In this document: positions 1 to 64,000 of the stretch, in pieces | How the letters are laid out: every line of letters begins with the position of its first letter | Position numbering within the stretch: the stretch's first letter is position 1 | Assembly (NCBI GenBank): GCA_963723235.1 | Contig: CAVRPV010000006.1 | Span: forward strand, 304,914-368,913 | Length of the DNA: 64,000 nt | Reading direction: 5' to 3' | DNA from: an uncultured delta proteobacterium | Lineage (GTDB): Bacteria; Desulfobacterota; WTBG01; CAIYCZ01; CAIRTM01 | The notes under the pieces: generated by a model | Databases searched by the model: none | What the model saw: the letters and a program-made list of their open reading frames with translations, nothing else | What the model was told of the DNA's origin: nothing | Program-made: the position numbers and the translations under genes

Positions 1-770
1 TCAAGAGCCGAGACGTCTTCATTGGAAAGGCCGATATTCAGCAGCTTTGCTTTGGCATTTGCCCTTTCAATCACGGTCTGCGCAAGCTGCGCCTTTGCCG
101 TTTCAACGTCAACCTGGGAGGACACCATTTTTGAAAAGAGCCGCTCCTCGCGCTGCACCGCTTTTCCAGCCAGCTCAAGCGATGCAATCAGCCTTCGATA
201 CTCGCCTTTTGCCCCGGCAATATCCGGGCTGTCAATCAGCAGCAGCACCTCACCACGGGCTACCTGCTGACCGCTCGTTACCGCTGCTTTACTCACAATG
301 CCGCTGACGGCGCTGGAAATATTGACGGTCCTGCTTTCATGGGCTTTAACCTCGCCGGTAAGAGGAACCGACCGGGGCATCTGCTGTGTGCCGACTTCTG
401 TCGCGCTAATAACCCCCGGCACAGACCCGGTGCCGAAAAGGGTCGGTGCGAGCTTCACAACGCCCAGCTCATAGCGGCATTCATCGCAGGTATAATGGAT
501 GATACCGTGTTCGCACTGCGCGGCCCACATTTCATCAATCGACCGGTCAAGATCGGAGGCAGCGGCTTCCTGTTCTTGACCGTCGTTTTTTTCGTGTTCG
601 TCTTTATCTACTCCCGGTTTATGCTCATCTTTTGCAGCCTCTTCATTTTTTTCCTGCGATGCCGCAGGTGGAGTCTTTCCAGCATCGGAGCAGGATTGCA
701 GAAACAAACTGGCGGTAAACAGAAACATGCAGCAGGCAATAAGCACAATGGATTTTATTCTCATTTTCAT
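1..770 (-). CDS. RND efflux periplasmic adaptor (CzcB/CusB-like), runs off window start
   Basis: Manual translation from ATG at 770: MKMRIKSIVLIACC...LQSC (lipoprotein-like), acidic/His linker, then VPLTGEVKAHESRTVNISSAVSGIV...VARGEVLLLIDSPDI typical of MFP lipoyl/hairpin region; directly downstream of TolC-like gene. Confidence 0.85.
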   Translation of the reverse strand, partial: MKMRIKSIVLIACCMFLFTASLFLQSCSDAGKTPPAASQEKNEEAAKDEHKPGVDKDEHEKNDGQEQEAAASDLDRSIDEMWAAQCEHGIIHYTCDECRYELGVVKLAPTLFGTGSVPGVISATEVGTQQMPRSVPLTGEVKAHESRTVNISSAVSGIVSKAAVTSGQQVARGEVLLLIDSPDIAGAKGEYRRLIASLELAGKAVQREERLFSKMVSSQVDVETAKAQLAQTVIERANAKAKLLNIGLSNEDVSAL

Positions 771-797
771 GGTTTTACCTTTGTGAAGTTTTTATTT

Positions 798-2153
798 TTA
801 TTGCTGTATGGATTGACCCACCAGACGTTCCAGTGCTGTCCTGCTTGCATGATAGTCTGCAAGTGTCTCGACATACTGCTGTTTAAGCTCAAAGAGGGTG
901 CGTTGCGCGTCAAGCACCACAAGGTAGTTAAATTTTCCCTGCCGGTAACCTTCCTGTGCTGCTTCAAAAGCCTGAACAGCACCGGGAACAGCCGTATCGC
1001 GAAGGGCGGCAGTCAGCGCAAAAGCCGATGAGCAGTTTTGATATGTTTGCGTAAGATCGCTGCGTTTTTGTAGAAAGCCGGCCCTGTGTTCCTCTTCAGC
1101 CTTTGCAAAATTGCAGCGTGCTTCCTGCCGTTCTCCCTGGTTCCGGTTAAACAGCGGAATGGGAACGGACAGGCCCGCGACAAGCGCCTTGTCATTTGTG
1201 TCGTTGAAATAACGGGGGCCGGCGCTGACGGTAATATCCGGCAACGCGCCGGCGTCCTTCAGCTTGATCTCGGCCTTGCGTTTCTCGATTTCTGTTTTCC
1301 ACCGAAGCATATCCGGGCCTTCAGAAAGGGCTGCCTGCAGTTTGTCCAGCTCCGGCAGAGGGGCGATAGTCTCAAAATCGCCTTCAGCTTTTTCAGATAC
1401 AGGGGCGGCACTGCCGACAGCAGAAGCAAGCCGGCTGCGTGCTGATCGCAGGTCGCTTGTCGCTTTATTGAACTGCATCAATGCTGTTGTTTGGACAACA
1501 TTTGCCTGAACTGCTTCGAGGGCCGGTGCCTTGCCAACGGCGACCTGTTCCGAAACGGACCTGCAGGTCTGCTCGGCAAGCTTAAGGAGGGATTCAGCGA
1601 TGGCGACCCGCTCCTGCGCTGCAAGCACCTCCCAGAAGGCCGCGGTTATCTTCTCAAACACATCAAGACGCTTGATTTCATAGTCCCAACCCGCCAGGTT
1701 TTTTTCAAGGGCGGCAGTCCGCTTGCGAAAGCCGCGCTTACCGCCAAGTTCAAGAAGCTGGCTGATTTGAACCGTGGTTTCAGCACTTTTAAACCCCTGC
1801 ATTTCATTGTTTCCGGAGAAATTTTCAACTTCCGCTGACAGTTCAGGGTTCGGCAGCAGAGCGGCCTGAAGCTCCCGCGCCTCGGCCGCGCGCACGTCCC
1901 AGGCGAAAACAGCAAGATCGGGACTGTGCATGAGGCCGTGAGCAAGGGCCTGCTGCAGGGTCAGCACGCCTGCGGGCTGTGCACAATCAGACGACGTTTG
2001 ATTGTCGGCAAACTTCTCCGAAGGCACATAGGTTGCGAACTCCCTGCCCAATGTGCGCTGATCGGACAGAAAGGCATCCTGTGATTGCGCCGCGCAAACC
2101 GAAAAAACGGCACAACCCATAACAGCCATGAAACAATAACAGCAAATACGCAT
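798..2153 (-). CDS. TolC-family outer membrane efflux protein (CzcC-like)
   Basis: Signal peptide, LPNPEL, QLLELGGKR, SVPIPLFNRNQG, YRQGKFNYLVVLDAQRTL motifs of CzcC. Confidence 0.9.
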   Translation of the reverse strand: MRICCYCFMAVMGCAVFSVCAAQSQDAFLSDQRTLGREFATYVPSEKFADNQTSSDCAQPAGVLTLQQALAHGLMHSPDLAVFAWDVRAAEARELQAALLPNPELSAEVENFSGNNEMQGFKSAETTVQISQLLELGGKRGFRKRTAALEKNLAGWDYEIKRLDVFEKITAAFWEVLAAQERVAIAESLLKLAEQTCRSVSEQVAVGKAPALEAVQANVVQTTALMQFNKATSDLRSARSRLASAVGSAAPVSEKAEGDFETIAPLPELDKLQAALSEGPDMLRWKTEIEKRKAEIKLKDAGALPDITVSAGPRYFNDTNDKALVAGLSVPIPLFNRNQGERQEARCNFAKAEEEHRAGFLQKRSDLTQTYQNCSSAFALTAALRDTAVPGAVQAFEAAQEGYRQGKFNYLVVLDAQRTLFELKQQYVETLADYHASRTALERLVGQSIQQ

Positions 2154-2271
2154 AACATTCTCCTGAAGGCATATGTATTCGGAGCATCATGCATGGCATG
2201 ATGAGGCTCCTGTATCAAAAACTTTTATTATGGTAATTCAGTAATGCTGTATTGCAAAAATAGAGGGGATT

Positions 2272-2694
2272 TCAGATAAGAAGAACAACCGTCTTTAAGG
2301 TTGCAAGCGGAGGGCTAAGGGGTGGTGGCATATCCCGGCTGTAGAGTACCCGCAGGGACCAGTTCAGGGAACACGGCGGCGGGGAATCAATGCACAACGG
2401 CATACCATATGTATGCACCGGGGCAGTATGGCTGGTCGAGGCGATATATTTTTGAGCCCCGATGGGAATATCCACACAGTGATCGAAATCAAAATGCGCT
2501 ACCTGGTCTGGAAATACAATGGGTTCGTTTTTTTTGCAACAGTCTTTCACTGCGGGCGCTTCGATTGCAATATGACCATCAGCACCATAGCATATAACAA
2601 AACCATCAGGGGACCACTGTGCGATGCTGAGCAGCACAACCGCGATGGCGATTTTTTTCAAACGTTCTTTGTGGACCGATATGTTCATAGACAA
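2272..2694 (-). CDS. Small Cys/His-rich exported protein upstream of czcC-like gene (CzcI-like position)
   Basis: N-terminal hydrophobic segment, ICYGADGHIAIE, DCC, DHCVDIP, C-terminal PPP..LKTVVLLI; first gene of the metal efflux operon. Confidence 0.55.
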   Translation of the reverse strand: MSMNISVHKERLKKIAIAVVLLSIAQWSPDGFVICYGADGHIAIEAPAVKDCCKKNEPIVFPDQVAHFDFDHCVDIPIGAQKYIASTSHTAPVHTYGMPLCIDSPPPCSLNWSLRVLYSRDMPPPLSPPLATLKTVVLLI

Positions 2695-2779
2695 GTAAAG
2701 GCTTTTATTTTTTGTATAGTATCCTATGAAAGCAGCTGCCTGTCAAGTCATGCGGGCCGGAGGAATCCATATACAGCTG

Positions 2780-5586
2780 CTAGAGATATTTTTTTAAAAA
2801 CTGTCCGGTTATTGAACGCTCCTGCTGCACAATCTGCTCGGGTGTTCCTGCGGCAACGAGATACCCTCCGGCATCACCGCCCTCAGGGCCAAGATCAATG
2901 ACATAATCAGCAGTTTTAATCACATCCATATTATGCTCGATGACAAGCACGCTGCTGCCGCGCTCCACCAGGCTGTTCAAAACCGTGAGCAGCCGGGCGA
3001 CATCGGCAAAGTGCAGGCCGGTTGTCGGTTCATCCAGAATGTAGAGCGTATGGCCCCGGCCCTTCTGGGCCAGTTCGCGTGAGAGTTTAATACGCTGCGC
3101 CTCACCGCCCGAAAGCGTTGTCGCCGGCTGCCCCAGGGCAATATAGCCAAGCCCTACATCGCACAGTACATGAAGCCTGGTGTGCAGCGCAGGGATATTT
3201 TCAAAAAAAACAAGCGCTTCGCTCACGGTCAGGTCCAGCACATCAGCGATATTTTTACCGCGATAGCGCACCTCAAGCGTTTCCCGGTTATAGCGTCGTC
3301 CCTGGCACACATCGCAGGTCACATACATGTCGGGCAGAAAGTGCATTTCAATTTTCAGCGCCCCGTCACCCTGACATGCCTCGCAGCGGCCGCCCTTGAC
3401 GTTGAAGCTGAAACGGCCGGGTTTATATCCGCGCAGTTTTGCCTCGGGGAGCTGCGTAAAAATATCGCGGATATGATTGAAAATGCCGGTGAACGTCGCC
3501 GGATTTGAGCGGGGGGTGCGTCCGATGGGGGATTGATCAACATGAATAATTTTGTCAACATATGCCGCGCCGGTAATGCGGGCACCCGGTGTGTGACTGC
3601 CTACAGCACCCTTTCGCCTGAGCGCCTCAAGCAACGTGTCAAACACCAGCGTGCTCTTGCCGGAGCCTGATACGCCGGTAACACAGGCAAGGACTCCCAG
3701 CGGGATGCTGAGGCTGATATTTTTTAAATTGTTTTTTGAAGCACCTTCCACATGCAACGCGCGCTCAGATGTACGACGAACCCCGGGCAGCGGGATTTTT
3801 TCCAGACCGGCCAGATACCTGCCGGTAAGCGAGGCGGGGTTGGCTTCCACTTCCTGCGGCGTACCAACAGCCACTACCCGGCCGCCGGCAACCCCTGCTC
3901 CGGGTCCCAGGTCAACAATATAATCGGCCGCCCGGATGCTTTCTTCATCATGTTCAACCACGAGAACGCTGTTGCCGATATCGCGCAATTGCTGCAGAAT
4001 ATGCAGCAGGCGCGCGGAGTCCCGGGCGTGCAGGCCCACGCTGGGCTCATCCAGCACATACACAACCCCGGTCAGCCGTGTGCCAAGCTGCGCGGCAAGG
4101 CTGATGCGGTGAGACTCTCCGCCCGAGAGCGTTCCGGCCGCGCGATTCAGGGTCAGATATCCCAAGCCAAGGTATTCAAGAAATCCCAGGCGCTGCCTGA
4201 TTTCACGCACAAGCGGATCGGCAATCTTCTGCCGCGCCGGCGCAAACGAAATGCCCCCCAGAAATGAGGCGGCCTCACTGACACTCAATGCGCACACATC
4301 GGCAATTGATGTGCCGCCAACTCGAATCCAGAGGCTCTCTTTCTTCAGACGGCCCCCGCTGCAGGATGGACATGGCTGCTGGTTCATGTAGCGGCCGATA
4401 TCGTCTCGCACCTGTTCTGATTCGGTTTCATGATAGCGTTTGTTCAGCGACGCCAGAATGCCCTGAAACGGTTTCTCGGACCGGTACAGGCGTTTTTCAT
4501 CACGGAATTCAAAGGCAACCGGCTCGCCACCGCTGCCGTTCAGCAGCATTGAACGAATACGCTGCGGAAGTTTATCAAACGGCGTATCAAGCGAAAATTT
4601 GTAATGATCGGCCAGCCCCCGGCACAGGTAGCGCACGTAAAAAGAATCGGGGTTCGACCAGGGCGCAATGGCCCCCTGATTAACCGAGAGGCTTCCGTCC
4701 GGAATGATGAGGGCCGGATCAAGCTCGGAGCAGGTTCCCAGACCCGAGCATGTTTCGCACGCGCCGTAGGGGCTGTTAAAAGAAAATGAGCGCGGACTCA
4801 GTTCAGGATAGCTGACCGCACATTCGGGACAGGCCAGTTTTTCACTGAAGATCATTTCCCGCCCTTCAACCGGGGCCACGATTACTAGCCCGTCGCCCAA
4901 CGATACGGCCGTCTGCAGCGAGTCGGCCAAACGCTGGGCAATAGTATCTTTCACGACAAGCCGGTCGACCATCACCTCGATGGTGTGGGCCTGTTTTTTT
5001 CAAGGCTGATGTCATCGCCCAGGTCAACCTGTGCTCCGTTTATCCTGGCCCGGATAAAACCGTCCTTGCGCAACTGGCGCAGCTCTTTTTTAAATTCGCC
5101 TTTGCGGCCGCGCACGATCGGGGCCAGCACGACTATTTTCGCGCCCTGCTCAAGACGCATGACGTGATCGACCATTTCCTGAATGGTCTGGGAGCTGATC
5201 TCGCGGCCGCATTTCCAGCAGAAAGGAATGCCCGTGCGAGCGAACAGCACCCTGAGATAATCATATATCTCCGTGGTGGTGGCAACGGTTGAGCGCGGAT
5301 TGCGGGCAAGTGTTTTCTGTTCAATCGCAATCGCAGGCGAGAGCCCCTCAAGCACATCGACATCGGGCTTCTGCATCTGATCCAGGAATTGGCGGGCATA
5401 GGCTGAGAGCGACTCAACGTAGCGCCGCTGGCCCTCGGCATAAATCGTGTCAAAGGCCAGCGACGATTTGCCGGAACCGCTTGTGCCCGTAATAATGACC
5501 AGACGGTTTTTGGGGATCACAACCGAAATATTTTTCAGGTTGTGAACCCGGGCGCCCTGTATGATGATTTCACGTGATTCGGACAT
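2780..5586 (-). CDS. uvrA: Excinuclease ABC subunit A, one frameshift near 4975-5000
   Basis: ORFs 4972..5664 and 2780..4975 join: [27 protein letters not shown], zinc fingers, second Walker [21 protein letters not shown]; start ATG 5586. Confidence 0.95.
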
Positions 5587-5826
5587 ACATTGATTATAAT
5601 ACAGACACAGGTGATTGTGCAGGTATTTTTCAATACGATGCGGGCCGGCGAAGCTTGCCTGCAAACGGCCCGAACCGGTCCCGGCCAGGAAAGAATTCTG
5701 GAAAAGACATTACTTTTATGCACAAATAGACTGTTGCCATATAATATATTCAATGTTATATAGTTACAGCATTCGGGTGGGTTACATACCGATAGGTTTA
5801 AACACATAACGCACAGGGGTCACTGA

Positions 5827-7032
5827 ATGAAAAAGGTCTATATCAGGTCAAACGGCTGTATTGACAATCTGCTTGATGGCAAATCCTACAAACAATATTT
5901 TACGGAAAATGAGTGGGAAATAGTTCAGGATCCGGCCGAGGCTGACCTGATTCTGGCAAACACCTGTGCCTTTGACAAACAGCATGAAGACACATCCGTT
6001 TCCGATATTGAAGAATTGAAAAAATTTAAAAATGCCCAGCTCGTCGTTACCGGATGTCTGCCCAAGATCAATCAGGAACGGCTGAACCAGGTATTTGACG
6101 GCATATCCTTCGGCCCCAAGGAACGCGAAAAAATTAAAGATATCATCGGCTCTGATCAGGAAATAAAATGGAAGGATCAGCATACCATCGCCGATGACGA
6201 TATCACAGAACTGCCGCACCGCAAGATGGTTCATCAGGTGGCAAAGCTGAGAAGCAAGGCCGGACGCTTCGGGAAATATATCCTGCCCAACTTTGAAATT
6301 GGTGAGGTAACCGGAGACCAGGACGCTTTCTTCCTCGTGCTCGGCGAAGGCTGCCTGGCCAACTGTTCCTACTGCGCTATTAAAAAAGCGAAGGGCGGCC
6401 TTGAAAGCAAGCCCCTGAAAGAAATTATAGAAGACTTCAAACAGGGTCTGGCGCAGGGCTACAAACGCTTCATTCTCACCGCTGACGATACCGGTGCCTA
6501 CGGTCAGGATCTCAAAACCGACCTGCCGACCCTGATCGAAAAACTGCTTGAAGTCGAAGGGGACTATCGACTCAACATTTACCACCTTGAACCAAACTGG
6601 CTGATCAAATATTTCGACTATTTCCTCAAGGTGTTTGATACCGACAAAATTGATGTCATCTTTGCACCAATGCAGTCCGGCAGCAATCGTATCCTGAAAG
6701 CCATGCGCCGCCCCTACACGGCTGAGGACTATATAGCCTGCATGAAGGCGCTGCGCGAAAAACTTCCCTCCCTCAAAATATGGAATCAGTTTATTGTCGG
6801 GTTTCCCGGTGAGACCGACGAGGATCATGCCGACAGCATGAAGGTCCTTGATCAGGTCAACTTCAATGTCGTACAGGCTTTTGAATATTCCGACCGACCC
6901 GGCACAGCCGCATCAATAATGGAAAATAAAACTCCGCCGGATGTAATGAAAAAACGTATAAAGCAGATCCGACGCAAGATACTGCTCAAGGTAAACCTGA
7001 AAAAGCTTAAACCTATCGGACGGGCCAGCTGA
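5827..7032 (+). CDS. MiaB/RimO/MtaB-like radical SAM methylthiotransferase-family protein lacking a TRAM domain
   Basis: N-terminal UPF0004 cysteines (NGC, NTCAF, TGCL), CxxxCxxC (CLANCSYC), QSGSNRILKAMRR, IVGFPGET, YSDRPGT; ends without TRAM. Confidence 0.85.
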   Translation: MKKVYIRSNGCIDNLLDGKSYKQYFTENEWEIVQDPAEADLILANTCAFDKQHEDTSVSDIEELKKFKNAQLVVTGCLPKINQERLNQVFDGISFGPKEREKIKDIIGSDQEIKWKDQHTIADDDITELPHRKMVHQVAKLRSKAGRFGKYILPNFEIGEVTGDQDAFFLVLGEGCLANCSYCAIKKAKGGLESKPLKEIIEDFKQGLAQGYKRFILTADDTGAYGQDLKTDLPTLIEKLLEVEGDYRLNIYHLEPNWLIKYFDYFLKVFDTDKIDVIFAPMQSGSNRILKAMRRPYTAEDYIACMKALREKLPSLKIWNQFIVGFPGETDEDHADSMKVLDQVNFNVVQAFEYSDRPGTAASIMENKTPPDVMKKRIKQIRRKILLKVNLKKLKPIGRAS

Positions 7033-7076
7033 TCCGGCTTTTATGAATCGCAACCGGCTCCGGAGTTCACAGCAGC

Positions 7077-7520
7077 ATGAACGAAAATGAATTTGAAGAA
7101 AAACTCTCTGCTTTTTGGGAGACAAATGACGAATGGTTGAGCCGGCGTCTGCAGGCCATTGCCGATACAGGCACCGCGCTCGACGAACAAGCGCTTGCCG
7201 AGGCTGAAAACAGTGTTGAGGAAAATCTGGGCGGCATGATCGCACAGGCCGCCCAGGCACACGGCTTATCTTTTTCCCCTGACATATTCAACGACCTGCA
7301 TCATATGCTCTTTGAGCTTGAGCTCAAGGACCTGCACATCGACAACAGCGCTGAAATCCACCGGTATAAAGACAATGCTCAGGTGGCGCTCTCGGTTATT
7401 GAAGGCAAGCTTACACCCGACAACGCCTCGCTGGTCATGATGCTGAACCGCTCGCATCATGAAAAAAAAGGCGGCGATGACGAAGCCGTATGTACTGACT
7501 GCATCTGCGGCCGCAACTAA
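7077..7520 (+). CDS. Hypothetical acidic protein with C-terminal CxxCxC
   Basis: 147-aa ORF with plausible composition, ends VCTDCICGRN. Confidence 0.6.
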   Translation: MNENEFEEKLSAFWETNDEWLSRRLQAIADTGTALDEQALAEAENSVEENLGGMIAQAAQAHGLSFSPDIFNDLHHMLFELELKDLHIDNSAEIHRYKDNAQVALSVIEGKLTPDNASLVMMLNRSHHEKKGGDDEAVCTDCICGRN

Positions 7521-7762
7521 CGTACTACGGCCGGTTGCCCCCGACTGTGCATCTGCCATCTTCGAATCCGCCAACCACCCTGCCCTTCTCGCGCGCTCAC
7601 AGCCGTTTTTTTCGCGCATACAGCAAGGATCCGCACCACCGTGCCGTCAAACACATTCACTAACACGGCCTTGACATATTTCACCTGAATATGCATCATA
7701 GCAAAAAAAAACACCCCGGCTCTATCATGCATACAAACCGTTTCATGCACAGGAGACACACC

Positions 7763-8806
7763 ATGAAAAATTTGCTTGCAACGCTTCTGGTACTCGTCGC
7801 TTGTATTGCCACATCATTTCCGGCAGCAGCCGATGACGCCCTGCGCGAACGGGCCAATAAAATTTTCAAACCTATTCCGGAAACACCAACCCAACTGTCC
7901 CGCAACCCCCTGACCCCTGAGAAAATTGAACTGGGGAAAATGCTGTATTGTGAACCGCGACTGTCAAAAAGCGCCCTGATCAGCTGCAACACCTGCCACA
8001 ACATCGGCCTGGGCGGTGCTGACTTTCAGGAGACCTCAACCGGGCACGCCTGGCAAAGGGGTGGACGCAATGCACCCACGGTTTTGAACTCTGTCTACAA
8101 TATCGCCCAGTTCTGGGACGGACGCGCTGAGGATCTGCTGCAGCAGGCCAAGGGACCGGTACAAGCCGGCGTTGAAATGAACAACACTCCTGAGCAGGTG
8201 GTGAAGACCCTCAAAAGCATGCCCGAGTATGTGCAGCGTCTCACCACAGCATTTCCCGGAGAAGCAGACCCGGTAACGTTCGACAATATGGCCAGGGCAA
8301 TTGAAGCATTCGAGGCGACCCTGATCACCCCCGGCTCTCCGTTTGACCGTTTTTTGCTCGGCGACGTCAATGCGCTTACCAGCGAACAGAAGGAGGGCCT
8401 GCGCACATTTATGGACAGGGGTTGTGCTGCATGCCACGGCGGCATCAACATGGGCGGATCGGGCTATTTCCCGTTTGGCGTGGTTGAACGCCCGGCTGAA
8501 AATATTACCGCCGGTGATAAAGGACGCTTTACATTTACGGGTTCAGCCTCCGACCAGTATGTTTTTAAATCTCCGTCGTTGCGCAATATCGAACTGACAA
8601 CGCCCTACTTTCATTCAGGTAAAGTGTGGTGTTTGAAAGAAGCTGTTGCGATCATGGGTTCCGCGCAACTGGGCATCAGCCTGAACGAAGCCGACGTGCT
8701 GAAAATCGAGGCGTTTCTCAAAGCTACGACCGGGATACAGCCGCAGATCACCTACCCGATTCTGCCGGCGCCCACAAAAACAACCCCGCTGCCGGTTCTG
8801 GATTAA
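7763..8806 (+). CDS. ccp: Di-haem cytochrome c peroxidase
   Basis: AGGAG RBS, signal peptide, CNTCH and CAACH haem motifs, RNAPTVLNS, QFWDGRA, FKSPSLRNIELTTPYFH. Confidence 0.93.
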   Translation: MKNLLATLLVLVACIATSFPAAADDALRERANKIFKPIPETPTQLSRNPLTPEKIELGKMLYCEPRLSKSALISCNTCHNIGLGGADFQETSTGHAWQRGGRNAPTVLNSVYNIAQFWDGRAEDLLQQAKGPVQAGVEMNNTPEQVVKTLKSMPEYVQRLTTAFPGEADPVTFDNMARAIEAFEATLITPGSPFDRFLLGDVNALTSEQKEGLRTFMDRGCAACHGGINMGGSGYFPFGVVERPAENITAGDKGRFTFTGSASDQYVFKSPSLRNIELTTPYFHSGKVWCLKEAVAIMGSAQLGISLNEADVLKIEAFLKATTGIQPQITYPILPAPTKTTPLPVLD

Positions 8807-8986
8807 GGGGCGGGACTATCCGGGCTGAGCTACGTGGTGTACCAGGAAACCATGCACTGCTTCAGTGGCAAAAAAAACAGCGCGTTTAAGCCGCGCTGTG
8901 AAAGACCGGTGGACAGAGTGGGCGCAGTTGACCCGGGGCTGGACTGCGTTGCAGAACCTTGCGACTTTAAACCGGATTTCCTACCC

Positions 8987-10808
8987 CTACCAGGGCCTGA
9001 AAATAATACCCTTGTTCTGCAGGTGGGACTTCAATATATCAACCGATTCGGCGATATTCTCATGCTGCGTCAATTGCAGATCATAGGCAATGTCGGTCGT
9101 AACGTTTTCACCGATCCACACCGTTTCTATTTTCTCCGGGCTCACCGCTGTCTTCATAATCTCCAGATCCTCCTGCGTCAGCTCGACTGCTGTCACCAGC
9201 AGGATAATGCCGGCATCCAGCAGTATATTGGCAACCTCTGCAAGCCTGCGCATATGCTCCTGCATGCTGATTGCCGTCACGGCCCTTGATGTCGGCATCA
9301 ATGCCGTACAGCACATTGCCGATTCCCAGGAAATACACAATCTTGCCGTCTTCAAACAGCCTGTCTTCCAGCTGCTTGGCAATCGCCTTGCGGTCGATCT
9401 GCTTTTCTCCGGTCAGCAGCAGCAGGGTTGACTTCTGATTATACTTCTCAGCCCGCTTTTCGGGCGAAATGATGCTTTTCTCCCACTTGTAGTTGCGCAG
9501 CATCACCGTTTCGCGCAGCCAGCTCTGCTCGATCCTCCAGGGCTTCGGCGATAATGCCGCCGCCGCGGATCTCATAATTGTCAACGATCACGAACCTGCC
9601 CGTAGCCGGCAATATCAGAGGTCGGGTCAAAGGCTATGGCCCGTTGAGCTTGAAAACGCATTCGGCAACATCATGCCGCTCGATCTGATTCTTGCTCGAC
9701 CGGTATTCAAGTCCGAGGCATCGATAACCCGGGTTACCTCTTCCAGCCGCGCAGTCACCCGTGCTGTTCCCAGCTTGAAAATATAATCCTTTTTCTGAAC
9801 CAGCGGATCGCGGCCCAGCCAGAACAGGTTGACCCTGATCCGGGATGAAACCTGCGGCTTGGGCTGCTCCGTGCTTTTGACCGCCAGCTCGCCCCGGGTG
9901 ATATAGATCTGCTCCTCAAGGGTAAAGCCGGCTGGCCGAGCCGCAGCTTGCCTCGGTTCTTTCGGGGGAGTTAAACCACTCAATGGTCTTTACCCTGCTT
10001 TTTTTGCCGGAGGGATAAAACACCACCTCATCGCCCACCTGTACAGAGCCGGTCTCGATCGTGCCGGCAACAATCCTGCGGTTGTCCCCGAACCGCGTAA
10101 ACTTATACACATCCTGCACCGGCATGCGGAACGGCTTCTCCATGGGCAGCGGCTCTTTCTCAAAGGCATCCAGCATCTCAAGCACGGTTTTGCCCGTATA
10201 CCACGGCATGGACTTGCCGCGGAGCAGCTCGCAATATTGTCTCCCTGCATGGCGCTCACCGGAATGAAACAGGCCGGCGTAACATTAATCTCTTTCAGAA
10301 ATGCCGTGTACTCATGCAACAATGCTTCGCAAAAGCATGCCTGACTGTAGCCCACCAGGTCCATCTTGTTCACCAGCACCGCTATCTGACTGATCCCGAG
10401 CATGGACATCATATAGCCGTGCCGCCGCGAATTCTCCCGCACGCCTTCCTGCGCATCGATCACCAGCAGCGCCGCCTCGGCCCGGGCCGCACCCGTCACC
10501 ATGTTCTTTAAAAACTCAATATGCCCCGGCGCATCAAGAATAATATAATTGCGCTTGCGCGTTTTGAAAAACACACGGGCCGTATCGATGGTGATGCCCT
10601 GCGACTGCTCATCCTTCAGCGCATCAATGAGAAAATGCATACTCAAAGGGCTTTGAGTTGCGGCGGCAGTTCTCCTGCACCTGCGCAAGCTTGCCCTCGG
10701 GCAGGGAGCCGGTATCGGCAAGCAGCCGCCCGATAACCGTGCTCTTGCCGTGGTCAACATGCCCGGCTATCACGATATTCATTTTCTGCTTTTCAAGTGC
10801 TCTGTCAT
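8987..10808 (-). CDS. cysN: Sulfate adenylyltransferase subunit 1 with C-terminal APS-kinase-like domain (multiple frameshifts)
   Basis: Fragments carry [53 protein letters not shown] and a CysC-like tail. Confidence 0.85.
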
Positions 10809-10952
10809 ATCGTATCCTCTTCCGGAAGGTCATTTTTCGTTTTTGTTCTGTATTCTATGCTGCAATCGTCACAGGTCTGCTCGCTTGAACTTCCGAACAT
10901 GGGCGTAGGCACGTGCTCTACTGACTGTGCATTCTGAATCCTGGCGTCTTCT

Positions 10953-11837
10953 TTACATATACCCGTCGCGCCGCAGCGTCTCAAGACCGCCGCCGTCATC
11001 CTTGTCCTGGGCCCGGCCCGACCGCTCGGCAATGTTTTTCAGGCCGCCGCTTTTCAGCTCCTCAATGATCTCCTGCACATTGCGTGAAGGCGACTCAATG
11101 GGCGTCGTGCACGGATAGCACCCCAGGGACCGATACCGCTTGCCGTCGCCCTGATTGTAGTACAGCGACACCGTGGGGATATTTTCCCGCTCGATATATT
11201 CCCAGATATTCAGCTCCGTCCAGTCAAGCAGCGGATGTATGCGCAAATGCGTGCCCGGCGGAAAGTCCGTCTTGAACTGGTTCCAGAACTCCGGCGGCTG
11301 GTCTCCCAGATCCCAGAGATTTTCCCGGTCCCGCGGAGAAAAATACCGCTCCTTTGACCGCGATCCCTCCTCATCCGCCCGCACCCCCACGATAACGCCC
11401 GGTATAGGGCTCGGTGTTTTTATACACTTCATAGGCGCCGGTCTTATGGTTTAGAACATACCGGGGCCATTTGCCGCTCAGCGTATTGGTCAAGCGCTAT
11501 GGTCTTCAAATTGCGGCAGCAGGCGATCCTGTCAACATTGCCGTCGGGAAAGGTCTGCTTCTCCCGCAGGGCCTCTTCATTCATGCCGTAGACCATCTCA
11601 AGGCCCCACTCCATGGCCAGCCGGTCGCGGTACTGCTATCATCTCGGGTATCTTAAAATGCGTATCGATATGCACCAGCGGAAACGGCACATGCCCGTAA
11701 AAAGCCTTGCGCGCCAGCCACAGCAGCACCGTGCTGTCCTTGCCGATCGACCACAGCATGCCCAGATTCTTAAAACTTGCATAGGCCTCGCGCAAGATAT
11801 GTACGCTCAAACTCTCCAACTGATCTAAATGATCCAT
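10953..11837 (-). CDS. cysD: Sulfate adenylyltransferase subunit 2 (frameshifted)
   Basis: [59 protein letters not shown]. Confidence 0.9.
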
Positions 11838-12086
11838 ATCTGCTCCGTCTCTTTCTCTTCAAACGGCATTATTCAAAAACCATATGCCACGCATGCCCGG
11901 CAACACAGCGGACGCCGGTTCTGCTTTCTTTCTGCGGAGAAAACCCCCGGGATAAAAGCCTTGTCACATCAACAAGTCCATAAAGTCATGAAGTTTTAGC
12001 GGATTTTCATGAAGACGTCAAGCGCACAAAAACACGGCAAACCAGGCATACAGGCCTGAAAATTTAACAGCATCCTGTATCAATGA

Positions 12087-13680
12087 TTATTGCCTGTAAG
12101 GATGTACGCAACGTGCTCGTTCCCTGTTGGCATACAGAAACCAGGCACCCTGTTGATTGACAACCATAAAATTTTCCAACATTCCCTGTGCTGTTACAGG
12201 GACTTTACCGCGTACAAGCAGATAATCAAGGTTGGCATACCGGCCGTCATACTGTCGACTGCCGTCTTTCCCAAGCCAGCCGATATACTCCGGCAGCACA
12301 TCCGTGCCTACACGCCGCCTGATAACGAACGAGCGATCGTCTGCAAGCCGTGTTGTACTCACGCCATTCGTCCAGGCTGTATAGTAGTCAGGACAATTGT
12401 CATACATGGAAACATTGCGAAAACGGTAATCATATATCAGTCCGCCCACAACATCACCGGAAGCGCATGCGGAAAAAAATGTCTTATCAAAACCTGCATT
12501 TTCGGCATCAAAAGCCCTGAAGCACTGAAACCAAACAAGTGCATGCAGCAGAACAATCGCGCACAAGCCGGTTTTCAAAAATGCTGACAAAGCCTTCGGG
12601 GCGACAATGCTTCCGACTAAGATTACACCCAGAAAAACCAACACCGAAAAACGCTGATATAAAAAACTGTAGCCGGGTAAAGCCACGGGCATAAAAAGCG
12701 TGCAGGCAACACTGCATGCCAATAATATACAGATACAATTAAAACCGACCGAAGGTATTGCTCTTTTATTTGCCTGTCTTTTTAAAATTGGCAATACGGC
12801 AAAAAACAACGCAACAAGTGAAAAGGCAGCGGCCATCACATAGCCGACCAGCGTGCCGGACAGTCTGAAATTATCATGAATCATGAAAGCACCGCGCTGC
12901 CAGAAAGAGCCCAGAAATGAATACCGGTAATAATGCAGCAGTGTCTGAACCATGGAAGGGCCGCTATATTCGCGGGAATCGCTTATATACCAAATAAAGA
13001 AAAGTACAACTCCAGGAATACAAATCCCAAGATGCACAAAAAAACGGCGCCATGTGCCCAGCCGATACATGTCAAAAAACACGCACAAGGCATACACCAC
13101 TACAGCATACAGGAATGCCATGGCATGCATGAAAAAAATACCGGGCAGCAAAGCGGCAATCATCATTGCCGCAAGAATGCTTCTTTTTTCAATATAATTG
13201 ATTATAAAATACAGCAGGAATAGTACGGCGGGCAGTGCGATGGTAAAGCCGGTAAATCCATAGCAGACGTTAATATTATAGAGAAAAAGAAAAGTAAGCA
13301 GGCCATACCAGACATTGCCCCCACATCGCGCAATCAACAGCATGACGGCTGAGACGAACAATACGGTATACAGGAGATAAAATACCTTATTGGCAACCTC
13401 AACATCCGGGAACATTTGCGAGCCGCAAAAAACCGTGTGCACGATATTAGGCCGGGGAAACATCTTCAATGAAAAAAATCTGTCAAGCTGGTTTTCCGGA
13501 TCGCCGTAGGACTTGTATATCGTCAGCAAGCGCCAAGTGGTTAGGCATATCCAAAAATGGGTATAATCGTTGCGCTCCAAAATTATACAGGTTAACGAAC
13601 AGAACAATAATAAAAACAAGCCAGAACGCTTTATGCTGCAGGACCTTCCTGCCAAACCCGGGTGTATATCTCATAGTCAT
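12087..13680 (-). CDS. Polytopic membrane protein (GT-C-like), frameshift near 5' end
   Basis: 5' frame PFLDMPNHLALA joins the long multi-TM ORF 12087..13655. Confidence 0.6.
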
Positions 13681-15236
13681 CACTGCCGAACGTCCTGAGC
13701 TTTCAGGCGCAGACGATATAAAACAGATTCCGTTTCCTTGGTGAAGTCAAAATCCTGCCGGTACTCTTCTGATATAAAATTCAACACCGGAGAAACGAAA
13801 AAACCGGGCGCTCGCGCAACAACTGCGACAGAGCCCCGGGATCGGCGCCATAACGACCAACCATGCTGCTATCCTCAATGAAACCCCTTCAGTACCCTGC
13901 AGCCGCCCTGCATCAAAACCAGAGGATAATACGAGGTGCTGTCACACACGATTATACCATCAGGCGCGGCCTCGTTCAATGCGGCGCGTGCAAAACGCTC
14001 GGCTGAATTCTCGGTATGCTTCCAGGGCACAGATCCAGTAGCGCATCTCATCCCGAAACGGCAGAATCCGTTCGCGCGGACCACGCTCAAATTCAATGCC
14101 TTAGGAGCTGAAGGCAGCACGGCATATGTCAAGCGGCATCAGGATGATTGAAAACAGACAGGCTGCAACAACCGATTCCTCCACGCTGTTGATTTGCGCG
14201 CCAGCACATCCATGCCGACCGCCATACCCAGGCTGAACAGCACCAGCGTAGGCAGGATAAACATAAACTGATCAGGAACCGAATAGCGCAGGAAAAAAAA
14301 TGCCGTGCAGTGCCGAAGAGAATTAACAGGGACCAGCGCCATGGGCTTGCCGATCCGTTTTGGCCATCTGCACCCATCCGACAACCCCGAGGAACAGCCC
14401 GGCATGCATAAAATTCAAGCTGCCCAAAGCAGCATTCACGCCCATCAGTGGCCAGTTTGGACTGACATTAAGAACATGCGCTAGTACCCGCCAAACAGCA
14501 TTGATGCGAACTGATGCACCAGAGGCTGCCGGTCTGCAGACGTTTCCTGAATTACCAACCACGCAAGCGGCGCGGCTCCGCAAACATATGCCGCCCCGGC
14601 AAGCACAATACAGCAAACAGGCAACCGTGCGTCTCCAGACAAAAACCAACACACATATTCCATATACCGGCAGGCTTAAAAGTGCCATATTATGCACACT
14701 GACATTCAAGCCGTTCAACAGAAAAAGTCCGGCCACCTTTAAAAGCGAAGGCCTGCGAAGACAGGCGATAAAACAGATAAGCTCTGCGCTAAAAAAAGCC
14801 GCATTCCAGGTATAGACCTCCGCAATGGTCGACAGCCACCACGGGCGTGTGCATCACCGCCAGCATGCCGGCTGTCATCAATCCGATCCAGCGTCTCCCG
14901 GTGAGCAGAATGCCGAGCACAGCCACATTTGCCAGCGTGACGGCCATGCCTGCGCCGCTGCAAAGATTAAGCAGCGTCAGGTCACGGACAAAGGGCAACA
15001 AGCAGAAACAGCCGCCCGATGGCGATATAGAGCGGATGGGCAAGGGCCAGGCCCAGATTCCCGATATAATCACCCGTTACTATTCTGAACTGCAGCATGC
15101 CGCTGTCCTGCCAGCTGACACCCTGCTGTGCCGTCAAAGCGTACAAGACAAATCCCGAGCATGCGACAAAGAACCAAAGCACGCACAACGAGAGGGAGTT
15201 CTCTGAAGGATGAGCTGTCGACTGCTGTATGACCAT
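13677..15236 (-). CDS. DUF2723/TMEM260-like membrane glycosyltransferase, heavily frameshifted
   Basis: LYALTAQQGVSWQDSG...LGLALAHPLYIAIGRLF resembles the DUF2723 N-terminus; hydrophobic fragments across frames; boundaries approximate. Confidence 0.6.
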
Positions 15237-15251
15237 GGATAAAAACTCCCC

Positions 15252-16118
15252 CTACAAGCCTTGCACGATTCTCGCTGAAGTTGACCGGCGCTCTTTCAAC
15301 CCCTGCAAAAGCTCATCCGGTACATATAATGACCCCCGGCCAATGCCGATTTCAATACCGTTCACGCTGCTGCCGTGAAAATCACTGCCCCCGGTTTCAA
15401 CCAGATCAAATCTGCCCGCAAGGCTTTTATATAATTGCTGCTGTTGGGGTGAATGTTCAGGATAATACACCTCTATGCCCTGCAGGCCGCAGGATCGCAG
15501 TTCGGCTATCAAGTCCTGCAGCACCGCGCCGCTGTGCCGGCCGATAACAGCAGGGTGTGCCAGCACGGCCACACCTCCGGCATCTCGAATGCAAGCGATC
15601 GCCGCATCAGGCGCAAACCGGTATTTATCGACATAGGCCCGCGCCCCCTTTTTGAGATAGCGGTCAAAGGCCTCGCGCATTGAACGCACGTACCCCAATC
15701 GGACCATCACCTTGGCAAAATGCGGACGGCCCACCTGCCCGGTTTCAGCCTCCTGCTCGACCTGCTTCAGGGTAATGGCGACACCCTGTTCGCGCAGCCG
15801 ATCGATAATGCGCGGATTGCGCTCATTGCGCGCCTGCTGCAATACGGCAATACGCTCTTGAAAACAGGGGTCCTCATGGCGGATATAGTAGCCCAGCACA
15901 TGCAGTGTGCCAAGGTGATGCTCGACGCTGATCTCGATGCCGGGAACAACCTCAATGCCGCCATCGATCCCGGCAGCAAGGGCTTCGGCAACGCCCTCAA
16001 CCGTGTCATGATCGGTAATTGCAACCGCACTCAAACCGCGCGTGCAGGCATAGCGGACCATTTCAGCAGGGCTCAGCGTTCCGTCTGAAGCGTTGGTATG
16101 CACATGCAGATCTATCAT
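15252..16118 (-). CDS. PHP-domain phosphoesterase (TrpH/YciV-like)
   Basis: DLHVHTNASDG, AITDHD, GIEIS, GRPH, LAHP, GGSDFHG. Confidence 0.92.
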   Translation of the reverse strand: MIDLHVHTNASDGTLSPAEMVRYACTRGLSAVAITDHDTVEGVAEALAAGIDGGIEVVPGIEISVEHHLGTLHVLGYYIRHEDPCFQERIAVLQQARNERNPRIIDRLREQGVAITLKQVEQEAETGQVGRPHFAKVMVRLGYVRSMREAFDRYLKKGARAYVDKYRFAPDAAIACIRDAGGVAVLAHPAVIGRHSGAVLQDLIAELRSCGLQGIEVYYPEHSPQQQQLYKSLAGRFDLVETGGSDFHGSSVNGIEIGIGRGSLYVPDELLQGLKERRSTSARIVQGL

Positions 16119-17188
16119 GAGGTGCCATCGCCGCGTAAAACTGCGGCGTCCTGAGGCATGTGCTTGTTCAGACCCTGCACCGAATCCGATGGGGCAGTTC
16201 TCACGAAATCATAGTCAGCATCCGTATTGATGTTTTTAAACACATCAGCCGAAGCGGTACGCAGAACTTTAACCTGCAACGAGGGAAACAAATCAATAAT
16301 ACGATGTTCACCATGGGCAATCAGATCTTCAAGGGCCGAAAGACAGGTCCGACGATACAGGGCGCATAACGGCTCAAAATGTTTGTGTTTGAACATAACG
16401 ATATCATGCCCGGGAAGCGCCGCGACCAGGCTCTCAAAAAGCTCACTGTTTACCAATGGCATATCGCAGGATACCACCAGTACGTATTCAGTGTCACAAT
16501 GGGTTAATGCGGCATGAATTCCGGACAGAGGACCCCCGCCGGGCAAAATATCGCCGCGGCACGGATAGCCCAGATGGGCGTACTCATCCGGACTGTTGGT
16601 GATGATGGTAACCGCTCCGGTACAGCAGCGCGCCTCATCAATAACCTTTTCTATGAGCGTTTTGCCGTGCAGGGGCAACAGGGCCTTGTTGCGGCCCAGG
16701 CGGCTTGAGCGTCCGCCCGCCAGCACAGCCGCGGAAACAATCGGGAGCAGAATGCTGTTGCGTATCAGTTCGGCCATGGCCGCAGCATCCGGACACACCC
16801 GGCCAAACCCGGTAAAACGCCCGTCACTGATATCAATTACAGCAGGCCTACCGTCGCAGTGCGCTGTATCAACCAGCAGGATATGGCAGTCCGTAAAGAA
16901 TTTTTTTTCACAATGCTCCGTTTCCGCATTACGCGGAGCGGTCGCTATAGTACCGGCGCACAAATCAACATGTGCCGCAGCTCCGGCAGCGACGAGTGCA
17001 TCGTCATTATCCGCAGGTCGCTCGTCTCCGGACTGGCGCAGCACACCGACGCGCAGCCCGCTCTGTGTCAGAGAGCGTACCAGCCGGGCCAGCATATGCT
17101 GTTTCCCTTCACCATGCGGGCCGCTGCAATATATCGTAACAGGGAGAATGTCCATACCTAACGGATGCTCAAAGGAATCAGATGACAA
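16115..17188 (-). CDS. mobA: Molybdenum cofactor guanylyltransferase with degenerate MobB-like N-terminal domain
   Basis: VLAGGRSSRLGRNKALL, GGPLSGI, CDMP, EPLCALY, FKNINT; N-terminus SGPHGEGK...GLRVGVL resembles MobB. Confidence 0.85.
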   Translation of the reverse strand: MSSDSFEHPLGMDILPVTIYCSGPHGEGKQHMLARLVRSLTQSGLRVGVLRQSGDERPADNDDALVAAGAAAHVDLCAGTIATAPRNAETEHCEKKFFTDCHILLVDTAHCDGRPAVIDISDGRFTGFGRVCPDAAAMAELIRNSILLPIVSAAVLAGGRSSRLGRNKALLPLHGKTLIEKVIDEARCCTGAVTIITNSPDEYAHLGYPCRGDILPGGGPLSGIHAALTHCDTEYVLVVSCDMPLVNSELFESLVAALPGHDIVMFKHKHFEPLCALYRRTCLSALEDLIAHGEHRIIDLFPSLQVKVLRTASADVFKNINTDADYDFVRTAPSDSVQGLNKHMPQDAAVLRGDGTS

Positions 17189-17306
17189 ACCATCTCAATA
17201 AAAAGAACAGGCGTGTACCGAGCGAGGGACGCATGCGCACGTGTCGCCTGAACCCTGCTAAAAAACGACGGGGCGCTCCACAGTCGATGGATGCTTAACT
17301 CGTCCG

Positions 17307-17924
17307 TCATGCTTCATTGCAGGACATTGCCAGGCGCACCCCGATTTCAAAGGCCTGCGTAAGATCTGCCGGTTTTTCCTGAACCTGCGCGCGTTGCAGA
17401 TTTCCGGTGCTCAGCAGTTCTCCAATCTTATGCAGGTGGAAATCTCGAATGTTCGCATCCAGAACCATCAACACCAGGGCCGATGAGGATGGTGAAAAAT
17501 CACCCTGACTGACAATGCTGACCGCTTTTTTCGCTTTGATAAGCGGGCGCGCTTCGGCATGTACAATCGTTCCCGTGTCATCATATGTAACATGCATTTT
17601 CAGAAGCGGCATCATACGCGCAAAAAAATTAGTCATTGCCGCCGAAATGGTGCGCCCGTGATTGGGGCTGCCAAAAATAAAGGCATCGGCCTGCTGCATG
17701 CGCTCAAGGAGTGGCGCCATATCATCGCCCAACGGGCAATCCTTTCCCCCCTGAAAAAACGTGTGCGCACCGCAGGCATTGCAATATTTAATATCAAGGT
17801 CGTAGAGATAGACCTTCTCGGCCGCAACCGATGTCTTGCTGACAGCACCGGCAATCACTGTATCAACCAGGATATCAGTGTTTGAGCCCTTGCGGGGACT
17901 GCCGATAAACGCCATGAGTTTCAT
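17307..17924 (-). CDS. Flavodoxin-fold iron-sulfur flavoprotein / NADPH-dependent FMN reductase
   Basis: GSPRKGSNT, CNAC...DCPLGDDM, ADAFIFGSP. Confidence 0.85.
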   Translation of the reverse strand: MKLMAFIGSPRKGSNTDILVDTVIAGAVSKTSVAAEKVYLYDLDIKYCNACGAHTFFQGGKDCPLGDDMAPLLERMQQADAFIFGSPNHGRTISAAMTNFFARMMPLLKMHVTYDDTGTIVHAEARPLIKAKKAVSIVSQGDFSPSSSALVLMVLDANIRDFHLHKIGELLSTGNLQRAQVQEKPADLTQAFEIGVRLAMSCNEA

Positions 17925-18142
17925 GCTGTGTCCTCCCTGTACAACAAATCGGTTGCTGCGCCACAAACACAATCAGCTGCATTGTCTCATACGGATGGGC
18001 GAAGTCAAGCCGGAGGCGATACTGCATATCCGGGACTCGGTCTCCCGGATCAGACAGGAAATAACAAAAACGTGGCAGGGAATCAATCTGAATATAAAAA
18101 AAGTTTGCAGGCTCAAAAAACCGGCAAACTCATCCGGGCTGG

Positions 18143-18218
<76 letters not shown>

Positions 18219-18226
18219 AAAAAAAA

Positions 18227-18301
18227 TGGAGCGGGAAACGGGATTTGAACCCGCGACTCCGACCTTGGCAAGGTCGTACTCTACCACTGAGTTATTCCCG
18301 C
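18227..18301 (-). tRNA. tRNA-Gly(GCC)
   Basis: Reverse complement GCGGGAATAACTCAGTGGTAGAG...TTGCCAA...GGTTCAAATCCC...TCCA. Confidence 0.97.
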
Positions 18302-18398
18302 TCAGAATCCAATAAATTATATCCATGATATCAATTTTGTCAACAAATAAATACCGGAAAAAAGCGCTGCCGCGCCGGACGCACCACCCGAACAACGG

Positions 18399-19475
18399 CT
18401 ACAACAGCTCCGTGCGCCCCTGTTTTTCAAGCTGTTCAACAAGTGTGCGCACATCCTGCGCCCGGTCACGCCGGCACACAAGCAGCGCATCTGCGGTCTC
18501 AACAATCACCACGTCATCGAGCCCTACGACAGCGACGGTTTTACCTGATGACTGTACCAGGCACCGCCTGGCATCCACCGCATACACGTCACCACGCAGG
18601 ACATTCTGGCTATCATCCTTAGTGCAGATATCATACACCGCTGACCAGGAACCGACATCACTCCAGCCGAATTCCCCCCGTATGGCCAGCACGCATGCGG
18701 CCTTTTCAAGCACGCCGGAATCTATTGAAATAGAGCGCAGCGAAACATACGCCCGGTCGAGTTCATCGCAGAAACGCTCCGAGCCCCATGCTTCTGCAAC
18801 CGGCAGGAGAGATGCATAGATGTCAGGCAGATGGATTTTAATTTCCCGCAGAATAGCTGATGCCTTCCATACGAACATGCCGCTGTTCCACAGACAATCA
18901 CCGCTGGCAATATAGCGCAAGGCCTGCTCACGCTCCGGTTTTTCATGGAAGTGCAGCACACGGCAAACCATGCTGCCCGGCTGAGCGGGCTCACAGCGCA
19001 TGTAGCCGTAGCCGGTTTCCGGGGCGAGGGGCACTATGCCGATCGCAACAAGCCCGTTTGTATCAACAGCAATATCAGCGGCCTGCTGCACACAGCCCCT
19101 GAAGCGGATCTGATCAGCGATACAATGATCAGCCGGCAGCACGCACATGCACGCATCAGGATCCTCTCGCTGTATGCGGCCGGCAGCCAGGCAAATGCAC
19201 GCGGCAGTATTGCGCCCGGAGGGTTCACTGATAATATTGGCAGCCGGAACCTGCGGGACCTGCTCGCGGATGCGTTCAGCCTGCTCCCTGGTGGTGACAA
19301 TCAAAACCCGCTCTACAGGCACAAGGTCGCTTACGCGATCCAGTGTTTCCTGCAGCATGGTCCGGTCGCTGAGAATATTGAGCAGTTGCTTCGGTTCGGC
19401 CGCGCGGCTGCGCGGCCAGAAACGGGTTCCTCTTCCGCCGGCCATTATAACAACATACATAGATACTCCAGGCAC
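18399..19475 (-). CDS. manC: Mannose-1-phosphate guanylyltransferase
   Basis: VIMAGGRGTRFWPRSR..PKQ, EPSGRNTA, PADH, ETGYGY, FHEKP, WNSGMF, WSDVGSW. Confidence 0.93.
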   Translation of the reverse strand: MPGVSMYVVIMAGGRGTRFWPRSRAAEPKQLLNILSDRTMLQETLDRVSDLVPVERVLIVTTREQAERIREQVPQVPAANIISEPSGRNTAACICLAAGRIQREDPDACMCVLPADHCIADQIRFRGCVQQAADIAVDTNGLVAIGIVPLAPETGYGYMRCEPAQPGSMVCRVLHFHEKPEREQALRYIASGDCLWNSGMFVWKASAILREIKIHLPDIYASLLPVAEAWGSERFCDELDRAYVSLRSISIDSGVLEKAACVLAIRGEFGWSDVGSWSAVYDICTKDDSQNVLRGDVYAVDARRCLVQSSGKTVAVVGLDDVVIVETADALLVCRRDRAQDVRTLVEQLEKQGRTELL

Positions 19476-19594
19476 TGGACAACCCCTTATAAAAACGATA
19501 TCCCGTTGCTGAGAAAGCCCTAAAACCGATGCGCTGCGCGCTGTTTAAGCGGACACAGCGGGACCGATGGACGCTTTTCAGCGACCCGCTAAAA

Positions 19595-19730
19595 GGCTGT
19601 TGAAAAAATCTTTTCATACAGGCTGTTCAAAAATGCGCAGACTCAAGGCGCGCACTATCATGAGGAATGAGGCGTACTTTTCATGCGCCGATGGAGCGCA
19701 ACGCAGCATATGTGCGTTTTTGAACAGCCT
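19595..19730. repeat. Palindromic intergenic MITE/REP-like element, copy 1
   Basis: GGCTGTTGAAAAA...CAAGGCGCG...GAGGAATGAGGCGTAC...GCGCAACGCAG...TTTTGAACAGCC; similar copies at 31665 and 34316. Confidence 0.75.
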
Positions 19731-19731
19731 G

Positions 19732-20421
19732 TTAAAGGGCGTAGGTAATTTCATTCATGAGTTGCACAACCGGATAGTCGTCAAAGTAGTCGATAATATT
19801 CAAACAGGCGTAGGACTGTTCCAGCCTCACTACGCTATTCAAATCAAGCCCCAGGGCTTCGCACAGAATAACCCGGTTCAAACCGCCATGGGCAACCAGC
19901 AGGATAGTCCCACCGGCATATTCGCACAGCAGGTGCTCAAGGCGCGGCAGGGCCCGCGCGCGCACATCGCTAAAACTCTCGCCGCCCTTAATCCGGAATG
20001 AAGCAATATCGCGGGTGCGCGAGTTGAATTCCTCCTGAAACCGCTCCAGAATGTCGGCAAGCGTCAGTCCCTCCCAGTGTCCTATGTTAATTTCACGGAA
20101 TTCAGGACAGGCGACCGGCTCAAGTCCGCAAGCAGCTGAGAGCAGACGCGCTGATTCAACCGTTCGCGCCAAATCACTGCAATACACTGCGTTGAACGGC
20201 ACATCGTTCAAGCGGCGGGCAAGCGCGCTTATCTGCGCGCGCCCCTTATCACTTAACTCGACATCCCGATGACCGACATAGCGCCACTCATCAGAGGTCA
20301 CCAGCGCACCATGGCGCACCAGATACAGCCGCGTACGCGGCACATCCGCAGCATTGTGCTGAAAACTGGCGTGAACGGCCGGGATCGGGTCAGCCTGTCT
20401 ATGTCCTGAGTCAGATGCCAT
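19732..20421 (-). CDS. Histidine phosphatase (CobC/phosphoglycerate mutase family)
   Basis: LYLVRHG, SDLART, EINIGHWEG, GGES, VAHGG. Confidence 0.88.
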   Translation of the reverse strand: MASDSGHRQADPIPAVHASFQHNAADVPRTRLYLVRHGALVTSDEWRYVGHRDVELSDKGRAQISALARRLNDVPFNAVYCSDLARTVESARLLSAACGLEPVACPEFREINIGHWEGLTLADILERFQEEFNSRTRDIASFRIKGGESFSDVRARALPRLEHLLCEYAGGTILLVAHGGLNRVILCEALGLDLNSVVRLEQSYACLNIIDYFDDYPVVQLMNEITYAL

Positions 20422-20448
20422 GCCGCCACAAAGCGAAATACGTACTGT

Positions 20449-22626
20449 TTATGGATTATAAATATCGTGCAGCAGCCTGACCAGGGCGATATTATCGGAA
20501 TGCCCGGTCATATTTGCCGTAATCTTTGCCCGCAGGGGTCTGCCGAGCAGGTACAGGTCCCCTACCATATCCAGAATCTTATGCCGCACAAATTCATCCG
20601 GAAAGCGCAGATCCGTATTAACGATTTTCTCATCGTCAATCAAAATAAAATTATCAAGCCGACCTCCGCTTGCAAGCCCCTTTTCATTGAGCGCCTCAAT
20701 ATCCTTCAAAAATCCGAAGGTGCGCGCCGGGGCGATCTCCCGTTTAAAATCATCGGCTTCCGACATAACGAATGTGTATTCCTGATGACCGACCGGCCGT
20801 GGATAGTCCAAGGTGTAATGAATGGAAAACGTGTCGGCAGGTTCAACGGTCAAGAACTTCTGCTTGCGATTGGACTCGCCCACGGTATGGCGCCGGTCAA
20901 CGATGATTTCATCCAGGGGTTCTTCCTGCTCTTCGATCCCGGCATCCTCAATCATCTGGCAGAAATCAACAGCGGACCCGTCCATGATGGGGACTTCATT
21001 ATTGATCTTGATCATCAGGTTGGTGATCCGGTAGGCATGCAGAACCGCCAGAAAATGCTCTATGGTGCGGGCCGCAGCCCCGTTATGCTGCAGACTGGTG
21101 GCATAATCGGTTGAAACAACATAGTCGATATTTGCAGGGATAACCTCGCCGCTTGAAATATTGCCGAACAGTATACCACTGCCCGGCGGCAGCGGCGTCA
21201 GGATCAAACCGGTCTTGTCTCCGGAATGCAAGCCGCGCCCGCTCAGCACCATGCTGCGCTTGAGGGTGCGCTGCATGCGCTGTGCCGCCTGGTGTTCACA
21301 CGATAAAATAATATTGTACTCACTGACATACTTTTTAAGCAGCTTTTTTGTGATATTGATTTTCTCGGCTGTGCGCTTGATATCACGATCATTGCGGCGC
21401 AGGTGATACAGCAGATAATTCTTGCGCCAGGAGTTCTCGGCTTCCTGCATGCTGGCGTAGCGCTCATGGTAGCGCGAAACGTTGTACTGCATATCATCGC
21501 GCACTGAGAGCGGAATATCATGCGATGAAACCATTTGGGTGTGAACCGACACCACAATCTTTTCAACAAGGTTTTTGAGCTCCTTGACATTGCCGGGCCA
21601 ATCGTAATTCATGAGCATCTCAAGCGCGTCATCATCAAAGCTTTTCTCGCGCAGCCCGTAATCCCGGCAGTAAAAACCCATAAAATGCTGCAGAATCAGC
21701 GGGATATCACCCCGCCGACTGCGAAGCGACGGCAGAGTGATGCGCTCTGAAAAACAGGCTGCAAAGTCCGCCGAGAGTTTCCCGGCCTCAAGCGCTGCGT
21801 CAATATCAAGCAGCAATGAAGCCGCAACGCGAAGCTGTGAATCAGATGAACGCTTGTGCAGAAAAGCCGCAATGCGATCCTGCAGCCCGATTTCAAGCGC
21901 ATCAACCGATGCCAGATATACAACCGCGCTGCCGGAATTCGTGAACAACCCGGCCTTGCCTGAACCAACGGACCGATCGCCGAAAAGCTCAAGGGCCGCT
22001 TCCGCGGAATCGTACAAGGGACAGTTGAGACGGTAAAAAGCCGCGGGACGATCGCTTTTTTTCCCGATCCGCAGCATCCGGGCAACGATTTCCTTACCGG
22101 TGCCGGCCTCACCGCATAGCAATACGTGCGCTTTGCCGCCGGCAATTTTTTCTGTGTGCCTGCGAATATCAATAATTTCCGACGTCTCGCCAATCAGCCT
22201 TACACGCTCCTGCGACCCGTCATGTGTATCTTCAACAGCGGCAGCCTGAGCCACGGCCTGCCATTTTTCATTAATACGCTTGAGGGTATTCAAAACCACG
22301 TCAAGCGAAAAAGGCTTCTCAAGAAAATCAAAAGCACCGTGTTTGACGGCCTGCACGGCAGTGTTGACCGTACCGTGACCGGTCATCATGACCACCTCGA
22401 TCGCGGAATCGAAATCCTTGATGCACTTGAGCGTTTCCATGCCGTCCATTCCCGGCAGCCAGATGTCCAGGAACACGATATCAACGGGCTGGGACTTAAT
22501 GATACGCATGGCCTGACTGCCGTCGGGAGCGTTCAGCAGGCTGTAGCCCTCGTCCTCAAGGCTGCCGCTGAGTGAATCAATAATAGCCTGTTCATCGTCT
22601 ACCAAAAGAATGACCGGTGTTTTCAT
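20449..22626 (-). CDS. lpxC: NtrX-like response regulator (REC, degenerate AAA+, HTH) fused to LpxC (about 20449-21276)
   Basis: One ORF: LLVDDE/FLDIWLPG/TGHG/EKP receiver, GEAGTGKE, WPGNVKEL, then QRTLK..SGRGLHSG, TIEH, EVPIMDGSA, APARTFGF, RHKILDMVGDL, GH. Confidence 0.9.
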   Translation of the reverse strand: MKTPVILLVDDEQAIIDSLSGSLEDEGYSLLNAPDGSQAMRIIKSQPVDIVFLDIWLPGMDGMETLKCIKDFDSAIEVVMMTGHGTVNTAVQAVKHGAFDFLEKPFSLDVVLNTLKRINEKWQAVAQAAAVEDTHDGSQERVRLIGETSEIIDIRRHTEKIAGGKAHVLLCGEAGTGKEIVARMLRIGKKSDRPAAFYRLNCPLYDSAEAALELFGDRSVGSGKAGLFTNSGSAVVYLASVDALEIGLQDRIAAFLHKRSSDSQLRVAASLLLDIDAALEAGKLSADFAACFSERITLPSLRSRRGDIPLILQHFMGFYCRDYGLREKSFDDDALEMLMNYDWPGNVKELKNLVEKIVVSVHTQMVSSHDIPLSVRDDMQYNVSRYHERYASMQEAENSWRKNYLLYHLRRNDRDIKRTAEKINITKKLLKKYVSEYNIILSCEHQAAQRMQRTLKRSMVLSGRGLHSGDKTGLILTPLPPGSGILFGNISSGEVIPANIDYVVSTDYATSLQHNGAAARTIEHFLAVLHAYRITNLMIKINNEVPIMDGSAVDFCQMIEDAGIEEQEEPLDEIIVDRRHTVGESNRKQKFLTVEPADTFSIHYTLDYPRPVGHQEYTFVMSEADDFKREIAPARTFGFLKDIEALNEKGLASGGRLDNFILIDDEKIVNTDLRFPDEFVRHKILDMVGDLYLLGRPLRAKITANMTGHSDNIALVRLLHDIYNP

Positions 22627-22640
22627 GCTGCACGTACCTT

Positions 22641-24881
22641 TCAAATGCTTATCTGCCGGCTTACCGGCAATTCGATCACAAAACAGGTTCCGCGGGGCTG
22701 ATTGTCGCGAACCCTGATGTAGCCGCCGTGATCGGCGATAATCGTGGTGACAATCGCCAGGCCCAGCCCGGTGCTGTCTTTTTTCGTTGAAAAATAGGGG
22801 TCAAATATTTTAGGTTTCAGTTCGGGCGGGACACCGCTGCCGTTATCGGCGACCTCTACTGTTACCATATTCAGTTTTGGCTTGTATTCGGTGCGTATCG
22901 CGATCAGGCCGTCATTTTCCAACGAGCCGACCGCGTTGTCAAGGAGATTAATCAGAACCCTTTTGATCTGACCACGGTCAAGACTGAGCCGCCCCACAGT
23001 GCTGCCCGGCTCGAAAACAAAACTGATATCCTTATGGGCTTCACGGTACAGGGTCAGGGTATCCTCGATTATTTCATGAATATCATTGGCCCTGGGTTGT
23101 GTGGCCGGCATTTTGGCAAAACTGGAAAATTCATTTACAAGCTTCTTGAGTTCATCAACCTGTACGACAATCGTACCCAGACAATCCGTGAAAACGCTGC
23201 GGTCCTGGTTGATCTGAGGTGAAAATTTCCGGAGAACCCGCTGGGCGTTCAGCTTAATGGGCGTAAGCGGGTTTTTTATCTCATGCGCAATGCGCCGGGC
23301 GACCTCCCGCCAGGCATAGGCCCGCTGAGACTGCTGAATCTGGGTCAGATCCTCACCAACCAGCACCAGCCCCATGTAGTTCCCTTCATTATCAAACAAC
23401 CTGTTTGAACGAATATACACGTAGGCCGTTCGCTGAGCGAATGTCAACGTTACCTGGCGTTCAACCGCAACGAGGTTTAACCGCGTAACCTCATCAATCA
23501 GCTCCTTCAATGGCCGGAACTCATCAGGAGCGAACACCTCGCCGTAGGGGCGCCTGAGCACTGATTCCAGCGGGATGCCGAACATGGTCTGGGCCGAAAG
23601 ATTAAAATTGATAATAACACCCTCGCGGTCAATGGAGACAACCACGGCCGCAACATTCTCAAGCAGGCTCTCCATATATATCCGGCGGTGATCAAGCTCA
23701 GTGACCATGTCACGCAAATGGCGTGTAGTCTGCTCGACCTTCTCATGGCTGACACGCAAATCGCAGGTCATCTTGTTGAAGGAATCAACCAGAACACCGA
23801 TTTCATCATCAGCGGCAGGCTCAATCTGGAAATCAAGGTTGCCCTGGGCAATCTGCTCAGTAGCATTGGCCAGCGAAGTGATCGGCACCGTTATGACTTT
23901 TGAAAGGTGAAAGCCGAACCATGTGGCCGAGAATATAATCAGCAGGGTCACAACCGAAAGCAGGAGCACATACAGATACTTGATCGGATTTTTATAGAAC
24001 TTCAGCTGCTTGTAGTCCTGGAACGCCTTGGCAATGTTGTCCATCTTTGACACCAGACTGCGGGGCACGTAATAATTAACAACAATCACGCCCACAACAT
24101 CCTTGCGGCCCCAGCTTGAAAACACCGGAACAACCCCCCTGATAATATCGCTTTCGCCGGCCGGCTGGATGCGGATACTCTCCTTGCCGTCAAGGGCCTG
24201 CTGCACCAGAGATGAGTCGGCGCTGATAAAACTGGAATCGGGCACCTGCGGGTTCATGGCCTTCACCAGTTCTTCCTTCTGGGAAGAATAGACCTCGACC
24301 ACGCCAAGGTTGTATTCGGCCTGTTTCTCATTGATAAAATCACGCAATATTTCCAGATTCATCTGGGACAGCAGCTTGTTGTCGGTTATATTCCGGCTCA
24401 GCTGCTTGGCATAATAGAGCGCGTTGGAGGAAGCATTATTATAGTAGGCCTCGGTAACGCTGAAAGCCTCCTCAAGGGTGGTTTCAACCTTGAAGCTGAA
24501 CCAGTTCTCAATCGTATTGCTGATAAAACCTATTGAAACCCAGAACAGCAGCAGAGTCGGCACCAGCGACAGCCCGACAAAGGCGATCACCAGCTTGGAT
24601 CTCAGCTTTGACCCCAGGATGCCGCGCCGCCGTTCAAAAACCAGCTTGACCACGTTGCGAACGACCAGGTAAACAAGCAGCAATAGGAGAATAGCGTTCA
24701 CGTTGATCAGCAGGAACACCAGTATATTTTGCGGCAGCAGGGCCTCGCCGCGCTTGCCCGTCACGTAGAGCAGGAGCGAAGTCAGCGCGACAACCAGCAG
24801 GATAACAAAAATGATAATCAGGCGCTCGCGCCGGCGGCGTTTTTTTCCCTGCACCTGTGTACTGGCGGCACTCTTGTTCAT
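22641..24881 (-). CDS. ntrY: NtrY-like PAS/HAMP sensor histidine kinase
   Basis: N-terminal TMs, GSKLRSKLV, HAMP, PAS, AWREVARRIAHEIKNPLTPI, N/G1/F/G2 boxes. Confidence 0.9.
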   Translation of the reverse strand: MNKSAASTQVQGKKRRRRERLIIIFVILLVVALTSLLLYVTGKRGEALLPQNILVFLLINVNAILLLLLVYLVVRNVVKLVFERRRGILGSKLRSKLVIAFVGLSLVPTLLLFWVSIGFISNTIENWFSFKVETTLEEAFSVTEAYYNNASSNALYYAKQLSRNITDNKLLSQMNLEILRDFINEKQAEYNLGVVEVYSSQKEELVKAMNPQVPDSSFISADSSLVQQALDGKESIRIQPAGESDIIRGVVPVFSSWGRKDVVGVIVVNYYVPRSLVSKMDNIAKAFQDYKQLKFYKNPIKYLYVLLLSVVTLLIIFSATWFGFHLSKVITVPITSLANATEQIAQGNLDFQIEPAADDEIGVLVDSFNKMTCDLRVSHEKVEQTTRHLRDMVTELDHRRIYMESLLENVAAVVVSIDREGVIINFNLSAQTMFGIPLESVLRRPYGEVFAPDEFRPLKELIDEVTRLNLVAVERQVTLTFAQRTAYVYIRSNRLFDNEGNYMGLVLVGEDLTQIQQSQRAYAWREVARRIAHEIKNPLTPIKLNAQRVLRKFSPQINQDRSVFTDCLGTIVVQVDELKKLVNEFSSFAKMPATQPRANDIHEIIEDTLTLYREAHKDISFVFEPGSTVGRLSLDRGQIKRVLINLLDNAVGSLENDGLIAIRTEYKPKLNMVTVEVADNGSGVPPELKPKIFDPYFSTKKDSTGLGLAIVTTIIADHGGYIRVRDNQPRGTCFVIELPVSRQISI

Positions 24882-25085
24882 TGGCGTTCATCCGATCCTG
24901 GTACCGGGTCAGGCGGCCGTTCATCAGCCGCGGCATGGTTGCAGATATTGACCCGATTATGAATCAACATTGTACTATGACTGGAGCCAGTATTCAAACG
25001 CAAATTCACATCTTTCTTGACAGTGCTTCCTTTTTTGTGTAGGTTTTCCCTTCATACCACAACCGCATCCCGGAAGGAACCCGCC

Positions 25086-26561
<1,476 letters not shown>

Positions 26562-26565
26562 AGCC

Positions 26566-28126
26566 ATGCAATGCAGCTTGAACAGCAAAAATCATTATTC
26601 TTGATTTCGGCTCTCAATACACCCAGCTCATCGCCCGCCGCGTCCGGGAAGCAAGGTATATTCCGAAATACATCCGTTTAACATCTCGCTGCAGAAGCTC
26701 TGCGGCAGCTCAAACCAGACGGCATCATCCTTTCCGGCGGCCCGTCAAGCGTCTATGATCAGGGCGCCCCCCTCATTTCACCTGAAACCTTTGACCTCGG
26801 CGTGCCGGTGCTGGGCATCTGCTACGGCATGCAGCTGACATCCATCTGTTGGGCGGCAGGGTCGCGGCACACTGCAGCAAGCGCGAATACGGCAAAGCCG
26901 AACTGACCATCGACAACAAACGAAGATCTGTTTAACGGTTTCTCGACCGGCAGCACAATTCAGGTCTGGATGAGCCACGGCGACCGCCTTGAAAATGTGC
27001 CCCCCGGATTTGAGATCATCGGCCACAGCGGCAATTCCCCTGCTTGCGGCCATGCGCAACGTAAAGCGCCGCATCTACGGCGTGCAGTTTCACCCGGAGG
27101 TTGTCCATACGCCGCAGGGCACGCAGCATTCTGGAAAATTTCATTTTCACAATCTGCGCGTGCAAGCCAGTCTGGACCATGAGATCATTCATCCAGCATT
27201 CCATCGAGAGCATCAGGGCAACAGTCGGCGATAAAAAAGTCATTTGCGGCTGCAGCGGCGGCGTTGACTCAACCGTGGCAGCCGTGCTGATCGATAAAGC
27301 CATCGGCAGACAGCTGACCAGCATTTTTGTCGACAACGGCGTTCTGAGAAAAAATGAATTTGAAACCGTTTCCCGCCTGCTGCGCGAGACCTTCTCTATA
27401 AACCTTGTGGCAGTTGATGCCTCAAAGCGATTTTTGGACAAGCTTGCCGGCGTTGACGACCCTGAGCAGAAGCGCAAAATCATCGGTGACGAGTTCATTT
27501 CAGTATTTGACGAGGAAGCCGCAAAATGGGCAAAATCGATTTTCTTGCACAGGGAACCCTGTACCCCGATGTGATCGAAAGCGTATCAGTTAAAGGGCCC
27601 TTCGGCGACCATAAAAAGCCATCATAATGTCGGCGGCCTGCCTGAGCAAATGAAGATGAAGCTGCTTGAACCCTTCCGCGAACTGTTCAAAGATGAAGTG
27701 CGGGAAATAGGCACGAGAGCTTGGCATTCCTGATGATTTATCAGCGCCAGCCTTTTCCCGGCCCGGGCCTTGCCATGCGCCTTATCGGGCCGGTCAATCC
27801 GAGCCGATCTCGAAGCTTCTGCGGAAGGCGATGCGATAATTATTGAAGAATTTAAAAATGCCGGCCTGTACAACAGCGTGTGGCAATCATTTGCCGTTCT
27901 GCTGCCCATCAAAACCGTCGGCGTCATGGGTGATGAGCGCACCTATGAAAAAGTTATCGTGCTGCGGGTGGTTGAAAGCGTCGATGGCATGACCGCCGAC
28001 TGGGTGAAACTGCCCTATGACCTTCTCGGCCGCATCTCCAACCGCATTATCAACGAAGTAAAAGGCGTCAACCGCGTTACCTACGATATCTCATCCAAGC
28101 CGCCAAGCACGATTGAGTGGGAATAA
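26566..28126 (+). CDS. guaA: GMP synthase (multiple frameshifts)
   Basis: [59 protein letters not shown]. Confidence 0.93.
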
Positions 28127-28156
28127 ACTGCTTCACAACAATTTTAAACTCAGCCA

Positions 28157-28906
28157 TCAATTTTCAAATATACGCAGTACATTATCCCCATCCCCTGTTT
28201 CACGTATCGAAAGCTCCACATCTGCAACTTTTTTAAACAAACCAGACATTGCCTGTTCTGCGACATACTGGCCCAATTGCTCCTGCGTTACGGTCTGCAG
28301 AGCCGCGGCCTGATGCTGAACGGTTTCGATCTGTTGCTGTACACCTGCCGCCGTTGCAGTTATCTGATCGGCCGTTTCTCTGGCCTTAAGCAGTTTGCCA
28401 TATAGTTCGACGGCCCCATTCAGGTGGAGCTCTTCGGTTACCGCAGGCAGCAGAGCCTCCTGTACAACTGCACCAGCTTTTTCTTTCAAATAATCGGTGG
28501 CGGCAGTATTGCCGGCATCCAGCAGACCCTCAAGGCTGGGCGTTTCCATATTCATCACGATATTTTTCAGGATAGGCCCGGCCACCGGAATAGTATGTTC
28601 AGCAGCCTGATTGATCAGGGTTTCCAGCAGCACTGCCTGTGGATTTTGCTGCAGATCCCTGGCGATACCGATGGCCAGCCCCAGGGGCGGGGGCAACAGG
28701 ATGCGAACCAGCGGGTCATCGAGAAACCCGCCCTTCATCGCCAATTGACCAATCACTGAATCAATACCGCTTGTCAGCCGCTGGCCGAATTGATTGGCTA
28801 AAAATTGCTGAAACTTGACTTGTGCAGTCTGTTGAAAACTGTCGACAAAAGAAGCACAGGACGATAAAAACACTGCTAGTAGAATAATTGCTGCACTGCG
28901 ACGCAT
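28157..28906 (-). CDS. DUF4197-family lipoprotein, probable integron gene cassette
   Basis: Lipobox FLSSC, GGFLDDPLVRILLP, INQAAE, AATDYL, GLFKKVA..E; starts about 50 bp after a GTTAAGC attC core. Confidence 0.75.
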   Translation of the reverse strand: MRRSAAIILLAVFLSSCASFVDSFQQTAQVKFQQFLANQFGQRLTSGIDSVIGQLAMKGGFLDDPLVRILLPPPLGLAIGIARDLQQNPQAVLLETLINQAAEHTIPVAGPILKNIVMNMETPSLEGLLDAGNTAATDYLKEKAGAVVQEALLPAVTEELHLNGAVELYGKLLKARETADQITATAAGVQQQIETVQHQAAALQTVTQEQLGQYVAEQAMSGLFKKVADVELSIRETGDGDNVLRIFEN

Positions 28907-28955
28907 AGCGATTTCCGGGGAAAGTATCCATCGGTAACAACGCGGAGTTACGGAT

Positions 28956-29014
28956 GCTTAACGTTTGAATTCGCCGGGCTGCGCGGCTTCTGTGCAGCTC
29001 CGGAGCAATAATTG
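28956..29014 (-). mobile_element. Integron attC site, interrupted at its inverse-core end
   Basis: Minus strand ends GTTAAGC (GTTRRRY); central palindrome CCGGGCTGCGCGG/CTGTGCAGCTCCGG; other end broken at TTGT. Confidence 0.6.
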
Positions 29015-29160
29015 TGCACGCCCGGCATGGGCATGAACGAATGGGGAACACGTCCCCTGAATAAAAGCGGGTTAATGTTTAGCAGAAGTCCCAGCCGAAG
29101 GCAAGGGCGCAGTCGTGAGTCGTGAGTCGCGCGTCTTAAGGAAGCCGGAGAGCCAAGCTG
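29013..29160 (+). mobile_element. 5' fragment (domain I) of a group IIC intron
   Basis: GTGCACGCCCGGCATGGGC...GGGG/GTCCCC...AGCCGAAGGCAAGGG...GTCTTAAGGAAGCCGG resembles class IIC 5' ends; no RT ORF follows. Confidence 0.6.
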
Positions 29161-29418
29161 CGAGCCAAGCCTGCCCCGGACTTGGGAGGAACCGGGACAG
29201 GCGAACTATGCATTATATATGCAGTCGCCGGCCGGCACACAAGGCTTTTCGGCGACCTGCCCTCGTTGAACGAAAGAGGAATGTATATTATAGGAAAAGG
29301 CGAAGAACATAAAACTGGTTCATGCAGCAACCACTTCGGGCATCCGGTGCTTGCCCCCGAAAAAGTTTGAGGGTATAATGCCGGATAAGCAAAAAAAAAC
29401 AGCAATAATGGTGTAGGT

Positions 29419-29928
29419 ATGAGACAAATTATTTTACTTGTTTTATTGCTTCCTGGTTTGGCTAACGCTGAAATATACAAATGGAACGCCAGCAGCGGCC
29501 AGATACCTTTTTCTGAAACACCAGTGGCCATGAAGGAGGCAGAAAAAGTCAGTGCTGAAGTAAGCAGCTATGGGCAGTTGGTTGCAAAGAATGTGTCCAG
29601 AAATTCATCGCTCACAGGTTCAAAGGTAGTTATGTATGCTACGAGCTGGTGTCCACACTGTGCTAATGCCAGGAAATACTTCAAAAAAAACAAAATCCCC
29701 TATGTCGAGTATGACATTGAAAAAAGCAAACAAGCTAAAAAAAAGTTTGATTCAATTGGTGGCTCAGGCGTTCCACTGATTTTGTTAGGTGAAAAGCGCC
29801 TCAGTGGGTTTAGCGAGTCTGAATTTGAGAAACTGCTTGATAATAACAGGCGTAAAGGAGAGCAGTCAAGCCCGCGAACCCGCCGCGGCAGCTCAAAGCA
29901 AGAAAATGAATCTCATCGGCTTGAATGA
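29419..29928 (+). CDS. Exported glutaredoxin-like protein with N-terminal DUF4124
   Basis: Signal peptide, AEIYKW..GQIPFSETP, YATSWCPHC, YVEYDIE, GVPLI. Confidence 0.85.
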   Translation: MRQIILLVLLLPGLANAEIYKWNASSGQIPFSETPVAMKEAEKVSAEVSSYGQLVAKNVSRNSSLTGSKVVMYATSWCPHCANARKYFKKNKIPYVEYDIEKSKQAKKKFDSIGGSGVPLILLGEKRLSGFSESEFEKLLDNNRRKGEQSSPRTRRGSSKQENESHRLE

Positions 29929-30900
29929 CATGCTAAAAAACCCCCTCCCTTCCCTTTCCCCCGATCTCTTGTTTGCCTTAAACCCATACGTTAATAGCCC
30001 CTTCTATATCTTCTCACCCCCCCACACTAGAAACCCCCCTTTACTATAAATTTTTTTTTAATTTTTTTTAAACTATTTGAATTAATCCTTTCTGACTCCA
30101 ATTGTTCAATTAGAAAATATTCTGGTACCTTTTGCTCCTCGTGTTCTCAGCGTCCGCAGGATCAAACCCCCACCACCTCTGGTGATCAGCTGCGAGCCCC
30201 AAACCAAGGCCGACATGGCGAACTGCTGTCGCGTGGCCGCGCCTGGCGTGATCCGCATGGATCGCATCACCCGGGATTGGCCGCCATTCACCGGGATGCC
30301 GGCAGCGCGATCAGTGCCAGCCGCGCAGCCCTCGGCTCGGCGTCGCTCACCCGTATCCTGCAATATAATCACTTCGTTTGGTCGGCGCAGTTGGTCGCGG
30401 CAGGGTGCCGAAAAACTGCGGCCAGGAGGATGAAACCCTCCAAGGGAAAACAAATCGGTCGATTCTTCATCAACAGGAGGCATGACCAAAAGCGAAATCC
30501 ACGAATATTACCGGCCACTGGGCTTCGCCTGCACCGACGGTTTCGTGCCGTTTCAAATTGAGATACATTCGGGTCGATGGCGCCGATCATGGTGGCCTGG
30601 TTTGCCGGGCATGAACTCTGGCTGCGTCGAGCGGCCAATGGTTCGCTGATGTCGTCGACATCACAGCGGAAGCGGAATGTCCTTCGTCTTTCCGTGGTGG
30701 CACAGCGAGAACACTTGGTACAGCTATCCCCCAGCAGAATAATTGTACACAGAACATAATAAATGCTATTGTTCGGCCATGGCATGGAAGCTGCTCCTGT
30801 TTCCTCAACTGGAAAACGGGGCAGCTTCCCTTTATCCTGTCAGAAAGATTATGTTACGTGCTAAAACCATGACCATTTTCCCAAAATAGCCCGGTTTATA

Positions 30901-31566
30901 GTGCGGTTCACGTTTACTCTGTTCCTAATTTCACTGGTCACGGTGCTTCTTCTACGATTTATTCCACCTGTTGCAAGCGCGTTTATGGTTGCCAAATACT
31001 GCACGGGTCTTTTTGTTTCAAGCAGCAGGACGTCAATCAAGTACCATTGGGTTGACTGGCACAATATCTCTCCTCACATAGCCCTGGCAGCTGTGGCAGC
31101 TGAAGATCAGAAATTTCCGGATCATCGTGGATTTGATTTCGAATCCATGGTTGAAACCCTGAAAAAAAGAGAGAAAGGTGGAAGTCTGAGAGGAGCCAGT
31201 ACCATCAGCCAGCAAGTTGCCAAGAATCTGTTCCTTTGGCAAGGAAAGAGCTTTATCCGAAAGGGACTTGAGGCTTACTTTACCGTGTTGTTGGAGGTTC
31301 TGTGGCCAAAGAGGCGGATTCTGGAAGTCTATTTGAACATAGCAGAATTTGGTGATGGAATATATGGAGTGGAAGCAGCGGCAAAGAGGTTCTTTAATAA
31401 GCCTCCCTCAAGACTCACAGAGAGAGAAGCAGCATTTTTAGCAGCAGTCCTCCCTAACCCGATACGACTCAAGGTGGCGGAACCATCTGCCTATGTAACA
31501 CGAAGAGCACAAAGAATAGAAAGACAGATGAGAAATCTTGGGTCATCATACTTGAAGGACATTTGA
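30901..31566 (+). CDS. mtgA: Monofunctional peptidoglycan transglycosylase
   Basis: [53 protein letters not shown]; start uncertain. Confidence 0.92.
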
Positions 31567-31664
31567 AGCGCATCTTGATGGAAGACAGAAATGATAGTAT
31601 CAGGGAACAGTATCGATGCTAAATCATGATTGGATCGCATGAAAATAATTATCGTGATCTAAGA

Positions 31665-31812
31665 GGTTGTTGAAAAAATCTTTTTATTCAGGCTGTTCAA
31701 AAAGGAACGGATGCAAGACGCGTGCAGTCATGAGGAATGAGGCGTACTCACTCGTACGCCGCAAAGACGAATGATAAGCGCAACGCAGCAGACGGGCTTT
31801 TTTCAACAGCCC
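31665..31812. repeat. Palindromic MITE/REP-like element, copy 2
   Basis: GGTTGTTGAAAAAATC...GAGGAATGAGGCGTAC...GTACGCCGC...GCGCAACGCAG...TTTTCAACAGCC. Confidence 0.75.
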
Positions 31813-31813
31813 G

Positions 31814-33518
31814 TTAGAGCGTTTCCATCTCCTCCAGCCTGCGAAACCCGCCCGCATCGGCGCGATAAACACAATCGCGCCCACCAGCAGGATCAGAAAA
31901 AACGACAGCGCTATCATGAACCAGTCGAAACTGCTCAAAACACGATTTTGAAACCCGGCCGTGACCAGCAGGTGAACGGGGAGCGCTTCCAGCACTACAA
32001 TCGCGCCGACAAACAGCACTGAACACATCATGTACATCAGCCCGCCGAACCCGTTTGGAATCTGGGCGACGTTCTCGTATCTGAAGCGCGGATACATGGC
32101 CCCGAACCCGACACTGAGACTGGTCAGCCCGAAGGTCATAAACAACACCGTGAGCGTTGAGAGCACCATCATGTAGGTCTCGACCCTGAGAAAGTAATTG
32201 GAGCACACAGTCAGTATCACGGCCAGCAAAGCCAGGAACACAAAGTTGACCCAGAACTTGCACCACAGCAGACCGCGCAGGCCCATGGGCGATGAGCGGA
32301 TTATCCAGAAGGAGAGCCCCTCAAGGCTGACCGCCGGATAGGCGAACCGGACCGCAACCGCGGAAATGACAAAACCGGCCAGGCCCATGTTCAAAAACGA
32401 GAAAATGCTGCGCAGCTGCTGCGTGGGTATGGGGCTTTTATCCAGCGGCAGCACGCTGAAATTATACAGGTAGATGCCGATAATGGCGCACAGCAGAAAC
32501 AGCTGCGACCACTGGGCAGTGTCCCTGAAAAATGTCCTGAAATCCTTGTCGATCACAACGCGCATGCGCGCGCTGAAGGGCCGCGTGAGCAAGCCGAACC
32601 AGGCGGTCAAACACGGCAATGCGGGTAGCCCGTGCCGGGCGCGATTCCTGAGCCTTGGACCAGGCTGAAAAAAATACCCTGTTGAAAAACAGATTCAGCA
32701 GCACGACCAGTGCAGCCGCAGTACTCCACACAAGCAGCAGATTGAAGATCAGGCCTGGAGGAGTTCTGGTCAAAAAGAAACACCCCCAGGATGTCGGACA
32801 GCCACTGGCTGGGCAGATAGGCCGATGTCGGCGCCTCCAGCGACGACAAATAATCAATGACCGTAAAAAAAGCATCCGGGTCAACCAGCCGCTCGGGTTT
32901 CAGCGTGCGGAACAGCACATACAGGCCAATGACGAGAAAAAGCGTAAACAGAAAGAGCACATCCTTAAGGCGCTGGGCCGGAAACGATTTCACCAGGCAC
33001 AGCGCAATGGCAATGCCGATCACGGAGGCAATCAGCAGGAACGGCACCAGCGAGGTTGCCATGACCGCGTAGTAGGCAGCCGATTGCTCAAACACGACGC
33101 CGTAGGCAACAAAAACCGGCAGGCTGAACAGCAATACCATCCACGAGCTGGTGAGCACGGTTTCACACAGCTTGACATAATAGAGTTCATCAAGGTCAAA
33201 GGGTGAGGCGACCAGCAGCTGCAGTTCCTCGGACATGAAAAACGAAGAGATAGCCGCAATGACGGTGCTGAAAATCAGGATCGAAAAAAAGGTGAGCAGG
33301 GCCATGGTGAGCAGCTTCTCGGCCAGGAAAGAGCCGAAAACCGGAATGCTGTTGAAATACTGCAGCACACGATAAAAACCGATGAAAATCGCCGCCCAGA
33401 ACAGCAGCCCCATGGCCCCGATGACCAGCGCGCGCACTGTACCCTTGCGCCCGCCCCTGCGGACCCGGTTGACCATCTGCGCCAAGCGCGGATAAAAAAG
33501 TGATGTATGCGACAGCAT
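31814..33518 (-). CDS. Putative ABC-2-type exporter permease (frameshifted)
   Basis: Multi-TM fragments 32607..33518 and 31684..32619; KDFRTFFRD..QWSQ, YPAVSLEG; follows the ABC ATPase. Confidence 0.8.
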
Positions 33519-33519
33519 G

Positions 33520-34278
33520 CTAGAGCCTCAATGCGCTGATTACTTCCTGCATATCCTCATCTCCGGTGAGCTTGAAAAAGATCGATTCAAGCCTGCCGTC
33601 CGAACCCCCGATCTGCTGCTTCAGCTCGGCCATGGTGCCGACCGCGATAAGGCGGCCCTGCTGAATAATGCCGATGCGGTCACACATCTCCTCGGCCACC
33701 TCAAGCGTATGAATTGACATGAAAATCGTAATACCGTGATCGCACAGCTCGCGGAAGATACGCTTGACCAGCTTTGCGCCGCGCGGGTCAAGTCCGACCA
33801 TGGGCTCATCCACGATAATGGCGCGGGGCCGGTGAATCAGGGCCGCGGCCATGACAAGCCGCTGCTTCATGCCGTGCGAATAGCTCTCAATCAGCTCGTC
33901 GGCGTAGTCCTCCATGTGAAAAAGCCCGGTCAGGCTTGTGACCGCCGGTTCAAGCTCCCGTGCGCTCACATCATACAACCCGCCGCAAAAACGCATAAAT
34001 TCCCTGCCGGTAAGCTTGCCGTACACAAACGGACGGTCAGGGATAAAGCCGCAGATCTGCTTGGCCTTTTCAGGCTCGCGCAGCACGCTGATGCCGTCGA
34101 TATACATCTCGCCGGCAGTGGGTTTCAGCAGTCCGGCCATCATGCGAATGGTGGTGGTCTTGCCTGCGCCGTTGGGGCCTAAAAAGCCGAACAGCTGCCC
34201 TGCGGGTATCTGCAGGTCGAGTGAATCAACCGCGACAAGTTTGCCGTAATTTTTAGTGAGATTTTCAAGCCGTATCAT
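33520..34278 (-). CDS. ABC transporter ATP-binding protein
   Basis: GPNGAGKTT, YSHGMKQR, IIVDEP. Confidence 0.93.
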   Translation of the reverse strand: MIRLENLTKNYGKLVAVDSLDLQIPAGQLFGFLGPNGAGKTTTIRMMAGLLKPTAGEMYIDGISVLREPEKAKQICGFIPDRPFVYGKLTGREFMRFCGGLYDVSARELEPAVTSLTGLFHMEDYADELIESYSHGMKQRLVMAAALIHRPRAIIVDEPMVGLDPRGAKLVKRIFRELCDHGITIFMSIHTLEVAEEMCDRIGIIQQGRLIAVGTMAELKQQIGGSDGRLESIFFKLTGDEDMQEVISALRL

Positions 34279-34315
34279 TGGTAACCCCGTAAAAATATAA
34301 AAATACTGATCTAGA

Positions 34316-34439
34316 GACGCGCGCGTAAAAAATTCGCAGACAAGGCGCGCACATCCGAAGGAATGAGGCGTACATGTAAGTACGCCGCAATGACTGAGGA
34401 GGCGCGCAACGCAGTATCCGGATTTTTTACACGTGCGTC
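34316..34439. repeat. Palindromic MITE/REP-like element, copy 3 (diverged termini)
   Basis: GACGCGCGCGTAAAAAAT...CAAGGCGCG...GGAATGAGGCGTAC...GTACGCCGC...GCGCAACGCAG...ATTTTTTACACGTGCGTC. Confidence 0.7.
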
Positions 34440-34440
34440 A

Positions 34441-35906
34441 TCATTTGTAGTCCGCCACCTCGATCTTCAGTCTGCCGATAAGGTTCAACACCATGAGCTG
34501 CTCCTCCATATCACCCTCGATAAATCTCACGTGGGTAACATCGGCCGGAAACTGGTTCAGGGTTGCGTCAACCGGCACCCAGTCGTTCAGATACAACTCA
34601 TTCCATGCATGGTAATAAAACCGGCCGCGCAAATAAACAAGCCCTGCAACCACACGGGTCGGTATTCCGGCCGCGCGGCACAGCGCCGCCAAAAGCACGG
34701 CATGCTCGTTACAGTCCCCCTGCCGGGCTGCGAGCACATCAAGTGCACTGGGCATGCCCGGAATCGGCCGTTTCTCGATATTTTTATAGACCCATTCATG
34801 CAAGCGGCGCGCCAGCTTCAACGCGCCGGGCTCTCCTTCGCCGATAACCTTGACCAGATCGGCAAATTCTCCGCGATCGCTTTGAATCAGCAGCGACGGC
34901 GCAAGCCAAGCTTCAAAACCCCTGCCCTGTAAACGGCAGCGTGTAGGAATTTTTACGACCGAGGTTCTGCGCCGAGATAGTGACGACATTGCCCTGCAGG
35001 GTCTGCTGGCCGCCGTCAAGCTGAAAACCCTTCAGATCGACATTAAGCAGCCGGAGACTCAGCGAACTGAGGCTGCTGCTGTAAAACGGCGTGTCAACCT
35101 CAATGGCCGCAGTCTCCACCATGTCAACCCGCTCGCCCCAGCCGCCATGCATGGCCTGCTCCCTGTCCTCGCGCAGCGACACCATGCCGGTGGGGCTCTC
35201 CTCCTTCACGGTTCGGCCCTGCTGGTCTATCCAGGCAGTCATCGTGACGCCCATGTAGGTGACCTGCATACGATAGCAGTCATACTCCTGCCCGGCCACG
35301 CTGAGTGTTTCGCGATCCTGTACCTCGATGCTTGCCGTGCGGTTACTCATGGTCATGGGGTCAAATACAACCCGCTCATACACAGAGCCGGGCCGCAGAC
35401 CTTCCTTCATGAGACTGTATTGAAGGGCGTTTGTGATAACCGGAGCGCTGGTGAGCTGCAGTTTTTTTTTCTCGGTTTTACCGCCGCTCACCACGGAAAG
35501 GCTCATCAGATTGTCGGCATCAATATCACCATAGGCGATAAAGCTGAGCCGCACCGGTGTTGATCCGCAAACTGAAAACCTGAAGATTAAATGCGTGGTC
35601 CGTGACCGTGTTAACCTGGGCCATGGTTTTCTGGGCAACCCCCATCATGGCCATGTCAAGCATGATGGTGTGATGTATCTGATAGCCGTCTTCAATGCGC
35701 TTGAGGGAATTGTGGGTATAGCCGATTTTCTGCCCCTGGAAATAAACACCGGCCCACTCCTCGATGTTTTCAACAGTAGCGCCCATGAAATGATCATCAA
35801 AGCTCAGTGAAGCGCGGGCCCTGAACTGTTTGCTGACCAGCAACGCCACCATCACCAGCCAGAAAACTACCGCGCATGTGCCTGCAATTCGGTAAAGACG
35901 TTTCAT
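34441..35906 (-). CDS. Membrane-anchored transglutaminase-like protein (two frameshifts)
   Basis: GDCNEHA..LAALCRAAGIPTR, YYHAWNE, WVPVDAT Cys-His-Asp triad in the 3' fragment. Confidence 0.85.
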
Positions 35907-36076
35907 GGTATGCCTGCAGAAAAACTGTCGGACATGCGGGCTGCAGGGCTGCGTTAAAAATGCCGCCAGCCTGCGCGCATTAAAAAACCCTGAAGTCGAG
36001 GAAGTCCTTCAGGGTCTCATTTTCTCATTATATGCACGGCCGTTCATGCTGGGTGATCTGCCGCCCGGCGCGTTTA

Positions 36077-36400
36077 TCATTCGTCTTCGGAACCTTCCGG
36101 TTCACGTTCTATGCGTGCCGGGTCAATCCCGTTAATGCGTTCACGCAGCTCCTTACCGACTTTAAAAAAAGGCCTTTTTTTCGGTGCGATCTCAATTGCA
36201 GAGCCGGTCCGGGGATGATTGCCGGTTCGCCCGCGGTATTGACGTACCTTGAAGCTGCCGAATCCGCGTATCTCAATGCCGTCACCGTTGATCAACGCGT
36301 CCGTCATCGCCGAAAAGACCGTATTGACTGCAATCTCCGCTATTTTCGGCGGTATGCTGGCATCTTCAGACAGTTTCTGTATGAGCTCTGACTTTACCAT
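36077..36400 (-). CDS. ihfB: Integration host factor beta / HU-family DNA-binding protein
   Basis: MVKSELI, IEIRGFGSF, NHPRTG, PFFKVGKELRERIN. Confidence 0.85.
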   Translation of the reverse strand: MVKSELIQKLSEDASIPPKIAEIAVNTVFSAMTDALINGDGIEIRGFGSFKVRQYRGRTGNHPRTGSAIEIAPKKRPFFKVGKELRERINGIDPARIEREPEGSEDE

Positions 36401-36664
36401 GAATACGCCCATCCTCCTCATTTCTCAAAACATAAGATATTACAACTAATTAATGATTGACTTATATATCCAATTGTCGGAATGTTGTCAACAGAAATAA
36501 TACAGCACTTACATGTTGAGAACAGACGCACATGCCATGGCCCAGGCATGGTCTCATCCCGCAAAAAAAATGCCGTTGTGCGCATGCAGTAATTGACAGC
36601 AGTTGCGCCCGATGCTACCATGTGAACCCCAACAAAACGGTAAACCAAAAACTGCGAGAACAGC

Positions 36665-37255
36665 ATGAAAAAACGATCAGCCCCGGTTACGCGCACAACC
36701 ACCGAAACCGACATTGCACTCACGCTCACCATTGACGGCAGCGGCCAATACGCAATTGACACGCCGGTTGCGTTTTTAACGCACATGCTTGAGTTGTTCA
36801 GCCGTCACGGCATGTTCGACCTGACACTCAAAGCCACCGGGGATGTTGCAATAGACTATCACCACACGGTTGAGGACATTGGCATCTGTCTGGGTCAGGC
36901 ACTGCGCAGCGCGCTGGGAGACAAAAAGGACATATCCCGCTACGGTGAGGCTACCATTCCCATGGATGAGGCGTCCGCGCACACCTGCATCGACCTCGGG
37001 GGACGACCCTTTCTTACGTTTCAGGTCCCGGACATGCCCCACAAGGTGGGTGATTTCGACCTGGAGCTGGTTGCTGAATTTTTTCAGGCCTTTGTCAACA
37101 ACAGCGCCTGCAACCTGCACATCCGCGTGCTCTCGGGGAAAAACGCGCATCATATCATCGAAGCCGTGTTTAAATCCTTTGCCCGTGCCCTGGACAGCGC
37201 GACCCGGATTGACCCGCGCGGGGGCGGAATCCGCTCGACCAAAGGCACACTCTGA
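36665..37255 (+). CDS. hisB: Imidazoleglycerol-phosphate dehydratase
   Basis: RTTTETDI, DYHHTVEDIG, PMDE, NAHHIIEAVFK, STKGTL. Confidence 0.96.
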   Translation: MKKRSAPVTRTTTETDIALTLTIDGSGQYAIDTPVAFLTHMLELFSRHGMFDLTLKATGDVAIDYHHTVEDIGICLGQALRSALGDKKDISRYGEATIPMDEASAHTCIDLGGRPFLTFQVPDMPHKVGDFDLELVAEFFQAFVNNSACNLHIRVLSGKNAHHIIEAVFKSFARALDSATRIDPRGGGIRSTKGTL

Positions 37256-37357
37256 GAGTCTGTTTAAAAAATACGAATTTACACGGGCTGTTCAAATATG
37301 GCTGTCTTACAACAGCCTGACAAACGAACACTATCTGCGCTCAGGAAAACGATCAGC

Positions 37358-38083
37358 ATGATTATCATCCCAGCCATTGATCTGAAAAACGGAAAATGCG
37401 TGCGGCTCAGCCAGGGCGAAATGCATCGCGAAACCGTCTACAGCGACAACCCGGTTGACATTGCGCTGAAATGGCAATCATTTGGTGCCCGGCGCCTGCA
37501 CATAGTCGATCTTGACGGTGCCGTAAGCGGAACACCGCACAATCGCGAGGCCATCCGGCAGATACGCGCTGCGGTTGACATGCATATTGAAATTGGCGGC
37601 GGCATCCGCGATCTTGACACAATTGCAGACTATCTGGATGATGGTATCGACAGCGTCATTCTCGGCACCGCGGCCATTAAAGATCCGGAACTGCGGCGCA
37701 AAGCATGTGAACAATATCCGGGACGTATCATCATCGGTATTGATGCGCGCGATGGTATGGTCAGCGTACAGGGCTGGACCGAGAATACCGCGGTGAGCGC
37801 CATTGACTTTGCCCGCGAGCTGGATCCCGAGGCGGTGTCAGCGATCATTTTCACCGACATCAGCCGCGACGGCATGCTCACCGGCCCCAACATTGAAAGC
37901 ACGGTCGCGCTGGCCCGCTCCATGCCGATTCCAGTAATCGCTTCCGGCGGCCTTTCTACGCTTGATGATATACGCCGCCTGCTTGACGTTGAGCAGTACG
38001 GCATCATGGGCGCAATAACCGGCCGGGCGCTCTACACCGGCGATCTTGATTTGGCAGCATGCATCGCCATGCCGGAACAGTAA
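37358..38083 (+). CDS. hisA: ProFAR isomerase
   Basis: [42 protein letters not shown]. Confidence 0.96.
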
Positions 38084-38126
38084 ACCCCTCGGCCGCAACA
38101 GACGCACATATACAGGAAACCAGCCT

Positions 38127-38501
38127 ATGTTTGAAGATCTTAAATACGACGAAAACGGACTGATCCCGGCAGTCATCCAGGATGATGAAAACGGCGACGT
38201 GCTCATGGTTGCCTACATGAACAGGGATTCGCTCGCATCAACCGTTGAAACCGGCAAAACCCATTTCTGGAGCCGCTCGCGCAAAAAATACTGGCTCAAG
38301 GGAGAATCCTCCGGCCACACGCAGGACGTGCGCGCCATCCATATTGACTGCGACAAGGACTGCCTGCTCATCAGGGTCAAACAGAATGTCGCCGCCTGCC
38401 ATGAAGGCTACCGCTCGTGCTTTTATCGCAAACTTGAAAACGGGCAATGGAACATCATCGCGGAAAAAATATTTGAAGAAAGCGACGTCTATAAAGCCTG
38501 A
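38127..38501 (+). CDS. hisI: Phosphoribosyl-AMP cyclohydrolase
   Basis: [39 protein letters not shown]. Confidence 0.95.
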
Positions 38502-38557
38502 TCCGGTTTGTATACCGACACAGGCCCACAGAACACCCTGAAAACCGGCCTTACGCA

Positions 38558-39584
38558 ATGAGCAATCACGCACAGCTCCCTGTTATCGGCATCACCATGG
38601 GCGATCCGGTCGGCATCGGCCCTGAAATTATCGCCAAAGTACTGGTTGACCCTGATCTTCAAACCGTCTGCCGGCCAATCATCTTCGGTGACCGGCGCGT
38701 CATCGCGCATGAATTGCGCAAGCTGGGAAGTTCCATAGAGCTGCAGCCGTGTGAGACCTTTGCACGCTGCGTGTCCGGCCCGTACCCTGAGCTGGTCGCC
38801 ATATCCGATCTTGACCCTGACGCGCTGGCACCGGGACAGCCCACTCCGGCTTCGTCGGCTGCCATGGCCACTGCCGTCACTGAGGCGGTCCGCTATGCCC
38901 GCATGGGCGAACTTGACGCCATTGTTACCGCACCGATCAACAAGCAGGCCCTTAATCAGGCCGGGTACGACTATCCCGGACACACCGAAATGCTCGCCCA
39001 TCTTACCAACACGCCCGATGTGGTCATGATGCTGGCCGGAGCCCGGTTGCGGGTGGTGCTTGTCACGATTCACTGCGCCCTGGCGGAGGTTCCCGGCCGC
39101 CTCAGCATTGAAGCCATCATAAAAACCGCCGAGATCACCCGCGCAGGCCTGCAGCGTTACTTCACACCGCAGACAGAACCGCGCATTGCTATTGCCGCCC
39201 TGAACCCGCATGCCGGCGAAGGCACGCTCTTCGGGACGCGAGGAGCAGACCATTATCACCCCGGCCATTGAACGGCTTCGCGCCCGGGGGTTTGATGTGA
39301 GCGGACCGCATCCTCCTGATACTGTTTTTTATGCCGCGGCCCGGGGGAACTATGACGTGGTTGTTTGCATGTATCATGACCAGGGTCTTATTCCGCTCAA
39401 ACTGCTGCATTTTGACGACGGCGTTAACATAACCCTGGGCCTGCCCATAATCCGCACATCGGTCGATCACGGCACTGCCTACGACATTGCCGGCCGGGGA
39501 CAGGCCAGCCCGGCCAGCCTCATAAACGCCATTAAAACCGCAGCTGCCATGTCATGTGCTGCACAGCCGGCCATGATACCCTGA
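38558..39584 (+). CDS. pdxA: 4-hydroxythreonine-4-phosphate dehydrogenase (frameshift near 39235)
   Basis: [48 protein letters not shown]. Confidence 0.93.
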
Positions 39585-39843
39585 CACACTTGTCATACAA
39601 ACATCAAGAGCATGCACCCGATAAAAACGGGGCCTGAATTTTCGAACTGCACCTTTCGCTCCGCAAAAAAGGCCTTGTGGATCGCGCGCGGAAGATATAA
39701 TTGACGAATGCTCTGTTTTATTGTATTGTCTTAAAGATAAAAACATGCCGAGCACGGTATCTGAAACGGCAACCGACTGAAAGCAGAAAAAATGCTTCTA
39801 CGGTAAACCGGAAGCACGCCCCGGCGGCAGCACATACAACTAC

Positions 39844-39938
39844 GGAGAGATGGCCGAGTAAGGCTGAAGGCGCTCGCCTGCTAAGCGAGTGTACACCGTT
39901 AAAGTGTACCGAGGGTTCGAATCCCTCTCTCTCCGCCA
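39844..39938 (+). tRNA. tRNA-Ser(GCT)
   Basis: GGAGAGATGGCCGAG...CTGCTAA, long variable arm, GGTTCGAATCCC...GCCA. Confidence 0.96.
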
Positions 39939-40146
39939 TTTTTTCCCCGCGCGCTTTTTGCACCCCCCGCCCACAACCTGCCCAAACCGGAATGCTGTGC
40001 ATACCGCGCAGGAATAAACGGTTTTTTATTTTTCATCATGCTGATTTGTGCTAAGCTCGGAGCGAAAGTGATCCGAATACAAAAACATGCGCCGGAAAGC
40101 AGCGCTGAGCATACAAACCCCTGCACGTACCCATAAAGGATTGAGC

Positions 40147-40923
40147 ATGTCACCGACCCTGCTTGTTATAGCCCTGTTTGTGTTCGGAACCATCATCGGC
40201 AGCTTTCTCAATGTCTGTATAGTACGCATGCCGCAACAAGCCTCAATTGTATTTCCAGGATCACACTGCCCGAACTGCAACTATCAAATCCGCTTCTACG
40301 ACAACATACCGCTCGTGAGCTATATCATGCTTGCCGGCCGCTGCCGGTCCTGCAAAACACCGATTTCAATGCGGTATTTCTTGGTTGAACTGCTCATGGG
40401 GCTGCTCGTAGCGGCCCTGTTTTTTTACTTCGGTTTCTCTCTTGTTTTCATCCTGTGTGTTGTCTTTACAGCCGCGCTTGTCGTGATTACCTTCATTGAC
40501 CTGCAGCATCAGATTATTCCCGACCGCATCAGCCTGCCCGGCATACCTCTGGGCTTTCTGTGTTCATTCTTTCTGCCGTGGAACACGTGGCTTGATTCCC
40601 TGCTGGGGATTCTGGTCGGAGGCGGGGTGCTGTATGCGTTCGCGCTGGGCTACTACCTGCTGACAAAAAAAGAAGGCATGGGCGGCGGCGATATCAAGAT
40701 GCTGGCCATGATCGGGGCGTTTCTCGGATGGAAAGGCGCGCTTGCCAGCCTGATTCTGGCAGCGGTTGCCGGCAGCCTGATCGGTGTTCTGCTGATTGTG
40801 CTGAAGGGCAAAAACTTCAAATATGCCGTACCGTTCGGCCCGTTTCTGGCGGCCGGAGCATTCTGCGCACTGCTCTATGGTGAACGCCTGATCAACTGGT
40901 ATTGCAGCATCTGCGTTCGCTGA
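40147..40923 (+). CDS. pilD: Prepilin peptidase / N-methyltransferase
   Basis: GSFLNVCIVRMP, CPNC and CRSC, IDLQHQIIPD, GMGGGDIK, PFGPFL. Confidence 0.95.
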   Translation: MSPTLLVIALFVFGTIIGSFLNVCIVRMPQQASIVFPGSHCPNCNYQIRFYDNIPLVSYIMLAGRCRSCKTPISMRYFLVELLMGLLVAALFFYFGFSLVFILCVVFTAALVVITFIDLQHQIIPDRISLPGIPLGFLCSFFLPWNTWLDSLLGILVGGGVLYAFALGYYLLTKKEGMGGGDIKMLAMIGAFLGWKGALASLILAAVAGSLIGVLLIVLKGKNFKYAVPFGPFLAAGAFCALLYGERLINWYCSICVR

Positions 40924-40967
40924 CAACCGGCGTTTATGCGCTTCTGCTGCACATGTGGCACACAACA

Positions 40968-42458
40968 ATGACCCTCAATCTGCGCACCACCATCTGTATC
41001 AACATGCTGATTTTGATGGTCGCCGCTATCGGCCTGATCAGCGTTGTAGTATTCCGCGTCAGCGAGAATGAAATCCGCCTGCAGCAGCAGCATGCTGCGG
41101 ATCAGGTGTTTATCTCGATTGCCGCGACACTCAGTGCAGTTCTGCGCGACAGCAGCGCATTGCCCCCGAAGGCCGTCAAGGTGGACGCCTACCTCAACCA
41201 GCTGGCTGCCGGGATGGACTGCGACATGATTATTCTCACTAACCGCAATGGACAGGTGCTGGCGCGCGCCGGGCTCCCTGATCCGCAAGGACGCATCGCC
41301 GCTGTTCCTGCCCACACGCGCACGCACAGCCTGCAGCGGGACAGCAACCGAACCGTAATCAGGCATCTGTGCTCCGGCCCGGTGATGACCGGCACACAAG
41401 TGCTGGGCTATCTGACGATCGGCTTTCCCGCCGCGCAGACCAATGCGCGCATCAGCAATGCTGCGCGCATGATACTGATGTATATGGTGCTCGACGGCGT
41501 TATCATCTTTTTTTTCGGTGTATTCCTGCTCTCGCGCTATGTGGTACGCCCCGTGCGGCGATTGTCTCTTGACATGCAGGCCCTGGCAGGCGGCGTGCTT
41601 CCCCGGGTGCAGGCGTCAAAATCCGGCAATGAAATCGACACGCTTGCAGCAACCCTCAAGGCCCTGTACAGTGAACTTAAGCAGGAACAGTACAACACTG
41701 CGGAACAGCTTGCCGAAATCACGGCCAAGAACCGGCAGCTTGAACAGGCCCGCCATGAAATCCTGCAGTCGGAAAAAATGGCCTCGGTCGGACGCCTGAC
41801 AGCCGGAATCGCGCATGAAATCGGCAATCCGGCCGGCATTGTAACCGGCTATATCCATATGCTCAAAGAAGGAGGTATCAGCGAAGATCAACGTGATGAT
41901 TTTCTTGCGCGCATGGAGCGTGAAGTTGAGCGCATCAGCGCGACCATCAGGGAACTGCTTGACTTCGCCCAGCCTTCGACGAAGGAAGCTGCCCCTGTTC
42001 AGATTAATGATATTGTCAACGACTGCCGGGCCCTGTTCAGCTACCAGCGCGACATAAACAACTGCAAAGTCGTCTTTGAGCCTGAAGATGCGCTGCCGCT
42101 GATCTATGCCAACGCAAGCCTGCTGCGGCAGCTGATGGTCAATCTTATTTTAAACGCGCGCGATGCCATGCCGGACGGTGGCACCATACATATCAGCACG
42201 CACCGGCTCGCTGATAATAAAAAAATTGAACTCCGCATAGCCGATACCGGTTGTGGCATCCCGACCGAACATCTTAATCTTATTTTTGATCCCTTCTTTA
42301 CTACCAAGGACCCGGGCAAGGGAACCGGACTCGGCCTCAGCAACGCGCAGCGCATTGTCGAAATCCACGGGGGCGCCATCAGCGTTGCAAGCGAACCCGG
42401 CCGGGGCACACGTTTTACCATTACCTTTCCAATAGGCACGGAGCCGCCGCAAGCATGA
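40968..42458 (+). CDS. HAMP sensor histidine kinase
   Basis: Two TMs, HAMP, SEKMASVGRLTAGIAHEIGNP, DTGCGI, FFTTK..GKGTGLGL. Confidence 0.92.
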   Translation: MTLNLRTTICINMLILMVAAIGLISVVVFRVSENEIRLQQQHAADQVFISIAATLSAVLRDSSALPPKAVKVDAYLNQLAAGMDCDMIILTNRNGQVLARAGLPDPQGRIAAVPAHTRTHSLQRDSNRTVIRHLCSGPVMTGTQVLGYLTIGFPAAQTNARISNAARMILMYMVLDGVIIFFFGVFLLSRYVVRPVRRLSLDMQALAGGVLPRVQASKSGNEIDTLAATLKALYSELKQEQYNTAEQLAEITAKNRQLEQARHEILQSEKMASVGRLTAGIAHEIGNPAGIVTGYIHMLKEGGISEDQRDDFLARMEREVERISATIRELLDFAQPSTKEAAPVQINDIVNDCRALFSYQRDINNCKVVFEPEDALPLIYANASLLRQLMVNLILNARDAMPDGGTIHISTHRLADNKKIELRIADTGCGIPTEHLNLIFDPFFTTKDPGKGTGLGLSNAQRIVEIHGGAISVASEPGRGTRFTITFPIGTEPPQA

Positions 42459-43810
42459 AGCGCATAAAACAGCTATTAATTATCGACGATGAAGAAAACA
42501 TGCGGCACCTGCTGCAAACGATTCTGGAAAAAGAGGGCTATGCCGCAGCAACGGCTGAAAACGGTCGTGTCGCTTTGGAACTGCTTGACGAGCGCACGTT
42601 CGACACCATCCTGTGCGATTTGCGCATGCCGGAAATGGACGGCATGACGTTTCTAAAACATGCCCGTGATCGAAAAATTGACGCGACCATTATCGTCATG
42701 TCGGCGTATGGCACCATTGACCAGGCCCTGGAGACCATGCAGCTGGGTGCCTATGACTATATCTCAAAACCCTTCAAGCCGACCGAAATCATCCTGACCC
42801 TTAAAAAAGCCGAAGAGCGCCAAAAGCTCAGACAAGAAAATCTGCAGCTCAAAAAAGAGGTCAAGCGCACCTACAGCCGCAAGAACCTGATCGGCAAAAG
42901 CCCGCTCATGACCAATGTTTTGAGCATGATTGAAAAGGTAGCCCCTTTCAAAAGCTCGGTTCTGATTACCGGAGAATCCGGTACCGGCAAGGAGCTGGTG
43001 GCCCGGGCCATTCATTATGCCGGACCGCGCAGCTCGAACACCTTTCTGGCCATCAATTGCGGCGCAATTCCAGAAAACCTGCTTGAGAGCGAGCTTTTCG
43101 GACATCGCAGAGGTTCCTTTACAGGTGCCGTGCATGACCGCCGCGGATATTTTGAGGAGGCTGACGGAGGGACGCTGCTGCTGGATGAAATCGGTGAACT
43201 TCCCCAGAACCTGCAGGTCAAGCTCCTGCGCGCGCTGCAGGAAGAAGAGATACGCCGCGTCGGCGAGCAGCGCTGCATTTCCATTGACGTGCGCGTCATC
43301 GCCGCGACATCCCGCAACCTGCTCGAAGAGGTCGCGCGGGGCGCGTTCCGCGAGGATTTATTTTACCGCCTGCATGTGCTGCCCATACATATTGCGCCGC
43401 TGCGTGAGCGGTGCGAAGACATCCCGCTGCTTGTGGATCACTTCATACATAAGCACAACCGGGCACACCGGCTTGCAATCAGCGGCATCACCCCGGCGGC
43501 ACTCAAGGTTCTGATGGAATGCCCCTGGCCCGGAAATATCCGCGAGCTTGAAAACACGATTGAGCGCGCCATGGTGCTGAGCGACCAGGACGTACTGGAT
43601 GTGCCCCTGCCGGGCGACATGTCCACCGCAGCCGCGCCGCAACCATCGGGTGATTTATCCATAAAACGCGGAACGAAAATCCTCGAAAAAGACCTGATCA
43701 CCCGCGCACTGGAAACAACCGGCGGCAATAAAACCAAAGCAGCCCTTCTGCTTGAACTCAGTTACCCCGCCCTGCTCAGTAAAATAAATGAATACGGTCT
43801 GAAGAGCTGA
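42455..43810 (+). CDS. Sigma-54-dependent response regulator (NtrC/PilR-like)
   Basis: REC, GESGTGKE, ESELFGH..GSFTGA, LLDEIGE, WPGNIREL, Fis-type HTH. Confidence 0.93.
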   Translation: MKRIKQLLIIDDEENMRHLLQTILEKEGYAAATAENGRVALELLDERTFDTILCDLRMPEMDGMTFLKHARDRKIDATIIVMSAYGTIDQALETMQLGAYDYISKPFKPTEIILTLKKAEERQKLRQENLQLKKEVKRTYSRKNLIGKSPLMTNVLSMIEKVAPFKSSVLITGESGTGKELVARAIHYAGPRSSNTFLAINCGAIPENLLESELFGHRRGSFTGAVHDRRGYFEEADGGTLLLDEIGELPQNLQVKLLRALQEEEIRRVGEQRCISIDVRVIAATSRNLLEEVARGAFREDLFYRLHVLPIHIAPLRERCEDIPLLVDHFIHKHNRAHRLAISGITPAALKVLMECPWPGNIRELENTIERAMVLSDQDVLDVPLPGDMSTAAAPQPSGDLSIKRGTKILEKDLITRALETTGGNKTKAALLLELSYPALLSKINEYGLKS

Positions 43811-43855
43811 TACCTTTAATGTAATAAACCATGCGCCCTCGCATACAGGATTCAC

Positions 43856-44038
43856 GTGGATACAAAAAACGCCGGTGAGCTTTTTGCCGACCGCATCGAA
43901 GAGCTGCTGCAGCGCAGCAACCTTCGGCCGGAAACTGTTTTGAACATCATGCGCGCCGCGCATGCTAAACCCGACTTTGACCCGATAGCCGAGATCGAAC
44001 GCCTGAGCGGCGAGCAGCGCCGCAAAGAGGATGAATAG
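43856..44038 (+). CDS. Small hypothetical protein
   Basis: 60-aa charged helical ORF with upstream AGGA. Confidence 0.45.
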   Translation: MDTKNAGELFADRIEELLQRSNLRPETVLNIMRAAHAKPDFDPIAEIERLSGEQRRKEDE

Positions 44039-44141
44039 CGGGAACCGCCCGCAACAGCGCCTTTTTTTACCACAACCTTTTTTCCTGATTGACATTGCCC
44101 TGCCGGTGGTGTATAAAATTTCAAATTAAGCTGATGAGCTT

Positions 44142-44217
44142 GGGCGGTTAGCTCAATTGGGAGAGCATCGGCCTTACAAGCCGAGGGTCACTGGTTCGAG
44201 CCCAGTACCGCCCACCA
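44142..44217 (+). tRNA. tRNA-Val(TAC)
   Basis: GGGCGGTTAGCTCA...CTTACAA...GGTTCGAGCCC...ACCA. Confidence 0.97.
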
Positions 44218-44273
44218 TGCTACCCCAACAAGGGCGGTAACCGGGCTTGAACAGCTGAAACAGGAAGTTTTAC

Positions 44274-44350
44274 GGGGGCGTAGTACAGTTGGTTAGTACG
44301 TCGGCCTGTCACGCCGAAGGTCGCGGGTTCGAGTCCCGTCGTCCCCGCCA
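44274..44350 (+). tRNA. tRNA-Asp(GTC)
   Basis: GGGGGCGTAG...CTGTCAC...GGTTCGAGTCCC...GCCA. Confidence 0.97.
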
Positions 44351-44358
44351 GTATTATC

Positions 44359-44396
44359 AAGCACTTAGCTCACAAGGCTAAGTGCTTTTTATTTTT
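44359..44396 (+). terminator. Intrinsic terminator after the tRNA pair
   Basis: AAGCACTTAGC-loop-GCTAAGTGCTT followed by a T run. Confidence 0.8.
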
Positions 44397-44947
44397 GGTT
44401 GCGTATAGGTTGTGTCTTGCTTAACAACAGAGGTGGTTAGGATGGCTGTATTTTTAATATCCGGTGTGTGGATTGGGATGGGAAAAACTTTCCAACATCT
44501 GCTAAAACGTGGAATATATCAAAAATCTGCTAAAATAAAGAAATGTAATTTCAATAACTTATTATCATTGAGGGGCTTGGAAGCTCAGGAGTTCAATTCT
44601 GGCAGAAAGTGGAGTTCAGTCAGAAGAAACGCCGGCTGAAGATTGTAGCCATCGTGCCAGCCGGTCTTGCGCCGGGTTCCTAACCGATCAGCGTGAACGC
44701 CTGCGTCGGCGAAGTGGTCATTACCGGCAAAAATCGATAGCAGTACATTGCAACTCGAATATGTATCAAGCAGGCAGGGTCAGCACATGGCCCTGCCTGT
44801 TTGTTTTGGACGTCATTTCAATGAACATCCGGTCTGGGATGTATTGGCTGAGACACACCCCAAGCCCCCCTGTTTTCGAGCCTTTCAGTAGAGCCCCTGA
44901 GGTAACAGGCTAAATTTTCTTGTCAGGGTAAATGTAACAATAGGAAA

Positions 44948-45540
44948 GTATGATAGGAAAATGCATTGTCTGAGCTGTTTGACTAGATCATTTTAATTTT
45001 ACAAAGCTTACTACAGTAATTTTTAAAGACGTTCATCTTCAGCTCAATAGTTTTGCCAGCCTTTTGGCAGACGATAAGAATGTGTCGCCAGCTAAATTGC
45101 TGAGCGATTATGAGCGCACCGCCGGAGAAGCCTAGATAGCCTCCATGATATACGATGGATCATTAAATAAGCATACTGCGAATAAACTCTGCATCTCAGA
45201 AAATACTGTCAGGCATCATGTAACGAGTGTGTAAAATAAAGGTTGAAAGCCGTATCAGCTTAATCAATATGAAACGGGAAACAAGATTATTATCTAAACC
45301 ATTGCCTCTGCCGCACATAGGCCCTTTCGTGCCTGAAATATAGACCTTGGTGCTATTGTATTATCTGTTGATAGCGTATATCTTTACCTATACCAACAAC
45401 TGGTATTCGTTATATGTCTTCAAAAGGTTGTGGTCCTTAGAGCACTATGACTAACAGATGGGTGTGTATGATAGGAAAATGCATTGTCTAAGCTGCTTGA
45501 CTAGATCATTTTAATTTTACAAAGCTTACTATAATAATTT
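44948..45540 (+). repeat. About 75-bp direct repeats (44948-45022, 45466-45540)
   Basis: GTATGATAGGAAAATGCATTGTCT.AGCTG.TTGACTAGATCATTTTAATTTTACAAAGCTTACTA occurs twice. Confidence 0.85.
45095..45280 (+). pseudogene. Degenerate LuxR-type HTH remnant
   Basis: Reads ERTAGEA*IASMIYDGSLNKHTANKLCISENTVRHHVTSV*NK, matching the LuxR G..NK.IA..L.ISE.TV..H pattern with in-frame stops. Confidence 0.6.
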
Positions 45541-45774
45541 ATATTTATTTACATACTAAATAGTAATAATTAACACTTTAGATTTAAAATATTAAACTTC
45601 TTATTCATTAAAATCGAATAAAAATTAATTGTATTTTTTAGAGGCAATCTATATTTTTTTATTGATATCTATTGATAACATTGGCTTGATTTTTTAAAAA
45701 AAGAAAAAACCGCTTGAAAAAAAAAATTTATAGTCTAAATAGGTAGATAGACCAATAATACTTTTTGTTAAATA

Positions 45775-45866
45775 ATTAGTTTGAAAAAAGCCAAACCAGT
45801 CGTGAGGCTGGGACGGAAAGCCACGGGTTTTATACATTGATATAAAATAGCCGGGTTACCAAACAA
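45775..45866 (+). ncRNA. GEMM-I (c-di-GMP-I class) riboswitch aptamer
   Basis: AAG CC AAA CCAGTC GTGA GGCTGG GAC GG AAAGCC ACGGG...TAGCCGGGTTACC; G at the Vc2 G20-equivalent position. Confidence 0.9.
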
Positions 45867-45889
45867 TTGGTAGCCCGGCTATTTTTTTT
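45846..45889 (+). terminator. Riboswitch expression-platform terminator
   Basis: ATAGCCGGGTTACCAA/TTGGTAGCCCGGCTAT plus T8; overlaps the aptamer 3' strand (ON-switch geometry). Confidence 0.85.
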
Positions 45890-46419
45890 GTTTCGCGGTT
45901 TCTGCTATCGTCCTATTGGATCAGGAGGATAGAGTTTTTTATCTTTATTATTTATACTGGCTTGACTGTCGGTAGCATATAGTGAACCTCAAGCATGCTA
46001 TTGTATGCCTTGTGGTTGTATAGTGCATCACTACGTAGCAACAGTCAGTCTAAATTAACTCAAGTTCGTGACTAAGTCCAAAACCGGCAACCTTTTAATG
46101 GTTGTTCGGATCGGGTTTTTTTCTTTTTTTCTATATCCTGATGGCTATTTGGTTTTAACTCTTTACGTTTCATTTATCGGCTTATAGAGACAAAGCTTAA
46201 GAAAAAAAAGCAGCTATGTAAAAAAATATTTCCGGCGGTAAATTATGATCACAAGTTTCTTGGCTATTGCAGGGGGAAAAATATTTTTTAAACGTTCCTT
46301 TTCGCCTGTTTTCATCACCATGAAAAGGATGGGCCTGGAATATGAGGAGCAGGGAACGCATCTTAATTTTTGTTTTATGAGCAGCATTTGAATTCTGACA
46401 ATCATGAAAAGAAGAAATT

Positions 46420-46548
46420 ATGGAAGACCAGAAGAAGCGCTATGAAACACCGGCAATCATCACCCATACGGAGGAGGAAATCGCCAGCAGAATCGGGCCG
46501 GCGCACAAGGTACCCTCGGGGGGCCCTCCCGGCATTGAGTACCCGTAA
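46420..46548 (+). CDS. Putative RiPP precursor A1: MEDQKKRYETPAIITHTEEEIASRIGPAHKVPSGGPPGIEYP
   Basis: Manual translation; YxxPxI leader motif; two paralogues in the locus. Confidence 0.75.
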   Translation: MEDQKKRYETPAIITHTEEEIASRIGPAHKVPSGGPPGIEYP

Positions 46549-46604
46549 TAGCAACTGCATCTTGCAGGCTTAATAAATTTTTTACCCATTAGGAAGGGCT
46601 TTTA

Positions 46605-46799
46605 ATGGAAAAAAAACAATGGCTGCAACAATGGCTGGAGAAACGTTCCTACACGAAAGAGGATGTCCTTCACATAGCCGGAAAAAGGCTGCCGGAGACA
46701 CCAGATAGGCCATATACGGACCATGATATAGTCAAGATACTCGGCCCGACGTCCTGCGCTGAGAAACCCAGTGTGCCTTCCGGCACGCAATATCGGTAA
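46605..46799 (+). CDS. Putative RiPP precursor B1 (64 aa)
   Basis: AGGAAGG RBS; paralogue at 55915..56103; two YTxxD(I/V)xxIxG motifs. Confidence 0.7.
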   Translation: MEKKQWLQQWLEKRSYTKEDVLHIAGKRLPETPDRPYTDHDIVKILGPTSCAEKPSVPSGTQYR

Positions 46800-46937
46800 C
46801 CGCAACATTAACCGGGAGATTTTAACAAGCCCACATAGCAATGACATTTTCATACGGAGAACTCTTTATGAAAAAGATTTTTTTCTGCCACTTGTAGCAG
46901 CATTTTTAAAATGCCAAAGGAGAGGAGGTATTGCAGA

Positions 46938-47033
46938 ATGAAAGAACAGTATGAAAAGCCTAAAGTTGTAGAAATTGATTTGGAGGAATCTTTCAGTTTT
47001 GGACGGCCGCCTGTTAGCCCCATTATGCCATAA
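46938..47033 (+). CDS. Putative RiPP precursor C1: MKEQYEKPKVVEIDLEESFSFGRPPVSPIMP
   Basis: AGGAGG RBS; YEKPKV leader motif; tandem copy 177 bp downstream. Confidence 0.8.
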   Translation: MKEQYEKPKVVEIDLEESFSFGRPPVSPIMP

Positions 47034-47114
47034 AGAGCAATTTGGATGTTGGTTGCGATTAACTTTTTAAGAGTTTTAAACAGTGTTCCATTAGACAAAA
47101 GGAGGTATTGCAGA

Positions 47115-47204
47115 ATGAAAGAACAGTATGAAAAGCCTAAAGTTGTAGAAATTGACCTGGAGGAATCTTTCAGTTTTGGGCGGCCGCCTGTTAGCCCTCT
47201 TTGA
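47115..47204 (+). CDS. Putative RiPP precursor C2: MKEQYEKPKVVEIDLEESFSFGRPPVSPL
   Basis: AGGAGG RBS; differs from C1 by synonymous changes and the C-terminus only. Confidence 0.8.
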   Translation: MKEQYEKPKVVEIDLEESFSFGRPPVSPL

Positions 47205-47261
47205 TTGATTATCGTTCATGGTGATATCTCCAAAGAATTGTGTCAATACTTGCGGGTGTGA

Positions 47262-48155
47262 ATGCAGACACACGTAACGACCGGTTTTGGCGGTTATGTT
47301 GTGCGGTTTGTTTGTGAAGATGCAGGGGTAGTGGATCTTCTTGATTTGCACTTCCGTGAACACGTGACCGACGCAGAGCCGGATGTCACGCTTGCTATGA
47401 GGGTTGTTGCGCCGGGTGTGATCGCGAAGGTTGATGATCTTTCTGAATCGTACTATGCTTTTTTTGATCAGGGGACCGTCAATTTTGGCCCCAACCTGCT
47501 TGAGGGGCGCTGGGATTTCGACAGTAAGATATTTACCCTGAAGGTCAGCCGCGAACTCATGGTGCAGGAGGAGTTGTGGCTTTTTGACCGGTTTTTATGC
47601 AGGCTGTATTATACCCTGGTGATGAGGGACAGGCGCCGAAGCTCCAGGCCGTTGATTGTACATTGTGCAGGGGTGGTCCGCGATGGCAGGGGCTATATTT
47701 TCTTCGGTCCCCCGGGAAGCGGAAAAAGCACGGCAGCCGGCCTGTCCAGACACTATCATATCATGCATGATGATATGAACATTGTGACCTTGGACGGTGA
47801 CCGGGTGCAGGTTCAAGGTGTTCCCTTCAACCCGAAGCTGATCGAACGCACCAATGTCGGCGTGCCCCTGTCGATGATCTGTTCGCTGCATCAGTCAGCT
47901 GCGGTACGCCTTGAACGGGGAACACAGGATGAGTTCCTGCAGAAAGTCGTACCGGAAAATTTTCTGCCGCTGCCGCTTTTCACCAACGATCGCAAGCATG
48001 CTTTTCAGTACTTGTTGGCATGCCTCAGGGACTTGAGTCGGCAGGTACCCTATTACCGCTTGTATTTTAAAAAAGACGAAAGCTTTTGGGACCATATCGC
48101 AACAGTGGAGGTTTTGCATGGACAACATTCAGCAGATGTACATCAAAAGAATTGA
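47262..48155 (+). CDS. HPr-kinase-related P-loop protein 1
   Basis: VHCAGVVRDGRGYIFFGPPGSGKST...MHDD...GVPF. Confidence 0.8.
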   Translation: MQTHVTTGFGGYVVRFVCEDAGVVDLLDLHFREHVTDAEPDVTLAMRVVAPGVIAKVDDLSESYYAFFDQGTVNFGPNLLEGRWDFDSKIFTLKVSRELMVQEELWLFDRFLCRLYYTLVMRDRRRSSRPLIVHCAGVVRDGRGYIFFGPPGSGKSTAAGLSRHYHIMHDDMNIVTLDGDRVQVQGVPFNPKLIERTNVGVPLSMICSLHQSAAVRLERGTQDEFLQKVVPENFLPLPLFTNDRKHAFQYLLACLRDLSRQVPYYRLYFKKDESFWDHIATVEVLHGQHSADVHQKN

Positions 48156-48415
48156 AGACAATGCCGTCTGGACGAAGCTGGACAAGGGCACCATGATTAT
48201 TATGACAGCGGATATAGGAAAAGGTGCTGGACCTCAACAAGACAGCGGCCTGTCTCTGGGAAAAGAGCGATGGCTCGCAGACGGTCGGAGCGCTTGTGGA
48301 ACACCTGTGCCAGACGTATGACGTGGACGCGGAGGCCGCACTCGCTGACGTCATTGATTTTATTGAGGCTATGAAAAAGAAGAACCTGCTCGCGGTTTCA
48401 GAGGCTGCGATATAA
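48118..48415 (+). CDS. PqqD-family RiPP recognition element (frameshift near 48222)
   Basis: GGAGG RBS; MDNIQQ...MIIMTADIG joins LDLNKTAACLWEKSDGSQTVGALVEHLCQTYDVDAEAALADVIDFIEAMKKKNLL, a classic PqqD pattern. Confidence 0.85.
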
Positions 48416-48441
48416 CGCCGCGCCAAACGGAGTGTCCCTGC

Positions 48442-49587
48442 ATGAAATCACGTGTCAGTGCATGCATGATCGTTAAAGACGAGGAGGCGAACCTTGCCCG
48501 GTGCCTCCGCAGCATCCGAGGCGCAGTTGATGAAATAATCGTGGTCGACACGGGCTCCCGCGATGCAACCGTCGAAATCGCCCGATCCTTCGATGCACAT
48601 GTATACTTCTGCCCCTGGGAGGATAATTTCTCCATTCCCCGCAATGTGTCCATCGAGCATGCGCAGGGGGAGTGGATTTTCTTGATCGATGCCGATGAAG
48701 AGCTGGAAAGCGCTGCACGGGACACAATCCAAAAACTTGTATGCAACAATACCCTGCTTGGGTACTCCGTGCTCATAGAAATGCATCCGGACTTTACCCC
48801 GATGAGGAGTCTGCGTTTGTTCAGGAATATGCCTTCCTTGCGTTTTAGAGGGGTCTTTCATGAAGAGTTGACAGTACCCCGGGACAGCGCCGACAGGGTC
48901 ATGCCTGCCGACATACGGATTATTCACACACCTTTTAATCAGGAAATAACAGACAGGAAATATGAGCGCAATGTCACGCTTTTGCGCAAGCATCTGAACG
49001 AATACCCTGATGATGCGTATCAAATGCTCGATCTTGCGCGGCTATACCTGGGGAAGGATGCCGCGGCTGAGGCTGAAATACTTTTGCAGCGTGCCCGCGG
49101 GATTATTCTCGACCATACTCCATCGTACAGCAGGCAGAAGCTGGAGGTGTGCCGTTCTTTTTATTATTCGCTGCACTACGGATGTTTGTTGCAAAAAAAC
49201 AGCGATATCCGGGAGCGCCTGACAGTGTGCCGGGAAGCCATTGAGACCCTGCCGGAATGCCCCTTGTTTTATTATCATGCGGCCAACCTGTATTATGCAT
49301 TGCAACAGTATGAGGCGGCCATCGGGCATTTTGAGAAATGCATTGCATTTGGAAAGCAGCCGGCACGTGATGTGACCATTTTGTATCCCCGCGAGTGTCT
49401 CAGCAGTCTCCCTCTTGCCGGTTTGGGATATTCTTTATTCAGGGAAAAAAAATATATGCAGGCCACCCGCTATTTTAAGGCATCCCTTGCATACAAACAG
49501 GATCATGCCATTGATGTAATGTTAGCTTCGGCATCACTGCTTGCAGAAAAAGCCGAATGCACTGCCGGCAGCCTTCCGCGCCCATGA
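48442..49587 (+). CDS. GT2 glycosyltransferase with C-terminal TPRs (SunS/flagellin-GT-like architecture)
   Basis: SACMIVKDEE, DTGSRDAT, WEDNFS..RN, WIFLIDADE, FRGVFHE, then TPR-like helices. Confidence 0.88.
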   Translation: MKSRVSACMIVKDEEANLARCLRSIRGAVDEIIVVDTGSRDATVEIARSFDAHVYFCPWEDNFSIPRNVSIEHAQGEWIFLIDADEELESAARDTIQKLVCNNTLLGYSVLIEMHPDFTPMRSLRLFRNMPSLRFRGVFHEELTVPRDSADRVMPADIRIIHTPFNQEITDRKYERNVTLLRKHLNEYPDDAYQMLDLARLYLGKDAAAEAEILLQRARGIILDHTPSYSRQKLEVCRSFYYSLHYGCLLQKNSDIRERLTVCREAIETLPECPLFYYHAANLYYALQQYEAAIGHFEKCIAFGKQPARDVTILYPRECLSSLPLAGLGYSLFREKKYMQATRYFKASLAYKQDHAIDVMLASASLLAEKAECTAGSLPRP

Positions 49588-50999
49588 ATCATCATCTCCC
49601 GGTTTATTTCGGTCGGTTCGCGCTCGCTATAGTATCTCCCTCAAAATCGGTCATTGATCATCTGCGGCTATTCTTTGCCGGGTATGAATGTGGTCGGAAA
49701 GCCACTGCCACCCTGCATATTCTCACATCCAGAGATTTGCCTCCTCCCCGGGAACAGCTGTTATCCAAGCAGTGGACCGCTTTGGCAGTGCATGACAATG
49801 GGTTTGAAATAGGTCCCAATGTGATACAGGGAAGAATTCTACCGGATCAGTGTACCTTCATTATTACGGTGCATGAAGATTTGTTTTTGCCGGGACTTGC
49901 AAATGTGATCAATGCTTTTTTTTACCGTCTCTACTATACCTTGTGCGCTCTCAACAAAACTCACAGCTGCATTATCCATGGTTGCGGCGTGATGCGCGAT
50001 CAGATCGGCTATCTGTTTATCGGGCCGCATCACTCGGGGAAAACAACCATCGGACTGTTATCAGGCGCCCCCATTCTGCATGATGATCAGATGATCCTCA
50101 CGCTTGAAGGCGACACGCTTACCATGGACAGCCCGCCGCTACCGGCGCGGGATAATCTCAGGCAGCGGCCCGAAGCGCCCTGTGTACTCGAAAGGATTTT
50201 CCTTGCGGTAAAGGATGAACAGTTCTCTGTCAGGCAGCTCGCTCCGGAGCATGCGGTGGCGTGCCTTTATAATGATGTTGTGATGCCCCATACGCTTCTC
50301 TCCGTTGCTGCGAACGCGGCCCGCATGCGCAAGGCGCAGTTGTGTTTTGCCCTTCAGCGGGCAGTACCTGTGTTTGAGCTGCATTTTGACAGGCAGGGGC
50401 AATTCTGGGAACAGCTCAGCACGATGCAATGGCCTATATCGATAAATGAGCATACAATTGATACAGCCGGTGATAGGCCGAAGAGATTTGTCAGTCGTGT
50501 ATGGCTTGAGCAGTATCAGCAGTCGGGCGCCGGAAGCTTAACCATTCTCAGCGGGAGCATGGCGCCGCTGATCAATACGGGGGATCAGATTTGTGTCCGC
50601 AAAACGCCGCTTGACCGTATCCATATCGGCGACATCATTACTTTTTGGAAAGGGGGGGAATTGATTACTCATCGCGTCATACGTACATGCATCAGAGAGG
50701 GAGGAGTATGCTTTGTGGAGCGGGGTGACAAGCATCCTCATCATTCTTTCATTGATGCAGCATCGGTCATCGGCAAGGTAGCCAGGATCAATAAGGGCAG
50801 CCATAGTGTTGAGATGCACAAACTGCACTGGCAGATATTTAACCGAACTGTCGGAGTTCTGTTTTTAAGCATCTTTTTTTTACGCCTCCTGGCCCGGCGT
50901 ATTCCATTTCTTCCCCAGCAGGTTAAAGGTGGCGGCAATAAAATTTTAACTGTTCTGACGAGAATAAAAAACAAAGCTCTTAATGCTCAGTTCAGGTGA
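49584..50999 (+). CDS. HPr-kinase-related P-loop protein 2 fused to an S24/S26-family peptidase
   Basis: IHGCGVMRDQIGYLFIGPHHSGKTT...LHDD; C-terminal SGSMAPLINTGD...GDIITF...ITHRVI...RGD; ATGA overlap with the GT gene. Confidence 0.8.
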   Translation: MNHHLPVYFGRFALAIVSPSKSVIDHLRLFFAGYECGRKATATLHILTSRDLPPPREQLLSKQWTALAVHDNGFEIGPNVIQGRILPDQCTFIITVHEDLFLPGLANVINAFFYRLYYTLCALNKTHSCIIHGCGVMRDQIGYLFIGPHHSGKTTIGLLSGAPILHDDQMILTLEGDTLTMDSPPLPARDNLRQRPEAPCVLERIFLAVKDEQFSVRQLAPEHAVACLYNDVVMPHTLLSVAANAARMRKAQLCFALQRAVPVFELHFDRQGQFWEQLSTMQWPISINEHTIDTAGDRPKRFVSRVWLEQYQQSGAGSLTILSGSMAPLINTGDQICVRKTPLDRIHIGDIITFWKGGELITHRVIRTCIREGGVCFVERGDKHPHHSFIDAASVIGKVARINKGSHSVEMHKLHWQIFNRTVGVLFLSIFFLRLLARRIPFLPQQVKGGGNKILTVLTRIKNKALNAQFR

Positions 51000-51069
51000 A
51001 ACAAACGAGACTTGCAAAGCTGGCTGCATCCTGTAAAGTAATAATGAATGATGTCATCTTGAGTCTAAC

Positions 51070-51175
51070 ATGGTCCCCATAATAGAACTACAGAACATCT
51101 CTAAATATTACCCGAAAGCGGCGGGGGTATCGCGGCTTATAATCCCCAAAATTGAGGGGGGCAAAGCCCTCACCT
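51070..51175 (+). pseudogene. Truncated N-terminus of an ABC ATP-binding protein
   Basis: MVPIIELQNISKYYP...KAL then similarity is lost before Walker A. Confidence 0.45.
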
Positions 51176-51254
51176 TATGCAGGTTGTGGCCTTCACAGTT
51201 GAATAATGTCTCGCCAAAGGCCGCGCTCGCAAGGCCGATGAGCAGCTATTCAAA

Positions 51255-51395
51255 GAATGTCAGATAGGCCTCCTTGAATCGCATCTTCCGTACCTCCTGC
51301 AGCATTTCTGTCCGTTTCATGAGTCACCTCCAGCAGTGACTCTAAACCGGACAGTTCATGTGCTACAAGACCGGACAGATTATAAACTCCCAACA
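51255..51395 (-). mobile_element. IS1202/ISNCY-like IS end plus transposase 5' fragment
   Basis: Minus strand starts TGTTGG, has two CTGTCCGG repeats, then GGAGG and MKRTEMLQEVRKMRFKEAY. Confidence 0.65.
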
Positions 51396-51551
51396 CAAAG
51401 GAAAAAGCAATTGACCGCCGCACGCAAAAATCGTATAGATTGTTGGCAGTCACAACCGTTAACCAACGGCGGCTTGTAGTGTTTTAAAATCGTTTTGGCG
51501 ACATTAACTAAAAATCGAGGCGCTCTTCAAAGCACAAAAAAGTAGCCCACA

Positions 51552-52706
51552 ATGACAGCCAAGCAAACTTCAATCTACGCACTCATCGCTGGAAATCATT
51601 CTGATGGTCCTTTGAATGATGACGTACTGAAGGTCTTATATGATCACAACCTTTTACCTTATTTCTTTTCTAGTAACAGGGCATTTCCCGTTGAACTTCA
51701 GAAAACCAGACGGACTATTCTGATAAAACAGCAGCTTGTATATCAGTTGGCTTGTAGGGACTTGGTGCAAGTGGTTGAGGCTTTGGAAGCAGTCGGTGTT
51801 GAATACCGGGTGTTGAAAGGAATCGCAATTGCTCAGACCTATCCTTATCCATATGCAAGGAGCATGGGAGATCATGACATTTGTGTCCATGTTGAGAATT
51901 TTGATCAGGCAATAGTGGCTATTGCGTCATTAGGATATCAAAGGAGCGAAAGGGAAGATACAGAAAGTGACGTGGGCTTTTTCAAAGAGGGCCACCTCAA
52001 AATCGAACTTCACAGACAATTGTTCGACCATGGTCGTGTGCGTAATGGCGAGGATTTGCTGCATGAGCTTTGGGCAGATGCTTTCGAGATCATGGTAGGC
52101 AGCAAGGTTATTCTTGTTCCTCAAATAGAGACTCATTTTAAATATTTAATCATTCACATGTTGAGGCATCTGATATATACAGGAATTGGCATCCGGAATT
52201 TGATAGATATTGTTCACTTTAGTACAGTTCACGCTGTTGACTGCAAATCCTATCAAACCTATTTTGATGACTATGGCTATGGTGCCTTTTATAGAGCGAT
52301 TATCTCGATCTGTGTCTATGAATTAGGCATGAAAATAGATGATCATTCCTGGCTATATAATAAAGAGGAATTGGTGATTAGAGATTTGTCATCGTATATT
52401 CTCCAAAGTGGCGCTTTTGGTGGTAGCGATGAAGCGCTTATCAGAGAAATTTATACCCGGCTTTTGAAACCCAATCAAAAAAACCATGTGTTTATAATAA
52501 TATTGTCGTCTCTATTCCCAAGTTCAAAAGCGATCGGTGCTTGCTACAGTTATGTGACTAAATGGCCTGTGCTGCTTCCTGTAGCATGGGTACACCGATG
52601 GCTTAGGTTCACTTTAAAGACCAAACTCTATGTGATCACAAAGACTAAGAATAGCTTTGTTATAAAAGATCGCTTGATGAAGGGTTTGGGTTTGCATGAT
52701 TATTGA
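51552..52706 (+). CDS. Nucleotidyltransferase family protein (NTP_transf_5-like)
   Basis: VLKGIAIAQTYPYPYARSMGDHDICV, IELH, IHMLRH..GIGIRNLIDI, LLPVAWVHRW. Confidence 0.85.
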   Translation: MTAKQTSIYALIAGNHSDGPLNDDVLKVLYDHNLLPYFFSSNRAFPVELQKTRRTILIKQQLVYQLACRDLVQVVEALEAVGVEYRVLKGIAIAQTYPYPYARSMGDHDICVHVENFDQAIVAIASLGYQRSEREDTESDVGFFKEGHLKIELHRQLFDHGRVRNGEDLLHELWADAFEIMVGSKVILVPQIETHFKYLIIHMLRHLIYTGIGIRNLIDIVHFSTVHAVDCKSYQTYFDDYGYGAFYRAIISICVYELGMKIDDHSWLYNKEELVIRDLSSYILQSGAFGGSDEALIREIYTRLLKPNQKNHVFIIILSSLFPSSKAIGACYSYVTKWPVLLPVAWVHRWLRFTLKTKLYVITKTKNSFVIKDRLMKGLGLHDY

Positions 52707-52959
52707 AGCTTACACCGCCCCTGTTTTATAGTTTGCCCATCTCAAAACAAGTTCCGATCAAGAAGGCCGTTGCCGTTTCCCGTGGGGCAGAGGGAAACTC
52801 AGCATCACATGCAGGCATGTAGCTGTCCTTCAGGTACTGGTTTGCTGCCCTCATTGTTGTGATCTCCAGTTTTGCCAATTCGTTTGTACGCCGACGGCAC
52901 AGCTATAACTGCATGAGCGAAGGACTGAATCCGGTTCTGTCTGCTCACCTCCTGTACGT

Positions 52960-54135
52960 CTACAAATTATCTATCATGTCCCCCATCATGGATAAATGTC
53001 CGGGCTCTAATGTGTAACAATTTACATTCTCGACAATTTTTCCGACAGTCAATAACATCGAGGAAGCTTTCCCGGCAGATTCATTAAAGAAACTGGTGCC
53101 CGGAGAACGGTTGATCATATGGGTCAGGATTCGAAAGCAGGCTTCGGACTTTGGCAATTGCCGTATCTGCGGGTTCTGTTCAAAACATGGTTTTTTATCC
53201 TCAACAATTGTGACCCCGAGTATTTCACACTCATACCTGCTCCAGATATCCTGGTAAAATGCCATTAGGGATTTTTTATCAGGTGCTCTGAATCTGTATG
53301 CGGGATATCCGTGAGTCAGCACTTCATATGCCATCTCAACATCAGGATGCCGCGACAGCCTGTCAAGCAATCCCTGGTGGTGGTTCAAAAGCATGAGATC
53401 AAAATAACATCCACGACTGGCTTGCTCTGCCTGCTGCGCAACGCTTTCTACAAGCAGGATGATATTTTTGGGTGCGCATCGTTGCCCTTGACTTGCAGGG
53501 AACAAATCAGCGGGATCTGCAAAATACTTGCCTTCAAAATCAAGATAAAAAGCCTTCTGCGTATCAACCAACCCGTAAAAAGGGCTGTTCTCCTTTATGC
53601 CAACCCTTCTGGGAAAAGGGTCAAGGCAATAGTCATGTTTTCTTATAAGACAAAACTCATCGGATAAAAACTGATAGCCGCGTGACAACAGCTCAAGCAC
53701 CAAAGTTGTTTTGCCGAATCCAGATGGCGCTATGATTACCGTACCATTATTTTCCTTCGAGACAACACCCGCATGAATAAGGATGTAGTCACTGATCATC
53801 GGCATAATCCGCGTGAAAATTATCTGCTCGGCAAGGCCGCTGATTTTTCTATCGGAGGGTAAGTGCGCAGCGAACCCGTTACTCTGGATGAGCAACGGAC
53901 CATGATGAAATCGATTTTTTTTCAAAATATAGAAGGTAAGACACGTTTCCGGAAGTTTTTGACACATAAAATTTTTATACACTTGGCTAAACGCAGCAAA
54001 GCTGTCCTGACAGTCAGCGTACAGTTCGAGACCGACATTAAAAAAATTAAAAACACGCCGATACGGAGCCTGCTTTTGTATATCCTGTCGATCTGATGGA
54101 GTTAAATTAATCTGCATATCCTGTAATGCTATCAC
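52960..54135 (-). CDS. HPr-kinase-related P-loop protein 3
   Basis: LIHAGVVS...IIAPSGFGKTTLVLELLSRGYQFLSDEF...PFPR. Confidence 0.82.
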   Translation of the reverse strand: MIALQDMQINLTPSDRQDIQKQAPYRRVFNFFNVGLELYADCQDSFAAFSQVYKNFMCQKLPETCLTFYILKKNRFHHGPLLIQSNGFAAHLPSDRKISGLAEQIIFTRIMPMISDYILIHAGVVSKENNGTVIIAPSGFGKTTLVLELLSRGYQFLSDEFCLIRKHDYCLDPFPRRVGIKENSPFYGLVDTQKAFYLDFEGKYFADPADLFPASQGQRCAPKNIILLVESVAQQAEQASRGCYFDLMLLNHHQGLLDRLSRHPDVEMAYEVLTHGYPAYRFRAPDKKSLMAFYQDIWSRYECEILGVTIVEDKKPCFEQNPQIRQLPKSEACFRILTHMINRSPGTSFFNESAGKASSMLLTVGKIVENVNCYTLEPGHLSMMGDMIDNL

Positions 54136-54154
54136 ATATTGTTGATAAAATGAC

Positions 54155-54200
54155 TTAAAAAATCCATGGGATTATACTCCGTTTGTATAATCCCATGGAT
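54155..54200 (-). terminator. Intrinsic terminator
   Basis: Perfect 16-bp stem ATCCATGGGATTATAC/GTATAATCCCATGGAT with a T run on the minus strand. Confidence 0.75.
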
Positions 54201-54306
54201 AGGCATGAAACTTATTTTTTTTGCATCAGTCTATAAGCATATATCCTGACACACTATACTACACTACACGAATCTTCCCCTCTACCAGAGGCACGTCTAC
54301 CACCGA

Positions 54307-54412
54307 TCAGGGCAGTTCAATGCCGCGGGGATTCTCTTACAGTAAAACCCGATGCAGGGCACCGCATCATAAATGCTGCTGCGATAATTGGCAGAATAAT
54401 AATCTTACGCAT
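54307..54412 (-). pseudogene. Internally deleted duplicate of the secreted protein gene
   Basis: MRKIIILPIIAAAFMMRCPASGFT matches the N-terminus of 54674..55846; joined out of frame to ENPRGIELP*, matching its C-terminus KNPIGIELD*. Confidence 0.7.
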
Positions 54413-54480
54413 AGTATGTCCTCGTTATAAGATTGGTATGGCTTTCGATAAACCCGTGAAAATATCAGGTTACTAGAGCT

Positions 54481-54609
54481 TTACGGGTACTCAATGCCAG
54501 CAGGGCCTCCCGAGGTTACCGTATGTGCCGGCCCGATTATGCTGGCGATTTCCTCCTCCGTATAGGTTATGATGGCTGGCGTTTCATAGCGCTTCTTCTG
54601 GTCTTCCAT
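54481..54609 (-). CDS. Putative RiPP precursor A3: MEDQKKRYETPAIITYTEEEIASIIGPAHTVTSGGPAGIEYP
   Basis: Manual translation; AAGGAGGAG RBS. Confidence 0.8.
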   Translation of the reverse strand: MEDQKKRYETPAIITYTEEEIASIIGPAHTVTSGGPAGIEYP

Positions 54610-54673
54610 AACTCCTCCTTTGAAAAAGATATGTTTATACAGTGTTGTAAAAACCTCACCATAACTATTGCCA

Positions 54674-55846
54674 TCAATCTAATTCAATGCCGATGGGATT
54701 CTTGATCTTCGTCTGTTCTTCTGCTGTTACTGTCTTCTGGCTTCGAGCTTTGTTTTTACGGGGTGGTTTGTTATCCTTATCTATGCGATACTTGAAATAC
54801 ATCGCCCAATTACCGTGGAATTTTTTGAAGCGCTTACCGGCACCCCAGGCAGTCTGCTCATCGCAGATTTTCTGCTCGCAGGGAAGCGGCACAGGTATAA
54901 TCACGGGCTGGGCGGGCAGGCCCTGGACGTCAAACGGCTGCAATACAACGCCAACAAACTCCGTGCAGCCCGGCTCATAAAAAAAACCGTATTCTTCGGC
55001 GCCAGCGAGGATTTCAGCCACCTGGCAGCGTGAATACGGGCCCAGACTCAGGTTGCTGTTCTCATCATCAATCAGGGTCCAGATAGCCCTTTGAACCGAA
55101 CCATACGTATAGACCGGAAGATCAGGGTTGCATTGTGTCGGCTTGCCGACAAACTGCTGATTCAAAATCCAGTTGATCTTGTCGAGATTCCCCGGGAAAT
55201 CAACCAGACCATCCGGAAGCGTTGCATAGCTAGAGAAGACATTTGCATTGTACTGCACTCCTTCCGTTATACCAATCGACGTTGAAAGGCACCATCCGTC
55301 ATGGGTGCCCGTAAGCAGATCATCAGCATCGGCAACATCAATTGCGGGGAGATACGCCGGGCCATCGAGATAGGGATCGTTCGTGGTCATCGTTGCTTCT
55401 GCGGGAAGCGTGCCAGCAAAAAGAGCAAGATCAGGATCCTCATACCCGCAGATAGACCCCACAACAGCGTGTGCCGCAATATAGACACACTTAGTGCGCG
55501 AAGACCAACGCAATGGAATTGTATACATGTGCTCGGTTGCGCAGTCGAGCTCATCCTGGAATTCAAACTTTTCGGGTATGGGGTGGAAGAATAGCTGCGG
55601 TATTAACCGCGGGCTGCATTCGACAGCAAGGTGCGTCTCGCGCAAACACCAACCAGAATCAGTGATCACATACTTCACGTACATGTTCGTGTCATCATTC
55701 CAGACACGGACTTCACCGACTGTGATGTGCTGGCCTGCGATCAATGGAGTGACAAACGGGGAGGCTTCTGTTGCAGTAAAGCCCGATGCAGGGCACAGCA
55801 TCATAAAAACTGCTGCTACAATTGGCAGAAAAATAATCTTACGCAT
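54674..55846 (-). CDS. Secreted Cys-rich protein with a thioester-domain-like insert
   Basis: Signal peptide; LIAGQ..VGEVRVWND..WCLRETHL domain; insert with GWCLS, KINWILN, VQRAIW, AQPVII. Confidence 0.75.
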   Translation of the reverse strand: MRKIIFLPIVAAVFMMLCPASGFTATEASPFVTPLIAGQHITVGEVRVWNDDTNMYVKYVITDSGWCLRETHLAVECSPRLIPQLFFHPIPEKFEFQDELDCATEHMYTIPLRWSSRTKCVYIAAHAVVGSICGYEDPDLALFAGTLPAEATMTTNDPYLDGPAYLPAIDVADADDLLTGTHDGWCLSTSIGITEGVQYNANVFSSYATLPDGLVDFPGNLDKINWILNQQFVGKPTQCNPDLPVYTYGSVQRAIWTLIDDENSNLSLGPYSRCQVAEILAGAEEYGFFYEPGCTEFVGVVLQPFDVQGLPAQPVIIPVPLPCEQKICDEQTAWGAGKRFKKFHGNWAMYFKYRIDKDNKPPRKNKARSQKTVTAEEQTKIKNPIGIELD

Positions 55847-55914
55847 ATTATGTTTTCCTTATAAAATTGTCAGTGACATATTGACTTGTTAGAATCTCCC
55901 GGTTAATGCTGAGA

Positions 55915-56103
55915 TTACGGAGATTGAGTGCCTGAAGGCCCACTGGATGTCGCAGCGCAAGGCGTCGGGCCGAGTATCTTGCCTATATCCTCTTTCATGC
56001 TATCAGGTTCAAAGTATGACCTGTTACCGGCTATTTTGAGGATATCCTCTTTCGTGTAGGACCTTTTTTCCAGCCATTGTTGCACCCATTGTTTGTTGTC
56101 CAT
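55915..56103 (-). CDS. Putative RiPP precursor B2 (62 aa)
   Basis: MDNKQWVQQWLEKRSYTKEDILKIAG...KEDIGKILGPTPCAATSSGPSGTQSP; paralogue of B1. Confidence 0.7.
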   Translation of the reverse strand: MDNKQWVQQWLEKRSYTKEDILKIAGNRSYFEPDSMKEDIGKILGPTPCAATSSGPSGTQSP

Positions 56104-56159
56104 AAAAAGCCCTTTCTAAATGGTGAAATATTCATTACATATGCAAAATACAGTTGCCA

Positions 56160-56294
56160 TTACGGATGCTTAATGCGGCGAGGGTGAGGGCCGCCCGAGG
56201 TACAGGTAAGTGCCGGCCCGATTATGCTGGCGATATCCTCCTCCGTATAGGTGATGATTGCTGGCGTTTCATAGCGCTTCTTCTGGTCTTCCAT
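56160..56294 (-). CDS. Putative RiPP precursor A2: MEDQKKRYETPAIITYTEEDIASIIGPALTCTSGGPHPRRIKHP
   Basis: Manual translation; AAGGAGGAG RBS. Confidence 0.8.
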   Translation of the reverse strand: MEDQKKRYETPAIITYTEEDIASIIGPALTCTSGGPHPRRIKHP

Positions 56295-56830
56295 AACTCC
56301 TCCTTTACATGATTGTTAGAATTAAAATGCTGGACATAAAACAAAAATAAAGATGCGTTCCCTGTTCCACTTATCTCAGGCCCCTCCTTTACATGGCAAT
56401 GGAAACAGTCGAAAATTGCCGTTTAAAAAATTTTTTCCTCTGCAATAGCCAAGAAACTCGTAATCATAATTTACCGCCGGAAATATTTTTTTTCGTATCT
56501 GCATTTTTTGCTTAACCTTTGTTTCTATAATCCGATAAATAAAACGTACAGGGTGAAAATTAAACAGCCATCAGTCTATATAAAAAAAGAAAAAGAACCT
56601 CATTCGGACAACCATTACAAGGTTGCCGGGTTTTAGATTTAATAACGGATTTGAGTTAGCTTAGACTGACTGTTGTTTCAGTGATGCACAATACAACCCC
56701 GAAGCATATAATCGCATGCTTCGGGTTCACTAAATGCCGCCACAGTCAATACAGTACAAATAATAAGAGAACATAAAAAGCCAGACGCTATCGCACTGAT
56801 GCCATAGACCGATAGCAGAAACCGTGAAAC

Positions 56831-56940
56831 AAAAAAAACAGCCGTACTGCCAAGTTCAACTTTGGCAGCCCGGCTGTTTTTTTTAAAAACCCTTGGCTTT
56901 CCGCGCTATCCCAAAGGATAGGTTGGCTTTTTCAGTTTGA
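56831..56940 (-). ncRNA. Variant GEMM-I riboswitch with overlapping terminator
   Basis: Minus strand AAG CC AAC CTATCC TTTG GGATAG CGC GG AAAGCC AAGGG...CAGCCGGGCTGCC, then TTGGCAGTACGGCTG-T8. Confidence 0.75.
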
Positions 56941-57458
56941 ACAAAAAGTATGTTTTAACCTTTGTCTACTAGTTTAATTTTAGCATCTATTCTTCTGAAT
57001 ACAATTATTATTTTATGTTTGCATACGAATTGATTAAAATTTGATGGGGACTTTGACGTTTATTAACAATATTTTCTTTATTTTACAATCAAAAACGATA
57101 CGATTATAATGGTTTTGTAAATACAGCCTATATTTTAATAATAACTATCATTATAAATAGATTTAGTATTTTTTTATACCAGGATAGCCTCTCAAGCACA
57201 CCTCCAGCACAGGATTTACATGGTGGTCTATTACTGCGGTTATAAAGGTATCAGGTTTGGCGCTCGGCCAGTAAATTTTAAAGAATAATGGCTGCGGCAA
57301 GCCCGTCAATTTTGGCGGGGTCTACTTTGAAGTTGTAAAGCGCTAATTCGCGCATACGCTCGCAGGCTTCTGCGCTTGAGAACGCTTCGTCCTGCTGAAA
57401 GAGCGGCAAAGAGCAAGGGCTTCTTCCAATTGTGTGCTGAAGGTCTCGATCCGGCACT

Positions 57459-59267
57459 TCACGCTGACTGGCTAATTACGCGAGACATTGCGCGAAACGT
57501 CTCCGATGAATCCATCAGTTCGGCATACGTGCCCTTCGCAATGATGTGCCCTGCTTCCATCAAGTAAATCATGTCGCAGTCTTTAACCGTGGTGATCCTG
57601 TGAGCGATCATGATGATCGTCTTGCGTTTCGCCAGGGCCCGTATGCTGTCCATGACAGCCTCTTCGGTTATGCCGTCAAGCGCGCTGGTGGCCTCATCAA
57701 GCACAAGCACGTCCGGATCATGATAGAGCGCGCGCGCGATGCCGACCCTTTGGCGCTGCCCGCCGCTGAGGCGCACGCCACGTTCGCCAATCAAGGTATT
57801 GTAACCTGAAGGCATATCTTCTTCAATAAATTCGGCAATGTTTGCGACCCGGGCAGCGTGCATAATACGATCCATGTCGATATGCTCATCGGGTATACCG
57901 AAAGCGATATTGCGGGCAACCGTATCATCGCTGAGATAAATGTGCTGGGGAACATATCCCAGGTTGCGCTGCCAGGAGGGGCGGTTGTTTTCATCAACGG
58001 TTACACCGTCCACAACGATGCTTCCCGCCCGGGGTGCGAGCAGACCGATAATGATGTCAATCAGGGTCGTTTTTCCCGAACCGGTGGAGCCAACGAAGCC
58101 GATCGTTGTATTGGCCTGGATTTCAAGGCTGAGATCGCTGATTATTGATTCATCGCGACCCGGGTAACAAAAAAAAACATCCTGCAGGCGCAAAGACTTT
58201 TTTAATAAAAGAGGTTTGACATTAGCGGCCTCAAAAGTATTTTCAAAGCCGGCCGTCTTGACAAAATCAGCGTGCATAACATCAAGGGTTGCGGCATTGT
58301 AGCGCAGGGTGGCGATATCGGAGAAAATTGTTTGCAGGGCCGGCATGATCCGCCTAGCGGCAAATACGAACACGGCGAGCACAGGCAACAACTGCGCAAG
58401 ACCCTCTTTATGCGCCAGGAAGTACAGCACAATACAGAGAATTCCCCCGAACGCAACAACCTCCAGAACGTATGCGGGCATAAGGGCCAAAATGCTGCTT
58501 TTTGAAGCGCAGCGGGTATAGCTGTCGCAGCTTTTTACAAAACGGCTCAGGAAGTAGTGCTCCCGGCCAAGGACTTTCAAGTCCTTGATGCCGCTCATGG
58601 CCTCATGTGAAAGCGTGAAACGGTTGAGGTTGGCCTTGAGGCGTTTTTTGCCCCAGGTGGCAAGCCGGGTCCGAATAAACAGATAGAAACCCCCGTATAC
58701 GCAGCCCAGAATCAACACGGTGCCCACGGACAGCCATACGTTGACCGCAAGCAGGAGGACCAGCATAAACAGTGCGGAAATTGATTTTTCAACAACCGAG
58801 ATGCAAGGCCCTAGAATGCCGCGTATGACCGTTGAGGCCTCGTTGAGAATATTGTAGCCGAGCTCGGCGGTATTGCGGTTGAGAAAAAAAATGTAGGGCT
58901 GTGCGAGATAGCGCTCGAGAAGACGCCGTGAGAGAGACTGTTCGCTGCTGAATGTGAATTTGATCTGCGCCCAGGCAAACAATGCCCGGAAGAGGTTATT
59001 AGCAATCAATAGTCCAAGCATACCTGTTCCGAGGAACATAAGGAACCGATTCGCGCTTTCAAAGCCAAGACTCGTGTAGGCCAGTTTTAACCAACGATTG
59101 GTGTCGATAATTTCAGGGTTGGCCACAACTGCGATAAACGGCATGATCGACACAACGCCGACGACATCAAATACAGCTGTCACGACCGAACCCGCGCAGA
59201 GCAGATATACCTGCAACCGCTCTCGGGGAGTGAGAAGCACGAACAGTTTAGGGAGAATTTTTCTCAT
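57459..59267 (-). CDS. ABC exporter, fused TMD-NBD (MsbA/PglK-like)
   Basis: N-terminal TM helices, GSTGSGKTT, GYVPQ, LSGGQRQR, LVLDEATSALD, IAHR. Confidence 0.92.
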   Translation of the reverse strand: MRKILPKLFVLLTPRERLQVYLLCAGSVVTAVFDVVGVVSIMPFIAVVANPEIIDTNRWLKLAYTSLGFESANRFLMFLGTGMLGLLIANNLFRALFAWAQIKFTFSSEQSLSRRLLERYLAQPYIFFLNRNTAELGYNILNEASTVIRGILGPCISVVEKSISALFMLVLLLAVNVWLSVGTVLILGCVYGGFYLFIRTRLATWGKKRLKANLNRFTLSHEAMSGIKDLKVLGREHYFLSRFVKSCDSYTRCASKSSILALMPAYVLEVVAFGGILCIVLYFLAHKEGLAQLLPVLAVFVFAARRIMPALQTIFSDIATLRYNAATLDVMHADFVKTAGFENTFEAANVKPLLLKKSLRLQDVFFCYPGRDESIISDLSLEIQANTTIGFVGSTGSGKTTLIDIIIGLLAPRAGSIVVDGVTVDENNRPSWQRNLGYVPQHIYLSDDTVARNIAFGIPDEHIDMDRIMHAARVANIAEFIEEDMPSGYNTLIGERGVRLSGGQRQRVGIARALYHDPDVLVLDEATSALDGITEEAVMDSIRALAKRKTIIMIAHRITTVKDCDMIYLMEAGHIIAKGTYAELMDSSETFRAMSRVISQSA

Positions 59268-59344
59268 GGCTAATAAAACACAATATCTGGTGCACTGTAC
59301 TACAATGAGGCGTTTGCCGCATCCGGTAACAAGTGTTTGTGATC

Positions 59345-60200
59345 TGTTAGATTTCGTTGCGTTGTTTACACTTCTGGTTCATAGAAGTATTTGATCAGTT
59401 TTTCATATGGCGTCATATTGTCAATACCTTTATGGGGTTTGACCGTGTTGTAGAAGTTAATAAATCGCAGCAGGCTGATTTGACGGCTCTTCCGATCTCG
59501 GAAAATTTCCTGCTGATGCACATTTCCATGAGTGTACGGATCACCGTTCGGCTTGCGTTGGTCTGCGGCGATTGATCCGGGTGAATTTTTGACCAATGCG
59601 AGTTGGGAGCAGGCTGTACAAATGCGTGTTTACTGGCTCCTTTGAACTCTTTACCGTTGTTGAATAGGTGTACTCGATGGTGTAAGGGCACTCATCGACA
59701 TCTGGAGCAAAAACAGTTCCGCACTGTATTGCGTTTTGTCGGGAAGATCCCTGCGTAGAGTTCCAGAAAGTAGCTCATCGCGACAAACAGATACTCCCTT
59801 AGCAGTGTTGGTCTCGCCTTGATCAACGGGAGACGCTTGCTGTCAAAATGGACCAGCTCCCCCGGATAGGACTTGTTGTAGCGCTGGCTTCGCGTTTGCG
59901 TCTCTCTTCGAGTGGCGCTCAACTTGGCAGCCGCTTCAGGCCGTATTTGAGGCTGCGGAACCGATCATTGACACTTTTTCTCGGAAGAAACTCCTGTTTC
60001 CTAGCCGGGCAAGTGTTTATAGATCGTTGGTTGAGACTCGGTAGCGCTCAGCCAGAGCGCTGACTTGTACTGGTGTTTGCATAACTGCAGATTTTTTGGC
60101 GGTCATGGGGTGTTAACCGAATACGTTTGTGCATAACCATGTTTACAAAATCCTCCGTGGTGATTATCGGATTCTGTAAACAACGCGTCAAGTTCTTACT
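59345..60200 (-). mobile_element. Degenerate IS481-family insertion sequence
   Basis: Fragments RYNKSYPGELVHFDSKRLP, NNGKEFKG, PQTN, FYNTVKPHKG; terminal inverted repeats share GCGTTGTTTACA. Confidence 0.8.
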
Positions 60201-60374
60201 TAATCAAATGTACTGCTATTTAACCTGTTTTCTGCTTTCGTAGTAGGCGATTTACCATGCCCTCAATCTTGTCTATAAACTTCCAACAGGGGATATGCTG
60301 CACAGGAGTTCGGATCAACAAAAAAGGCCTGGCCGGGATCGTCCCCTGCCCTGCACAGGATAAACCCCTTGCGG

Positions 60375-61421
60375 TCATATTATGCGCACAAGCGCCCGGG
60401 CAGGATCACGGGGCAGCACCTGGCCGATATGCTCGGCAAGATCACCTGCCTCAAGGAGCATATCGCGCGCCTGCGCTAGCTTTTTTCAGGAACCGACAGG
60501 ATGAGGCCGCCTGAAGTCTGCGCGTCAAACACAAGATCGACAAGCACAGGATCAGCCTGCGGCGGCAGGGAGACCAGCGAGTGACAGTAGGTTTTATTTG
60601 CCGCACTGCCGCCCGGTAACATCCCCATCCCGGCAAGCTCGATTGCCTCGGGCATGAACGGAATCCTGTCAAGCCACAGCTCAACAGCCACGCCAGAGGC
60701 CTTGGCAAGTTCAAGCACATGACCGCCAAGGCCGAAACCCGTCACGTCCGTGGCTCCCTTGCAGGCCAAGCGTTCGGATAACCGCAGCGCCCGCCCGGTT
60801 AAGCCTGGCTGCCCACCTGAAAATCAGCTCCTCGATTTTTGCGGTGTCGCCGAACCCGGCCTTGAGCGCTGTTGCCAGAACGCCCGTGCCGATCGGTTTT
60901 GTCAGCAGCAACTGATCTCCCGGCCTGAGGCCCCGGTTGGACGCAAACGACGCAGGATCGACGATGCCCGTCACCGAAAGGCCGTACTTGATCTCATTGT
61001 CTTTGACGCTATGGCCGCCGGCCATTACCGCGCCCGACTCACGGATCTTTTCAAGACCGCCTGCAAGAATCTGACGCAGCACCTCCCTGTCCATCGTCTG
61101 GATCGGAAAGCACACAATGTTCATGGCCGTATAGGGTTCGCCCCCCATGGCATAGACGTCGGACAGCGAGTTTGCGGCCGCTATCTGTCCGAACCAGTGC
61201 GGGTTGTTGACGATGGGGGTCAAAAAGTCGAGGGTCTGCACAAGCGCTTTGCCCTCGGGAAAGCGAACAATGGCGGCATCCTCGTTGTCGCCGGGCGCGC
61301 TCAGCAGCCGCTCGTCATGCAGGTCGCTGAAAACACTCAAAACGTCCTCCAGGTCCCCTGGAGAAATTTTTGCCGCTCAGCCTGCTGAGGCAACGGTTTT
61401 TACAAGCTCAAGACGATCCAT
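60375..61421 (-). CDS. selD: Selenide, water dikinase; selenoprotein (UGA codon 15) with two frameshifts
   Basis: MDRLELVKTVASAG-U-AAKISPGDL, EDAA, QTLDFLTPIV, AAANSLSDVYAMGG, GGHS, TDVTGFGL, DAQTSGGL. Confidence 0.92.
61347..61379 (-). promoter_or_regulatory. Sec UGA and candidate bacterial SECIS hairpin
   Basis: TGA at 61379-61377, followed after 13 nt by CTCCAGG-GGA-CCTGGAG. Confidence 0.75.
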
Positions 61422-61749
61422 GGAACATGCTTTCTGAAAAAGACGGTAAGGGTCCCGAAAACACTCATGTCTGTCTGCATCAGGCCCTGTTGTGGAAACA
61501 TATTCGCCCGTACCCCGACAGGTGTCAAGAATTTTTCACACGATTTCTTTAACGTGTCCCGGCATAACCATAGATTGGCAAAACCTATACCTGAGTGGTG
61601 TTGCATTGATATTATCACATTGACATCACCCTGTATCTGAACCACAACTATACGCAGACTCAAAATGTATCATTACGATCGGCTATCGTTGGACTGACGA
61701 GGCTATATCACGATACGAACATGTTATTAACCTGAGAAAGAAACACACC

Positions 61750-62172
61750 ATGGAAACAATGGCACTCAATGAACGCGGGCTTGCAGACGCGAAAACAACA
61801 ACCGAAGCAGACACGAATGCGTGCCGCTCAACCAATGCCGACGAGATCGTCTATCTCTTTGATACCGACTATATCGGCTCGAACATGGAGCTCGGCAAGG
61901 TGCTGGTCAACGGTTTTTTGACCGCAGCCCTCACGCTACAGCACACGCAGTGCACGATTGTGCTCATCAGCAATGCCGTGCGCCTTGCGACAAAAGGTTC
62001 CTATGCCCTTGACGTGCTGTCAAAACTTTGCGCGAAAGGATACCGGATTCTTATCTGCGGGACCTGCCTTGACTTTTTCAAGATACGCGCTGACGTGCAG
62101 GTCGGCACAATCTCCAACGCACTTGAAATCATGCAGGTTATGACAGAAGCGGGAAAAGTGGTAAAGTTCTGA
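61750..62172 (+). CDS. YedF/DsrE-like selenium/sulfur relay protein
   Basis: IGSNMELGKVLVNGFL, ILICGTCLDFF, VGTISN; divergent from selD. Confidence 0.8.
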   Translation: METMALNERGLADAKTTTEADTNACRSTNADEIVYLFDTDYIGSNMELGKVLVNGFLTAALTLQHTQCTIVLISNAVRLATKGSYALDVLSKLCAKGYRILICGTCLDFFKIRADVQVGTISNALEIMQVMTEAGKVVKF

Positions 62173-64000
62173 CCCTGTGTACGAGGATGTTTACAACGAT
62201 CGAATGTTTTTTATGCCGAGTTCCTTTGAATTTTGCCTCTGTAAGCATGCCGTCGGCCTGCCAGCCCCGGGCACGATAATAATCCTCAAGCATGACGCCG
62301 ACCGGCGGCAGATGTTCGGCAGCCGGGCCGCAGCCCCGCATGCTGCCGGTAAACCGTTCATGCAGCCTGTCGGCAGAAGCAGCGCAGCCCTGCCTGAGAT
62401 TCACCACATGCTTTACCGCGTAGCTGCGCTCGCCTGCAAGCATAAGCGATGCAAAGTCATGCTCCATGCCCGTGGCAAGGTTCAGCCACTCCACCACCTG
62501 CCGCGCCGTAACGCCGGTGAATCCGTCGGCAGAGTAATACTGCGCATAGCCGGCATGGGAAAATGCGCACAGCACAAGCGAGTTGAGCACCGTGGCATAA
62601 TTCTGGCCCCGCGCAACAGTCCGGCCCGTGCCCTCAACGGCAAACCGCACCGCCTGCATGTCCATAAGGTCAAAGCCCTCGATACCCGGATCTGCTGCGC
62701 CCGTATGGTTTGCCCCGCGCGTATCGGTGGCATAGGCAAGGGCAAGAAAATTATGCGCCCGCGGATCATGGGCAGGCGCCTCAAGGCCTTTCACCTCTAT
62801 GGCGAAACGCTCCGCACCGCCGCCGATCAGCGCGGCAGCCCCGCGCACACCTTCTGCAAGCACAGCGCCGAAGCCCTCGCGCATGCAGATTTTTTCAAGC
62901 ATGGCAAGCGCGGCCTGCCCGTTGCCGAATGACATGATCAATGCCGTCGGTATCCTTGAGCGTAATCAGGCCTTCGGCAAAGCATTCCATGGCAAATGAA
63001 ATGACACCCCCGGCGGATATGCTGTCGACCCCGTAGCGATTGCACAGGTCATAGGCCTTCTGCACGACGCTGCATGTCGGTTATGCCGCACTGCGACCCA
63101 AGCGGCGCGATAGACTCCCATACATTCAAACGCCTGCCGCCATGATCGACATTGGACTCGACGCATCCCGTGGGGCAGCCTGCGCATTGATAGGGGCGCT
63201 CATGCACAGCATGCTCACCGATCTCCCGCAGCACAGCTTCCTCGAAACCCGGCAAATCGCCATCGCGCCAGTTATTGACGCCATGCCGGCCATCCCGGAC
63301 GAACATGGTAAAAACCCTTGAGGCTTTTGCCGCACAGTGCTCGGGGGTTTTCACCATCTGCGGCAGAAACTCCCGTATGGACCGGATAAGCTTTTCGGCA
63401 TGGGCAACCTCAACCGGATGTGTTCCCGGCCACGGCAATTGCCTTCAGATTCTTTGAGCCCATGACCGCACCCATGCCGCATCGTGCCCGCAGCGCGCGC
63501 TGCCGGGCCATCGCTCATGACAGAGGCAAACCGCACAAGGTTCTCACCCGCCGGCCCGATGGCCGACACCTTGAAGGCATCGCCGCAGCGCCTTCTGATC
63601 TCGGCTTCAGTCTCAACCGTATCACAGCCCTGTAGAAAGGCTGCATCTTCGATTGTTGCCGTGCCGTCAGTGACTTGAAGAAAAACAGGCCGGTCGGCCC
63701 TGCCGGTAATGATAAGCCCGTCAATGCCCGCTTTCTTCAGCGCAGCGCCCCAGGTGCCGCCGGCAAAGGCCTCGCCCCAGATACCGGTCAGAGGCGACAG
63801 GGCCGCTACGCAGTGCCTGCCGCTCCAGGGCACCATGGTGCCGGTGAGCGGGCCGGTCATAAAAAAAAGCGGCGCTTCAGGAGCAAAAGGATCCGTTTTT
63901 ACGGGAACCATTTCATCCATAAGCGCCGCAGCAAAGCCCACGCCGCCGATATGCCGCTCAGCCATCTGCTTCGGTGTTTCGCGCACCGCAACAATGCGGT
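62138..64000 (-). CDS. Aldehyde ferredoxin oxidoreductase family protein (frameshifted, 5' end outside window)
   Basis: TGPLTGT, LSPLTG..GE..AGG, LKKAGIDG, IGPAGENLVRFA, CAGCPTGC, VKGLEAPAHDPR, DTRGANH, YYRARGW; 3' end approximate. Confidence 0.88.

What the first reader, a model, noticed from the sequence alone, without database searches (positions are those of the whole stretch)
20449..24881. NtrX-like response regulator fused to LpxC, downstream of ntrY
One uninterrupted ORF has a receiver with phospho-Asp, an AAA+ domain keeping Walker A but lacking GAFTGA and Walker B (LFGDRSVG, YLASVD), an HTH-like segment, then LpxC with intact Zn/catalytic motifs (TIEH, HKILD, GH). LpxC catalyses the committed step of lipid A synthesis and in E. 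coli is controlled by FtsH proteolysis. NtrYX is linked to envelope control in several proteobacteria. Inference: direct two-component control of lipid A flux by phosphorylation or oligomerisation.
Basis: partly seen in the sequence, partly recalled or inferred. Interest (0 to 1): 0.78.

Follow-up and report, generated by a model that had tools for sequence, protein, structure and literature searches.

The report
Response regulator fused to LpxC enzyme
A conserved bacterial gene joins a phosphorylation-sensing signalling protein to LpxC, the enzyme that commits a cell to making outer-membrane lipid A, which points to a direct and so far unstudied switch on membrane building.

Summary
On the minus strand an NtrY-type kinase gene (22641-24881) is followed by one open frame (20449-22626 from its likely ATG, 725 aa). 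It reads receiver, ATPase-dead sigma54-type AAA+ module, lid, Fis-type HTH, then a complete LpxC. It is the only LpxC found in this genome (83% complete).

The fusion is not an artefact. It is full-length in 31 of 41 related genomes. Contigs of three independent runs cross the junction without indels. A fused-type LpxC lies in frames of 401 aa or more in 49 of 201 sampled genomes of the phylum (16 long forms, 33 short receiver-LpxC forms). All fused LpxC domains form one clade (100/100).

Unfused relatives carry lpxC-DUF4390-ntrY-regulator, with a canonical GAFTGA regulator and a sigma54-type promoter before lpxC. This matches the published Desulfovibrio two-component system whose only target is lpxC.

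My reading is that a transcriptional circuit became a covalent one, so that NtrY phosphorylation of the receiver now acts on LpxC itself. This step is inferred, not shown. An internal LpxC start is not conserved. Nine literature searches found no description. This scan has noted the same fusion in at least 26 other genomes.

The parts
22641..24881 (-). NtrY-type sensor histidine kinase (746 aa), the presumed cognate kinase
   Evidence: Pfam NtrY_N 34.7 bits (cut-off 23.2), HAMP, PAS, HisKA, HATPase_c. It lies directly upstream of the fused gene in every fused locus that reached that far.
20449..22626 (-). Fused gene: REC, pseudo-AAA+, lid, HTH and LpxC (725 aa plus the stop at 20449-20451). 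The listed ORF starts at TTG 22644, but ATG 22626 is the likely start.
22285..22611 (-). Receiver (REC) domain. The phospho-acceptor Asp54 codon is 22465-22467.
   Evidence: PF00072 at 103.8 bits. D10, D11, D54 and K104 are invariant in both 20 and 82 fused proteins. T82 and F101 are invariant in the 20 and at least 90% conserved in the 82.
21727..22197 (-). Degenerate sigma54-type AAA+ core. The P-loop is kept (22093-22113). GAFTGA, the Walker B Glu and the arginine fingers are lost.
   Evidence: PF00158 matches only profile positions 1-121 of 168, plus PF14532. Motif counts in 82 long forms: Walker A 82/82, GAFTGA 0/82, Walker B Glu 0/82. dN/dS 0.09-0.17.
21490..21723 (-). AAA+ lid domain with the sensor II arginine conserved
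   Evidence: PF25601 at 77.6 bits. The R and D of LRxRxxDI are 82/82.
21295..21456 (-). Fis-type HTH-like segment
   Evidence: hhalign against the C-terminal HTH of unfused ntrY-linked regulators gives probability 97.6%, E 3.6e-12. Pfam gives only sub-threshold HTH hits. dN/dS 0.03-0.14.
21274..21294 (-). Short junction linker. It contains ATG 21274-21276 (Met451) and a sigma54-like site at chance level (21272-21287).
   Evidence: Junction identity is 0.23, but its length is constant to within one residue in 20 of 20. Start-codon survey. Sigma54 scans.
20470..21273 (-). LpxC domain (UDP-3-O-acyl-GlcNAc deacetylase) with intact zinc and catalytic motifs and no C-terminal tail
   Evidence: PF03331 at 286.2 bits, TIGR00325 at 262.7 against a cut-off of 187.25. 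Alignment to solved LpxC chains. E523, H524, T636, F637, H682, K683, D686, D690 and H709 are invariant in 82 fused proteins.

Best explanation
This is a genuine, ancient and selectively maintained gene. The response regulator of an NtrY-type two-component system is covalently joined to LpxC, and this is the cell's only LpxC.

Most likely mechanism:
1. The membrane kinase NtrY phosphorylates Asp54 of the receiver.
2. The receiver then changes the output of the attached LpxC, through its activity, its oligomeric state or its stability. In the long form this passes through a nucleotide-binding but hydrolysis-dead AAA+ module and an HTH that is tightly tethered to LpxC.
3. Lipid A flux is thereby set post-translationally.

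Evolutionary origin: the gene derives from a dedicated circuit in which an NtrY-linked sigma54 activator switched on lpxC transcription. After the fusion, the sigma54 contact loop, the ATPase catalytic residues, the lpxC sigma54 promoter and the DUF4390 partner gene were all lost. In many lineages the whole AAA+-HTH module was lost as well, leaving receiver-linker-LpxC.

Shown here: the architecture, conservation, single origin, purifying selection, and the loss of the sigma54 apparatus.

Inferred: phosphotransfer from NtrY, and any effect of phosphorylation on LpxC.
For: (1) Real and conserved.
- Fused-type LpxC occurs in 31 of 41 relatives: f1 17/17 (own genome included), f2 4/4, f4 9/10, f6 1/1. 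Each has a single LpxC locus.
- All 120 best protein clusters carry REC + Sigma54_activat + lid + LpxC.
- A fused-type LpxC profile finds 49 of 201 sampled genomes of the phylum, in 19 families, all in open frames of 401 aa or more.

(2) Functional LpxC.
- It scores over the curated cut-offs, and the catalytic and zinc motifs are invariant.
- LpxA and LpxB are present elsewhere in the genome.

(3) Competent phospho-switch.
- D10, D11, D54 and K104 are invariant; T82 and F101 are invariant in the 20 and at least 90% conserved in the 82.
- The NtrY gene is adjacent.

(4) The receiver-LpxC link is the part that is kept.
- 33 of the 49 are short forms without AAA+ or HTH.
- In the tree the short forms need 3-4 changes, and one short pair is nested inside long forms with support 98/87 and 98/90.

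(5) Single origin.
- All 28 fused LpxC domains form one clade at 100/100, on a stem of about 1.5 substitutions per site.

(6) Ancestral circuit.
- Unfused relatives have lpxC-DUF4390-ntrY-regulator.
- Their regulators carry GAFTGA and LFLDE.
- A sigma54 -24/-12-like element lies 23-77 nt before lpxC in 7 of 8 loci.
- None of 19 fused loci has such an element at the junction.
- In Desulfovibrio a kinase plus sigma54 regulator has lpxC as its only target (passages read in PMC3333781 and PMC4045070).

(7) The degenerate parts are still under selection.
- The P-loop is 82/82 while the Walker B Glu is 0/82.
- dN/dS is 0.09 for AAA+ and 0.03 for the HTH in the least saturated pair.
Against: - No experiment or structure links receiver phosphorylation to LpxC.
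The Atlas model of a 59%-identical homologue has pTM 0.43, so it gives no confident domain arrangement.
- The HTH is conserved and under strong purifying selection. The long form may therefore still act mainly as a transcription factor.
- 4 of the 31 fused genes in relatives are interrupted: one in-frame TAG in G002, and frame changes in G003, G011 and G040. In G011 the neighbouring ntrY is frameshifted too, which suggests assembly error, but real decay is not excluded.
- The window itself has a guaB broken by several frameshifts, so its per-base accuracy is imperfect.
- RNA contigs did not bridge the junction.
- Orthology to the Desulfovibrio genes was not tested.
- Related genomes are not independent samples.
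Confidence: 0.6

Rival explanations
1. Bifunctional but uncoupled. The N-terminal half still works as a sigma54-independent, NtrX-style DNA-binding regulator, for example by autoregulating the operon. LpxC is a constitutively active passenger, and the fusion only guarantees co-expression.
For: - The HTH segment is homologous to the HTH of unfused regulators (probability 97.6%).
- It is under purifying selection, with dN/dS 0.03-0.14.
- The best solved match is NtrX, PDB 5m7n.
- NtrYX represses lpxC transcription in two alphaproteobacteria (passages of PMC12444477 and PMC7240162).
Against: - 33 of 49 fused genomes have short forms with no HTH or AAA+ yet keep an intact receiver on LpxC.
- The LpxC domain changed fast on the stem after the fusion.
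- The HTH-LpxC linker has a fixed length.
- No conserved operator was found upstream of ntrY, although that was a weak test.
Confidence: 0.2
2. The receiver acts as a phosphorylation-dependent stability or localisation tag rather than an allosteric switch. Phosphorylation would direct the fused LpxC to a protease or to the membrane kinase, replacing the FtsH/LapB degron system of E. coli.
For: - Fused LpxC ends a few residues after the last conserved helix and lacks the C-terminal tail of proteobacterial LpxC.
- LpxC is controlled by proteolysis in E. coli (PMC12444477, passages).
- Linkers in the short forms are long and of low complexity.
Against: No protease adaptor or degron was identified here. 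The LapB zinc-ribbon search was unspecific, since the control rang in 10 of 14 genomes including Gram-positives. Nothing separates this reading from allostery with the tools used.
Confidence: 0.14
3. LpxC is made separately from an internal start (ATG 21276, or the Met or Val seven codons later), so the long frame overstates the fusion.
For: The ATG at 21274-21276 exists in the window and in its genus. A sigma54-like site with two mismatches overlaps it at 21272-21287.
Against: - A start codon at -3 to -1 of QRTLK is present in only 8 of 20 orthologues, 2 of them with a Shine-Dalgarno-like motif.
- The +7 Met or Val is in 20 of 20, but with the motif in only 1 of 20 (the adjacent +8 GTG of L011).
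- 0 of 19 fused loci have a sigma54-like site at the junction. About 0.6 such sites are expected by chance in 6 kb (the expectation is my own arithmetic).
- All upstream domains have dN/dS below 0.2.
Confidence: 0.05
4. Assembly or frame artefact that joins two separate genes.
For: The window's guaB is broken by several frameshifts, so indel errors do occur in this assembly.
Against: - The same uninterrupted architecture is seen in dozens of independent assemblies and in 120 of 120 top protein clusters.
- Three runs cross the junction without indels.
- Only one LpxC is found per genome.
Confidence: 0.01

Closest known systems
Desulfovibrio lpxC-dedicated two-component system (kinase DVU2931 / regulator DVU2934; Dde_3000 / Dde_3003)
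   Same: A histidine kinase plus an NtrC-family response regulator whose only target is lpxC. lpxC has a sigma54 promoter, and the authors note that lpxC lies directly upstream of the orthologous operon in S. fumaroxidans (passages read in PMC3333781 and PMC4045070). The unfused relatives here show the same picture: lpxC-DUF4390-ntrY-regulator, GAFTGA regulators, and a sigma54-like element before lpxC in 7 of 8 loci.
   Different: In Desulfovibrio the control is transcriptional and the two proteins are separate. Here the regulator has lost GAFTGA, the Walker B Glu and the arginine fingers, the lpxC promoter is gone, and regulator and enzyme form one polypeptide. Orthology to the Desulfovibrio genes was not tested, because their sequences were not at hand.
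NtrY/NtrX of Alphaproteobacteria (Brucella NtrX structure 5m7n; R. sphaeroides, C. crescentus)
   Same: An NtrY_N-type kinase is adjacent. The regulator lacks GAFTGA. NtrX is the best solved match (E 5.2e-89) and the best NCBIfam regulator model. NtrYX affects lpxC expression and LPS level (PMC7240162 and PMC12444477, passages).
   Different: The score is far below the NtrX equivalog cut-off (246.8 against 600). In those bacteria the control is transcriptional, indirect and part of a large regulon. Here the regulator is fused to the enzyme.
Response regulators with enzymatic output domains (CheB REC-methylesterase; PleD/WspR REC-GGDEF; RpfG REC-HD-GYP)
   Same: A canonical receiver sits N-terminal to an enzyme and is encoded next to its kinase. 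The short receiver-linker-LpxC forms have exactly this layout. That CheB's receiver blocks its active site until phosphorylated is recalled knowledge, not from any call.
   Different: The output is a biosynthetic committed-step enzyme (LpxC). The long form also carries a pseudo-AAA+ module and an HTH between the receiver and the enzyme.
Bifunctional LpxC-FabZ (NCBIfam NF009667)
   Same: This is the other catalogued LpxC fusion.
   Different: Its partner is a pathway enzyme at the C-terminus, not a signalling module. Here only the LpxC part matches that model (216.9 against a cut-off of 465).
Known post-translational LpxC controls (E. coli FtsH/LapB/YejM proteolysis; P. aeruginosa MurA activation)
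   Same: The same regulatory node: the amount or activity of LpxC sets lipid A flux (PMC12444477, abstract and passages).
   Different: The fused LpxC has no C-terminal tail of the kind that carries the degron. The input is a two-component phospho-signal. That review has 0 occurrences of 'fusion' or 'fused'.

Membership tests
LpxC (PF03331 / TIGR00325) | Full-length match above the curated cut-off | tested here: met
   PF03331 286.2 bits against 27, covering profile positions 1-266 of 268. TIGR00325 262.7 against 187.25.
LpxC (PF03331 / TIGR00325) | Zinc ligands and catalytic residues (TxEH, HKxLD..GD, GH, RTFGF). Their roles are recalled from the LpxC literature. | tested here: met
   They align to solved LpxC chains and are invariant in 20 and in 82 fused proteins.
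LpxC (PF03331 / TIGR00325) | Deacetylase activity on UDP-3-O-acyl-GlcNAc | not testable with these tools
   Indirect only: it is the sole LpxC homologue in a genome that also has LpxA and LpxB.
NtrX (NCBIfam NF051870) | Score at or above the equivalog cut-off | tested here: not met
   246.8 bits against a cut-off of 600, although it is the best regulator model.
NtrX (NCBIfam NF051870) | REC-AAA+-HTH regulator lacking GAFTGA, encoded after ntrY | tested here: met
   NtrY_N scores 34.7 against 23.2. That NtrX lacks GAFTGA is recalled knowledge.
Sigma54 enhancer-binding proteins (NtrC family, PF00158) | GAFTGA loop for sigma54 contact | tested here: not met
   0 of 82 long forms. The window has LFGDRSVG and then a deletion.
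Sigma54 enhancer-binding proteins (NtrC family, PF00158) | Catalytic Walker B Glu and arginine fingers | tested here: not met
   Glu 0/82 (Ser 43, Ala 32). Asp 32/82. The second finger is Cys in 54/82. The window has YLASV.
Sigma54 enhancer-binding proteins (NtrC family, PF00158) | Walker A P-loop and sensor II arginine | tested here: met
   GxxGxGK 82/82. The R of LRxR 82/82.
Response regulators with enzymatic output | Receiver with the phospho-acceptor Asp, acidic pair, Thr, aromatic switch and Lys | tested here: met
   D10, D11, D54 and K104 are invariant; T82 and F101 are invariant in the 20 and at least 90% conserved in the 82. The same motifs are visible in the short forms.
Response regulators with enzymatic output | Phosphorylation changes the enzyme's output | not testable with these tools
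Desulfovibrio DVU2931/DVU2934-type lpxC circuit | Orthology of the kinase and regulator to the studied genes | not tested
   Their sequences were not at hand. Only the synteny and promoter picture agrees (and the paper passages).
Desulfovibrio DVU2931/DVU2934-type lpxC circuit | Sigma54 promoter in front of lpxC | tested here: not met
   The window has only one site at chance level, inside the junction, and 0 of 19 fused loci have one there. The feature is met in 7 of 8 unfused relatives.

The most novel reading that the evidence does not exclude
A transcriptional circuit was converted into a post-translational one by fusing a dedicated regulator to the product of its only target gene. NtrY phosphorylation of the receiver directly gates catalysis by the cell's sole LpxC. 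In the long form a hydrolysis-dead but nucleotide-binding AAA+ module adds an ATP-status input. This would be a phospho-switch on the committed step of lipopolysaccharide synthesis, used by roughly a quarter of a whole phylum.
Probability: 0.45. Interest if true: 0.85.

Novelty: new variant of a known kind. Interest (0 to 1): 0.75.

Why it matters
How bacteria outside the Enterobacteria control LpxC is an open question. LpxC is the committed and dosage-sensitive step of lipid A synthesis. The 2025 review read here lists proteolysis, MurA binding and indirect transcriptional effects, but no covalent signalling input.

This family offers three things:
- a natural, widespread case in which the regulator and the enzyme are one protein, so the regulatory link can be tested in vitro with a single purified polypeptide and its kinase;
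- independent 'Rosetta stone' support for the NtrYX-lpxC connection seen genetically in alphaproteobacteria and in Desulfovibrio;
- a graded evolutionary series from separate genes, to a long fusion with a decaying ATPase, to a minimal receiver-enzyme, which shows how a transcription circuit can collapse into an allosteric one.

The proteins are annotated simply as LpxC or as NtrX in public databases, so the feature is easily overlooked.

Tried and rejected
- **Structure and complex prediction.** No model of the domain arrangement or of a receiver-LpxC contact could be made.
- **Atlas.** It did not hold the window's protein. The stored model of homologue P0040 has pTM 0.43, which is uninformative on domain packing. 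Its taxon labels (Nitrospinota, Acidobacteriota) are leads only.
- **RNA.** Run X15 gave only fragments inside the LpxC part at 90-95% likeness and none across the junction, so there is no transcript evidence.
- **Sigma54-like site at 21272-21287.** This is at chance level and is not conserved.
- **Sigma70 promoter and terminator scan.** It found 7 promoter-like sites against 5.3 +/- 2.2 in shuffles, so it carries no information.
- **Operator search upstream of ntrY.** Only trivial 6-9 nt palindromes turned up.
- **Pfam on the HTH segment alone.** Only sub-threshold hits to assorted HTH families appeared, and none to HTH_8. Homology was shown by profile-profile comparison instead.
- **LapB zinc-ribbon family (PF18073) in the genome.** There was one hit, but the control rang in 10 of 14 genomes including Gram-positives, so the search is unspecific.
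- **Cluster look-up of 10 proteins.** It named only MAG records, so no cultured carrier was identified.
- **Very long open frames.** The 1000-1400 aa frames around LpxC in three genomes are stop-free artefacts of high G+C. The real genes are short forms.
- **Literature.** Nine searches found no description of a receiver-LpxC or NtrX-LpxC fusion. Supplements were closed, and subscription journals are not in the library.

Full report
**What is there**

The reported span holds two minus-strand genes. The upstream one (22641-24881, 746 aa) is an NtrY-type sensor kinase with NtrY_N, HAMP, PAS, HisKA and HATPase_c.

Fourteen bases after its stop, an ATG at 22626 opens a 725-codon frame that runs to 20449. 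An AAGG precedes this ATG. The listed ORF starts six codons earlier at a TTG, but orthologues begin at the same MKTPVILLVDDE.

Pfam finds these domains in the frame:
- a receiver (103.8 bits);
- a truncated match to the sigma54-interaction AAA+ domain (profile positions 1-121 of 168);
- the AAA+ lid;
- a complete LpxC domain (286.2 bits; profile positions 1-266 of 268).

NCBIfam's lpxC equivalog is passed (262.7 against 187.25). The best regulator model is NtrX, but far under its cut-off (246.8 against 600).

**Is it an artefact?**

No. The genome (83% complete) has a single LpxC match, which is this one, while LpxA and LpxB lie on another contig.

Among 41 related genomes:
- 31 carry the fused type (f1 17/17, f2 4/4, f4 9/10, f6 1/1);
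- 9 carry a stand-alone LpxC in a stop-to-stop frame of 291-336 aa (f3 8/8, f5 1/1);
- one genome, 87% complete, gave no match.

No fused genome shows a second LpxC locus.

Four of the 31 are interrupted: an in-frame TAG in G002, and frame changes in G003, G011 and G040. In G011 the neighbouring ntrY is frameshifted as well, so assembly error is the likelier cause, but decay is not excluded.

Contigs of three runs cross the junction with no indel. RNA contigs did not reach it.

All 120 best-scoring protein clusters (47-96% identity) have the same four Pfam domains. Their sources call them either LpxC or NtrX.

**Anatomy in detail**

I aligned 20 and then 82 long-form proteins.

- *Receiver.* It keeps every switch residue. 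D10, D11, D54 and K104 are invariant; T82 and F101 are invariant in the 20 and at least 90% conserved in the 82.
- *AAA+ module.* It keeps the P-loop (GxxGxGK, 82/82) and the sensor II arginine (82/82). It has no GAFTGA (0/82) and no Walker B glutamate (0/82; Ser 43, Ala 32). The Walker B aspartate survives in only 32/82, and the arginine fingers are gone. It should therefore bind nucleotide but neither hydrolyse it nor contact sigma54.
- *HTH.* The segment after the lid is homologous to the Fis-type HTH of unfused relatives (hhalign probability 97.6%, E 3.6e-12).
- *Junction.* The linker to LpxC is poorly conserved in sequence (identity 0.23) but constant in length to within one residue.
- *LpxC.* The catalytic and zinc motifs are invariant and align to solved LpxC chains. 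The protein ends without the C-terminal tail seen in proteobacterial LpxC.

Within the genus all parts are under purifying selection. In the least saturated pair, dN/dS is 0.05 for the receiver, 0.09 for AAA+, 0.03 for the HTH and 0.06 for LpxC.

**Internal start**

A start codon just before the LpxC domain exists in 8 of 20 orthologues, 2 of them with a Shine-Dalgarno-like motif. The Met or Val seven codons in is universal, but only one orthologue (L011) has such a motif nearby, before the adjacent +8 GTG.

The one sigma54-like site in 6 kb of the window happens to sit on the junction. About 0.6 such sites are expected by chance, and none of 19 fused loci has one there.

**Wider family**

Named relatives are Thermodesulfobacteriota or 'Deltaproteobacteria' MAGs, Desulfomonile and Syntrophobacter.

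Besides the long form there are two other forms:
- a Desulfomonile-type long form, apparently without the HTH;
- short forms of 409-460 aa consisting of receiver, a variable linker and LpxC, again behind ntrY.

All 120 best clusters for a short-form query carry only the receiver and LpxC domains.

A profile of fused-type LpxC domains at E <= 1e-95 finds 49 of 201 sampled genomes of the phylum, in 19 families, every one in an open frame of 401 aa or more. By frame length these are 16 long and 33 short. I read the ORFs of ten of them and classed the rest by frame length alone.

In a maximum-likelihood tree of 48 LpxC domains (the bootstrap had not fully settled):
- the 28 fused ones form one clade (100/100) on a stem of about 1.5 substitutions per site;
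- short forms need 3-4 changes;
- one short pair is nested inside long forms (98/87 and 98/90).

The simplest history is one fusion followed by repeated loss of the AAA+-HTH module.

**Origin**

Unfused relatives have lpxC, a DUF4390 gene, ntrY and a regulator in one direction.

- In family f3 the regulators are canonical enhancer-binding proteins (GAFTGA, LFLDE, arginine fingers).
- The f5 regulator is half-decayed (GAFAGA, LLLDK).
- Other ntrY-linked regulators show GSFTGA, GAFEGA, GAFEKA, GALAAA, or none.

A sigma54 -24/-12-like element lies 23-77 nt before the stand-alone lpxC in 7 of 8 loci. The exception is the f5 locus.

DUF4390 was found in 5 of 5 unfused genomes and in 0 of 6 fused genomes, the window's own included. 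These genomes are kin, not independent samples.

This matches published work:
- In D. vulgaris the regulator DVU2934 has lpxC as its single target. The authors noted that lpxC sits directly upstream of the orthologous operon in S. fumaroxidans (PMC3333781, passages).
- In D. alaskensis the kinase Dde_3000 signals to the sigma54 activator Dde_3003. lpxC is its only target and has a sigma54 site (PMC4045070, passage).

**How it most likely works**

NtrY senses an envelope or redox cue and phosphorylates Asp54. The receiver then changes what the attached LpxC does.

The receiver-LpxC pair is what survives in the short forms. The sigma54 apparatus, meaning the loop, the ATPase chemistry and the promoter, has been discarded. 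Control has therefore moved from the lpxC promoter to the LpxC protein.

In the long form the conserved P-loop, lid and HTH suggest a nucleotide-bound scaffold, probably dimeric, that holds LpxC on a short fixed tether. Whether the effect is on catalysis, assembly or turnover is open.

Rivals and their odds are listed separately. The main one is that the long form is still chiefly a DNA-binding regulator with LpxC as a passenger.

**Novelty**

Response regulators with enzyme outputs are a known kind, and two-component control of lpxC transcription is known. A receiver, or NtrX-like regulator, fused to LpxC was not found in nine full-text searches. The 2025 review of lipid A regulation has no occurrence of 'fusion' or 'fused'. 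Supplements and subscription journals could not be searched.

This scan's own earlier notes record the same fusion in at least 26 other genomes, with similar readings. Those are AI notes and do not count as independent evidence.

Noticed in passing
window 25017-26518 (+): The guaB (IMP dehydrogenase) gene, divergent from ntrY, is split over all three frames with at least five frame changes, some at A-runs. It is either a decayed gene or a sign of local indel errors in this assembly.
   Followed up: partly
L023-L028, L041, L069 (between lpxC and ntrY): A DUF4390 gene with a signal-peptide-like N-terminus sits between lpxC and ntrY in unfused relatives. The family was found in 5 of 5 unfused genomes and in 0 of 6 fused genomes. 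Its loss seems to go with the fusion.
   Followed up: partly
L025 (G023, family f5) 5398-6765: A stand-alone ntrY-linked regulator with a half-decayed AAA+ (GAFAGA, LLLDK, second arginine finger lost). Its lpxC is the one unfused locus without a sigma54-like promoter element. It may be an intermediate state.
   Followed up: partly
L004 (G002, same genus), about codon 98 of the fused gene: An in-frame TAG lies inside the receiver of the only LpxC gene of that genome, while dN/dS stays low. It could be a sequencing error, a recent lesion, or a read-through site.
   Followed up: no
window 19732-20421 (-): A histidine-phosphatase gene lies 27 nt after the fused gene. It resembles alpha-ribazole phosphatase (152.6 bits, just under the cut-off of 162.9). 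It follows the fusion in all 11 f1 loci and in 2 of 3 f2 loci, but not in f4.
   Followed up: partly
window 21272-21287 (-): A sigma54 -24/-12-like sequence with two mismatches lies exactly on the HTH-LpxC junction and overlaps Met451. It is not conserved in 19 relatives and is at chance frequency.
   Followed up: yes
G228 (family f35): C52:6907-7713 and C232:4646-5455: One genome (5.9 Mb, 350 contigs, 5% contamination) has both a short fused LpxC and a stand-alone-type LpxC. It is either a true second copy or contamination.
   Followed up: no
window 16115-17188 (-): A MobA-like NTP transferase carries a weak MobB-like N-terminal stretch, which may be a fused molybdopterin-guanine dinucleotide synthesis protein.
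   Followed up: no
LpxC domain, residues 460, 473, 505, 530, 540, 609, 613, 662 of the fused protein: Eight positions are fixed in at least 27 of 28 fused LpxC domains but differ from the common residue of 19 stand-alone LpxCs (for example Asp to Ser505, Glu to Lys540, Val to Leu662). None is a catalytic residue. They are candidates for a new interface.
   Followed up: no

What the first reader, a model, noticed from the sequence alone, without database searches (positions are those of the whole stretch)
45755..56960. Candidate new RiPP system: riboswitch-led, cyclase-less cluster with seven precursor peptides, RRE, three HPr-type kinases, S26 peptidase, glycosyltransferase and nucleotidyltransferase
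Seen: seven short ORFs in three paralogous families with conserved N-termini and variable Ser/Thr/Pro/Gly-rich C-termini. They are co-located with PqqD (48118), three HxxxV..G.SGxGK(S/T)..(H/S)D(D/E) P-loop proteins, a GT2-TPR, an S24/S26 peptidase domain and a nucleotidyltransferase. Established: YxxPxL leaders are bound by PqqD-type RREs, and HPr-like kinases plus nucleotidyltransferases tailor paeninodin/pseudomycoidin-type lasso peptides. There is no asparagine-synthetase-like cyclase, lasso B2 protease, radical SAM, YcaO or LanM in this locus. Inference: the products are linear peptides that are phosphorylated, then nucleotidylated or glycosylated, cleaved by the S26 domain and exported, under cyclic-dinucleotide control. 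I do not recognise this as a characterised class.
Basis: partly seen in the sequence, partly recalled or inferred. Interest (0 to 1): 0.92.

Follow-up and report, generated by a model that had tools for sequence, protein, structure and literature searches.

The report
Riboswitch-controlled linear phosphopeptide (LPP-like) gene cluster
This is a real gene cluster for small ribosomal peptides that are most likely phosphorylated, sugar-decorated, trimmed by a signal-peptidase-like enzyme and switched on by the biofilm signal c-di-GMP; its kind was first described in 2026 in a different bacterial group, so this is a new variant, not a new class.

Summary
All seven small ORFs, three HprK-like kinases, a PqqD RRE, a GT2-TPR, an S26 domain, a PF14907 nucleotidyltransferase and two GEMM-I riboswitches are present, with no lasso cyclase, rSAM, YcaO or LanM.

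It needs four corrections:
- The locus is two cassettes, not one. One is pepC–kin1–PqqD–GT–kin2–SpI, collinear in other Thermodesulfobacteriota, a Thermodesulfovibrionia MAG and metagenome contigs. The other is pepA+kin3, found in 14 of 42 genomes of the class, normally with its own PqqD, a C25 peptidase and an SpI.
- The window's PqqD gene carries a one-base frameshift. A ~97%-identical strain has it intact.
- The two pepB ORFs are weakly supported.
- The class is no longer uncharacterised. Popov et al. (Nat Commun 2026, PMC13381572) described "linear polyphosphorylated peptides" (LPP) with the same gene set (SipW-like peptidase, RRE, HprK kinase, NTP transferase, MsbA-like exporter) and the same YxxP…T|xxS precursor logic, which pepA reproduces.

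New here:
- occurrence outside Bacillota;
- a two-kinase plus SunS/GmaR-like glycosyltransferase architecture with a kinase–peptidase fusion;
- 7–18-residue cores;
- control by the genome's only two c-di-GMP riboswitches.

Verdict: a new variant of a known kind, of moderately high interest.

The parts
45781..45864 (+). c-di-GMP-I (GEMM-I) riboswitch aptamer, plus arm
   Evidence: RF03167 66.5 bits, E 4.2e-14. RF01051 70.2 bits against a gathering score of 35.
45844..45885 (+). Intrinsic terminator whose 5' arm overlaps the 3' side of the aptamer (expression platform; predicted ON switch)
   Evidence: 19-pair stem followed by a T run. Dominant hairpin in the fold, z = -5.44.
46420..46548 (+). 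pepA1, 42-aa precursor (YETP leader, tail VPSGGPPGIEYP)
   Evidence: Homologues. Codon-position bias.
46605..46799 (+). pepB1, 64-aa putative precursor lacking YxxP; weakly supported
46938..47033 (+). pepC1, 31-aa precursor (YEKP...DLEESFSFG plus RPPVSPIMP), with a GGAGG Shine-Dalgarno sequence
47115..47204 (+). pepC2, 29-aa precursor (tail RPPVSPL)
   Evidence: (97% direct repeat).
47262..48155 (+). kin1, HprK-like P-loop kinase (297 aa)
   Evidence: ScmC 5.8e-8 and HprK_rel_A 4.4e-7. Orthologues in conserved synteny.
48118..48415 (+). PqqD-family RRE, split by a one-base frameshift near 48215 (N-terminal part in one frame, C-terminal 63 aa in the next)
   Evidence: Pfam PqqD 1.4e-15 on the C-terminal part. 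Three-frame comparison with intact homologues. DNA. A contig of run X2 lacks one base at 48215.
48442..49587 (+). GT2 plus TPR peptide/protein glycosyltransferase (SunS/GmaR-like)
   Evidence: Glycos_transf_2 7.5e-19 plus TPR. SunS family 1.7e-26, 93 bits against a cut-off of 350. PDB: GmaR 6.7e-29, 7msk 6e-19, SunS 6e-17.
49557..50999 (+). kin2 fused to an archaeal-type/SipW-like signal peptidase I domain with a C-terminal hydrophobic helix
   Evidence: sigpep_I_arch 58.3 bits against a cut-off of 51.85. Ser/His/Asp motifs conserved. Kinase-domain model pLDDT about 90; PEPCK Z 12.7 and HprK Z 9.2. The fused form is also seen in P0002-P0004, L046 and L047.
51070..51267 (+). 65-aa remnant of an ABC ATPase N-terminus
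   Evidence: tblastn match to the start of an intact ABC ATPase that follows the S26 gene in L058.
51552..52706 (+). PF14907 nucleotidyltransferase (LppN-type)
   Evidence: NTP_transf_5 8.8e-34. A homologue follows kinase-C25-S26 in L045.
52960..54135 (-). kin3, HprK-like kinase of the pepA-type cassette (391 aa)
   Evidence: HprK_rel_A 4.7e-17 and Hpr_kinase_C 3.2e-4. Matches in 14 of 42 class genomes.
54317..54412 (-). 31-aa remnant of the N-terminus of the 390-aa secreted protein (direct repeat D1)
54481..54609 (-). pepA2, 42-aa precursor with an AGGAGG Shine-Dalgarno sequence
54674..55846 (-). 390-aa protein with an N-terminal signal-like segment, unknown family; conserved between pepA and kin3 in the same-genus genome G001
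   Evidence: No Pfam or NCBIfam hit. 60% identity in L041. The Atlas gives only hypothetical-protein clusters.
55915..56103 (-). pepB2, 62-aa putative precursor; weakly supported
56160..56294 (-). pepA3, 44-aa precursor with an AGGAGG Shine-Dalgarno sequence
56830..56885 (-). Terminator hairpin overlapping the 3' side of the minus-arm aptamer
   Evidence: Fold of 56820-56940 (-), z = -4.89. Compensatory differences against the plus arm.
56860..56936 (-). c-di-GMP-I riboswitch aptamer, minus arm
   Evidence: RF03167 46.6 bits, below its gathering score of 59. RF01051 45.5 bits, above its gathering score of 35.
57459..59267 (-). MsbA/PglK-like ABC exporter (602 aa), upstream of and outside the riboswitch-controlled unit
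   Evidence: ABC_tran and ABC_membrane. PglK, HepA and MsbA models are the best hits, all below cut-off.

Best explanation
The locus is a composite, horizontally acquired RiPP island of the LPP (linear polyphosphorylated peptide) kind in a Thermodesulfobacteriota genome. It consists of two inverted arms, each led by a c-di-GMP ON riboswitch.

Proposed pathway. Shown: gene content, synteny and the RNA structures. Inferred: all chemistry.
1. When c-di-GMP is high the aptamer forms, the overlapping terminator cannot, and the precursor and enzyme genes are transcribed.
2. The PqqD-type RRE binds the N-terminal YxxPx[I/V] segment of pepA and pepC.
3. The HprK-like kinases phosphorylate, probably repeatedly, a Ser just downstream of the leader. 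In pepA this is Ser+3 after the conserved GPAxT. In pepC the candidates are the invariant Ser of ESF[S/N]FG and the near-invariant Ser one to three residues from the C-terminus.
4. In the pepC cassette the SunS/GmaR-like GT2-TPR adds a sugar to a Ser, Thr or Cys, or onto the phosphate.
5. The SipW-like peptidase domain is fused to kin2. It therefore sits on the cytoplasmic side, anchored by its C-terminal helix. It removes the leader from the modified, RRE-presented precursor and releases a 7-18-residue Pro/Ser/Gly-rich phospho(glyco)peptide.
6. The PF14907 transferase may decorate the phosphate further, and the MsbA-like ABC pump exports the product.

Control by c-di-GMP suggests a role in the sessile or biofilm state. 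In this particular genome the pathway may be impaired by the RRE frameshift.
For: **Gene set.** It equals the LPP core set reported in PMC13381572: SipW-like signal peptidase I, discrete RRE, HprK kinase, NTP transferase and MsbA-like pump, with no cyclase. All are found here.

**Precursor logic.** LPP precursors carry YxxPxVLxHQxIxFET|xxS, are cleaved after T-1 and are polyphosphorylated on S3.
- pepA shows YExPx[IV]ITY[ST]EE..IGPAxT followed by xxS.
- Thr at -1 occurs in 10 of 12 and Ser at +3 in 9 of 12 locus-derived sequences.
- Both occur in 12 of 12 full-length metagenome clusters.

**RRE.**
- The best solved-structure match of the intact RRE homologue is LppB, 9x8z (E 3.7e-4; identity of the entry confirmed).
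- Complex prediction of the G009 RRE with its pepC scores 0.69; the best of 3 controls is 0.02. This mark was reached by 58 of 80 solved complexes and 2 of 110 mismatched pairs. Runs agree in at least 96% of contacts, and the partner's pLDDT is at least 61. Contacts cover pepC residues 1-13 and 15, which include Y5 and P8. Similar RRE-leader complexes are solved, so this shows likeness, not proof.

**Peptidase.** The Ser/His/Asp motifs are conserved, as in LppS, where S29, H68 and D93 are required.

**Synteny of the pepC cassette.**
- It is collinear in G009, G029, G018 and a Thermodesulfovibrionia MAG.
- Among 16 metagenome loci, the GT lies directly upstream of kin2 in 12 and S26 follows kin2 in 14. 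Most of the rest are cut by contig ends.
- kin2 and the peptidase are fused in the window, P0002-P0004, L046 and L047. This fits the paper's finding that unphosphorylated precursor is cut poorly.

**Riboswitch.**
- Two aptamers, each with a mutually exclusive terminator, with compensatory changes between the copies.
- They are the only two GEMM-I matches in the genome.
Against: - No chemistry was measured.
- The window's RRE gene is frameshifted. A contig of run X4 carries the same allele. The only other PqqD in the genome sits in a second locus whose kinase is itself split.
- pepC does not show the T-1/S+3 pattern, so its cleavage and modification sites are guesses.
- All HprK-family HMM scores are far below the curated cut-offs. 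kin3 against solved HprK gives only E 0.2.
- The NTP transferase and the ABC pump are absent from every other pepC-type locus examined: 0 of 5 genome loci and 0 of 16 metagenome loci. Many of those contigs are short, however.
- No c-di-GMP riboswitch was found at any related locus: 0 of 4 sources, 0 of 8 and 0 of 15. The c-di-GMP link may therefore be peculiar to this island.
- No RNA run holds the locus, so expression is untested.
- The paper states that LPPs are restricted to Bacillota. I could not compare sequences directly with LppK, LppS or LppN.
Confidence: 0.68

Rival explanations
1. The island is a decaying, non-functional copy. The genes are recognisable, but the pathway no longer yields product in this organism.
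For: - One-base frameshift in the only RRE of the locus.
- 65-aa ABC ATPase remnant.
- 31-aa remnant of the 390-aa protein.
- The second pepA-type locus on contig C10 has its kinase split into two ORFs.
- Structural variants (a 1513-nt deletion and a tandem extra copy) occur in population contigs.
- pepB shows no purifying selection.
Against: - All other ORFs are intact.
- pepA and pepC copies keep strong Shine-Dalgarno sequences.
- Both riboswitch copies keep aptamer and terminator pairing through compensatory changes.
- A ~97%-identical strain has the RRE intact.
- This is a metagenome-derived assembly, 83% complete, so single-base indels may be errors.
Confidence: 0.25
2. The peptides are not free secreted natural products. 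They are short carriers that are phospho-glycosylated and then attached to the cell surface or matrix, as c-di-GMP-induced envelope or biofilm components. In the canonical pepA cassette a secreted PorU-like C25 peptidase would do the attachment.
For: - c-di-GMP ON riboswitches.
- A C25/PorU-like 1085-aa protein lies between kinase and S26 in pepA-type cassettes.
- A 390-aa protein with a signal-like N-terminus is conserved between pepA and kin3 in this genus.
- Most pepC-type loci have no exporter nearby.
- The best solved match of the GT is the flagellin glycosyltransferase GmaR.
- The LPP authors note co-location with capsule loci and speculate on a biofilm role.
Against: - There is no C25 gene in the window.
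- No attachment chemistry is known for such peptides.
- This overlaps with the main explanation, not excluding it.
Confidence: 0.15
3. The small ORFs are incidental, and the kinases and glycosyltransferase modify a larger protein substrate (for example the 390-aa protein).
For: - GmaR, a protein glycosyltransferase, is the best PDB match.
- HprK proper phosphorylates a protein.
Against: - pepC is the only gene besides the enzymes that is conserved in the cassette across phyla.
- It has an invariant leader and third-position-biased substitutions.
- The 390-aa protein is absent from all pepC-type loci.
Confidence: 0.04
4. It is a lasso-peptide cluster whose cyclase and B2 protease lie elsewhere or were missed.
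For: YxxP leaders, PqqD, an HprK-like kinase and PF14907 are typical of paeninodin-type lasso clusters.
Against: - The Asn_synthase family matches 5 places in the genome, none on the window's contig.
- The only PF13471 match (window 34441-35019) is a generic transglutaminase (PF01841, 1.2e-23) beside ABC genes.
- None of the window proteins used as tblastn queries in related loci is a cyclase. Pfam scans of the flanks of L017, L037 and L045 show no cyclase.
- The tails are too short and lack an Asp or Glu at positions 7-9 after a small first residue.
Confidence: 0.03

Closest known systems
   Same: - Same core gene set: SipW-like signal peptidase I as leader peptidase, discrete PqqD RRE, HprK-like kinase, PF14907-type NTP transferase, MsbA-like pump, no cyclase.
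- Leaders carry YxxPx[V/I].
- pepA shows Thr at -1 and Ser at +3.
- LppB is the closest solved RRE.
   Different: - Found in Thermodesulfobacteriota and Thermodesulfovibrionia, plus one MAG labelled Actinomycetes. The paper calls LPPs restricted to Bacillota.
- Cores of 4-18 residues instead of 45.
- The pepC cassette has two kinases plus a GT2-TPR and no NTP transferase or pump in its conserved core.
- Kinase and peptidase are fused.
- The pepA cassette carries a C25 peptidase.
- Riboswitch control.
- The leader downstream of YxxP differs from the LPP logo.
Paeninodin/pseudomycoidin-type phosphorylated lasso peptides
   Same: RRE, an HprK-like kinase acting on a Ser of the precursor, and a PF14907 transferase as tailoring enzymes (as summarised).
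   Different: No macrolactam cyclase or B2 protease anywhere near. The leader is removed by a serine signal-peptidase-like enzyme.
Glycocin S/O-glycosyltransferases (SunS, ThuS) and the flagellin O-GlcNAc transferase GmaR
   Same: GT2 catalytic domain followed by TPR-like repeats. PDB matches: GmaR 6.7e-29, 7msk 6e-19, SunS 6e-17. The SunS-family model is the best NCBIfam hit.
   Different: The score of 93 bits is far below the SunS family cut-off of 350. The precursors are not helix-loop-helix disulfide peptides. The enzyme works in an RRE/kinase/peptidase context.
NCBIfam 'SynChlorMet cassette' (ScmC/ScmD) and 'HprK-related kinase A/B' systems (uncharacterised; what these cassettes contain is recalled, not from a call)
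   Same: An HprK-like protein plus a PqqD-like protein in a presumed peptide-maturation cassette. ScmC and HprK_rel_A are the best hits of kin1 and kin3. One pepA-type locus (L045) has two radical SAM enzymes, one with SPASM and PqqD domains.
   Different: All scores are far below the cut-offs (32 against 125; 62 against 200). There is no radical SAM in the window. No paper in the library mentions these names.
c-di-GMP-I (GEMM-I) riboswitch
   Same: Both copies pass RF01051. Each has an aptamer plus an overlapping terminator.
   Different: Controls a RiPP-like cluster. Only 2 papers in the library hold both 'c-di-GMP riboswitch' and 'RiPP', and going by title and the start of the abstract alone neither concerns such a link.

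Membership tests
LPP (linear polyphosphorylated peptide) RiPP family | Archaeal-type/SipW-like signal peptidase I as leader peptidase | tested here: met
   TIGR02228 scores 58.3 bits against a cut-off of 51.85, and SipW gives 1e-9. The Ser/His/Asp motifs are conserved in 5 of 6 aligned homologues; the sixth has Cys in place of Ser.
LPP (linear polyphosphorylated peptide) RiPP family | Discrete PqqD-type RRE | tested here: met
   PF05402 1.4e-15. The gene is frameshifted in the window and intact in L017, L018, L020, L022 and a contig of run X2.
LPP (linear polyphosphorylated peptide) RiPP family | HprK-like kinase | tested here: met
   Weak HMM hits for kin1 and kin3. The fold of kin2 aligns to HprK at Z 8.8-9.2, rmsd 3.2-4.1, with 121-125 residues aligned.
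LPP (linear polyphosphorylated peptide) RiPP family | PF14907-type NTP transferase and MsbA-like exporter in the cluster | tested here: inconclusive
   Both are present in the window. Neither is found in the other pepC-type loci. The NTP transferase is present in one pepA-type locus, L045.
LPP (linear polyphosphorylated peptide) RiPP family | Precursor with a YxxPx[V/I/L] leader, cleavage after Thr-1 and a phospho-acceptor Ser at +3 | tested here: inconclusive
   The sequence pattern is met by pepA. pepC has YxxP but no T|xxS. pepB has no YxxP. Cleavage and phosphorylation were not measured.
LPP (linear polyphosphorylated peptide) RiPP family | Membership of the LPP clade of RREs and peptidases (reported range: Bacillota) | not testable with these tools
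   No LppK, LppS or LppN sequences or trees were available, and the supplements are closed. The taxon here is outside the reported range.
Lasso peptides | Asn-synthetase-like macrolactam cyclase and a transglutaminase-like B2 protease in the cluster | tested here: not met
Glycocins (SunS family) | Glycosyltransferase reaching the SunS family cut-off | tested here: not met
   93 bits against a cut-off of 350.
SynChlorMet cassette | ScmC and ScmD equivalogs plus two radical SAM/SPASM enzymes | tested here: not met
   ScmC 32.4 bits against 125, and ScmD 22.7 against 100. No radical SAM in the window.
c-di-GMP-I riboswitch (RF01051) | Covariance-model score above the gathering score, plus an expression platform | tested here: met
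   70.2 and 45.5 bits against a gathering score of 35. Overlapping terminators. Ligand binding was not tested.

The most novel reading that the evidence does not exclude
The triad of SipW-like peptidase, HprK-like kinase and RRE defines a superfamily of short phospho(glyco)peptide pathways that extends well beyond Bacillota into anaerobic sediment bacteria. It has several accessory architectures:
- dual kinase plus peptide glycosyltransferase;
- a PorU-like C25 peptidase;
- radical SAM enzymes.

In this organism the products are c-di-GMP-induced components or signals of the sessile state. That would make this the first RiPP pathway known to be wired directly to a cyclic-dinucleotide riboswitch, and it would give the still function-less LPP family a testable biological role.
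Probability: 0.3. Interest if true: 0.8.

Novelty: new variant of a known kind. Interest (0 to 1): 0.6.

Why it matters
LPPs were described only in 2026. Their final structures and their function are still unknown, and they were reported as restricted to Bacillota.

This locus and its relatives add four things:
- The same enzymatic logic exists in at least two other phyla.
- The peptidase can be fused to a kinase. This implies coupled, cytoplasm-side phosphorylation and cleavage.
- A peptide-type glycosyltransferase can take the place of the nucleotidyltransferase.
- Expression can be tied to c-di-GMP.

The c-di-GMP link turns the authors' speculation about biofilm into a testable hypothesis. 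The very short, conserved cores (for example xTSGGPxGxEY/F and ..PP[V/I]SP..) should be easy to synthesise and to detect by mass spectrometry.

Tried and rejected
No earlier notes were seen.
- **Lasso reading** rejected.
- **390-aa protein.**
  - No family in Pfam or NCBIfam.
  - The Atlas gives only 'hypothetical protein' clusters; recognition 2192 is under the 2300 mark.
  - No similarity to the C25 protein.
  - The AlphaFold model from a 2-row alignment is unusable, pLDDT 29.3. No fold search was run on it.
- **kin2-peptidase model.** The peptidase part (residues 288-414) has pLDDT below 50 because only 3 of 18 alignment rows carry it. Its fold rests on HMMs and motifs only.
- **Foldseek** put PEP carboxykinases first, with no HprK among the rows shown. 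The VIA-wide search then gave HprK at Z about 9.
- **kin3 against PDB sequences:** only E 0.2 to HprK.
- **PF27840,** precomputed on kin2 homologues, is not in the local library, so its name is unknown.
- **Expression.** No RNA holder was listed for the locus. All four runs laid were contigs, so expression and read-level support for the frameshift could not be judged.
- **Riboswitch searches of related loci** found none. Many of those contigs lack upstream sequence.
- **Literature.**
  - 'HprK-related kinase' and 'SynChlorMet' gave 0 papers.
  - 'HPr kinase'+PqqD+RiPP+glycosyltransferase gave 1 lasso survey.
  - A further search gave only lasso and ruminococcin papers.
  - 'linear polyphosphorylated peptide' and SipW+RiPP+'leader peptidase' gave only PMC13381572.
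- **Supplements** of that paper (taxon list, SSN data) could not be seen and may already contain non-Bacillota hits.
- **Riboswitch ligand.** My reading is that both aptamers have the canonical c-di-GMP nucleotides, not the cGAMP or 'GGC' variants. It rests on the alignment plus recalled positions (G20, A47) and is not a tested result.

Full report
**1. What is in the window**

On the plus strand, in order:
- a GEMM-I riboswitch (45781-45864);
- pepA1, pepB1, pepC1 and pepC2;
- an HprK-like kinase, kin1;
- a PqqD-family RRE;
- a GT2-TPR glycosyltransferase;
- a 65-aa remnant of an ABC ATPase;
- a PF14907 nucleotidyltransferase.

On the minus strand, converging on this, in order:
- a second riboswitch (56936-56860);
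- pepA3 and pepB2;
- a 390-aa protein of unknown family with a signal-like N-terminus;
- pepA2;
- a third kinase, kin3.

An MsbA/PglK-like ABC exporter (59267-57459) lies just upstream of the minus-arm riboswitch.

The two arms share about 1 kb of inverted repeat at 79-89% identity, covering riboswitch, 5' region, pepA and pepB.

The island looks horizontally acquired:
- Its G+C is 33-50%, against 52-60% in the flanks.
- It is bounded by tRNA-Val and tRNA-Asp on one side and by an integrase-core remnant on the other.

No Asn-synthetase-like cyclase, B2 protease, radical SAM, YcaO or LanM domain is present. The genome's Asn_synthase matches are all on other contigs. Its single PF13471 match, at window 34441-35019, is a generic transglutaminase next to ABC genes.

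**2. Are the peptides real?**

pepC and pepA are.

pepC homologues sit directly upstream of kin1 orthologues in G009 (two copies), G018, G029, a Thermodesulfovibrionia MAG and three metagenome contigs. Eighteen clusters exist in the protein collection.
- In a 20-sequence alignment Y5, E6, P8, E12 and D14-G22 (DLEESFSFG) are invariant.
- A Ser-Pro one to three residues from the C-terminus is nearly invariant, and the residues between vary.
- A more distant locus (L059) has ESFNFG and Ser-Thr or Ser-Leu instead.

pepA homologues sit upstream of kin3 orthologues in 7 of 8 fetched loci and at a second locus of the window's own genome. Fourteen clusters exist in the collection.

Substitutions in both leaders concentrate on third codon positions: 165 of 255 for pepC and 681 of 1067 for pepA.

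pepB is doubtful:
- It was found only in this genus.
- Its substitutions are spread evenly over codon positions.
- One copy lacks a standard start codon.

Its two internal YTxxDIxxIxGP segments look like duplicated pieces of the pepA leader.

**3. Two cassettes, not one system**

kin1 has strong matches (E 4e-78 or better) in only 3 of the 41 other genomes of the class. The two genomes of the same genus have none.

In those three genomes, in the Thermodesulfovibrionia MAG and in metagenome contigs, the order is fixed: pepC, kin1, PqqD, GT2-TPR, kin2, S26.
- The GT hit lies directly upstream of kin2 in 12 of 16 metagenome loci. Three of the other four have less than 175 nt upstream.
- An S26 hit follows kin2 in 14 of 16. 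The other two contigs end at kin2.

kin2 and S26 are separate genes in most loci. They are fused in the window, P0002-P0004, L046 and L047. In G009 the separate peptidase carries an extra DUF192 domain.

None of these loci shows pepA, pepB, kin3, the 390-aa protein or PF14907.

By contrast, kin3 matches 14 of 42 genomes. Its usual cassette is PqqD, pepA, kinase, a ~1085-aa Peptidase_C25/PorU-like protein and a 182-aa S26 peptidase. The window's genome has such a locus on contig C10, with the kinase split into two ORFs. One variant (L045) adds a radical SAM/SPASM enzyme with a PqqD domain, a second radical SAM enzyme and a PF14907 transferase. In the same-genus genome G001 the order is pepB, pepA, 390-aa protein, kin3.

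The window therefore joins a pepC-type cassette to a reduced pepA-type module that has no RRE or peptidase of its own.

**4. The RRE is broken here**

The PqqD reading frame changes near 48215. The N-terminal beta-strand part is in one frame and the 63-aa helical part in the next, whereas four homologues are single ORFs of about 98-116 aa.

A contig of run X2 (41 differences over 1245 nt) lacks one base at exactly this place. A contig of X4 covers the place without that change. X4 may be the source sample, so it is not independent. Whether this is decay or an assembly error cannot be decided from contigs.

**5. What it is most like**

A full-text search led to Popov et al. 2026 (PMC13381572). 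I read the introduction, two results sections on discovery and heterologous expression, the LppS section, the discussion and the data statement. I could not read the supplements.

They define 'linear polyphosphorylated peptides':
- The precursors carry YxxPxVLxHQxIxFET|xxS.
- The kinase puts several phosphates on Ser3.
- The peptidase needs the RRE, cuts after Thr-1, and works poorly on unphosphorylated precursor.
- The NTP transferase was inactive in their host.
- The final product and the function are unknown, and a biofilm role is only speculated.

The window has the same gene set. pepA repeats the logic:
- Thr at -1 in 10 of 12 and Ser at +3 in 9 of 12 locus-derived sequences.
- Both in 12 of 12 full-length metagenome clusters.

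Further points of likeness:
- The closest solved relative of the intact RRE is their LppB structure 9x8z (E 3.7e-4; next is TfuB1 at 0.25).
- The peptidase domain keeps Ser (SGSMAP), His (THRV) and Asp (GD), with no N-terminal membrane helix and a C-terminal hydrophobic one.
- A complex prediction of the G009 RRE with its own pepC scored 0.69 against 0.02 for the best of 3 controls. This mark was reached by 58 of 80 solved complexes and 2 of 110 mismatched pairs. The runs agree in at least 96% of contacts, and the partner's pLDDT is at least 61. The contacts run over pepC residues 1-13 and 15. Because RRE-leader complexes are solved, this shows likeness, not binding.

**6. What differs from LPP**

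- Taxon. The relatives are labelled Thermodesulfobacteriota, Thermodesulfovibrionia, 'Proteobacteria' and Actinomycetes MAGs. The paper calls LPPs restricted to Bacillota.
- The pepC cassette has two active-looking kinases. P-loop Lys and the HDD motif are invariant in 18 kin2 sequences.
- It has a peptide/protein-type GT2-TPR (GmaR, ThuS-like 7msk and SunS are the best solved matches). Its conserved core has no NTP transferase or pump.
- Kinase and peptidase are fused in a subclade.
- Cores are 4-18 residues instead of 45.
- The pepA cassette carries a C25 peptidase.
- The kin1 subfamily is rare: 12 representatives at E 1e-30 among 1.84 billion, within a superfamily of 2724 at E 1e-3.

**7. 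Regulation**

Each aptamer is followed by a long hairpin and a T run. The 5' arm of each hairpin is the 3' side of the aptamer. Ligand binding should therefore prevent termination, making this an ON switch (inference).

The two copies differ by compensatory changes in the first aptamer hairpin and in the terminator.

They are the only GEMM-I matches in the 2.82-Mb, 83%-complete genome.

cmscan's clan competition reported the 'GGC' variant model, but the canonical model scores as high or higher. In the alignment the position after the first hairpin reads A, as I recall for canonical c-di-GMP aptamers. The ligand remains untested.

No related locus examined carries such a riboswitch. One (G009) has a PilZ-domain gene divergent from the operon.

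A 556-nt, 87%-conserved spacer with a second hairpin and T run (46080-46130) lies between the riboswitch terminator and pepA1. It is unexplained.

**8. Verdict**

The best reading, at confidence about 0.68, is an LPP-like island with two cassettes under c-di-GMP control that makes short phospho(glyco)peptides. It may be impaired in this genome by the RRE frameshift.

It is a new variant of a known kind. Its value lies in three things:
- extending the LPP logic beyond Bacillota;
- showing new accessory architectures;
- giving the function-less LPP family a concrete regulatory lead.

Noticed in passing
window 54318-55832 and 55863-56328: Population contigs show structural variants. One X5 contig joins 54318 to 55832, deleting 1513 nt between the direct repeats and so removing pepA2 and most of the 390-aa gene. 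One X1 contig goes back from 56328 to 55863, a tandem extra copy of the pepA3-pepB2 segment.
   Followed up: no
window 51070-51267; L058 1814-2566: The 65-aa ORF is the N-terminal remnant of an ABC ATPase. An intact counterpart follows the S26 gene in a metagenome locus, so the ancestral pepC cassette may have carried its own ABC transporter.
   Followed up: partly
L037 10925-14182; L045 4854-7844; G000 contig C10 340670-343936: pepA-type cassettes carry a ~1000-1090-aa Peptidase_C25/PorU-like protein between the kinase and the S26 peptidase (Pfam-verified in L037 and L045; by size only on C10). A gingipain/sortase-like protease in a RiPP-like cassette is unusual.
   Followed up: partly
L045 4261-4830: The S26 peptidase of this radical-SAM-containing variant has Cys where the other five aligned homologues have the catalytic Ser. 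Its precursor tail has two Cys and no Ser.
   Followed up: no
window 46080-46130 and 56583-56633: A second hairpin followed by a T run, conserved in both arms, lies about 220 nt after the riboswitch terminator inside a 556-nt, 87%-conserved leader. Its function is unknown.
   Followed up: no
L017 15575-16288: A PilZ-domain (c-di-GMP receptor type) gene lies divergent from the pepC operon in G009, which has no riboswitch there.
   Followed up: no
G000 contig C10 339987-347837: The window's genome has a second pepA-type locus: PqqD, a pepA-like ORF, a kinase split into two ORFs, a C25 protein and S26. A 485-aa ORF next to the PqqD gene has an N-terminus that looks like a B12-binding radical SAM enzyme by eye only; it was not run against Pfam.
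   Followed up: partly
window 40087-43810: Upstream of the island lie a prepilin peptidase (A24), a HAMP histidine kinase (both Pfam hits) and a 451-aa ORF that looks like a sigma-54-type response regulator from its translation (not run against any family library). These are ordinary neighbours and are separated from the island by two tRNA genes.
   Followed up: no
homologues of window 49557-50999: The protein collection labels most kin2 homologues with Pfam PF27840.1, an accession absent from the local Pfam copy. A curated family for this kinase may already exist.
   Followed up: partly

Follow-up and report, generated by a model that had tools for sequence, protein, structure and literature searches.

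The window, i.e. the whole stretch of 64,000 nucleotides that was analysed, carries two c-di-GMP-I (GEMM-I) riboswitches on opposite strands, the left copy on the plus and the right copy on the minus strand, pointing inward at the two ends of a RiPP-like gene cluster (Table 1). This is the inward-facing pair that a sequence-only reading of the window had described. We consider it somewhat probable that they are two paralogous, differently tuned transcriptional ON riboswitches for c-di-GMP, each heading one of two convergent arms in a cluster for small modified peptides. On this reading both RNAs would bind the ligand, respond to it by switching on and differ in threshold, and their leaders would carry transcription into the peptide genes.

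Table 1. Riboswitch, leader and gene features of the cluster (positions in the window).
Feature	Position	Strand	Remarks
Left c-di-GMP-I (GEMM-I) aptamer	45781..45864	+	canonical: GUGA loop, AAA/GAC internal loop, G20/A47/C92
Left intrinsic terminator	45844..45893	+	19-pair stem and T-run; 5' arm is the 3' strand of aptamer P3/P1
Left long leader	45894..46419	+	non-coding as far as tested; 81-84% identical to right leader
Small ORF A1, 42 aa	46420..46548	+	putative precursor peptide, YETPAII leader; three paralogs in window, many in same order
Small ORF B1, 64 aa	46605..46799	+	putative precursor, single Cys; paralog B2 in right arm; partial homolog in genome G001
Small ORFs C1 and C2 (MKEQYEKPKVVEIDLEE...)	46938..47204	+	tandem duplicate; direct repeat D3, 97% identical
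Left-arm enzymes	47262..52706	+	Pfam/NCBIfam matches, mostly under curated equivalog cut-offs
HprK-like kinase	47262-48155	+	
PqqD	48224-48415	+	
SunS-like GT2+TPR	48442-49587	+	
HprK-like domain fused to SipW-like signal peptidase	49557-50999	+	
NTP_transf_5 nucleotidyltransferase	51552-52706	+	
Right-arm HprK-related kinase, 391 aa	52960..54135	-	TIGR04352 62 bits, E 4.7e-17, cut-off of 200 not reached; Hpr_kinase_C weak
Small ORF A3, 42 aa	54481..54609	-	A-type peptide
390-aa protein	54674..55846	-	N-terminal hydrophobic signal-like segment; C-terminal ...GIELD
Small ORF B2	55915-56103	-	within inverted duplication
Small ORF A2	56160-56294	-	within inverted duplication
Right long leader	56295..56825	-	counterpart of left leader
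Right intrinsic terminator	56826..56885	-	overlaps 3' half of aptamer
Right c-di-GMP-I aptamer, variant	56861..56937	-	UUUG loop, AAC/CGC internal loop, one A.G mismatch in P3, G20/A47/C92 present

Class membership and predicted ligand

The two copies are the only GEMM-I matches that Infernal returned for the genome. Both lie above the gathering score of RF01051 (35 bits), the left copy with 70.2 bits and the right copy with 45.5 bits (E 1.1e-05 for the window), and the earlier assignment of both elements to GEMM-I is thus borne out. The P1a, P2 and P3 helices and the AAA linker are fitted by both copies. In the class-wide alignment 96.9% of the cells are paired, both-side changes occur in 18 out of 20 pairs, and none of 500 shuffles was as good. 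The left copy represents the standard aptamer with a GYRA-type loop. Its GTGA loop, its AAA/GAC internal loop and the G at the G20 position are all as first described, and its MFE structure is the GEMM-I fold (-25.6 kcal/mol, z -3.15).

Both copies have the nucleotides G20, A47 and C92; A47 we take to be the intercalating nucleotide of the ligand pocket. Among 124 other aptamers of the class the same three positions read G/A/C in 95, A/A/C in 27 and G/A/T in 2 cases. The rule used in the sequence-only reading, i.e. G20 for c-di-GMP and A20 for cGAMP, agrees with the available part of PMC6140456, where G20 and C92 are the contacts reading the two guanines and A at position 20 is the mark of cGAMP sensors. 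Since G20/A47/C92 are kept in both copies, their sequences argue for c-di-GMP rather than cGAMP as the ligand of both, and the G at position 20 rules against a GEMM-Ib (cGAMP) identity. The genome has seven GGDEF-domain genes, which argues that c-di-GMP is made in this organism.

Clan competition in cmscan assigned the left copy and many of the relatives to c-di-GMP-I-GGC (RF03167), with which the left copy scores 66.5 bits (gathering score 59, E 1.6e-13) and the right copy 46.6 bits, i.e. under the gathering score. The "GGC" of the name presumably denotes a G at the A47-equivalent position. The RF03167 consensus indeed has G just 3' of the P1a 3' strand, at the A47 position, where both copies and all 124 relatives have A. 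This rules against the identity, and the label probably reflects lineage similarity and not the variant nucleotide. No ligand is stated for c-di-GMP-I-GGC in the available parts of the literature naming that class.

The variant right aptamer

GEMM-I is among the best-studied riboswitch classes, and docking of its tetraloop is held to be necessary for tight binding. A GNRA tetraloop is found on the first GEMM hairpin "almost always" (PMC1950547, available part); 116 of the 124 relatives have one and 8 do not, and of our two copies the left has it (GUGA) and the right does not (UUUG). The internal loop varies within the class (AAA/GAC in 57/124, AAC/TGC in 2/124), and the AAC/CGC of the right copy occurs in none of the 124. 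The division into a canonical and a variant copy, with TTTG loop and AAC/CGC internal loop, is therefore confirmed. So is the remark that the right P2 has a different sequence with its pairing intact: three of the six pairs have changed relative to the left copy, each of them without loss of pairing. The GEMM-I fold of the right aptamer has an energy of -16.3 kcal/mol, about 9 kcal/mol weaker than that of the left one, and the MFE of -18.6 kcal/mol belongs to another fold (GEMM-I fold 2.3 kcal/mol above, z 0.14). A pairing of CUUUGG in the P2 loop of the right copy with CCAAAG at the 3' end of the aptamer was considered and rejected as unsupported, since the metagenome ortholog of the right copy (L178) reads CCAACG.

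The conservation of the variant was assessed from this one ortholog. Its aptamer is identical to the right copy at 82 of 83 positions, and at 53 of 54 if the letters fixed by the search pattern are left out. The leader identity is 80.6% (195/242) and 78.7% (140/178), and the upstream ABC transporter is 90.9% identical as a protein and 83.6% identical at third codon positions. The binomial probability of 53/54 is 8e-5 against a background of 80% and 1.6e-3 against 85%; the UUUG loop alone (4/4) is statistically not significant. The 5' part of the aptamer that has no role in the terminator (J1, P1a, P2, AAA linker) is unchanged. In other words, the right copy does not appear to be decaying. The sequence-only reading had left it as "weakened, dead or re-specified". 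With no GNRA loop and a less stable fold, the copy fits a weakened or retuned state; dead is now unlikely because the ortholog aptamer is nearly unchanged while the adjoining leader has diverged by about 20%, and re-specified is disfavoured by the retained G20, A47 and C92.

Terminators and predicted switching

In both copies a strong hairpin followed by a U-tract uses the 3' half of the aptamer as its 5' arm (left -30.5 kcal/mol, z -7.6; right -33.1 kcal/mol, z -7.2; 0/200 shuffles as good), and the left one is also listed by a simple terminator scan. The overlap in ON geometry that had been proposed for both copies is thus upheld. It is the arrangement seen in GEMM (PMC1950547, available part) and in the pilM ON switch (PMC9262584).

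Without ligand, the 3' strand of P3/P1 would pair downstream to form the strong intrinsic terminator, and transcription would stop about 110 nt into the RNA. Bound c-di-GMP would hold P1/P3 and block the terminator, so that the polymerase would pass the leader (about 530 nt) and reach the genes for the peptides and enzymes. Because it lacks the GNRA loop and has a weaker aptamer fold and a terminator that is 2.6 kcal/mol stronger, the right copy would need more c-di-GMP or switch less completely than the left one, and the c-di-GMP threshold would differ between the two arms of the cluster.

The inverted duplication and its leaders

The switches belong to an inverted duplication that spans about 1.1 kb and brackets the cluster; each copy comprises the switch, the leader and two small peptide genes. 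The first ORF starts about 555 nt past each aptamer, and across this distance the switches would control the peptide genes directly. The left leader has no match in Rfam at E<=1, the leader folds are little better than shuffles (left z -2.0, right z -1.5), and in the two-copy comparison both-side changes are found in 2 of 48 predicted pairs. A hairpin with a T-run is located at about 46085-46135 and in the equivalent place of the right copy (-14.2 and -12.5 kcal/mol, z -1.2 and -1.6). A second terminator or sensor within the leader was rejected on account of this weak hairpin, the near-shuffle fold and the empty Rfam search. A hidden leader ORF was also rejected: the sole frame open in both copies is 46142-46288, and the left copy is without a start codon there.

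No promoter was found for the switches or the peptide genes, and the upstream regions of 81 anchored aptamers have no motif in common. We note that a block ATACTTTTTGTT is present upstream of both copies. A BLASTN search of 45700-46800 against 60 relatives recovered the aptamer/terminator part only, with the exception of one same-genus contig that also matches the peptide genes and is interrupted by a transposase gene. RNA-library contigs (two runs) fall on 46179-46392 and 46930-47141, and one from a relative on 47169-47641; such contigs are evidence of neither transcription nor transcription start, and the missing matches at the aptamers and the first leader part are uninformative. An RNA contig at 45785-45821 was rejected as a transcript of the left aptamer, as both its flanks are unlike the window, i.e. 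it is another GEMM-I.

The peptide cluster and its link to the switches

The cluster comprises three HprK-like kinases, a PqqD, a SunS-like glycosyltransferase, a SipW-like peptidase and a nucleotidyltransferase. It shows what is generally taken to mark a RiPP cluster, i.e. a PqqD-type protein and tailoring enzymes next to small precursors in which the leader is conserved and the end varies. A second locus in the genome holds a radical-SAM gene, a PqqD, an A-like peptide and an HprK-like kinase. Together with the kinase, PqqD and glycosyltransferase profile matches, it substantiates the earlier view that RiPP-like genes lie between the copies. Of the 401 genomes in the phylum sample, 12 have matches to the A-type peptides over residues 3-35, often in multiple copies. 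C1 and C2 each have AGGAGG ahead of the ATG. The 390-aa protein matches no Pfam family, and its end resembles the ...GIEYP end of the A peptides; its ortholog in G001 ends in ...GVEFD and adjoins an A peptide with the same ending. A frameshift in the short PqqD ORF was rejected, as neither Pfam nor tblastn supported an N-terminal piece in another frame.

No GEMM-I was found within about 1.5 kb of the A-like peptide loci of other genomes (0/26) or in either of two same-genus genomes, so we see switch and cluster together in this lineage alone. The five loci from other phyla with relatives of the 390-aa protein are likewise without a GEMM-I.

Alternative explanations

It is unlikely, in our estimate, that the right copy senses no ligand any more and persists for another role of the RNA, be it as a fixed terminator, an attenuator or something else, with the left copy as the sole working riboswitch. 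The loss of the GNRA loop speaks for this, as no binding was seen with a Cd1 riboswitch whose tetraloop adenines had been changed to U (PMC9262584), and the A.G mismatch in P3, the GEMM-I fold lying above the MFE and the stronger terminator all point the same way. However, a hairpin suffices for a plain terminator, and yet the whole aptamer is kept in L178 beside a diverged leader, with G20/A47/C92 and the C/G pair of the inter-helix contact retained in the right copy. That the right copy was re-specified, for cGAMP, another cyclic dinucleotide or something unknown, seems very unlikely. Its periphery (UUUG with AAC/CGC) is unique among the 126 aptamers compared, the two aptamers differ more (70% identity) than the two leaders (81-84%), as after a functional shift, and variant classes of GEMM-I are on record in Rfam (RF03167, RF03168). 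Nevertheless, all ligand-adjacent nucleotides are those of the left copy and of the canonical consensus, including the G at position 20 where cGAMP sensors have A (PMC6140456, available part), and the changes are confined to P2 with its loop and to the upper end of P3, at a distance from the pocket.

The remaining alternative concerns both copies: the switches might gate the leader RNA only, as a c-di-GMP-dependent non-coding RNA, the peptide genes having their own promoter within the leader. The length of the leader and the hairpin with T-run in the same place of both copies speak for this, but the hairpin is weak and absent from the terminator-scan list, the leader folds are near those of shuffles, no promoter consensus stands out, and switch, leader and peptide genes were duplicated together. 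We regard this reading as quite unlikely and keep to two differently tuned ON riboswitches that act on the peptide genes.

A broader interpretation can be put forward tentatively. The pair may have evolved as a gate with two c-di-GMP thresholds on a single biosynthetic cluster, and the right type may be a conserved GEMM-I sub-class that does not need the tetraloop dock to fold, either through a different tertiary contact or at much lower affinity. The two would then be the first riboswitches shown to control a RiPP-like pathway, tying the production of a modified peptide to the sessile, high-c-di-GMP state. A full-text search for literature tying a c-di-GMP riboswitch to a RiPP returned nothing related, as judged by title. 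The biofilm or surface role suggested earlier is a guess. What makes the pair interesting is that a natural aptamer without the dock is kept nearly unchanged amid drifting surroundings, with a canonical paralog in the same cluster, so that the two constitute a natural test of the influence of peripheral structure on affinity and switching threshold. Should transcription proceed from the leaders into the peptide genes, a peptide natural-product pathway would join the c-di-GMP regulon.

Comparison with known systems

The gene content recalls the lasso clusters of paeninodin and pseudomycoidin, in which an HPr-kinase homolog, a PqqD-type peptide-binding protein and a nucleotidyltransferase also adjoin small precursor genes; there the kinase phosphorylates the C-terminal Ser of the precursor and the nucleotidyltransferase adds hexose (PMC8498205, available part). 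The SunS-like glycosyltransferase and the SipW-like peptidase of the present cluster set it apart from these. A lasso-peptide identity was rejected, as neither an Asn-synthetase-like cyclase nor a transglutaminase-like B2 protease is found beside the precursors or among the ORFs of the cluster. The sole match to Transglut_core3 (PF13471) in the genome is a general transglutaminase-like ORF (34441-35019), 11 kb away and unrelated-looking.

With the GEMM-I riboswitches (RF01051; Vc2 of Vibrio cholerae, Cd1 of Clostridioides difficile) both copies share the three-helix architecture, the AAA linker, the G20/A47/C92 pocket and the inter-helix C-G contact, whereas the right copy has UUUG for the near-universal GNRA and AAC/CGC for AAA/GAC. 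The GEMM-regulated families given in the available part of PMC1950547 do not include small peptides accompanied by kinases, PqqD and a glycosyltransferase. The switching geometry is that of the pilM-type GEMM-Ib (cGAMP) ON switch of Geobacter, in which aptamer and terminator are mutually exclusive and the ligand leads to read-through (PMC9262584). The difference is at position 20, i.e. A in the pilM type and G in both copies here, and this G is informative because A20 does occur in 27 of the 124 aptamers of the class.

Identification of the two aptamers

The Rfam scan of the entire 64-kb window returned two members of the c-di-GMP-I clan, which are listed with the genes between them in the table below, as well as five tRNA matches unrelated to the riboswitch pair. 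A whole-assembly search with RF01051 found the same two sites only, and the left copy scored 70.2 bits. At looser thresholds the right copy also matched RF03167 with 46.6 bits, which is under the cut-off of that family. Within 45000-58000 no Rfam family was found at E<=1 beyond both aptamers. The sequence-only reading had described two inward-facing GEMM-I riboswitches, one canonical and one variant, and named RF01051 as the check; since both lie above its gathering score, they are confirmed by covariance model as members of this well-known class. The details described for them are also present in the sequence, i.e. the GTGA loop, the AAA/GAC internal loop and the G before P1a in the left copy, and the TTTG loop and the AAC/CGC internal loop in the right one.

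Features of the riboswitch pair and the enclosed cluster
Feature	Position	Strand	Annotation
Left aptamer	45781-45864	+	RF03167, 66.5 bits (gathering score 59)
Left arm, small ORFs A1, B1, C1, C2		+	putative precursor peptides
Left arm, kinase		+	HprK-like
Left arm, PqqD	48224-48415	+	57.8 bits; ORF of 63 aa, Pfam profile positions 12-67
Left arm, GT2+TPR		+	best NCBIfam match SunS peptide S-glycosyltransferase, 93 bits, far under the equivalog cut-off
Left arm, two-domain ORF	49557-50999	+	single ORF, HprK-like P-loop domain and SipW-type signal peptidase domain
Left arm, nucleotidyltransferase		+	NTP_transf_5
Right arm, kinase		-	HprK-related
Right arm, A3	54481-54609	-	putative precursor peptide
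Right arm, 390-aa protein	54674-55846	-	no family
Right arm, A2 and B2		-	putative precursor peptides
Right aptamer	56861-56937	-	RF01051, 45.5 bits (gathering score 35)

On sequence comparison, the RF03167 label of the left copy is misleading. The consensus of this family has a G immediately 3' of the P1a 3' strand, i.e. at the A47 position in Vibrio cholerae numbering, and we take the 'GGC' in its name to denote this G. An A is found there in both copies and in all 124 of the other GEMM-I aptamers collected from the same taxonomic class, many of which were likewise assigned to RF03167 through clan competition. For these two reasons the label reflects a lineage-specific similarity.

A47 of GEMM-I intercalates, and the positions G20/A47/C92 read G/A/C in both copies. 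Among the class relatives the same triplet occurs in 95 of 124 aptamers, A/A/C in 27 and G/A/T in 2; forms with A20 are thus common around this organism, which makes the G20 found here informative. In one study the Hoogsteen face of G20 is described as recognising one of the two guanines of c-di-GMP, C92 as pairing with the other, and A at position 20 as belonging to cGAMP sensors; wild-type Vc2 is stated there to bind cGAMP only at about 10 uM, versus picomolar for c-di-GMP (PMC6140456). The left and right copies agree in the AAAAAG of the 5' junction, in the AAA linker and in the C and G that make the inter-helix contact; they differ solely in P2 with its loop, in the internal loop and in upper P3.

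Paralogy and expression platform

The two copies head an inverted duplication that pairs about 45770-46884 with 56940 back to 55830, in the order aptamer, terminator, leader of ~530 nt and small ORFs A and B. By this arrangement and the similarity of the parts, the copies are paralogs. Their identity is 55% upstream, 70% (54/77) in the aptamer and 60% in its P2 hairpin, 81% in the terminator 3' arm, 81% and 84% in the leader and 84.5% in ORF A. The aptamers are more diverged than the downstream parts of the duplication. The right P2 was said to keep its pairing with a different sequence, and indeed all three changed pairs remain paired, two of them through two-sided changes.

In both copies the P3/P1 3' strand doubles as the 5' arm of a long hairpin with a downstream U-tract, so that the ON geometry proposed earlier agrees with the predicted folds. 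The hairpins reach -30.5 kcal/mol (z -7.6) on the left and -33.1 kcal/mol (z -7.2) on the right, and the left one was also picked up by a simple terminator scan. Because aptamer and terminator are mutually exclusive, ligand binding should block the terminator and let transcription read on. Such a model was proposed for GEMM elements with overlapping terminators (PMC1950547), and read-through on ligand binding was shown for the pilM switch (PMC9262584). The minimum free energy fold of the left aptamer is the GEMM-I fold (-25.6 kcal/mol), whereas for the right aptamer this fold has -16.3 kcal/mol versus -18.6 kcal/mol for an alternative; on these predictions the right switch should turn on less readily.

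The first ORF begins 555 nt (left) or 566 nt (right) past the aptamer, and the leader contains a hairpin and T-run that could halt transcripts but is weak. No promoter was found by a simple scan or by comparing motifs upstream of 81 anchored aptamers; the public RNA data consist of contigs, which are silent on transcript starts and ends. The tRNA genes and the left riboswitch are separated by a spacer that contains a 78-nt direct repeat (44948-45025 and 45466-45543, 94% identical).

The variant loop and its conservation

All 124 class matches were aligned with a 16-sequence model. In this alignment 116 of them have a GNRA loop, one of which (locus L161) is ambiguous, and eight do not. None of them shares the right copy's combination of UUUG and AAC/CGC (0/124). 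The internal loop varies more in this class than one would expect from the literature consensus, with AAA/GAC present in just 57/124 aptamers; AAC/TGC is present in two. The true oddity of the right copy is the loss of GNRA. The first-hairpin loop of GEMM is 'almost always' GNRA according to the original description (PMC1950547), and a Cd1 riboswitch in which the tetraloop adenines had been replaced by U did not bind (PMC9262584).

Six of the eight GNRA-less aptamers (L152, L160, L164, L165, L167 and L169, perhaps joined by L161) form a recurrent group in three genomes of one genus (G003, G011, G014). They have A20, an AAT/AGC internal loop, TTAA, TCAA or TCAC loops and low RF01051 scores (32-49 bits). 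They may represent a separate cGAMP-type variant whose folding dispenses with the tetraloop dock. Another peculiarity is seen at L133 (G003:C36), L134 (G011:C47) and L141 (G011:C4), where three GEMM-I aptamers follow one another roughly every 310 nt and each of them has a terminator-like hairpin; no intervening ORF is evidently common to the repeat units.

The right copy had been suggested to be weakened, dead or re-specified. Metagenome contigs were searched with a pattern that fixed 29 letters and left the loop free, and one contig matched, L178, which carries a right-arm ortholog from a related organism. The upstream ABC transporter gene shows 90.9% protein identity and 83.6% identity at third codon positions, and a small ORF between transporter and switch is common to the window and L178. 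Identity falls to 63.8% in the upstream spacer and is 80.6% (195/242) and 78.7% (140/178) in the leader. The aptamer itself is identical at 82 of 83 positions, or at 53 of the 54 outside the pattern-fixed letters, which for this single ortholog gives P = 8e-5 against 80% neutral identity and P = 1.6e-3 against 85%. The UUUG loop is also kept, four letters that are not significant alone (0.8^4 = 0.41). Judged from this one ortholog the right variant is not decaying, and of the three suggested states 'dead' is now the least likely; in other respects the sequence-only reading stands. The left, right and L178 leaders are about equally distant, near 80%, which makes the duplication about as old as the split of the two organisms, the right type already existing by then.

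Generality of the switch-cluster link

The A peptides have YETPAII close to the N-terminus. Small ORFs matching their first 35 residues occur in 12 of 401 sampled genomes of the phylum, most of them from the same family and order, and multiple copies are frequent. We inspected 30 of the 41 matching places, and only the two in this window have a GEMM-I; none of the 26 in other genomes has one within about 1.5 kb. GEMM-I is absent altogether from the two same-genus genomes (completeness 96% and 100%), one of which has genes of the B, A and 390-aa types on a short contig that a transposase gene interrupts. Within the loci searched, the switch-cluster link is not general. The class relatives precede the usual targets, i.e. 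large secreted proteins, type IV and Flp pilins and response regulators, and this genome has seven GGDEF genes. At L004 (G037:C48) four small ORFs in tandem lie downstream of a GEMM-I, every one with MKEERIIIIDEGIDEVTP... and a CC-containing end, by sequence a further case of GEMM-I ahead of repeated peptide genes. Three points make the pair interesting: a GNRA-less paralog that is conserved, the presence of two switches of different build at one cluster, and the kind of genes that they precede.

The enclosed gene cluster

The SipW-type domain of the two-domain ORF matches TIGR02228 above the cut-off (58 bits), and we know of no described fusion of HprK-like and SipW-like peptidase domains. 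The short PqqD ORF is overlapped on its upstream side, close to an AAAA run, by an ORF in another frame (48118-48321); no support was found for a possible frameshift or error of assembly. The 390-aa protein ends in ...NPIGIELD and the A peptides at 46420-46548 (+) and 54481-54609 (-) in ...GGP(P/A)GIEYP, while the end of A2 is altered and basic (RRIKHP). In a same-genus genome (L006, 752-2117) the 390-aa-type protein and the A peptide both end in ...GVEFD. That a large protein and small peptides have this C-terminal tag in common suggests that they share a site of recognition or modification.

Besides this cluster, the genome has a second locus (L172, contig C10 of G000), which lacks a riboswitch and encodes a radical-SAM enzyme, a PqqD of 103 aa, an A-like peptide and an HprK-like kinase. 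Elsewhere in the window, a receiver domain, a partial sigma-54 activator domain and a complete LpxC domain lie in one 731-aa ORF (20449-22644, -), which represents either an unusual fusion or a pair of genes run together. Right of the cluster, at 60711-63986, the N- and C-domains of an aldehyde ferredoxin oxidoreductase are on separate ORFs, and an AIR-synthase-related gene is present as a fragment, which suggests gene decay or assembly breaks.

The enclosed genes had been called RiPP-like, which agrees with the small A, B and C ORFs and with the PqqD, HprK-like and other tailoring-type enzymes. HPr-kinase homologs and nucleotidyltransferases are described as tailoring lasso-peptide precursors (PMC8498205). 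The cluster differs from lasso-peptide clusters in that its ORFs include neither a lasso cyclase nor a B2 protease, but it shares with them the tailoring enzymes of HPr-kinase and nucleotidyltransferase type, and on this gene content 'RiPP-like' seems a fair description.

Follow-up and report, generated by a model that had tools for sequence, protein, structure and literature searches.

The 64,000-nucleotide stretch of DNA analysed here (the window) carries three paralogous short genes, A1 (46420-46548, + strand), A2 (56160-56294, − strand) and A3 (54481-54609, − strand), whose peptides belong to a conserved and unannotated family of Thermodesulfobacteriota-type bacteria. We put at about 0.65 the probability that they are RiPP precursors processed by an RRE, a kinase and a SpI peptidase in the manner of the LPP class, and by analogy with that class, enzymes encoded nearby probably phosphorylate the family-A peptides, trim them and export them. 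If the system is LPP-like, a class first described in 2026 would extend to a different bacterial phylum.

The three open reading frames translate exactly to the precursors of 42, 44 and 42 amino acids (A1, A2 and A3) proposed in an earlier note on this DNA. The contrast that it had drawn between their ribosome-binding sites was also found, with AAAGGAGGAGTT-ATG upstream of A2 and A3 and AAAGAAGAAATT-ATG upstream of A1. Weaker expression of A1 is predicted from this weak Shine-Dalgarno sequence. A1 is also the sole subfamily member altered at four conserved positions (Y16H, I24R, T30K and T32P); it looks like a degenerate copy and is probably still degenerating. The likeness of A1 and A2 is in itself no proof of a gene because both lie inside an inverted segmental duplication of about 1 kb (45867-46884 versus 55830-56853, 70-87% identity). 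Since the non-coding parts of this duplication around A1 and A2 are likewise 70-87% identical, the frames might have arisen by chance in duplicated non-coding DNA. Family-wide data supply the proof to the contrary. In a set of 28 family genes drawn from 13 genomes, codon positions 1, 2 and 3 account for 1859, 861 and 5128 differences. The annotated frame has a pN/pS of 0.246; of the five other frames, four have values above 1, and the antisense frame with the same wobble position has 0.32. Purifying selection acts on family A in the annotated frame. The DNA similarity of A3 to A1 and A2 begins at the ribosome-binding site and stops at the stop codon (repeats I5 and D2), a 6-nt in-frame indel sets A2 apart from A1 and A3, and a fourth, diverged copy on another contig (C10) has PqqD and HprK-like genes on either side. 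Together with the codon-position bias and pN/pS, these observations establish A1, A2 and A3 as real genes, beyond chance. Chance frames, to which we give next to no credence, are refuted by the codon-position and pN/pS data and by 358 homologues.

Family A was found in 13 of the 21 genomes of the order, and the 358 matches (E ≤ 1e-3) come from a large protein collection; none of the best 120 of them has a Pfam domain. Members follow the pattern YExPxhITYxEEEI..hGPAxT, in which YExPxh reads YETPAI in A1-A3, and then end in a short variable core with a median length of 9.5 residues over 112 distinct peptides (4-16 in most members). The conserved leader and variable tail described in the earlier note are thus borne out, with the conserved part extending two residues beyond IGPA, to a Thr at position −1: Gly −5, Pro −4 and Ala −3 occur in 112/112 distinct peptides and Thr −1 in 107/112. 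Core position +1 is Cys in 90 of the 112, as it is in A2, and +2 is Thr or Ser in 92. That note had also held SGGP and the terminal Pro to be invariant. Among the 10 distinct sequences of the A subfamily, Ser33, Gly34 and Pro36 are indeed invariant, but the terminal Pro is not, since the tails end in P, D or H. Cleavage after the conserved Thr would place the SGGP Ser, already singled out as the candidate modification site, at core +3, the position phosphorylated in the published LPP system. A Ser somewhere in +1 to +4 is present in 96 of the 112 peptides; the 16 that have none there, such as those with CTTGFQP cores, count against phosphorylation of Ser3.

Elsewhere, a family peptide is flanked by genes for a PqqD/RRE protein and for an HprK-like kinase, after which come a C25 peptidase and a SpI-like peptidase (homologues of 182-221 aa). 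PqqD, peptide, HprK-like protein, Peptidase_C25 and an S24/SpI-like protein occur together in 6 of 16 wider loci, the PqqD of L038 having been detected separately, and tblastn detected the same gene set in additional loci, among them four genomes from elsewhere in the phylum. The proposed association with PqqD and kinase genes therefore holds across genomes, with K2 (52960-54135, − strand) as the kinase partner and not K1. All 10 core loci with a PqqD-rSAM-SPASM gene, which follows the peptide as in ranthipeptide and sactipeptide systems, have Cys at +1; two loci without an rSAM gene have Met or Ile at +1, and two with a B12-rSAM have Tyr. Because the +1 residue tracks the rSAM type in 14/14 loci, the core is, as far as such covariation tells, the place of modification. 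Unlike ranthipeptide and sactipeptide precursors, A1 and A3 contain no Cys; no PqqD-rSAM-SPASM gene was found in the window, and the best match in its own genome has 30% identity over 174 aa and is no close orthologue.

The PqqD/RRE gene of the window (48118-48415, + strand; PF05402, 57.8 bits on 48224-48412) is in two frames in the assembly, with a shift near 48215-48226 and the N-terminal part running from 48118 in the other frame. In a contig of run X2 one base is missing at 48215 and the gene then lies in one frame, and an intact orthologue exists in locus L048. This PqqD is of the type found in the second peptide module of the window (family B), with E 2.5e-10 against the A-type RRE model as measured via the L048 orthologue. 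A second, intact PqqD adjoins the fourth family-A member on contig C10. It is on a different contig from A1-A3 that this genome has its A-type RRE, SpI-like protein and C25 peptidase. No PqqD was found in the 9.7 kb upstream of the A-X-K2 genes of L061, a contig that stops just past K2. The B-module type and split frame of the window's PqqD, the separate contig and the L061 result all weigh against the LPP-like reading. Among solved structures the A-type RRE profile matches LppB best (9x8z_B, E 1.8e-5); two lasso proteins, TbiB1 (1.3e-4) and TfuB1 (1.3e-3), rank lower. When the alignments of the C10-type RRE and of the peptide were co-folded, the score was 0.57, against 0.00 for the best of three controls. 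This is graded as weak support: 58 of 80 solved complexes attain the mark, as do 2 of 110 mismatched pairs, but at 0.60 or under it is attained by only 7 of the solved complexes and by both mismatches. At least 98% of contacts agreed between runs and partner pLDDT was at least 59; the pass may nevertheless reflect memorised structures because RRE-leader complexes have already been solved.

K2 is an HprK-like P-loop kinase with a likely ATG start at 54114. It shares 33-37% identity over its full length with the core-locus kinases (E 1e-66 to 1e-86), including the invariant block HAGVV..SG.GKTT..RGY.F.SDE, and its predicted fold resembles PEPCK and HprK/P. By these sequence comparisons it is of the kinase type that accompanies A-like peptides. 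P-loops occur in K2, in K1 (47262-48155, + strand), the ScmC/HprK-like protein of the B-family module, and in the N-terminal domain of a kinase-SpI fusion, K3-SpI. K2 and K1 partially match the HprK-related kinase A (HprK_rel_A) and ScmC models (TIGR04352, TIGR04249) around the P-loop, with scores far under the cut-offs (62 versus 200 bits for K2, 32 versus 125 for K1). HprK-related kinase A and ScmC families adjoin PqqD proteins, and we know of no precursor defined for these systems.

The tightest-linked family-A partner after K2 is X (54674-55846, − strand), a 390-aa protein predicted to be secreted from its N-terminal signal-like sequence. X adjoins A in L005 and L057-L061, and the order A-(C)-X-(A)-K2 occurs on five independent metagenome contigs and in L005, K2 being next in 3/3 contigs long enough to show it. 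A3 lies between X, 64 nt upstream of it, and K2, and it is followed by X' (54317-54412, − strand), in which the 5' end of X is present again in truncated form (D1 repeat, 54304-54435 versus 55738-55869, 80%); X' recurs in L058, where the order X-A-X'-K2 is as in the window. X has 153 homologues, with PF08341 in 3 of the best 120, and its structure model has a pLDDT of 33. Two peptides of a further family, C, accompany the A genes: the 64-aa C1 (46605-46799, + strand; inverted repeats I3 and I4) after A1, and the 62-aa C2 (55915-56103, − strand) between A2 and X, with homologues beside A in L057 and L059.

Other roles are conceivable for the peptides. They might be translated small proteins that act unmodified, as a chaperone, an inhibitor, a mimic of the C-terminal tail of X or a signal, in which case K2 would have a different target, for example X or family C. 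The constant neighbours are indeed X and K2 and not an RRE; the tails of the A peptides are similar to the C-terminus of X (GVEFD for both peptide and protein in genome G001, GIEYP versus GIELD in the window); and family C lacks YxxP yet has the common module [ST]Y.E[DE]I..hhGP. We nonetheless regard unmodified action as improbable, at roughly one chance in ten: the leader is conserved well beyond the X-bearing genomes and lies directly between RRE and kinase elsewhere, YxxP is a known RRE ligand, and a +1 residue that tracks the rSAM type is typical of a modified core.

Slightly less improbable, though still unlikely, is that A-like peptides, instead of being free natural products, serve a cell-surface protein system as partner or tag modules. 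They would work with, or be fused to, secreted proteins that have a conserved C-terminal domain, and the RRE, kinase, C25 and SpI would form a sorting or attachment machine with the clan-CD C25 peptidase as transpeptidase, an arrangement to which we give the same low odds. PorU of type IX secretion, a transpeptidase, is the model for such a C25. A Peptidase_C25 of about 1090 aa is seen in every core locus of sufficient length, A is invariably beside the secreted X in the window and its relatives, and the last 27 nt of A and X are identical at 23 of 27 positions in G001. Of the nine peptide genes of G013, seven are located 40-121 nt past a match to a C-terminal domain of about 85 aa, and an eighth 338 nt past one. 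This domain, which has no NCBIfam match and no significant Pfam match (best E 0.003), closes five different large secreted proteins, and three G196 paralogues hold the domain, a TM helix, a Lys/Arg linker and an A-like peptide in a single open frame. However, the domain is far commoner than the peptide (31 versus 9 in G013; 45 in G020), an excess suggesting that peptide genes could hitch-hike with a recombining cassette. X lacks the domain, the window's own genome has just two good matches to it, far from the A genes, and a weak search for longer proteins with the peptide module found only 16, all of 78-138 aa. The tail of the fused form would also be cytoplasmic, which is awkward for surface attachment.

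Our preferred reading, that of modified RiPP precursors, finds its closest known system by sequence comparison in LPP. In the published account of that class (Popov et al., Nat Commun 2026, PMC13381572), an RRE binds a YxxP leader, SpI cleaves after Thr −1, core Ser3 is polyphosphorylated by a kinase, LppK, that does not accept Thr, the leader motif is YxxPxVLxHQxIxFETxxS / Px9Fx[T/A], and the class is stated to be restricted to Bacillota. Family A likewise has from one to three short precursors in each cluster, conserved at the N-terminus and variable at the C-terminus, together with a YxxPxh-type RRE-binding motif (YxxPxV in LPP), Thr as the last leader residue and Ser at core +3. A discrete PqqD-family RRE, an HprK-like kinase, a SpI domain and an MsbA-like exporter are all present in the window. 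The window also has a PF14907 nucleotidyltransferase, which may or may not correspond to LppN, the NTP transferase of LPP clusters, given no Pfam accession in the main text of that account (PMC13381572). Family A differs from LPP in several respects. The distance from Tyr to Thr is 22 residues against 15 (7 longer) and that from Pro to Thr 19 against 12, and the leader ends in GPAQT instead of FET, with Ala and not Phe at −3 (112/112); the family-A leader fails the published LPP motif because of this spacing and position −3. The median core is far shorter than the 45 aa of LppA, core loci contain Peptidase_C25 and frequently an rSAM enzyme in addition, the SpI domain of the window is fused to a kinase-like domain, each genome has many orphan paralogues, and a c-di-GMP-I-GGC riboswitch lies upstream. 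The one named relative is an uncultured Thermodesulfobacteriota MAG, in contrast to the Bacillota of the LPP account (PMC13381572).

Several of these features recur in paeninodin-type lasso clusters, which are described in the same account as having a YxxP/WxxP leader, a PqqD RRE, an HprK-like kinase acting on a precursor Ser and a nucleotidyltransferase (PMC13381572). The window shares a YxxPxh leader, PqqD, an HprK-like kinase and NTP_transf_5 with them. That A1-A3 encode lasso precursors is nevertheless hardly credible: neither an asparagine-synthetase-like macrolactam cyclase nor a B2 transglutaminase-like cysteine peptidase was found among the 18 cluster ORFs and 144 ORFs of 16 related loci, the cores, of 4-16 aa in most members, cannot form a lasso, and positions 7-9 of A3 include neither Asp nor Glu. 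The paeninodin kinase acts on a C-terminal Ser, unlike the variable C-terminal residue of family A.

By analogy with LPP, the PqqD-type RRE would bind the N-terminal YETPAI as an added beta-strand and hand the peptide to K2, which would phosphorylate, perhaps repeatedly, the invariant Ser of TSGGP. The leader would then be cut after the conserved Thr, the candidate peptidases being K3-SpI and the 194-aa SpI-like protein of the C10 locus. The short core (VTSGGPAGIEYP in A3) might be decorated further by NTP_transf_5 (51552-52706, + strand; PF14907, 8.8e-34) and a glycosyltransferase, and could be exported by the MsbA/PglK-like ABC pump (57459-59267, − strand). This 602-aa protein is matched by PglK, HepA and MsbA models and lacks a C39 peptidase domain; in L058 the N-terminus of the exporter directly follows K2.

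K3-SpI (49557-50999, + strand; 480 aa) joins an HprK-like N-terminal domain, whose 290 aa are paralogous to K1 (E 2e-25), to a C-terminal archaeal-type signal peptidase I (TIGR02228, 58.3 bits, cut-off 51.85, residues 319-412) that aligns with SEC11A at SGSM, HRV and GD. It is encoded near a second precursor family, B1 (46938-47033, + strand) and B2 (47115-47204, + strand), related by the D3 repeat and with orthologues in L048; K1 is 65% identical to its L048 orthologue. Since the relative L048 has the B module and no A peptide, family B may be the only one served by K1, the glycosyltransferase and K3-SpI, and perhaps by NTP_transf_5 too. The glycosyltransferase, a SunS-like GT2-TPR protein (48442-49587, + strand; PF00535, 7.5e-19), accompanies family B and not A in L048, and its resemblance to the glycocin system is a match below cut-off (TIGR04195, 93 bits, cut-off 350).

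A c-di-GMP-I-GGC riboswitch precedes each of the two operons that A1 and A2 head. The first aptamer (45781-45864, + strand) scores 66.5 bits against RF03167 (gathering score 59); the second, upstream of A2 (56860-56936, − strand), scores 46.6 bits, below the gathering score, with E 1.8e-8, and A2 is the first gene behind it. No further RF03167 match was found in the genome. Peptide production is thus probably tied to a cyclic-dinucleotide-type signal, the presumed ligand. Riboswitch 1 is preceded by a promoter-like site (45748-45776) and has a terminator at 45844-45885.

A1 (46420-46548, +), A2 (56160-56294, −) and A3 (54481-54609, −), put forward in an earlier note as three precursor peptide genes of one family (family A), are real genes. 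Their translations match the peptides quoted there exactly, and the reported difference in ribosome-binding sites holds, with AAAGGAGGAGTT-ATG upstream of A2 and A3 versus AAAGAAGAAATT-ATG upstream of A1. Selection on the leader, a check named beforehand, is evident: the 378 pairwise comparisons among 28 genes, over 23 aligned leader codons, give 1859, 861 and 5128 differences at codon positions 1, 2 and 3, and pN/pS is 0.246 in the annotated frame; it exceeds 1 in four of the five other frames and is 0.32 in the wobble-sharing antisense frame. A1 and A2 lie within a ~1-kb inverted segmental duplication (45867-46884 versus 55830-56853, 70-87% identity) that also includes an extended 5′ leader, a riboswitch and another small ORF, of family C. 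The DNA similarity of A3 to A1 and A2 runs from the ribosome-binding site to the stop codon and no further, and A2 carries an in-frame 6-nt indel. A fourth, diverged copy is located on C10, another contig of the same genome.

The family profile was built from 22 members. The leader search proposed in the earlier note retrieved 358 proteins (E ≤ 1e-3) from a large protein collection; the 120 listed among them carry no Pfam domain and, where the source names them at all, are called “hypothetical protein”, bar one evident misnomer. Neither Pfam nor NCBIfam holds a model for family A. Matches occur in 13 of 21 genomes of the order, with at most nine per genome, and in 15 of 401 genomes sampled across the phylum (9/11 from the two families of the same order, 6/390 among the others).

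We counted conserved residues in 112 distinct family peptides, numbered relative to a conserved T(−1). Upstream of an invariant G(−5), P(−4) and A(−3), the leader follows the motif K.YE.P.hITY[ST]E[ED]EI; Q(−2) is found in 97 peptides and T(−1) in 107. Beyond T(−1) follows a segment of 9.5 residues (median). Its first position is Cys in 90 of the 112 peptides and otherwise Ile, Val or Met, its second is Thr or Ser in 92, and a Ser is found somewhere between +1 and +4 in 96. The subfamily of the window comprises 10 distinct sequences, three from the window and seven from metagenomes. An invariant SGGP and terminal Pro had been claimed for these tails; Ser33, Gly34 and Pro36 are indeed invariant, and the terminal Pro is ruled out as a conserved feature because the final residue varies between P, D and H. 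A1 is the sole member of the subfamily changed at Y16H, I24R, T30K and T32P and, given these four unique substitutions and its weak Shine-Dalgarno sequence, looks like a decaying copy.

We fetched 16 wider loci and scanned 144 of the 152 ORFs located within ~5.5 kb of a peptide against Pfam, eight being left out by size limit. The tie to PqqD and kinase genes anticipated by the earlier note was recovered in six core loci, L038 with its PqqD among them, in which the gene order is PqqD, peptide, an optional radical SAM (rSAM) enzyme, an HprK-like protein of ~385 aa, a Peptidase_C25 of ~1090 aa and an S24/signal peptidase I (SpI)-like protein of ~185 aa. Use of tblastn raised the core loci to 14, spread over 13 genomes, of which four lie elsewhere in the phylum. 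The residue at +1 covaries with the rSAM type in 14/14 loci: every one of the 10 loci carrying a PqqD-rSAM-SPASM gene has Cys there, the two loci devoid of rSAM have Met or Ile, and the two with a B12-rSAM have Tyr. This covariation argues that the residues following GPAxT constitute the modified core, and predicts testable chemistry. Literature searches for a published system that unites HprK, PqqD and a C25 peptidase led only to work on lasso peptides and on Linear Polyphosphorylated Peptides (LPP).

In the window, the cluster is organized as two convergent operons flanked by tRNA-Val/tRNA-Asp on one side and an ABC exporter on the other. The plus-strand operon comprises, in order, a riboswitch, A1, the family C peptide C1, a remnant of the secreted protein X, the family B precursors B1 and B2, K1 (ScmC/HprK-like, 47262-48155, +), PqqD and GT2-TPR, with NTP_transf_5 at its end. 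The minus-strand operon comprises a riboswitch, A2, C2, X (390 aa, 54674-55846, −), A3, another X remnant and the HprK-like K2 (52960-54135, −). The two tRNA genes (44142-44350) immediately precede the start of the cluster, and a 78-nt direct repeat of 94% identity (44948-45025 and 45466-45543) lies in the AT-rich stretch between them and the first riboswitch. The cluster region looks like an acquired island; G+C content is 34-51% in the cluster (44000-60000) versus 52-61% in the flanks.

The A-(C)-X-(A)-K2 order recurs in five metagenome contigs and in a locus from the same genus (L005), and K2 comes next in all three contigs long enough to reach it (L058, L060, L061). The 9.7 kb upstream of the module in L061 hold no PqqD; a transposase-like ORF, which adjoins the module, and genes that are housekeeping-like by their N-terminal sequence are found there. 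Given this recurrent order and the makeup of the L061 upstream region, K2 and X are the fixed partners of family A, for which the RRE (PqqD-type RiPP recognition element), the SpI-like peptidase and the C25 peptidase could work from the C10 locus. K2 shares 33-37% identity over its full length with the core-locus kinases (E 1e-66 to 1e-86) and retains the conserved block HAGVV..SG.GKTT..LEL..RGY.F.SDE.C, while K1 and the N-domain of the HprK-like/SpI fusion K3-SpI form a separate kinase-like subfamily. Sequence comparison of K2 with the PDB gives weak P-loop matches only (E 0.2), and its structure model (pLDDT 79.8) matches PEPCK and HprK/P structures. The model of X (mean pLDDT 33) is too low for use, and an Atlas search with X and K2 returned unnamed clusters only. 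The 153 homologues of X come from bacteria and archaea, with the thioester domain PF08341 on 3 of the 120 listed. The C-terminal end of X resembles the adjacent A tail (GVEFD in both in the related genome G001; GIELD versus GIEYP in the window), and the last 27 nt of the two genes are identical at 23 positions in G001 (L005 867-2117) and at 13-14 in the window.

The K1-PqqD-GT-SpI module is primarily that of family B, whose two tandem precursors (MKEQYEKPKVVEIDLEESFSFGRPPVSP.., 46938-47033 and 47115-47204, +) share 97% DNA identity. In L048, from an uncultured Thermodesulfobacteriota MAG, the order is B-B-K1-PqqD-GT-(N-domain)-(SpI) and any A peptide is absent; the B orthologues lie immediately upstream of the module, which makes them its likely substrate. 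The family B leader is nearer in length to the published LPP motif (PMC13381572) than is that of family A. Family C peptides (62-64 aa; 46605-46799, +, downstream of A1, and 55915-56103, −, downstream of A2) lack YxxP; the [ST]Y.[KE][ED]..hhGP-type module known from A occurs twice in them, and a Cys follows GPT. They are found next to A again in L057 and L059, and as remnants in L005, L060 and L061.

The closest described system is LPP, defined by Popov et al. 2026 (PMC13381572), who describe the class as restricted to Bacillota. According to that work, LPP clusters encode 1-3 precursors with the leader motif YxxPxVLxHQxIxFETxxS, the discrete RRE LppB hands the leader to the SpI-like peptidase LppS for cleavage C-terminal to T(−1), and the HprK-like kinase LppK adds several phosphates to core Ser3, the final product and its function being given as unknown (PMC13381572). 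The window encodes counterparts of the LPP RRE, kinase, SpI-like peptidase and MsbA-like exporter, as well as a putative counterpart (NTP_transf_5, PF14907) of the fifth enzyme type, the NTP transferase LppN, and family A shares the T(−1)/S(+3) geometry. The best solved match of the A-type RRE profile is LppB itself (9x8z_B, E 1.8e-5), and the window SpI domain aligns with SEC11A across the SGSM, HRV and GD motifs. The full leader motif is not matched, the spacing is 7 residues longer, position −3 is Ala, and the phylum differs from that of LPP. For these reasons we call the family A system an LPP-like variant and not a member of LPP. A lasso-peptide reading was rejected, neither a cyclase nor a B2 peptidase being among the ORFs scanned in the cluster and in the 16 related loci.

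Under the mechanism we propose, the YETP leader of family A would be bound by the RRE, Ser33 would be phosphorylated by K2, a SpI-type cut would follow Thr30, the core might be further decorated, and export would proceed through the ABC pump. When the C10-type RRE alignment was co-folded with that of the peptide, the outcome was “weak support”, at a score of 0.57 versus 0.00 for the best of three controls (contact agreement of at least 98%, partner pLDDT of at least 59), a pass that may come from memorisation by the folding model because RRE-leader complexes have already been solved. Of 80 solved complexes, 58 reach the mark, as do 2 of 110 mismatched pairs, but at scores of 0.60 or less it is reached by only 7 of the 80 along with both mismatches. 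Against this mechanism, 16 of the 112 cores are devoid of Ser at +1 to +4, the RRE of the window is of B type, and X is left unaccounted for. If a large family in another phylum follows LPP logic, the RRE/HprK-kinase/SpI-peptidase route would prove to be ancient or mobile, and its short, simple cores would lend themselves to characterisation more readily than one of 45 aa. The family also adds new partner enzymes, namely the C25 peptidase, the SPASM and B12 rSAM enzymes, and the kinase-peptidase fusion.

A different product is suggested by the setting of A-like peptides in other genomes, where “orphan” peptide genes closely follow the genes of large secreted proteins (measured gaps of 29-116 nt) ending in a common ~85-aa C-terminal domain (..SE.DNAGFN.YR...YYYKLEDVD..G..T.HGPV..). 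This domain, for which NCBIfam gave no match and Pfam nothing significant (best E 0.003), is seen at the ends of large ORFs in L033, L034, L044, L046 and L047, and in L049-L051 from genome G196; it has 31 matches in G013, 45 in G020, 14 in G018, 24 in G196 and 4 in the genome studied here. By coordinates, seven of the nine G013 peptides lie 40-121 nt behind it, and three G196 paralogues join the domain, a TM helix, a basic linker and an A-like peptide in a single frame. Together with the likeness of the A and X 3′ ends, these arrangements support a reading, which we nevertheless consider unlikely, of the A-like family as the substrate module of an undescribed RRE/HprK-like kinase/C25/SpI-like machine wired to cell-surface proteins; its product would be a phospho-peptide handle that anchors or sorts surface or matrix proteins, and not a diffusible natural product. 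In the lineage of the window A pairs with secreted X, and on this reading a variant cyclic-dinucleotide riboswitch would gate expression. A search for longer proteins bearing the fused module yielded only 16 matches, all of 78-138 aa, which counts weakly against it.

Two matches to RF03167 (c-di-GMP-I-GGC), the only ones in the genome, head the two operons: one at 45781-45864 (+; 66.5 bits, gathering score 59) precedes A1, and one at 56860-56936 (−; 46.6 bits) precedes A2. A promoter-like site closely precedes the first, whose 3′ end is overlapped by a 19-bp terminator; between this terminator and the A1 start codon runs a conserved 5′ leader of ~530 nt. The parent class c-di-GMP-I senses c-di-GMP, with rare variants for c-AMP-GMP, according to PMC7266159; the ligand of the GGC variant is not stated in the literature passages searched. 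We found no riboswitch in 20 family loci at the gathering threshold, and none in L048 or L057-L061 at E ≤ 0.01; upstream sequence is too short on most of these contigs, so that the association with family A is established for this genome only. Such a link would connect this kind of RiPP with cyclic-dinucleotide signalling directly and give the GGC variant a gene context. Contigs from the RNA libraries X19 and X23 cover 46179-46392, 46930-47641 and 47626-47969, and none covers the A1 coding region; they may contain DNA, which makes cover or its absence uninformative on expression.

The window PqqD gene (48118-48415, +) is split over two adjacent frames, and in run X2 the contig of a closely related strain has one base fewer at 48215, which places both parts in one frame. 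The HprK-like kinase of C10 (L032 ~8728-9934, −) likewise spans two frames. Taken together, these cases indicate an assembly prone to single-base indel errors, which are the likely cause of the split frames, and neither gene need be broken. The HprK-like and SpI-like domains form one 480-aa ORF in the window (49557-50999, +) and two adjacent ORFs of 283 and 338 aa in L048 (10016-11885), a difference due to fusion or splitting of the gene or to a further frame problem. In genome G019, group II intron domains adjoin two orphan A-like peptide genes (L018 1916-2172; L024 1-146).
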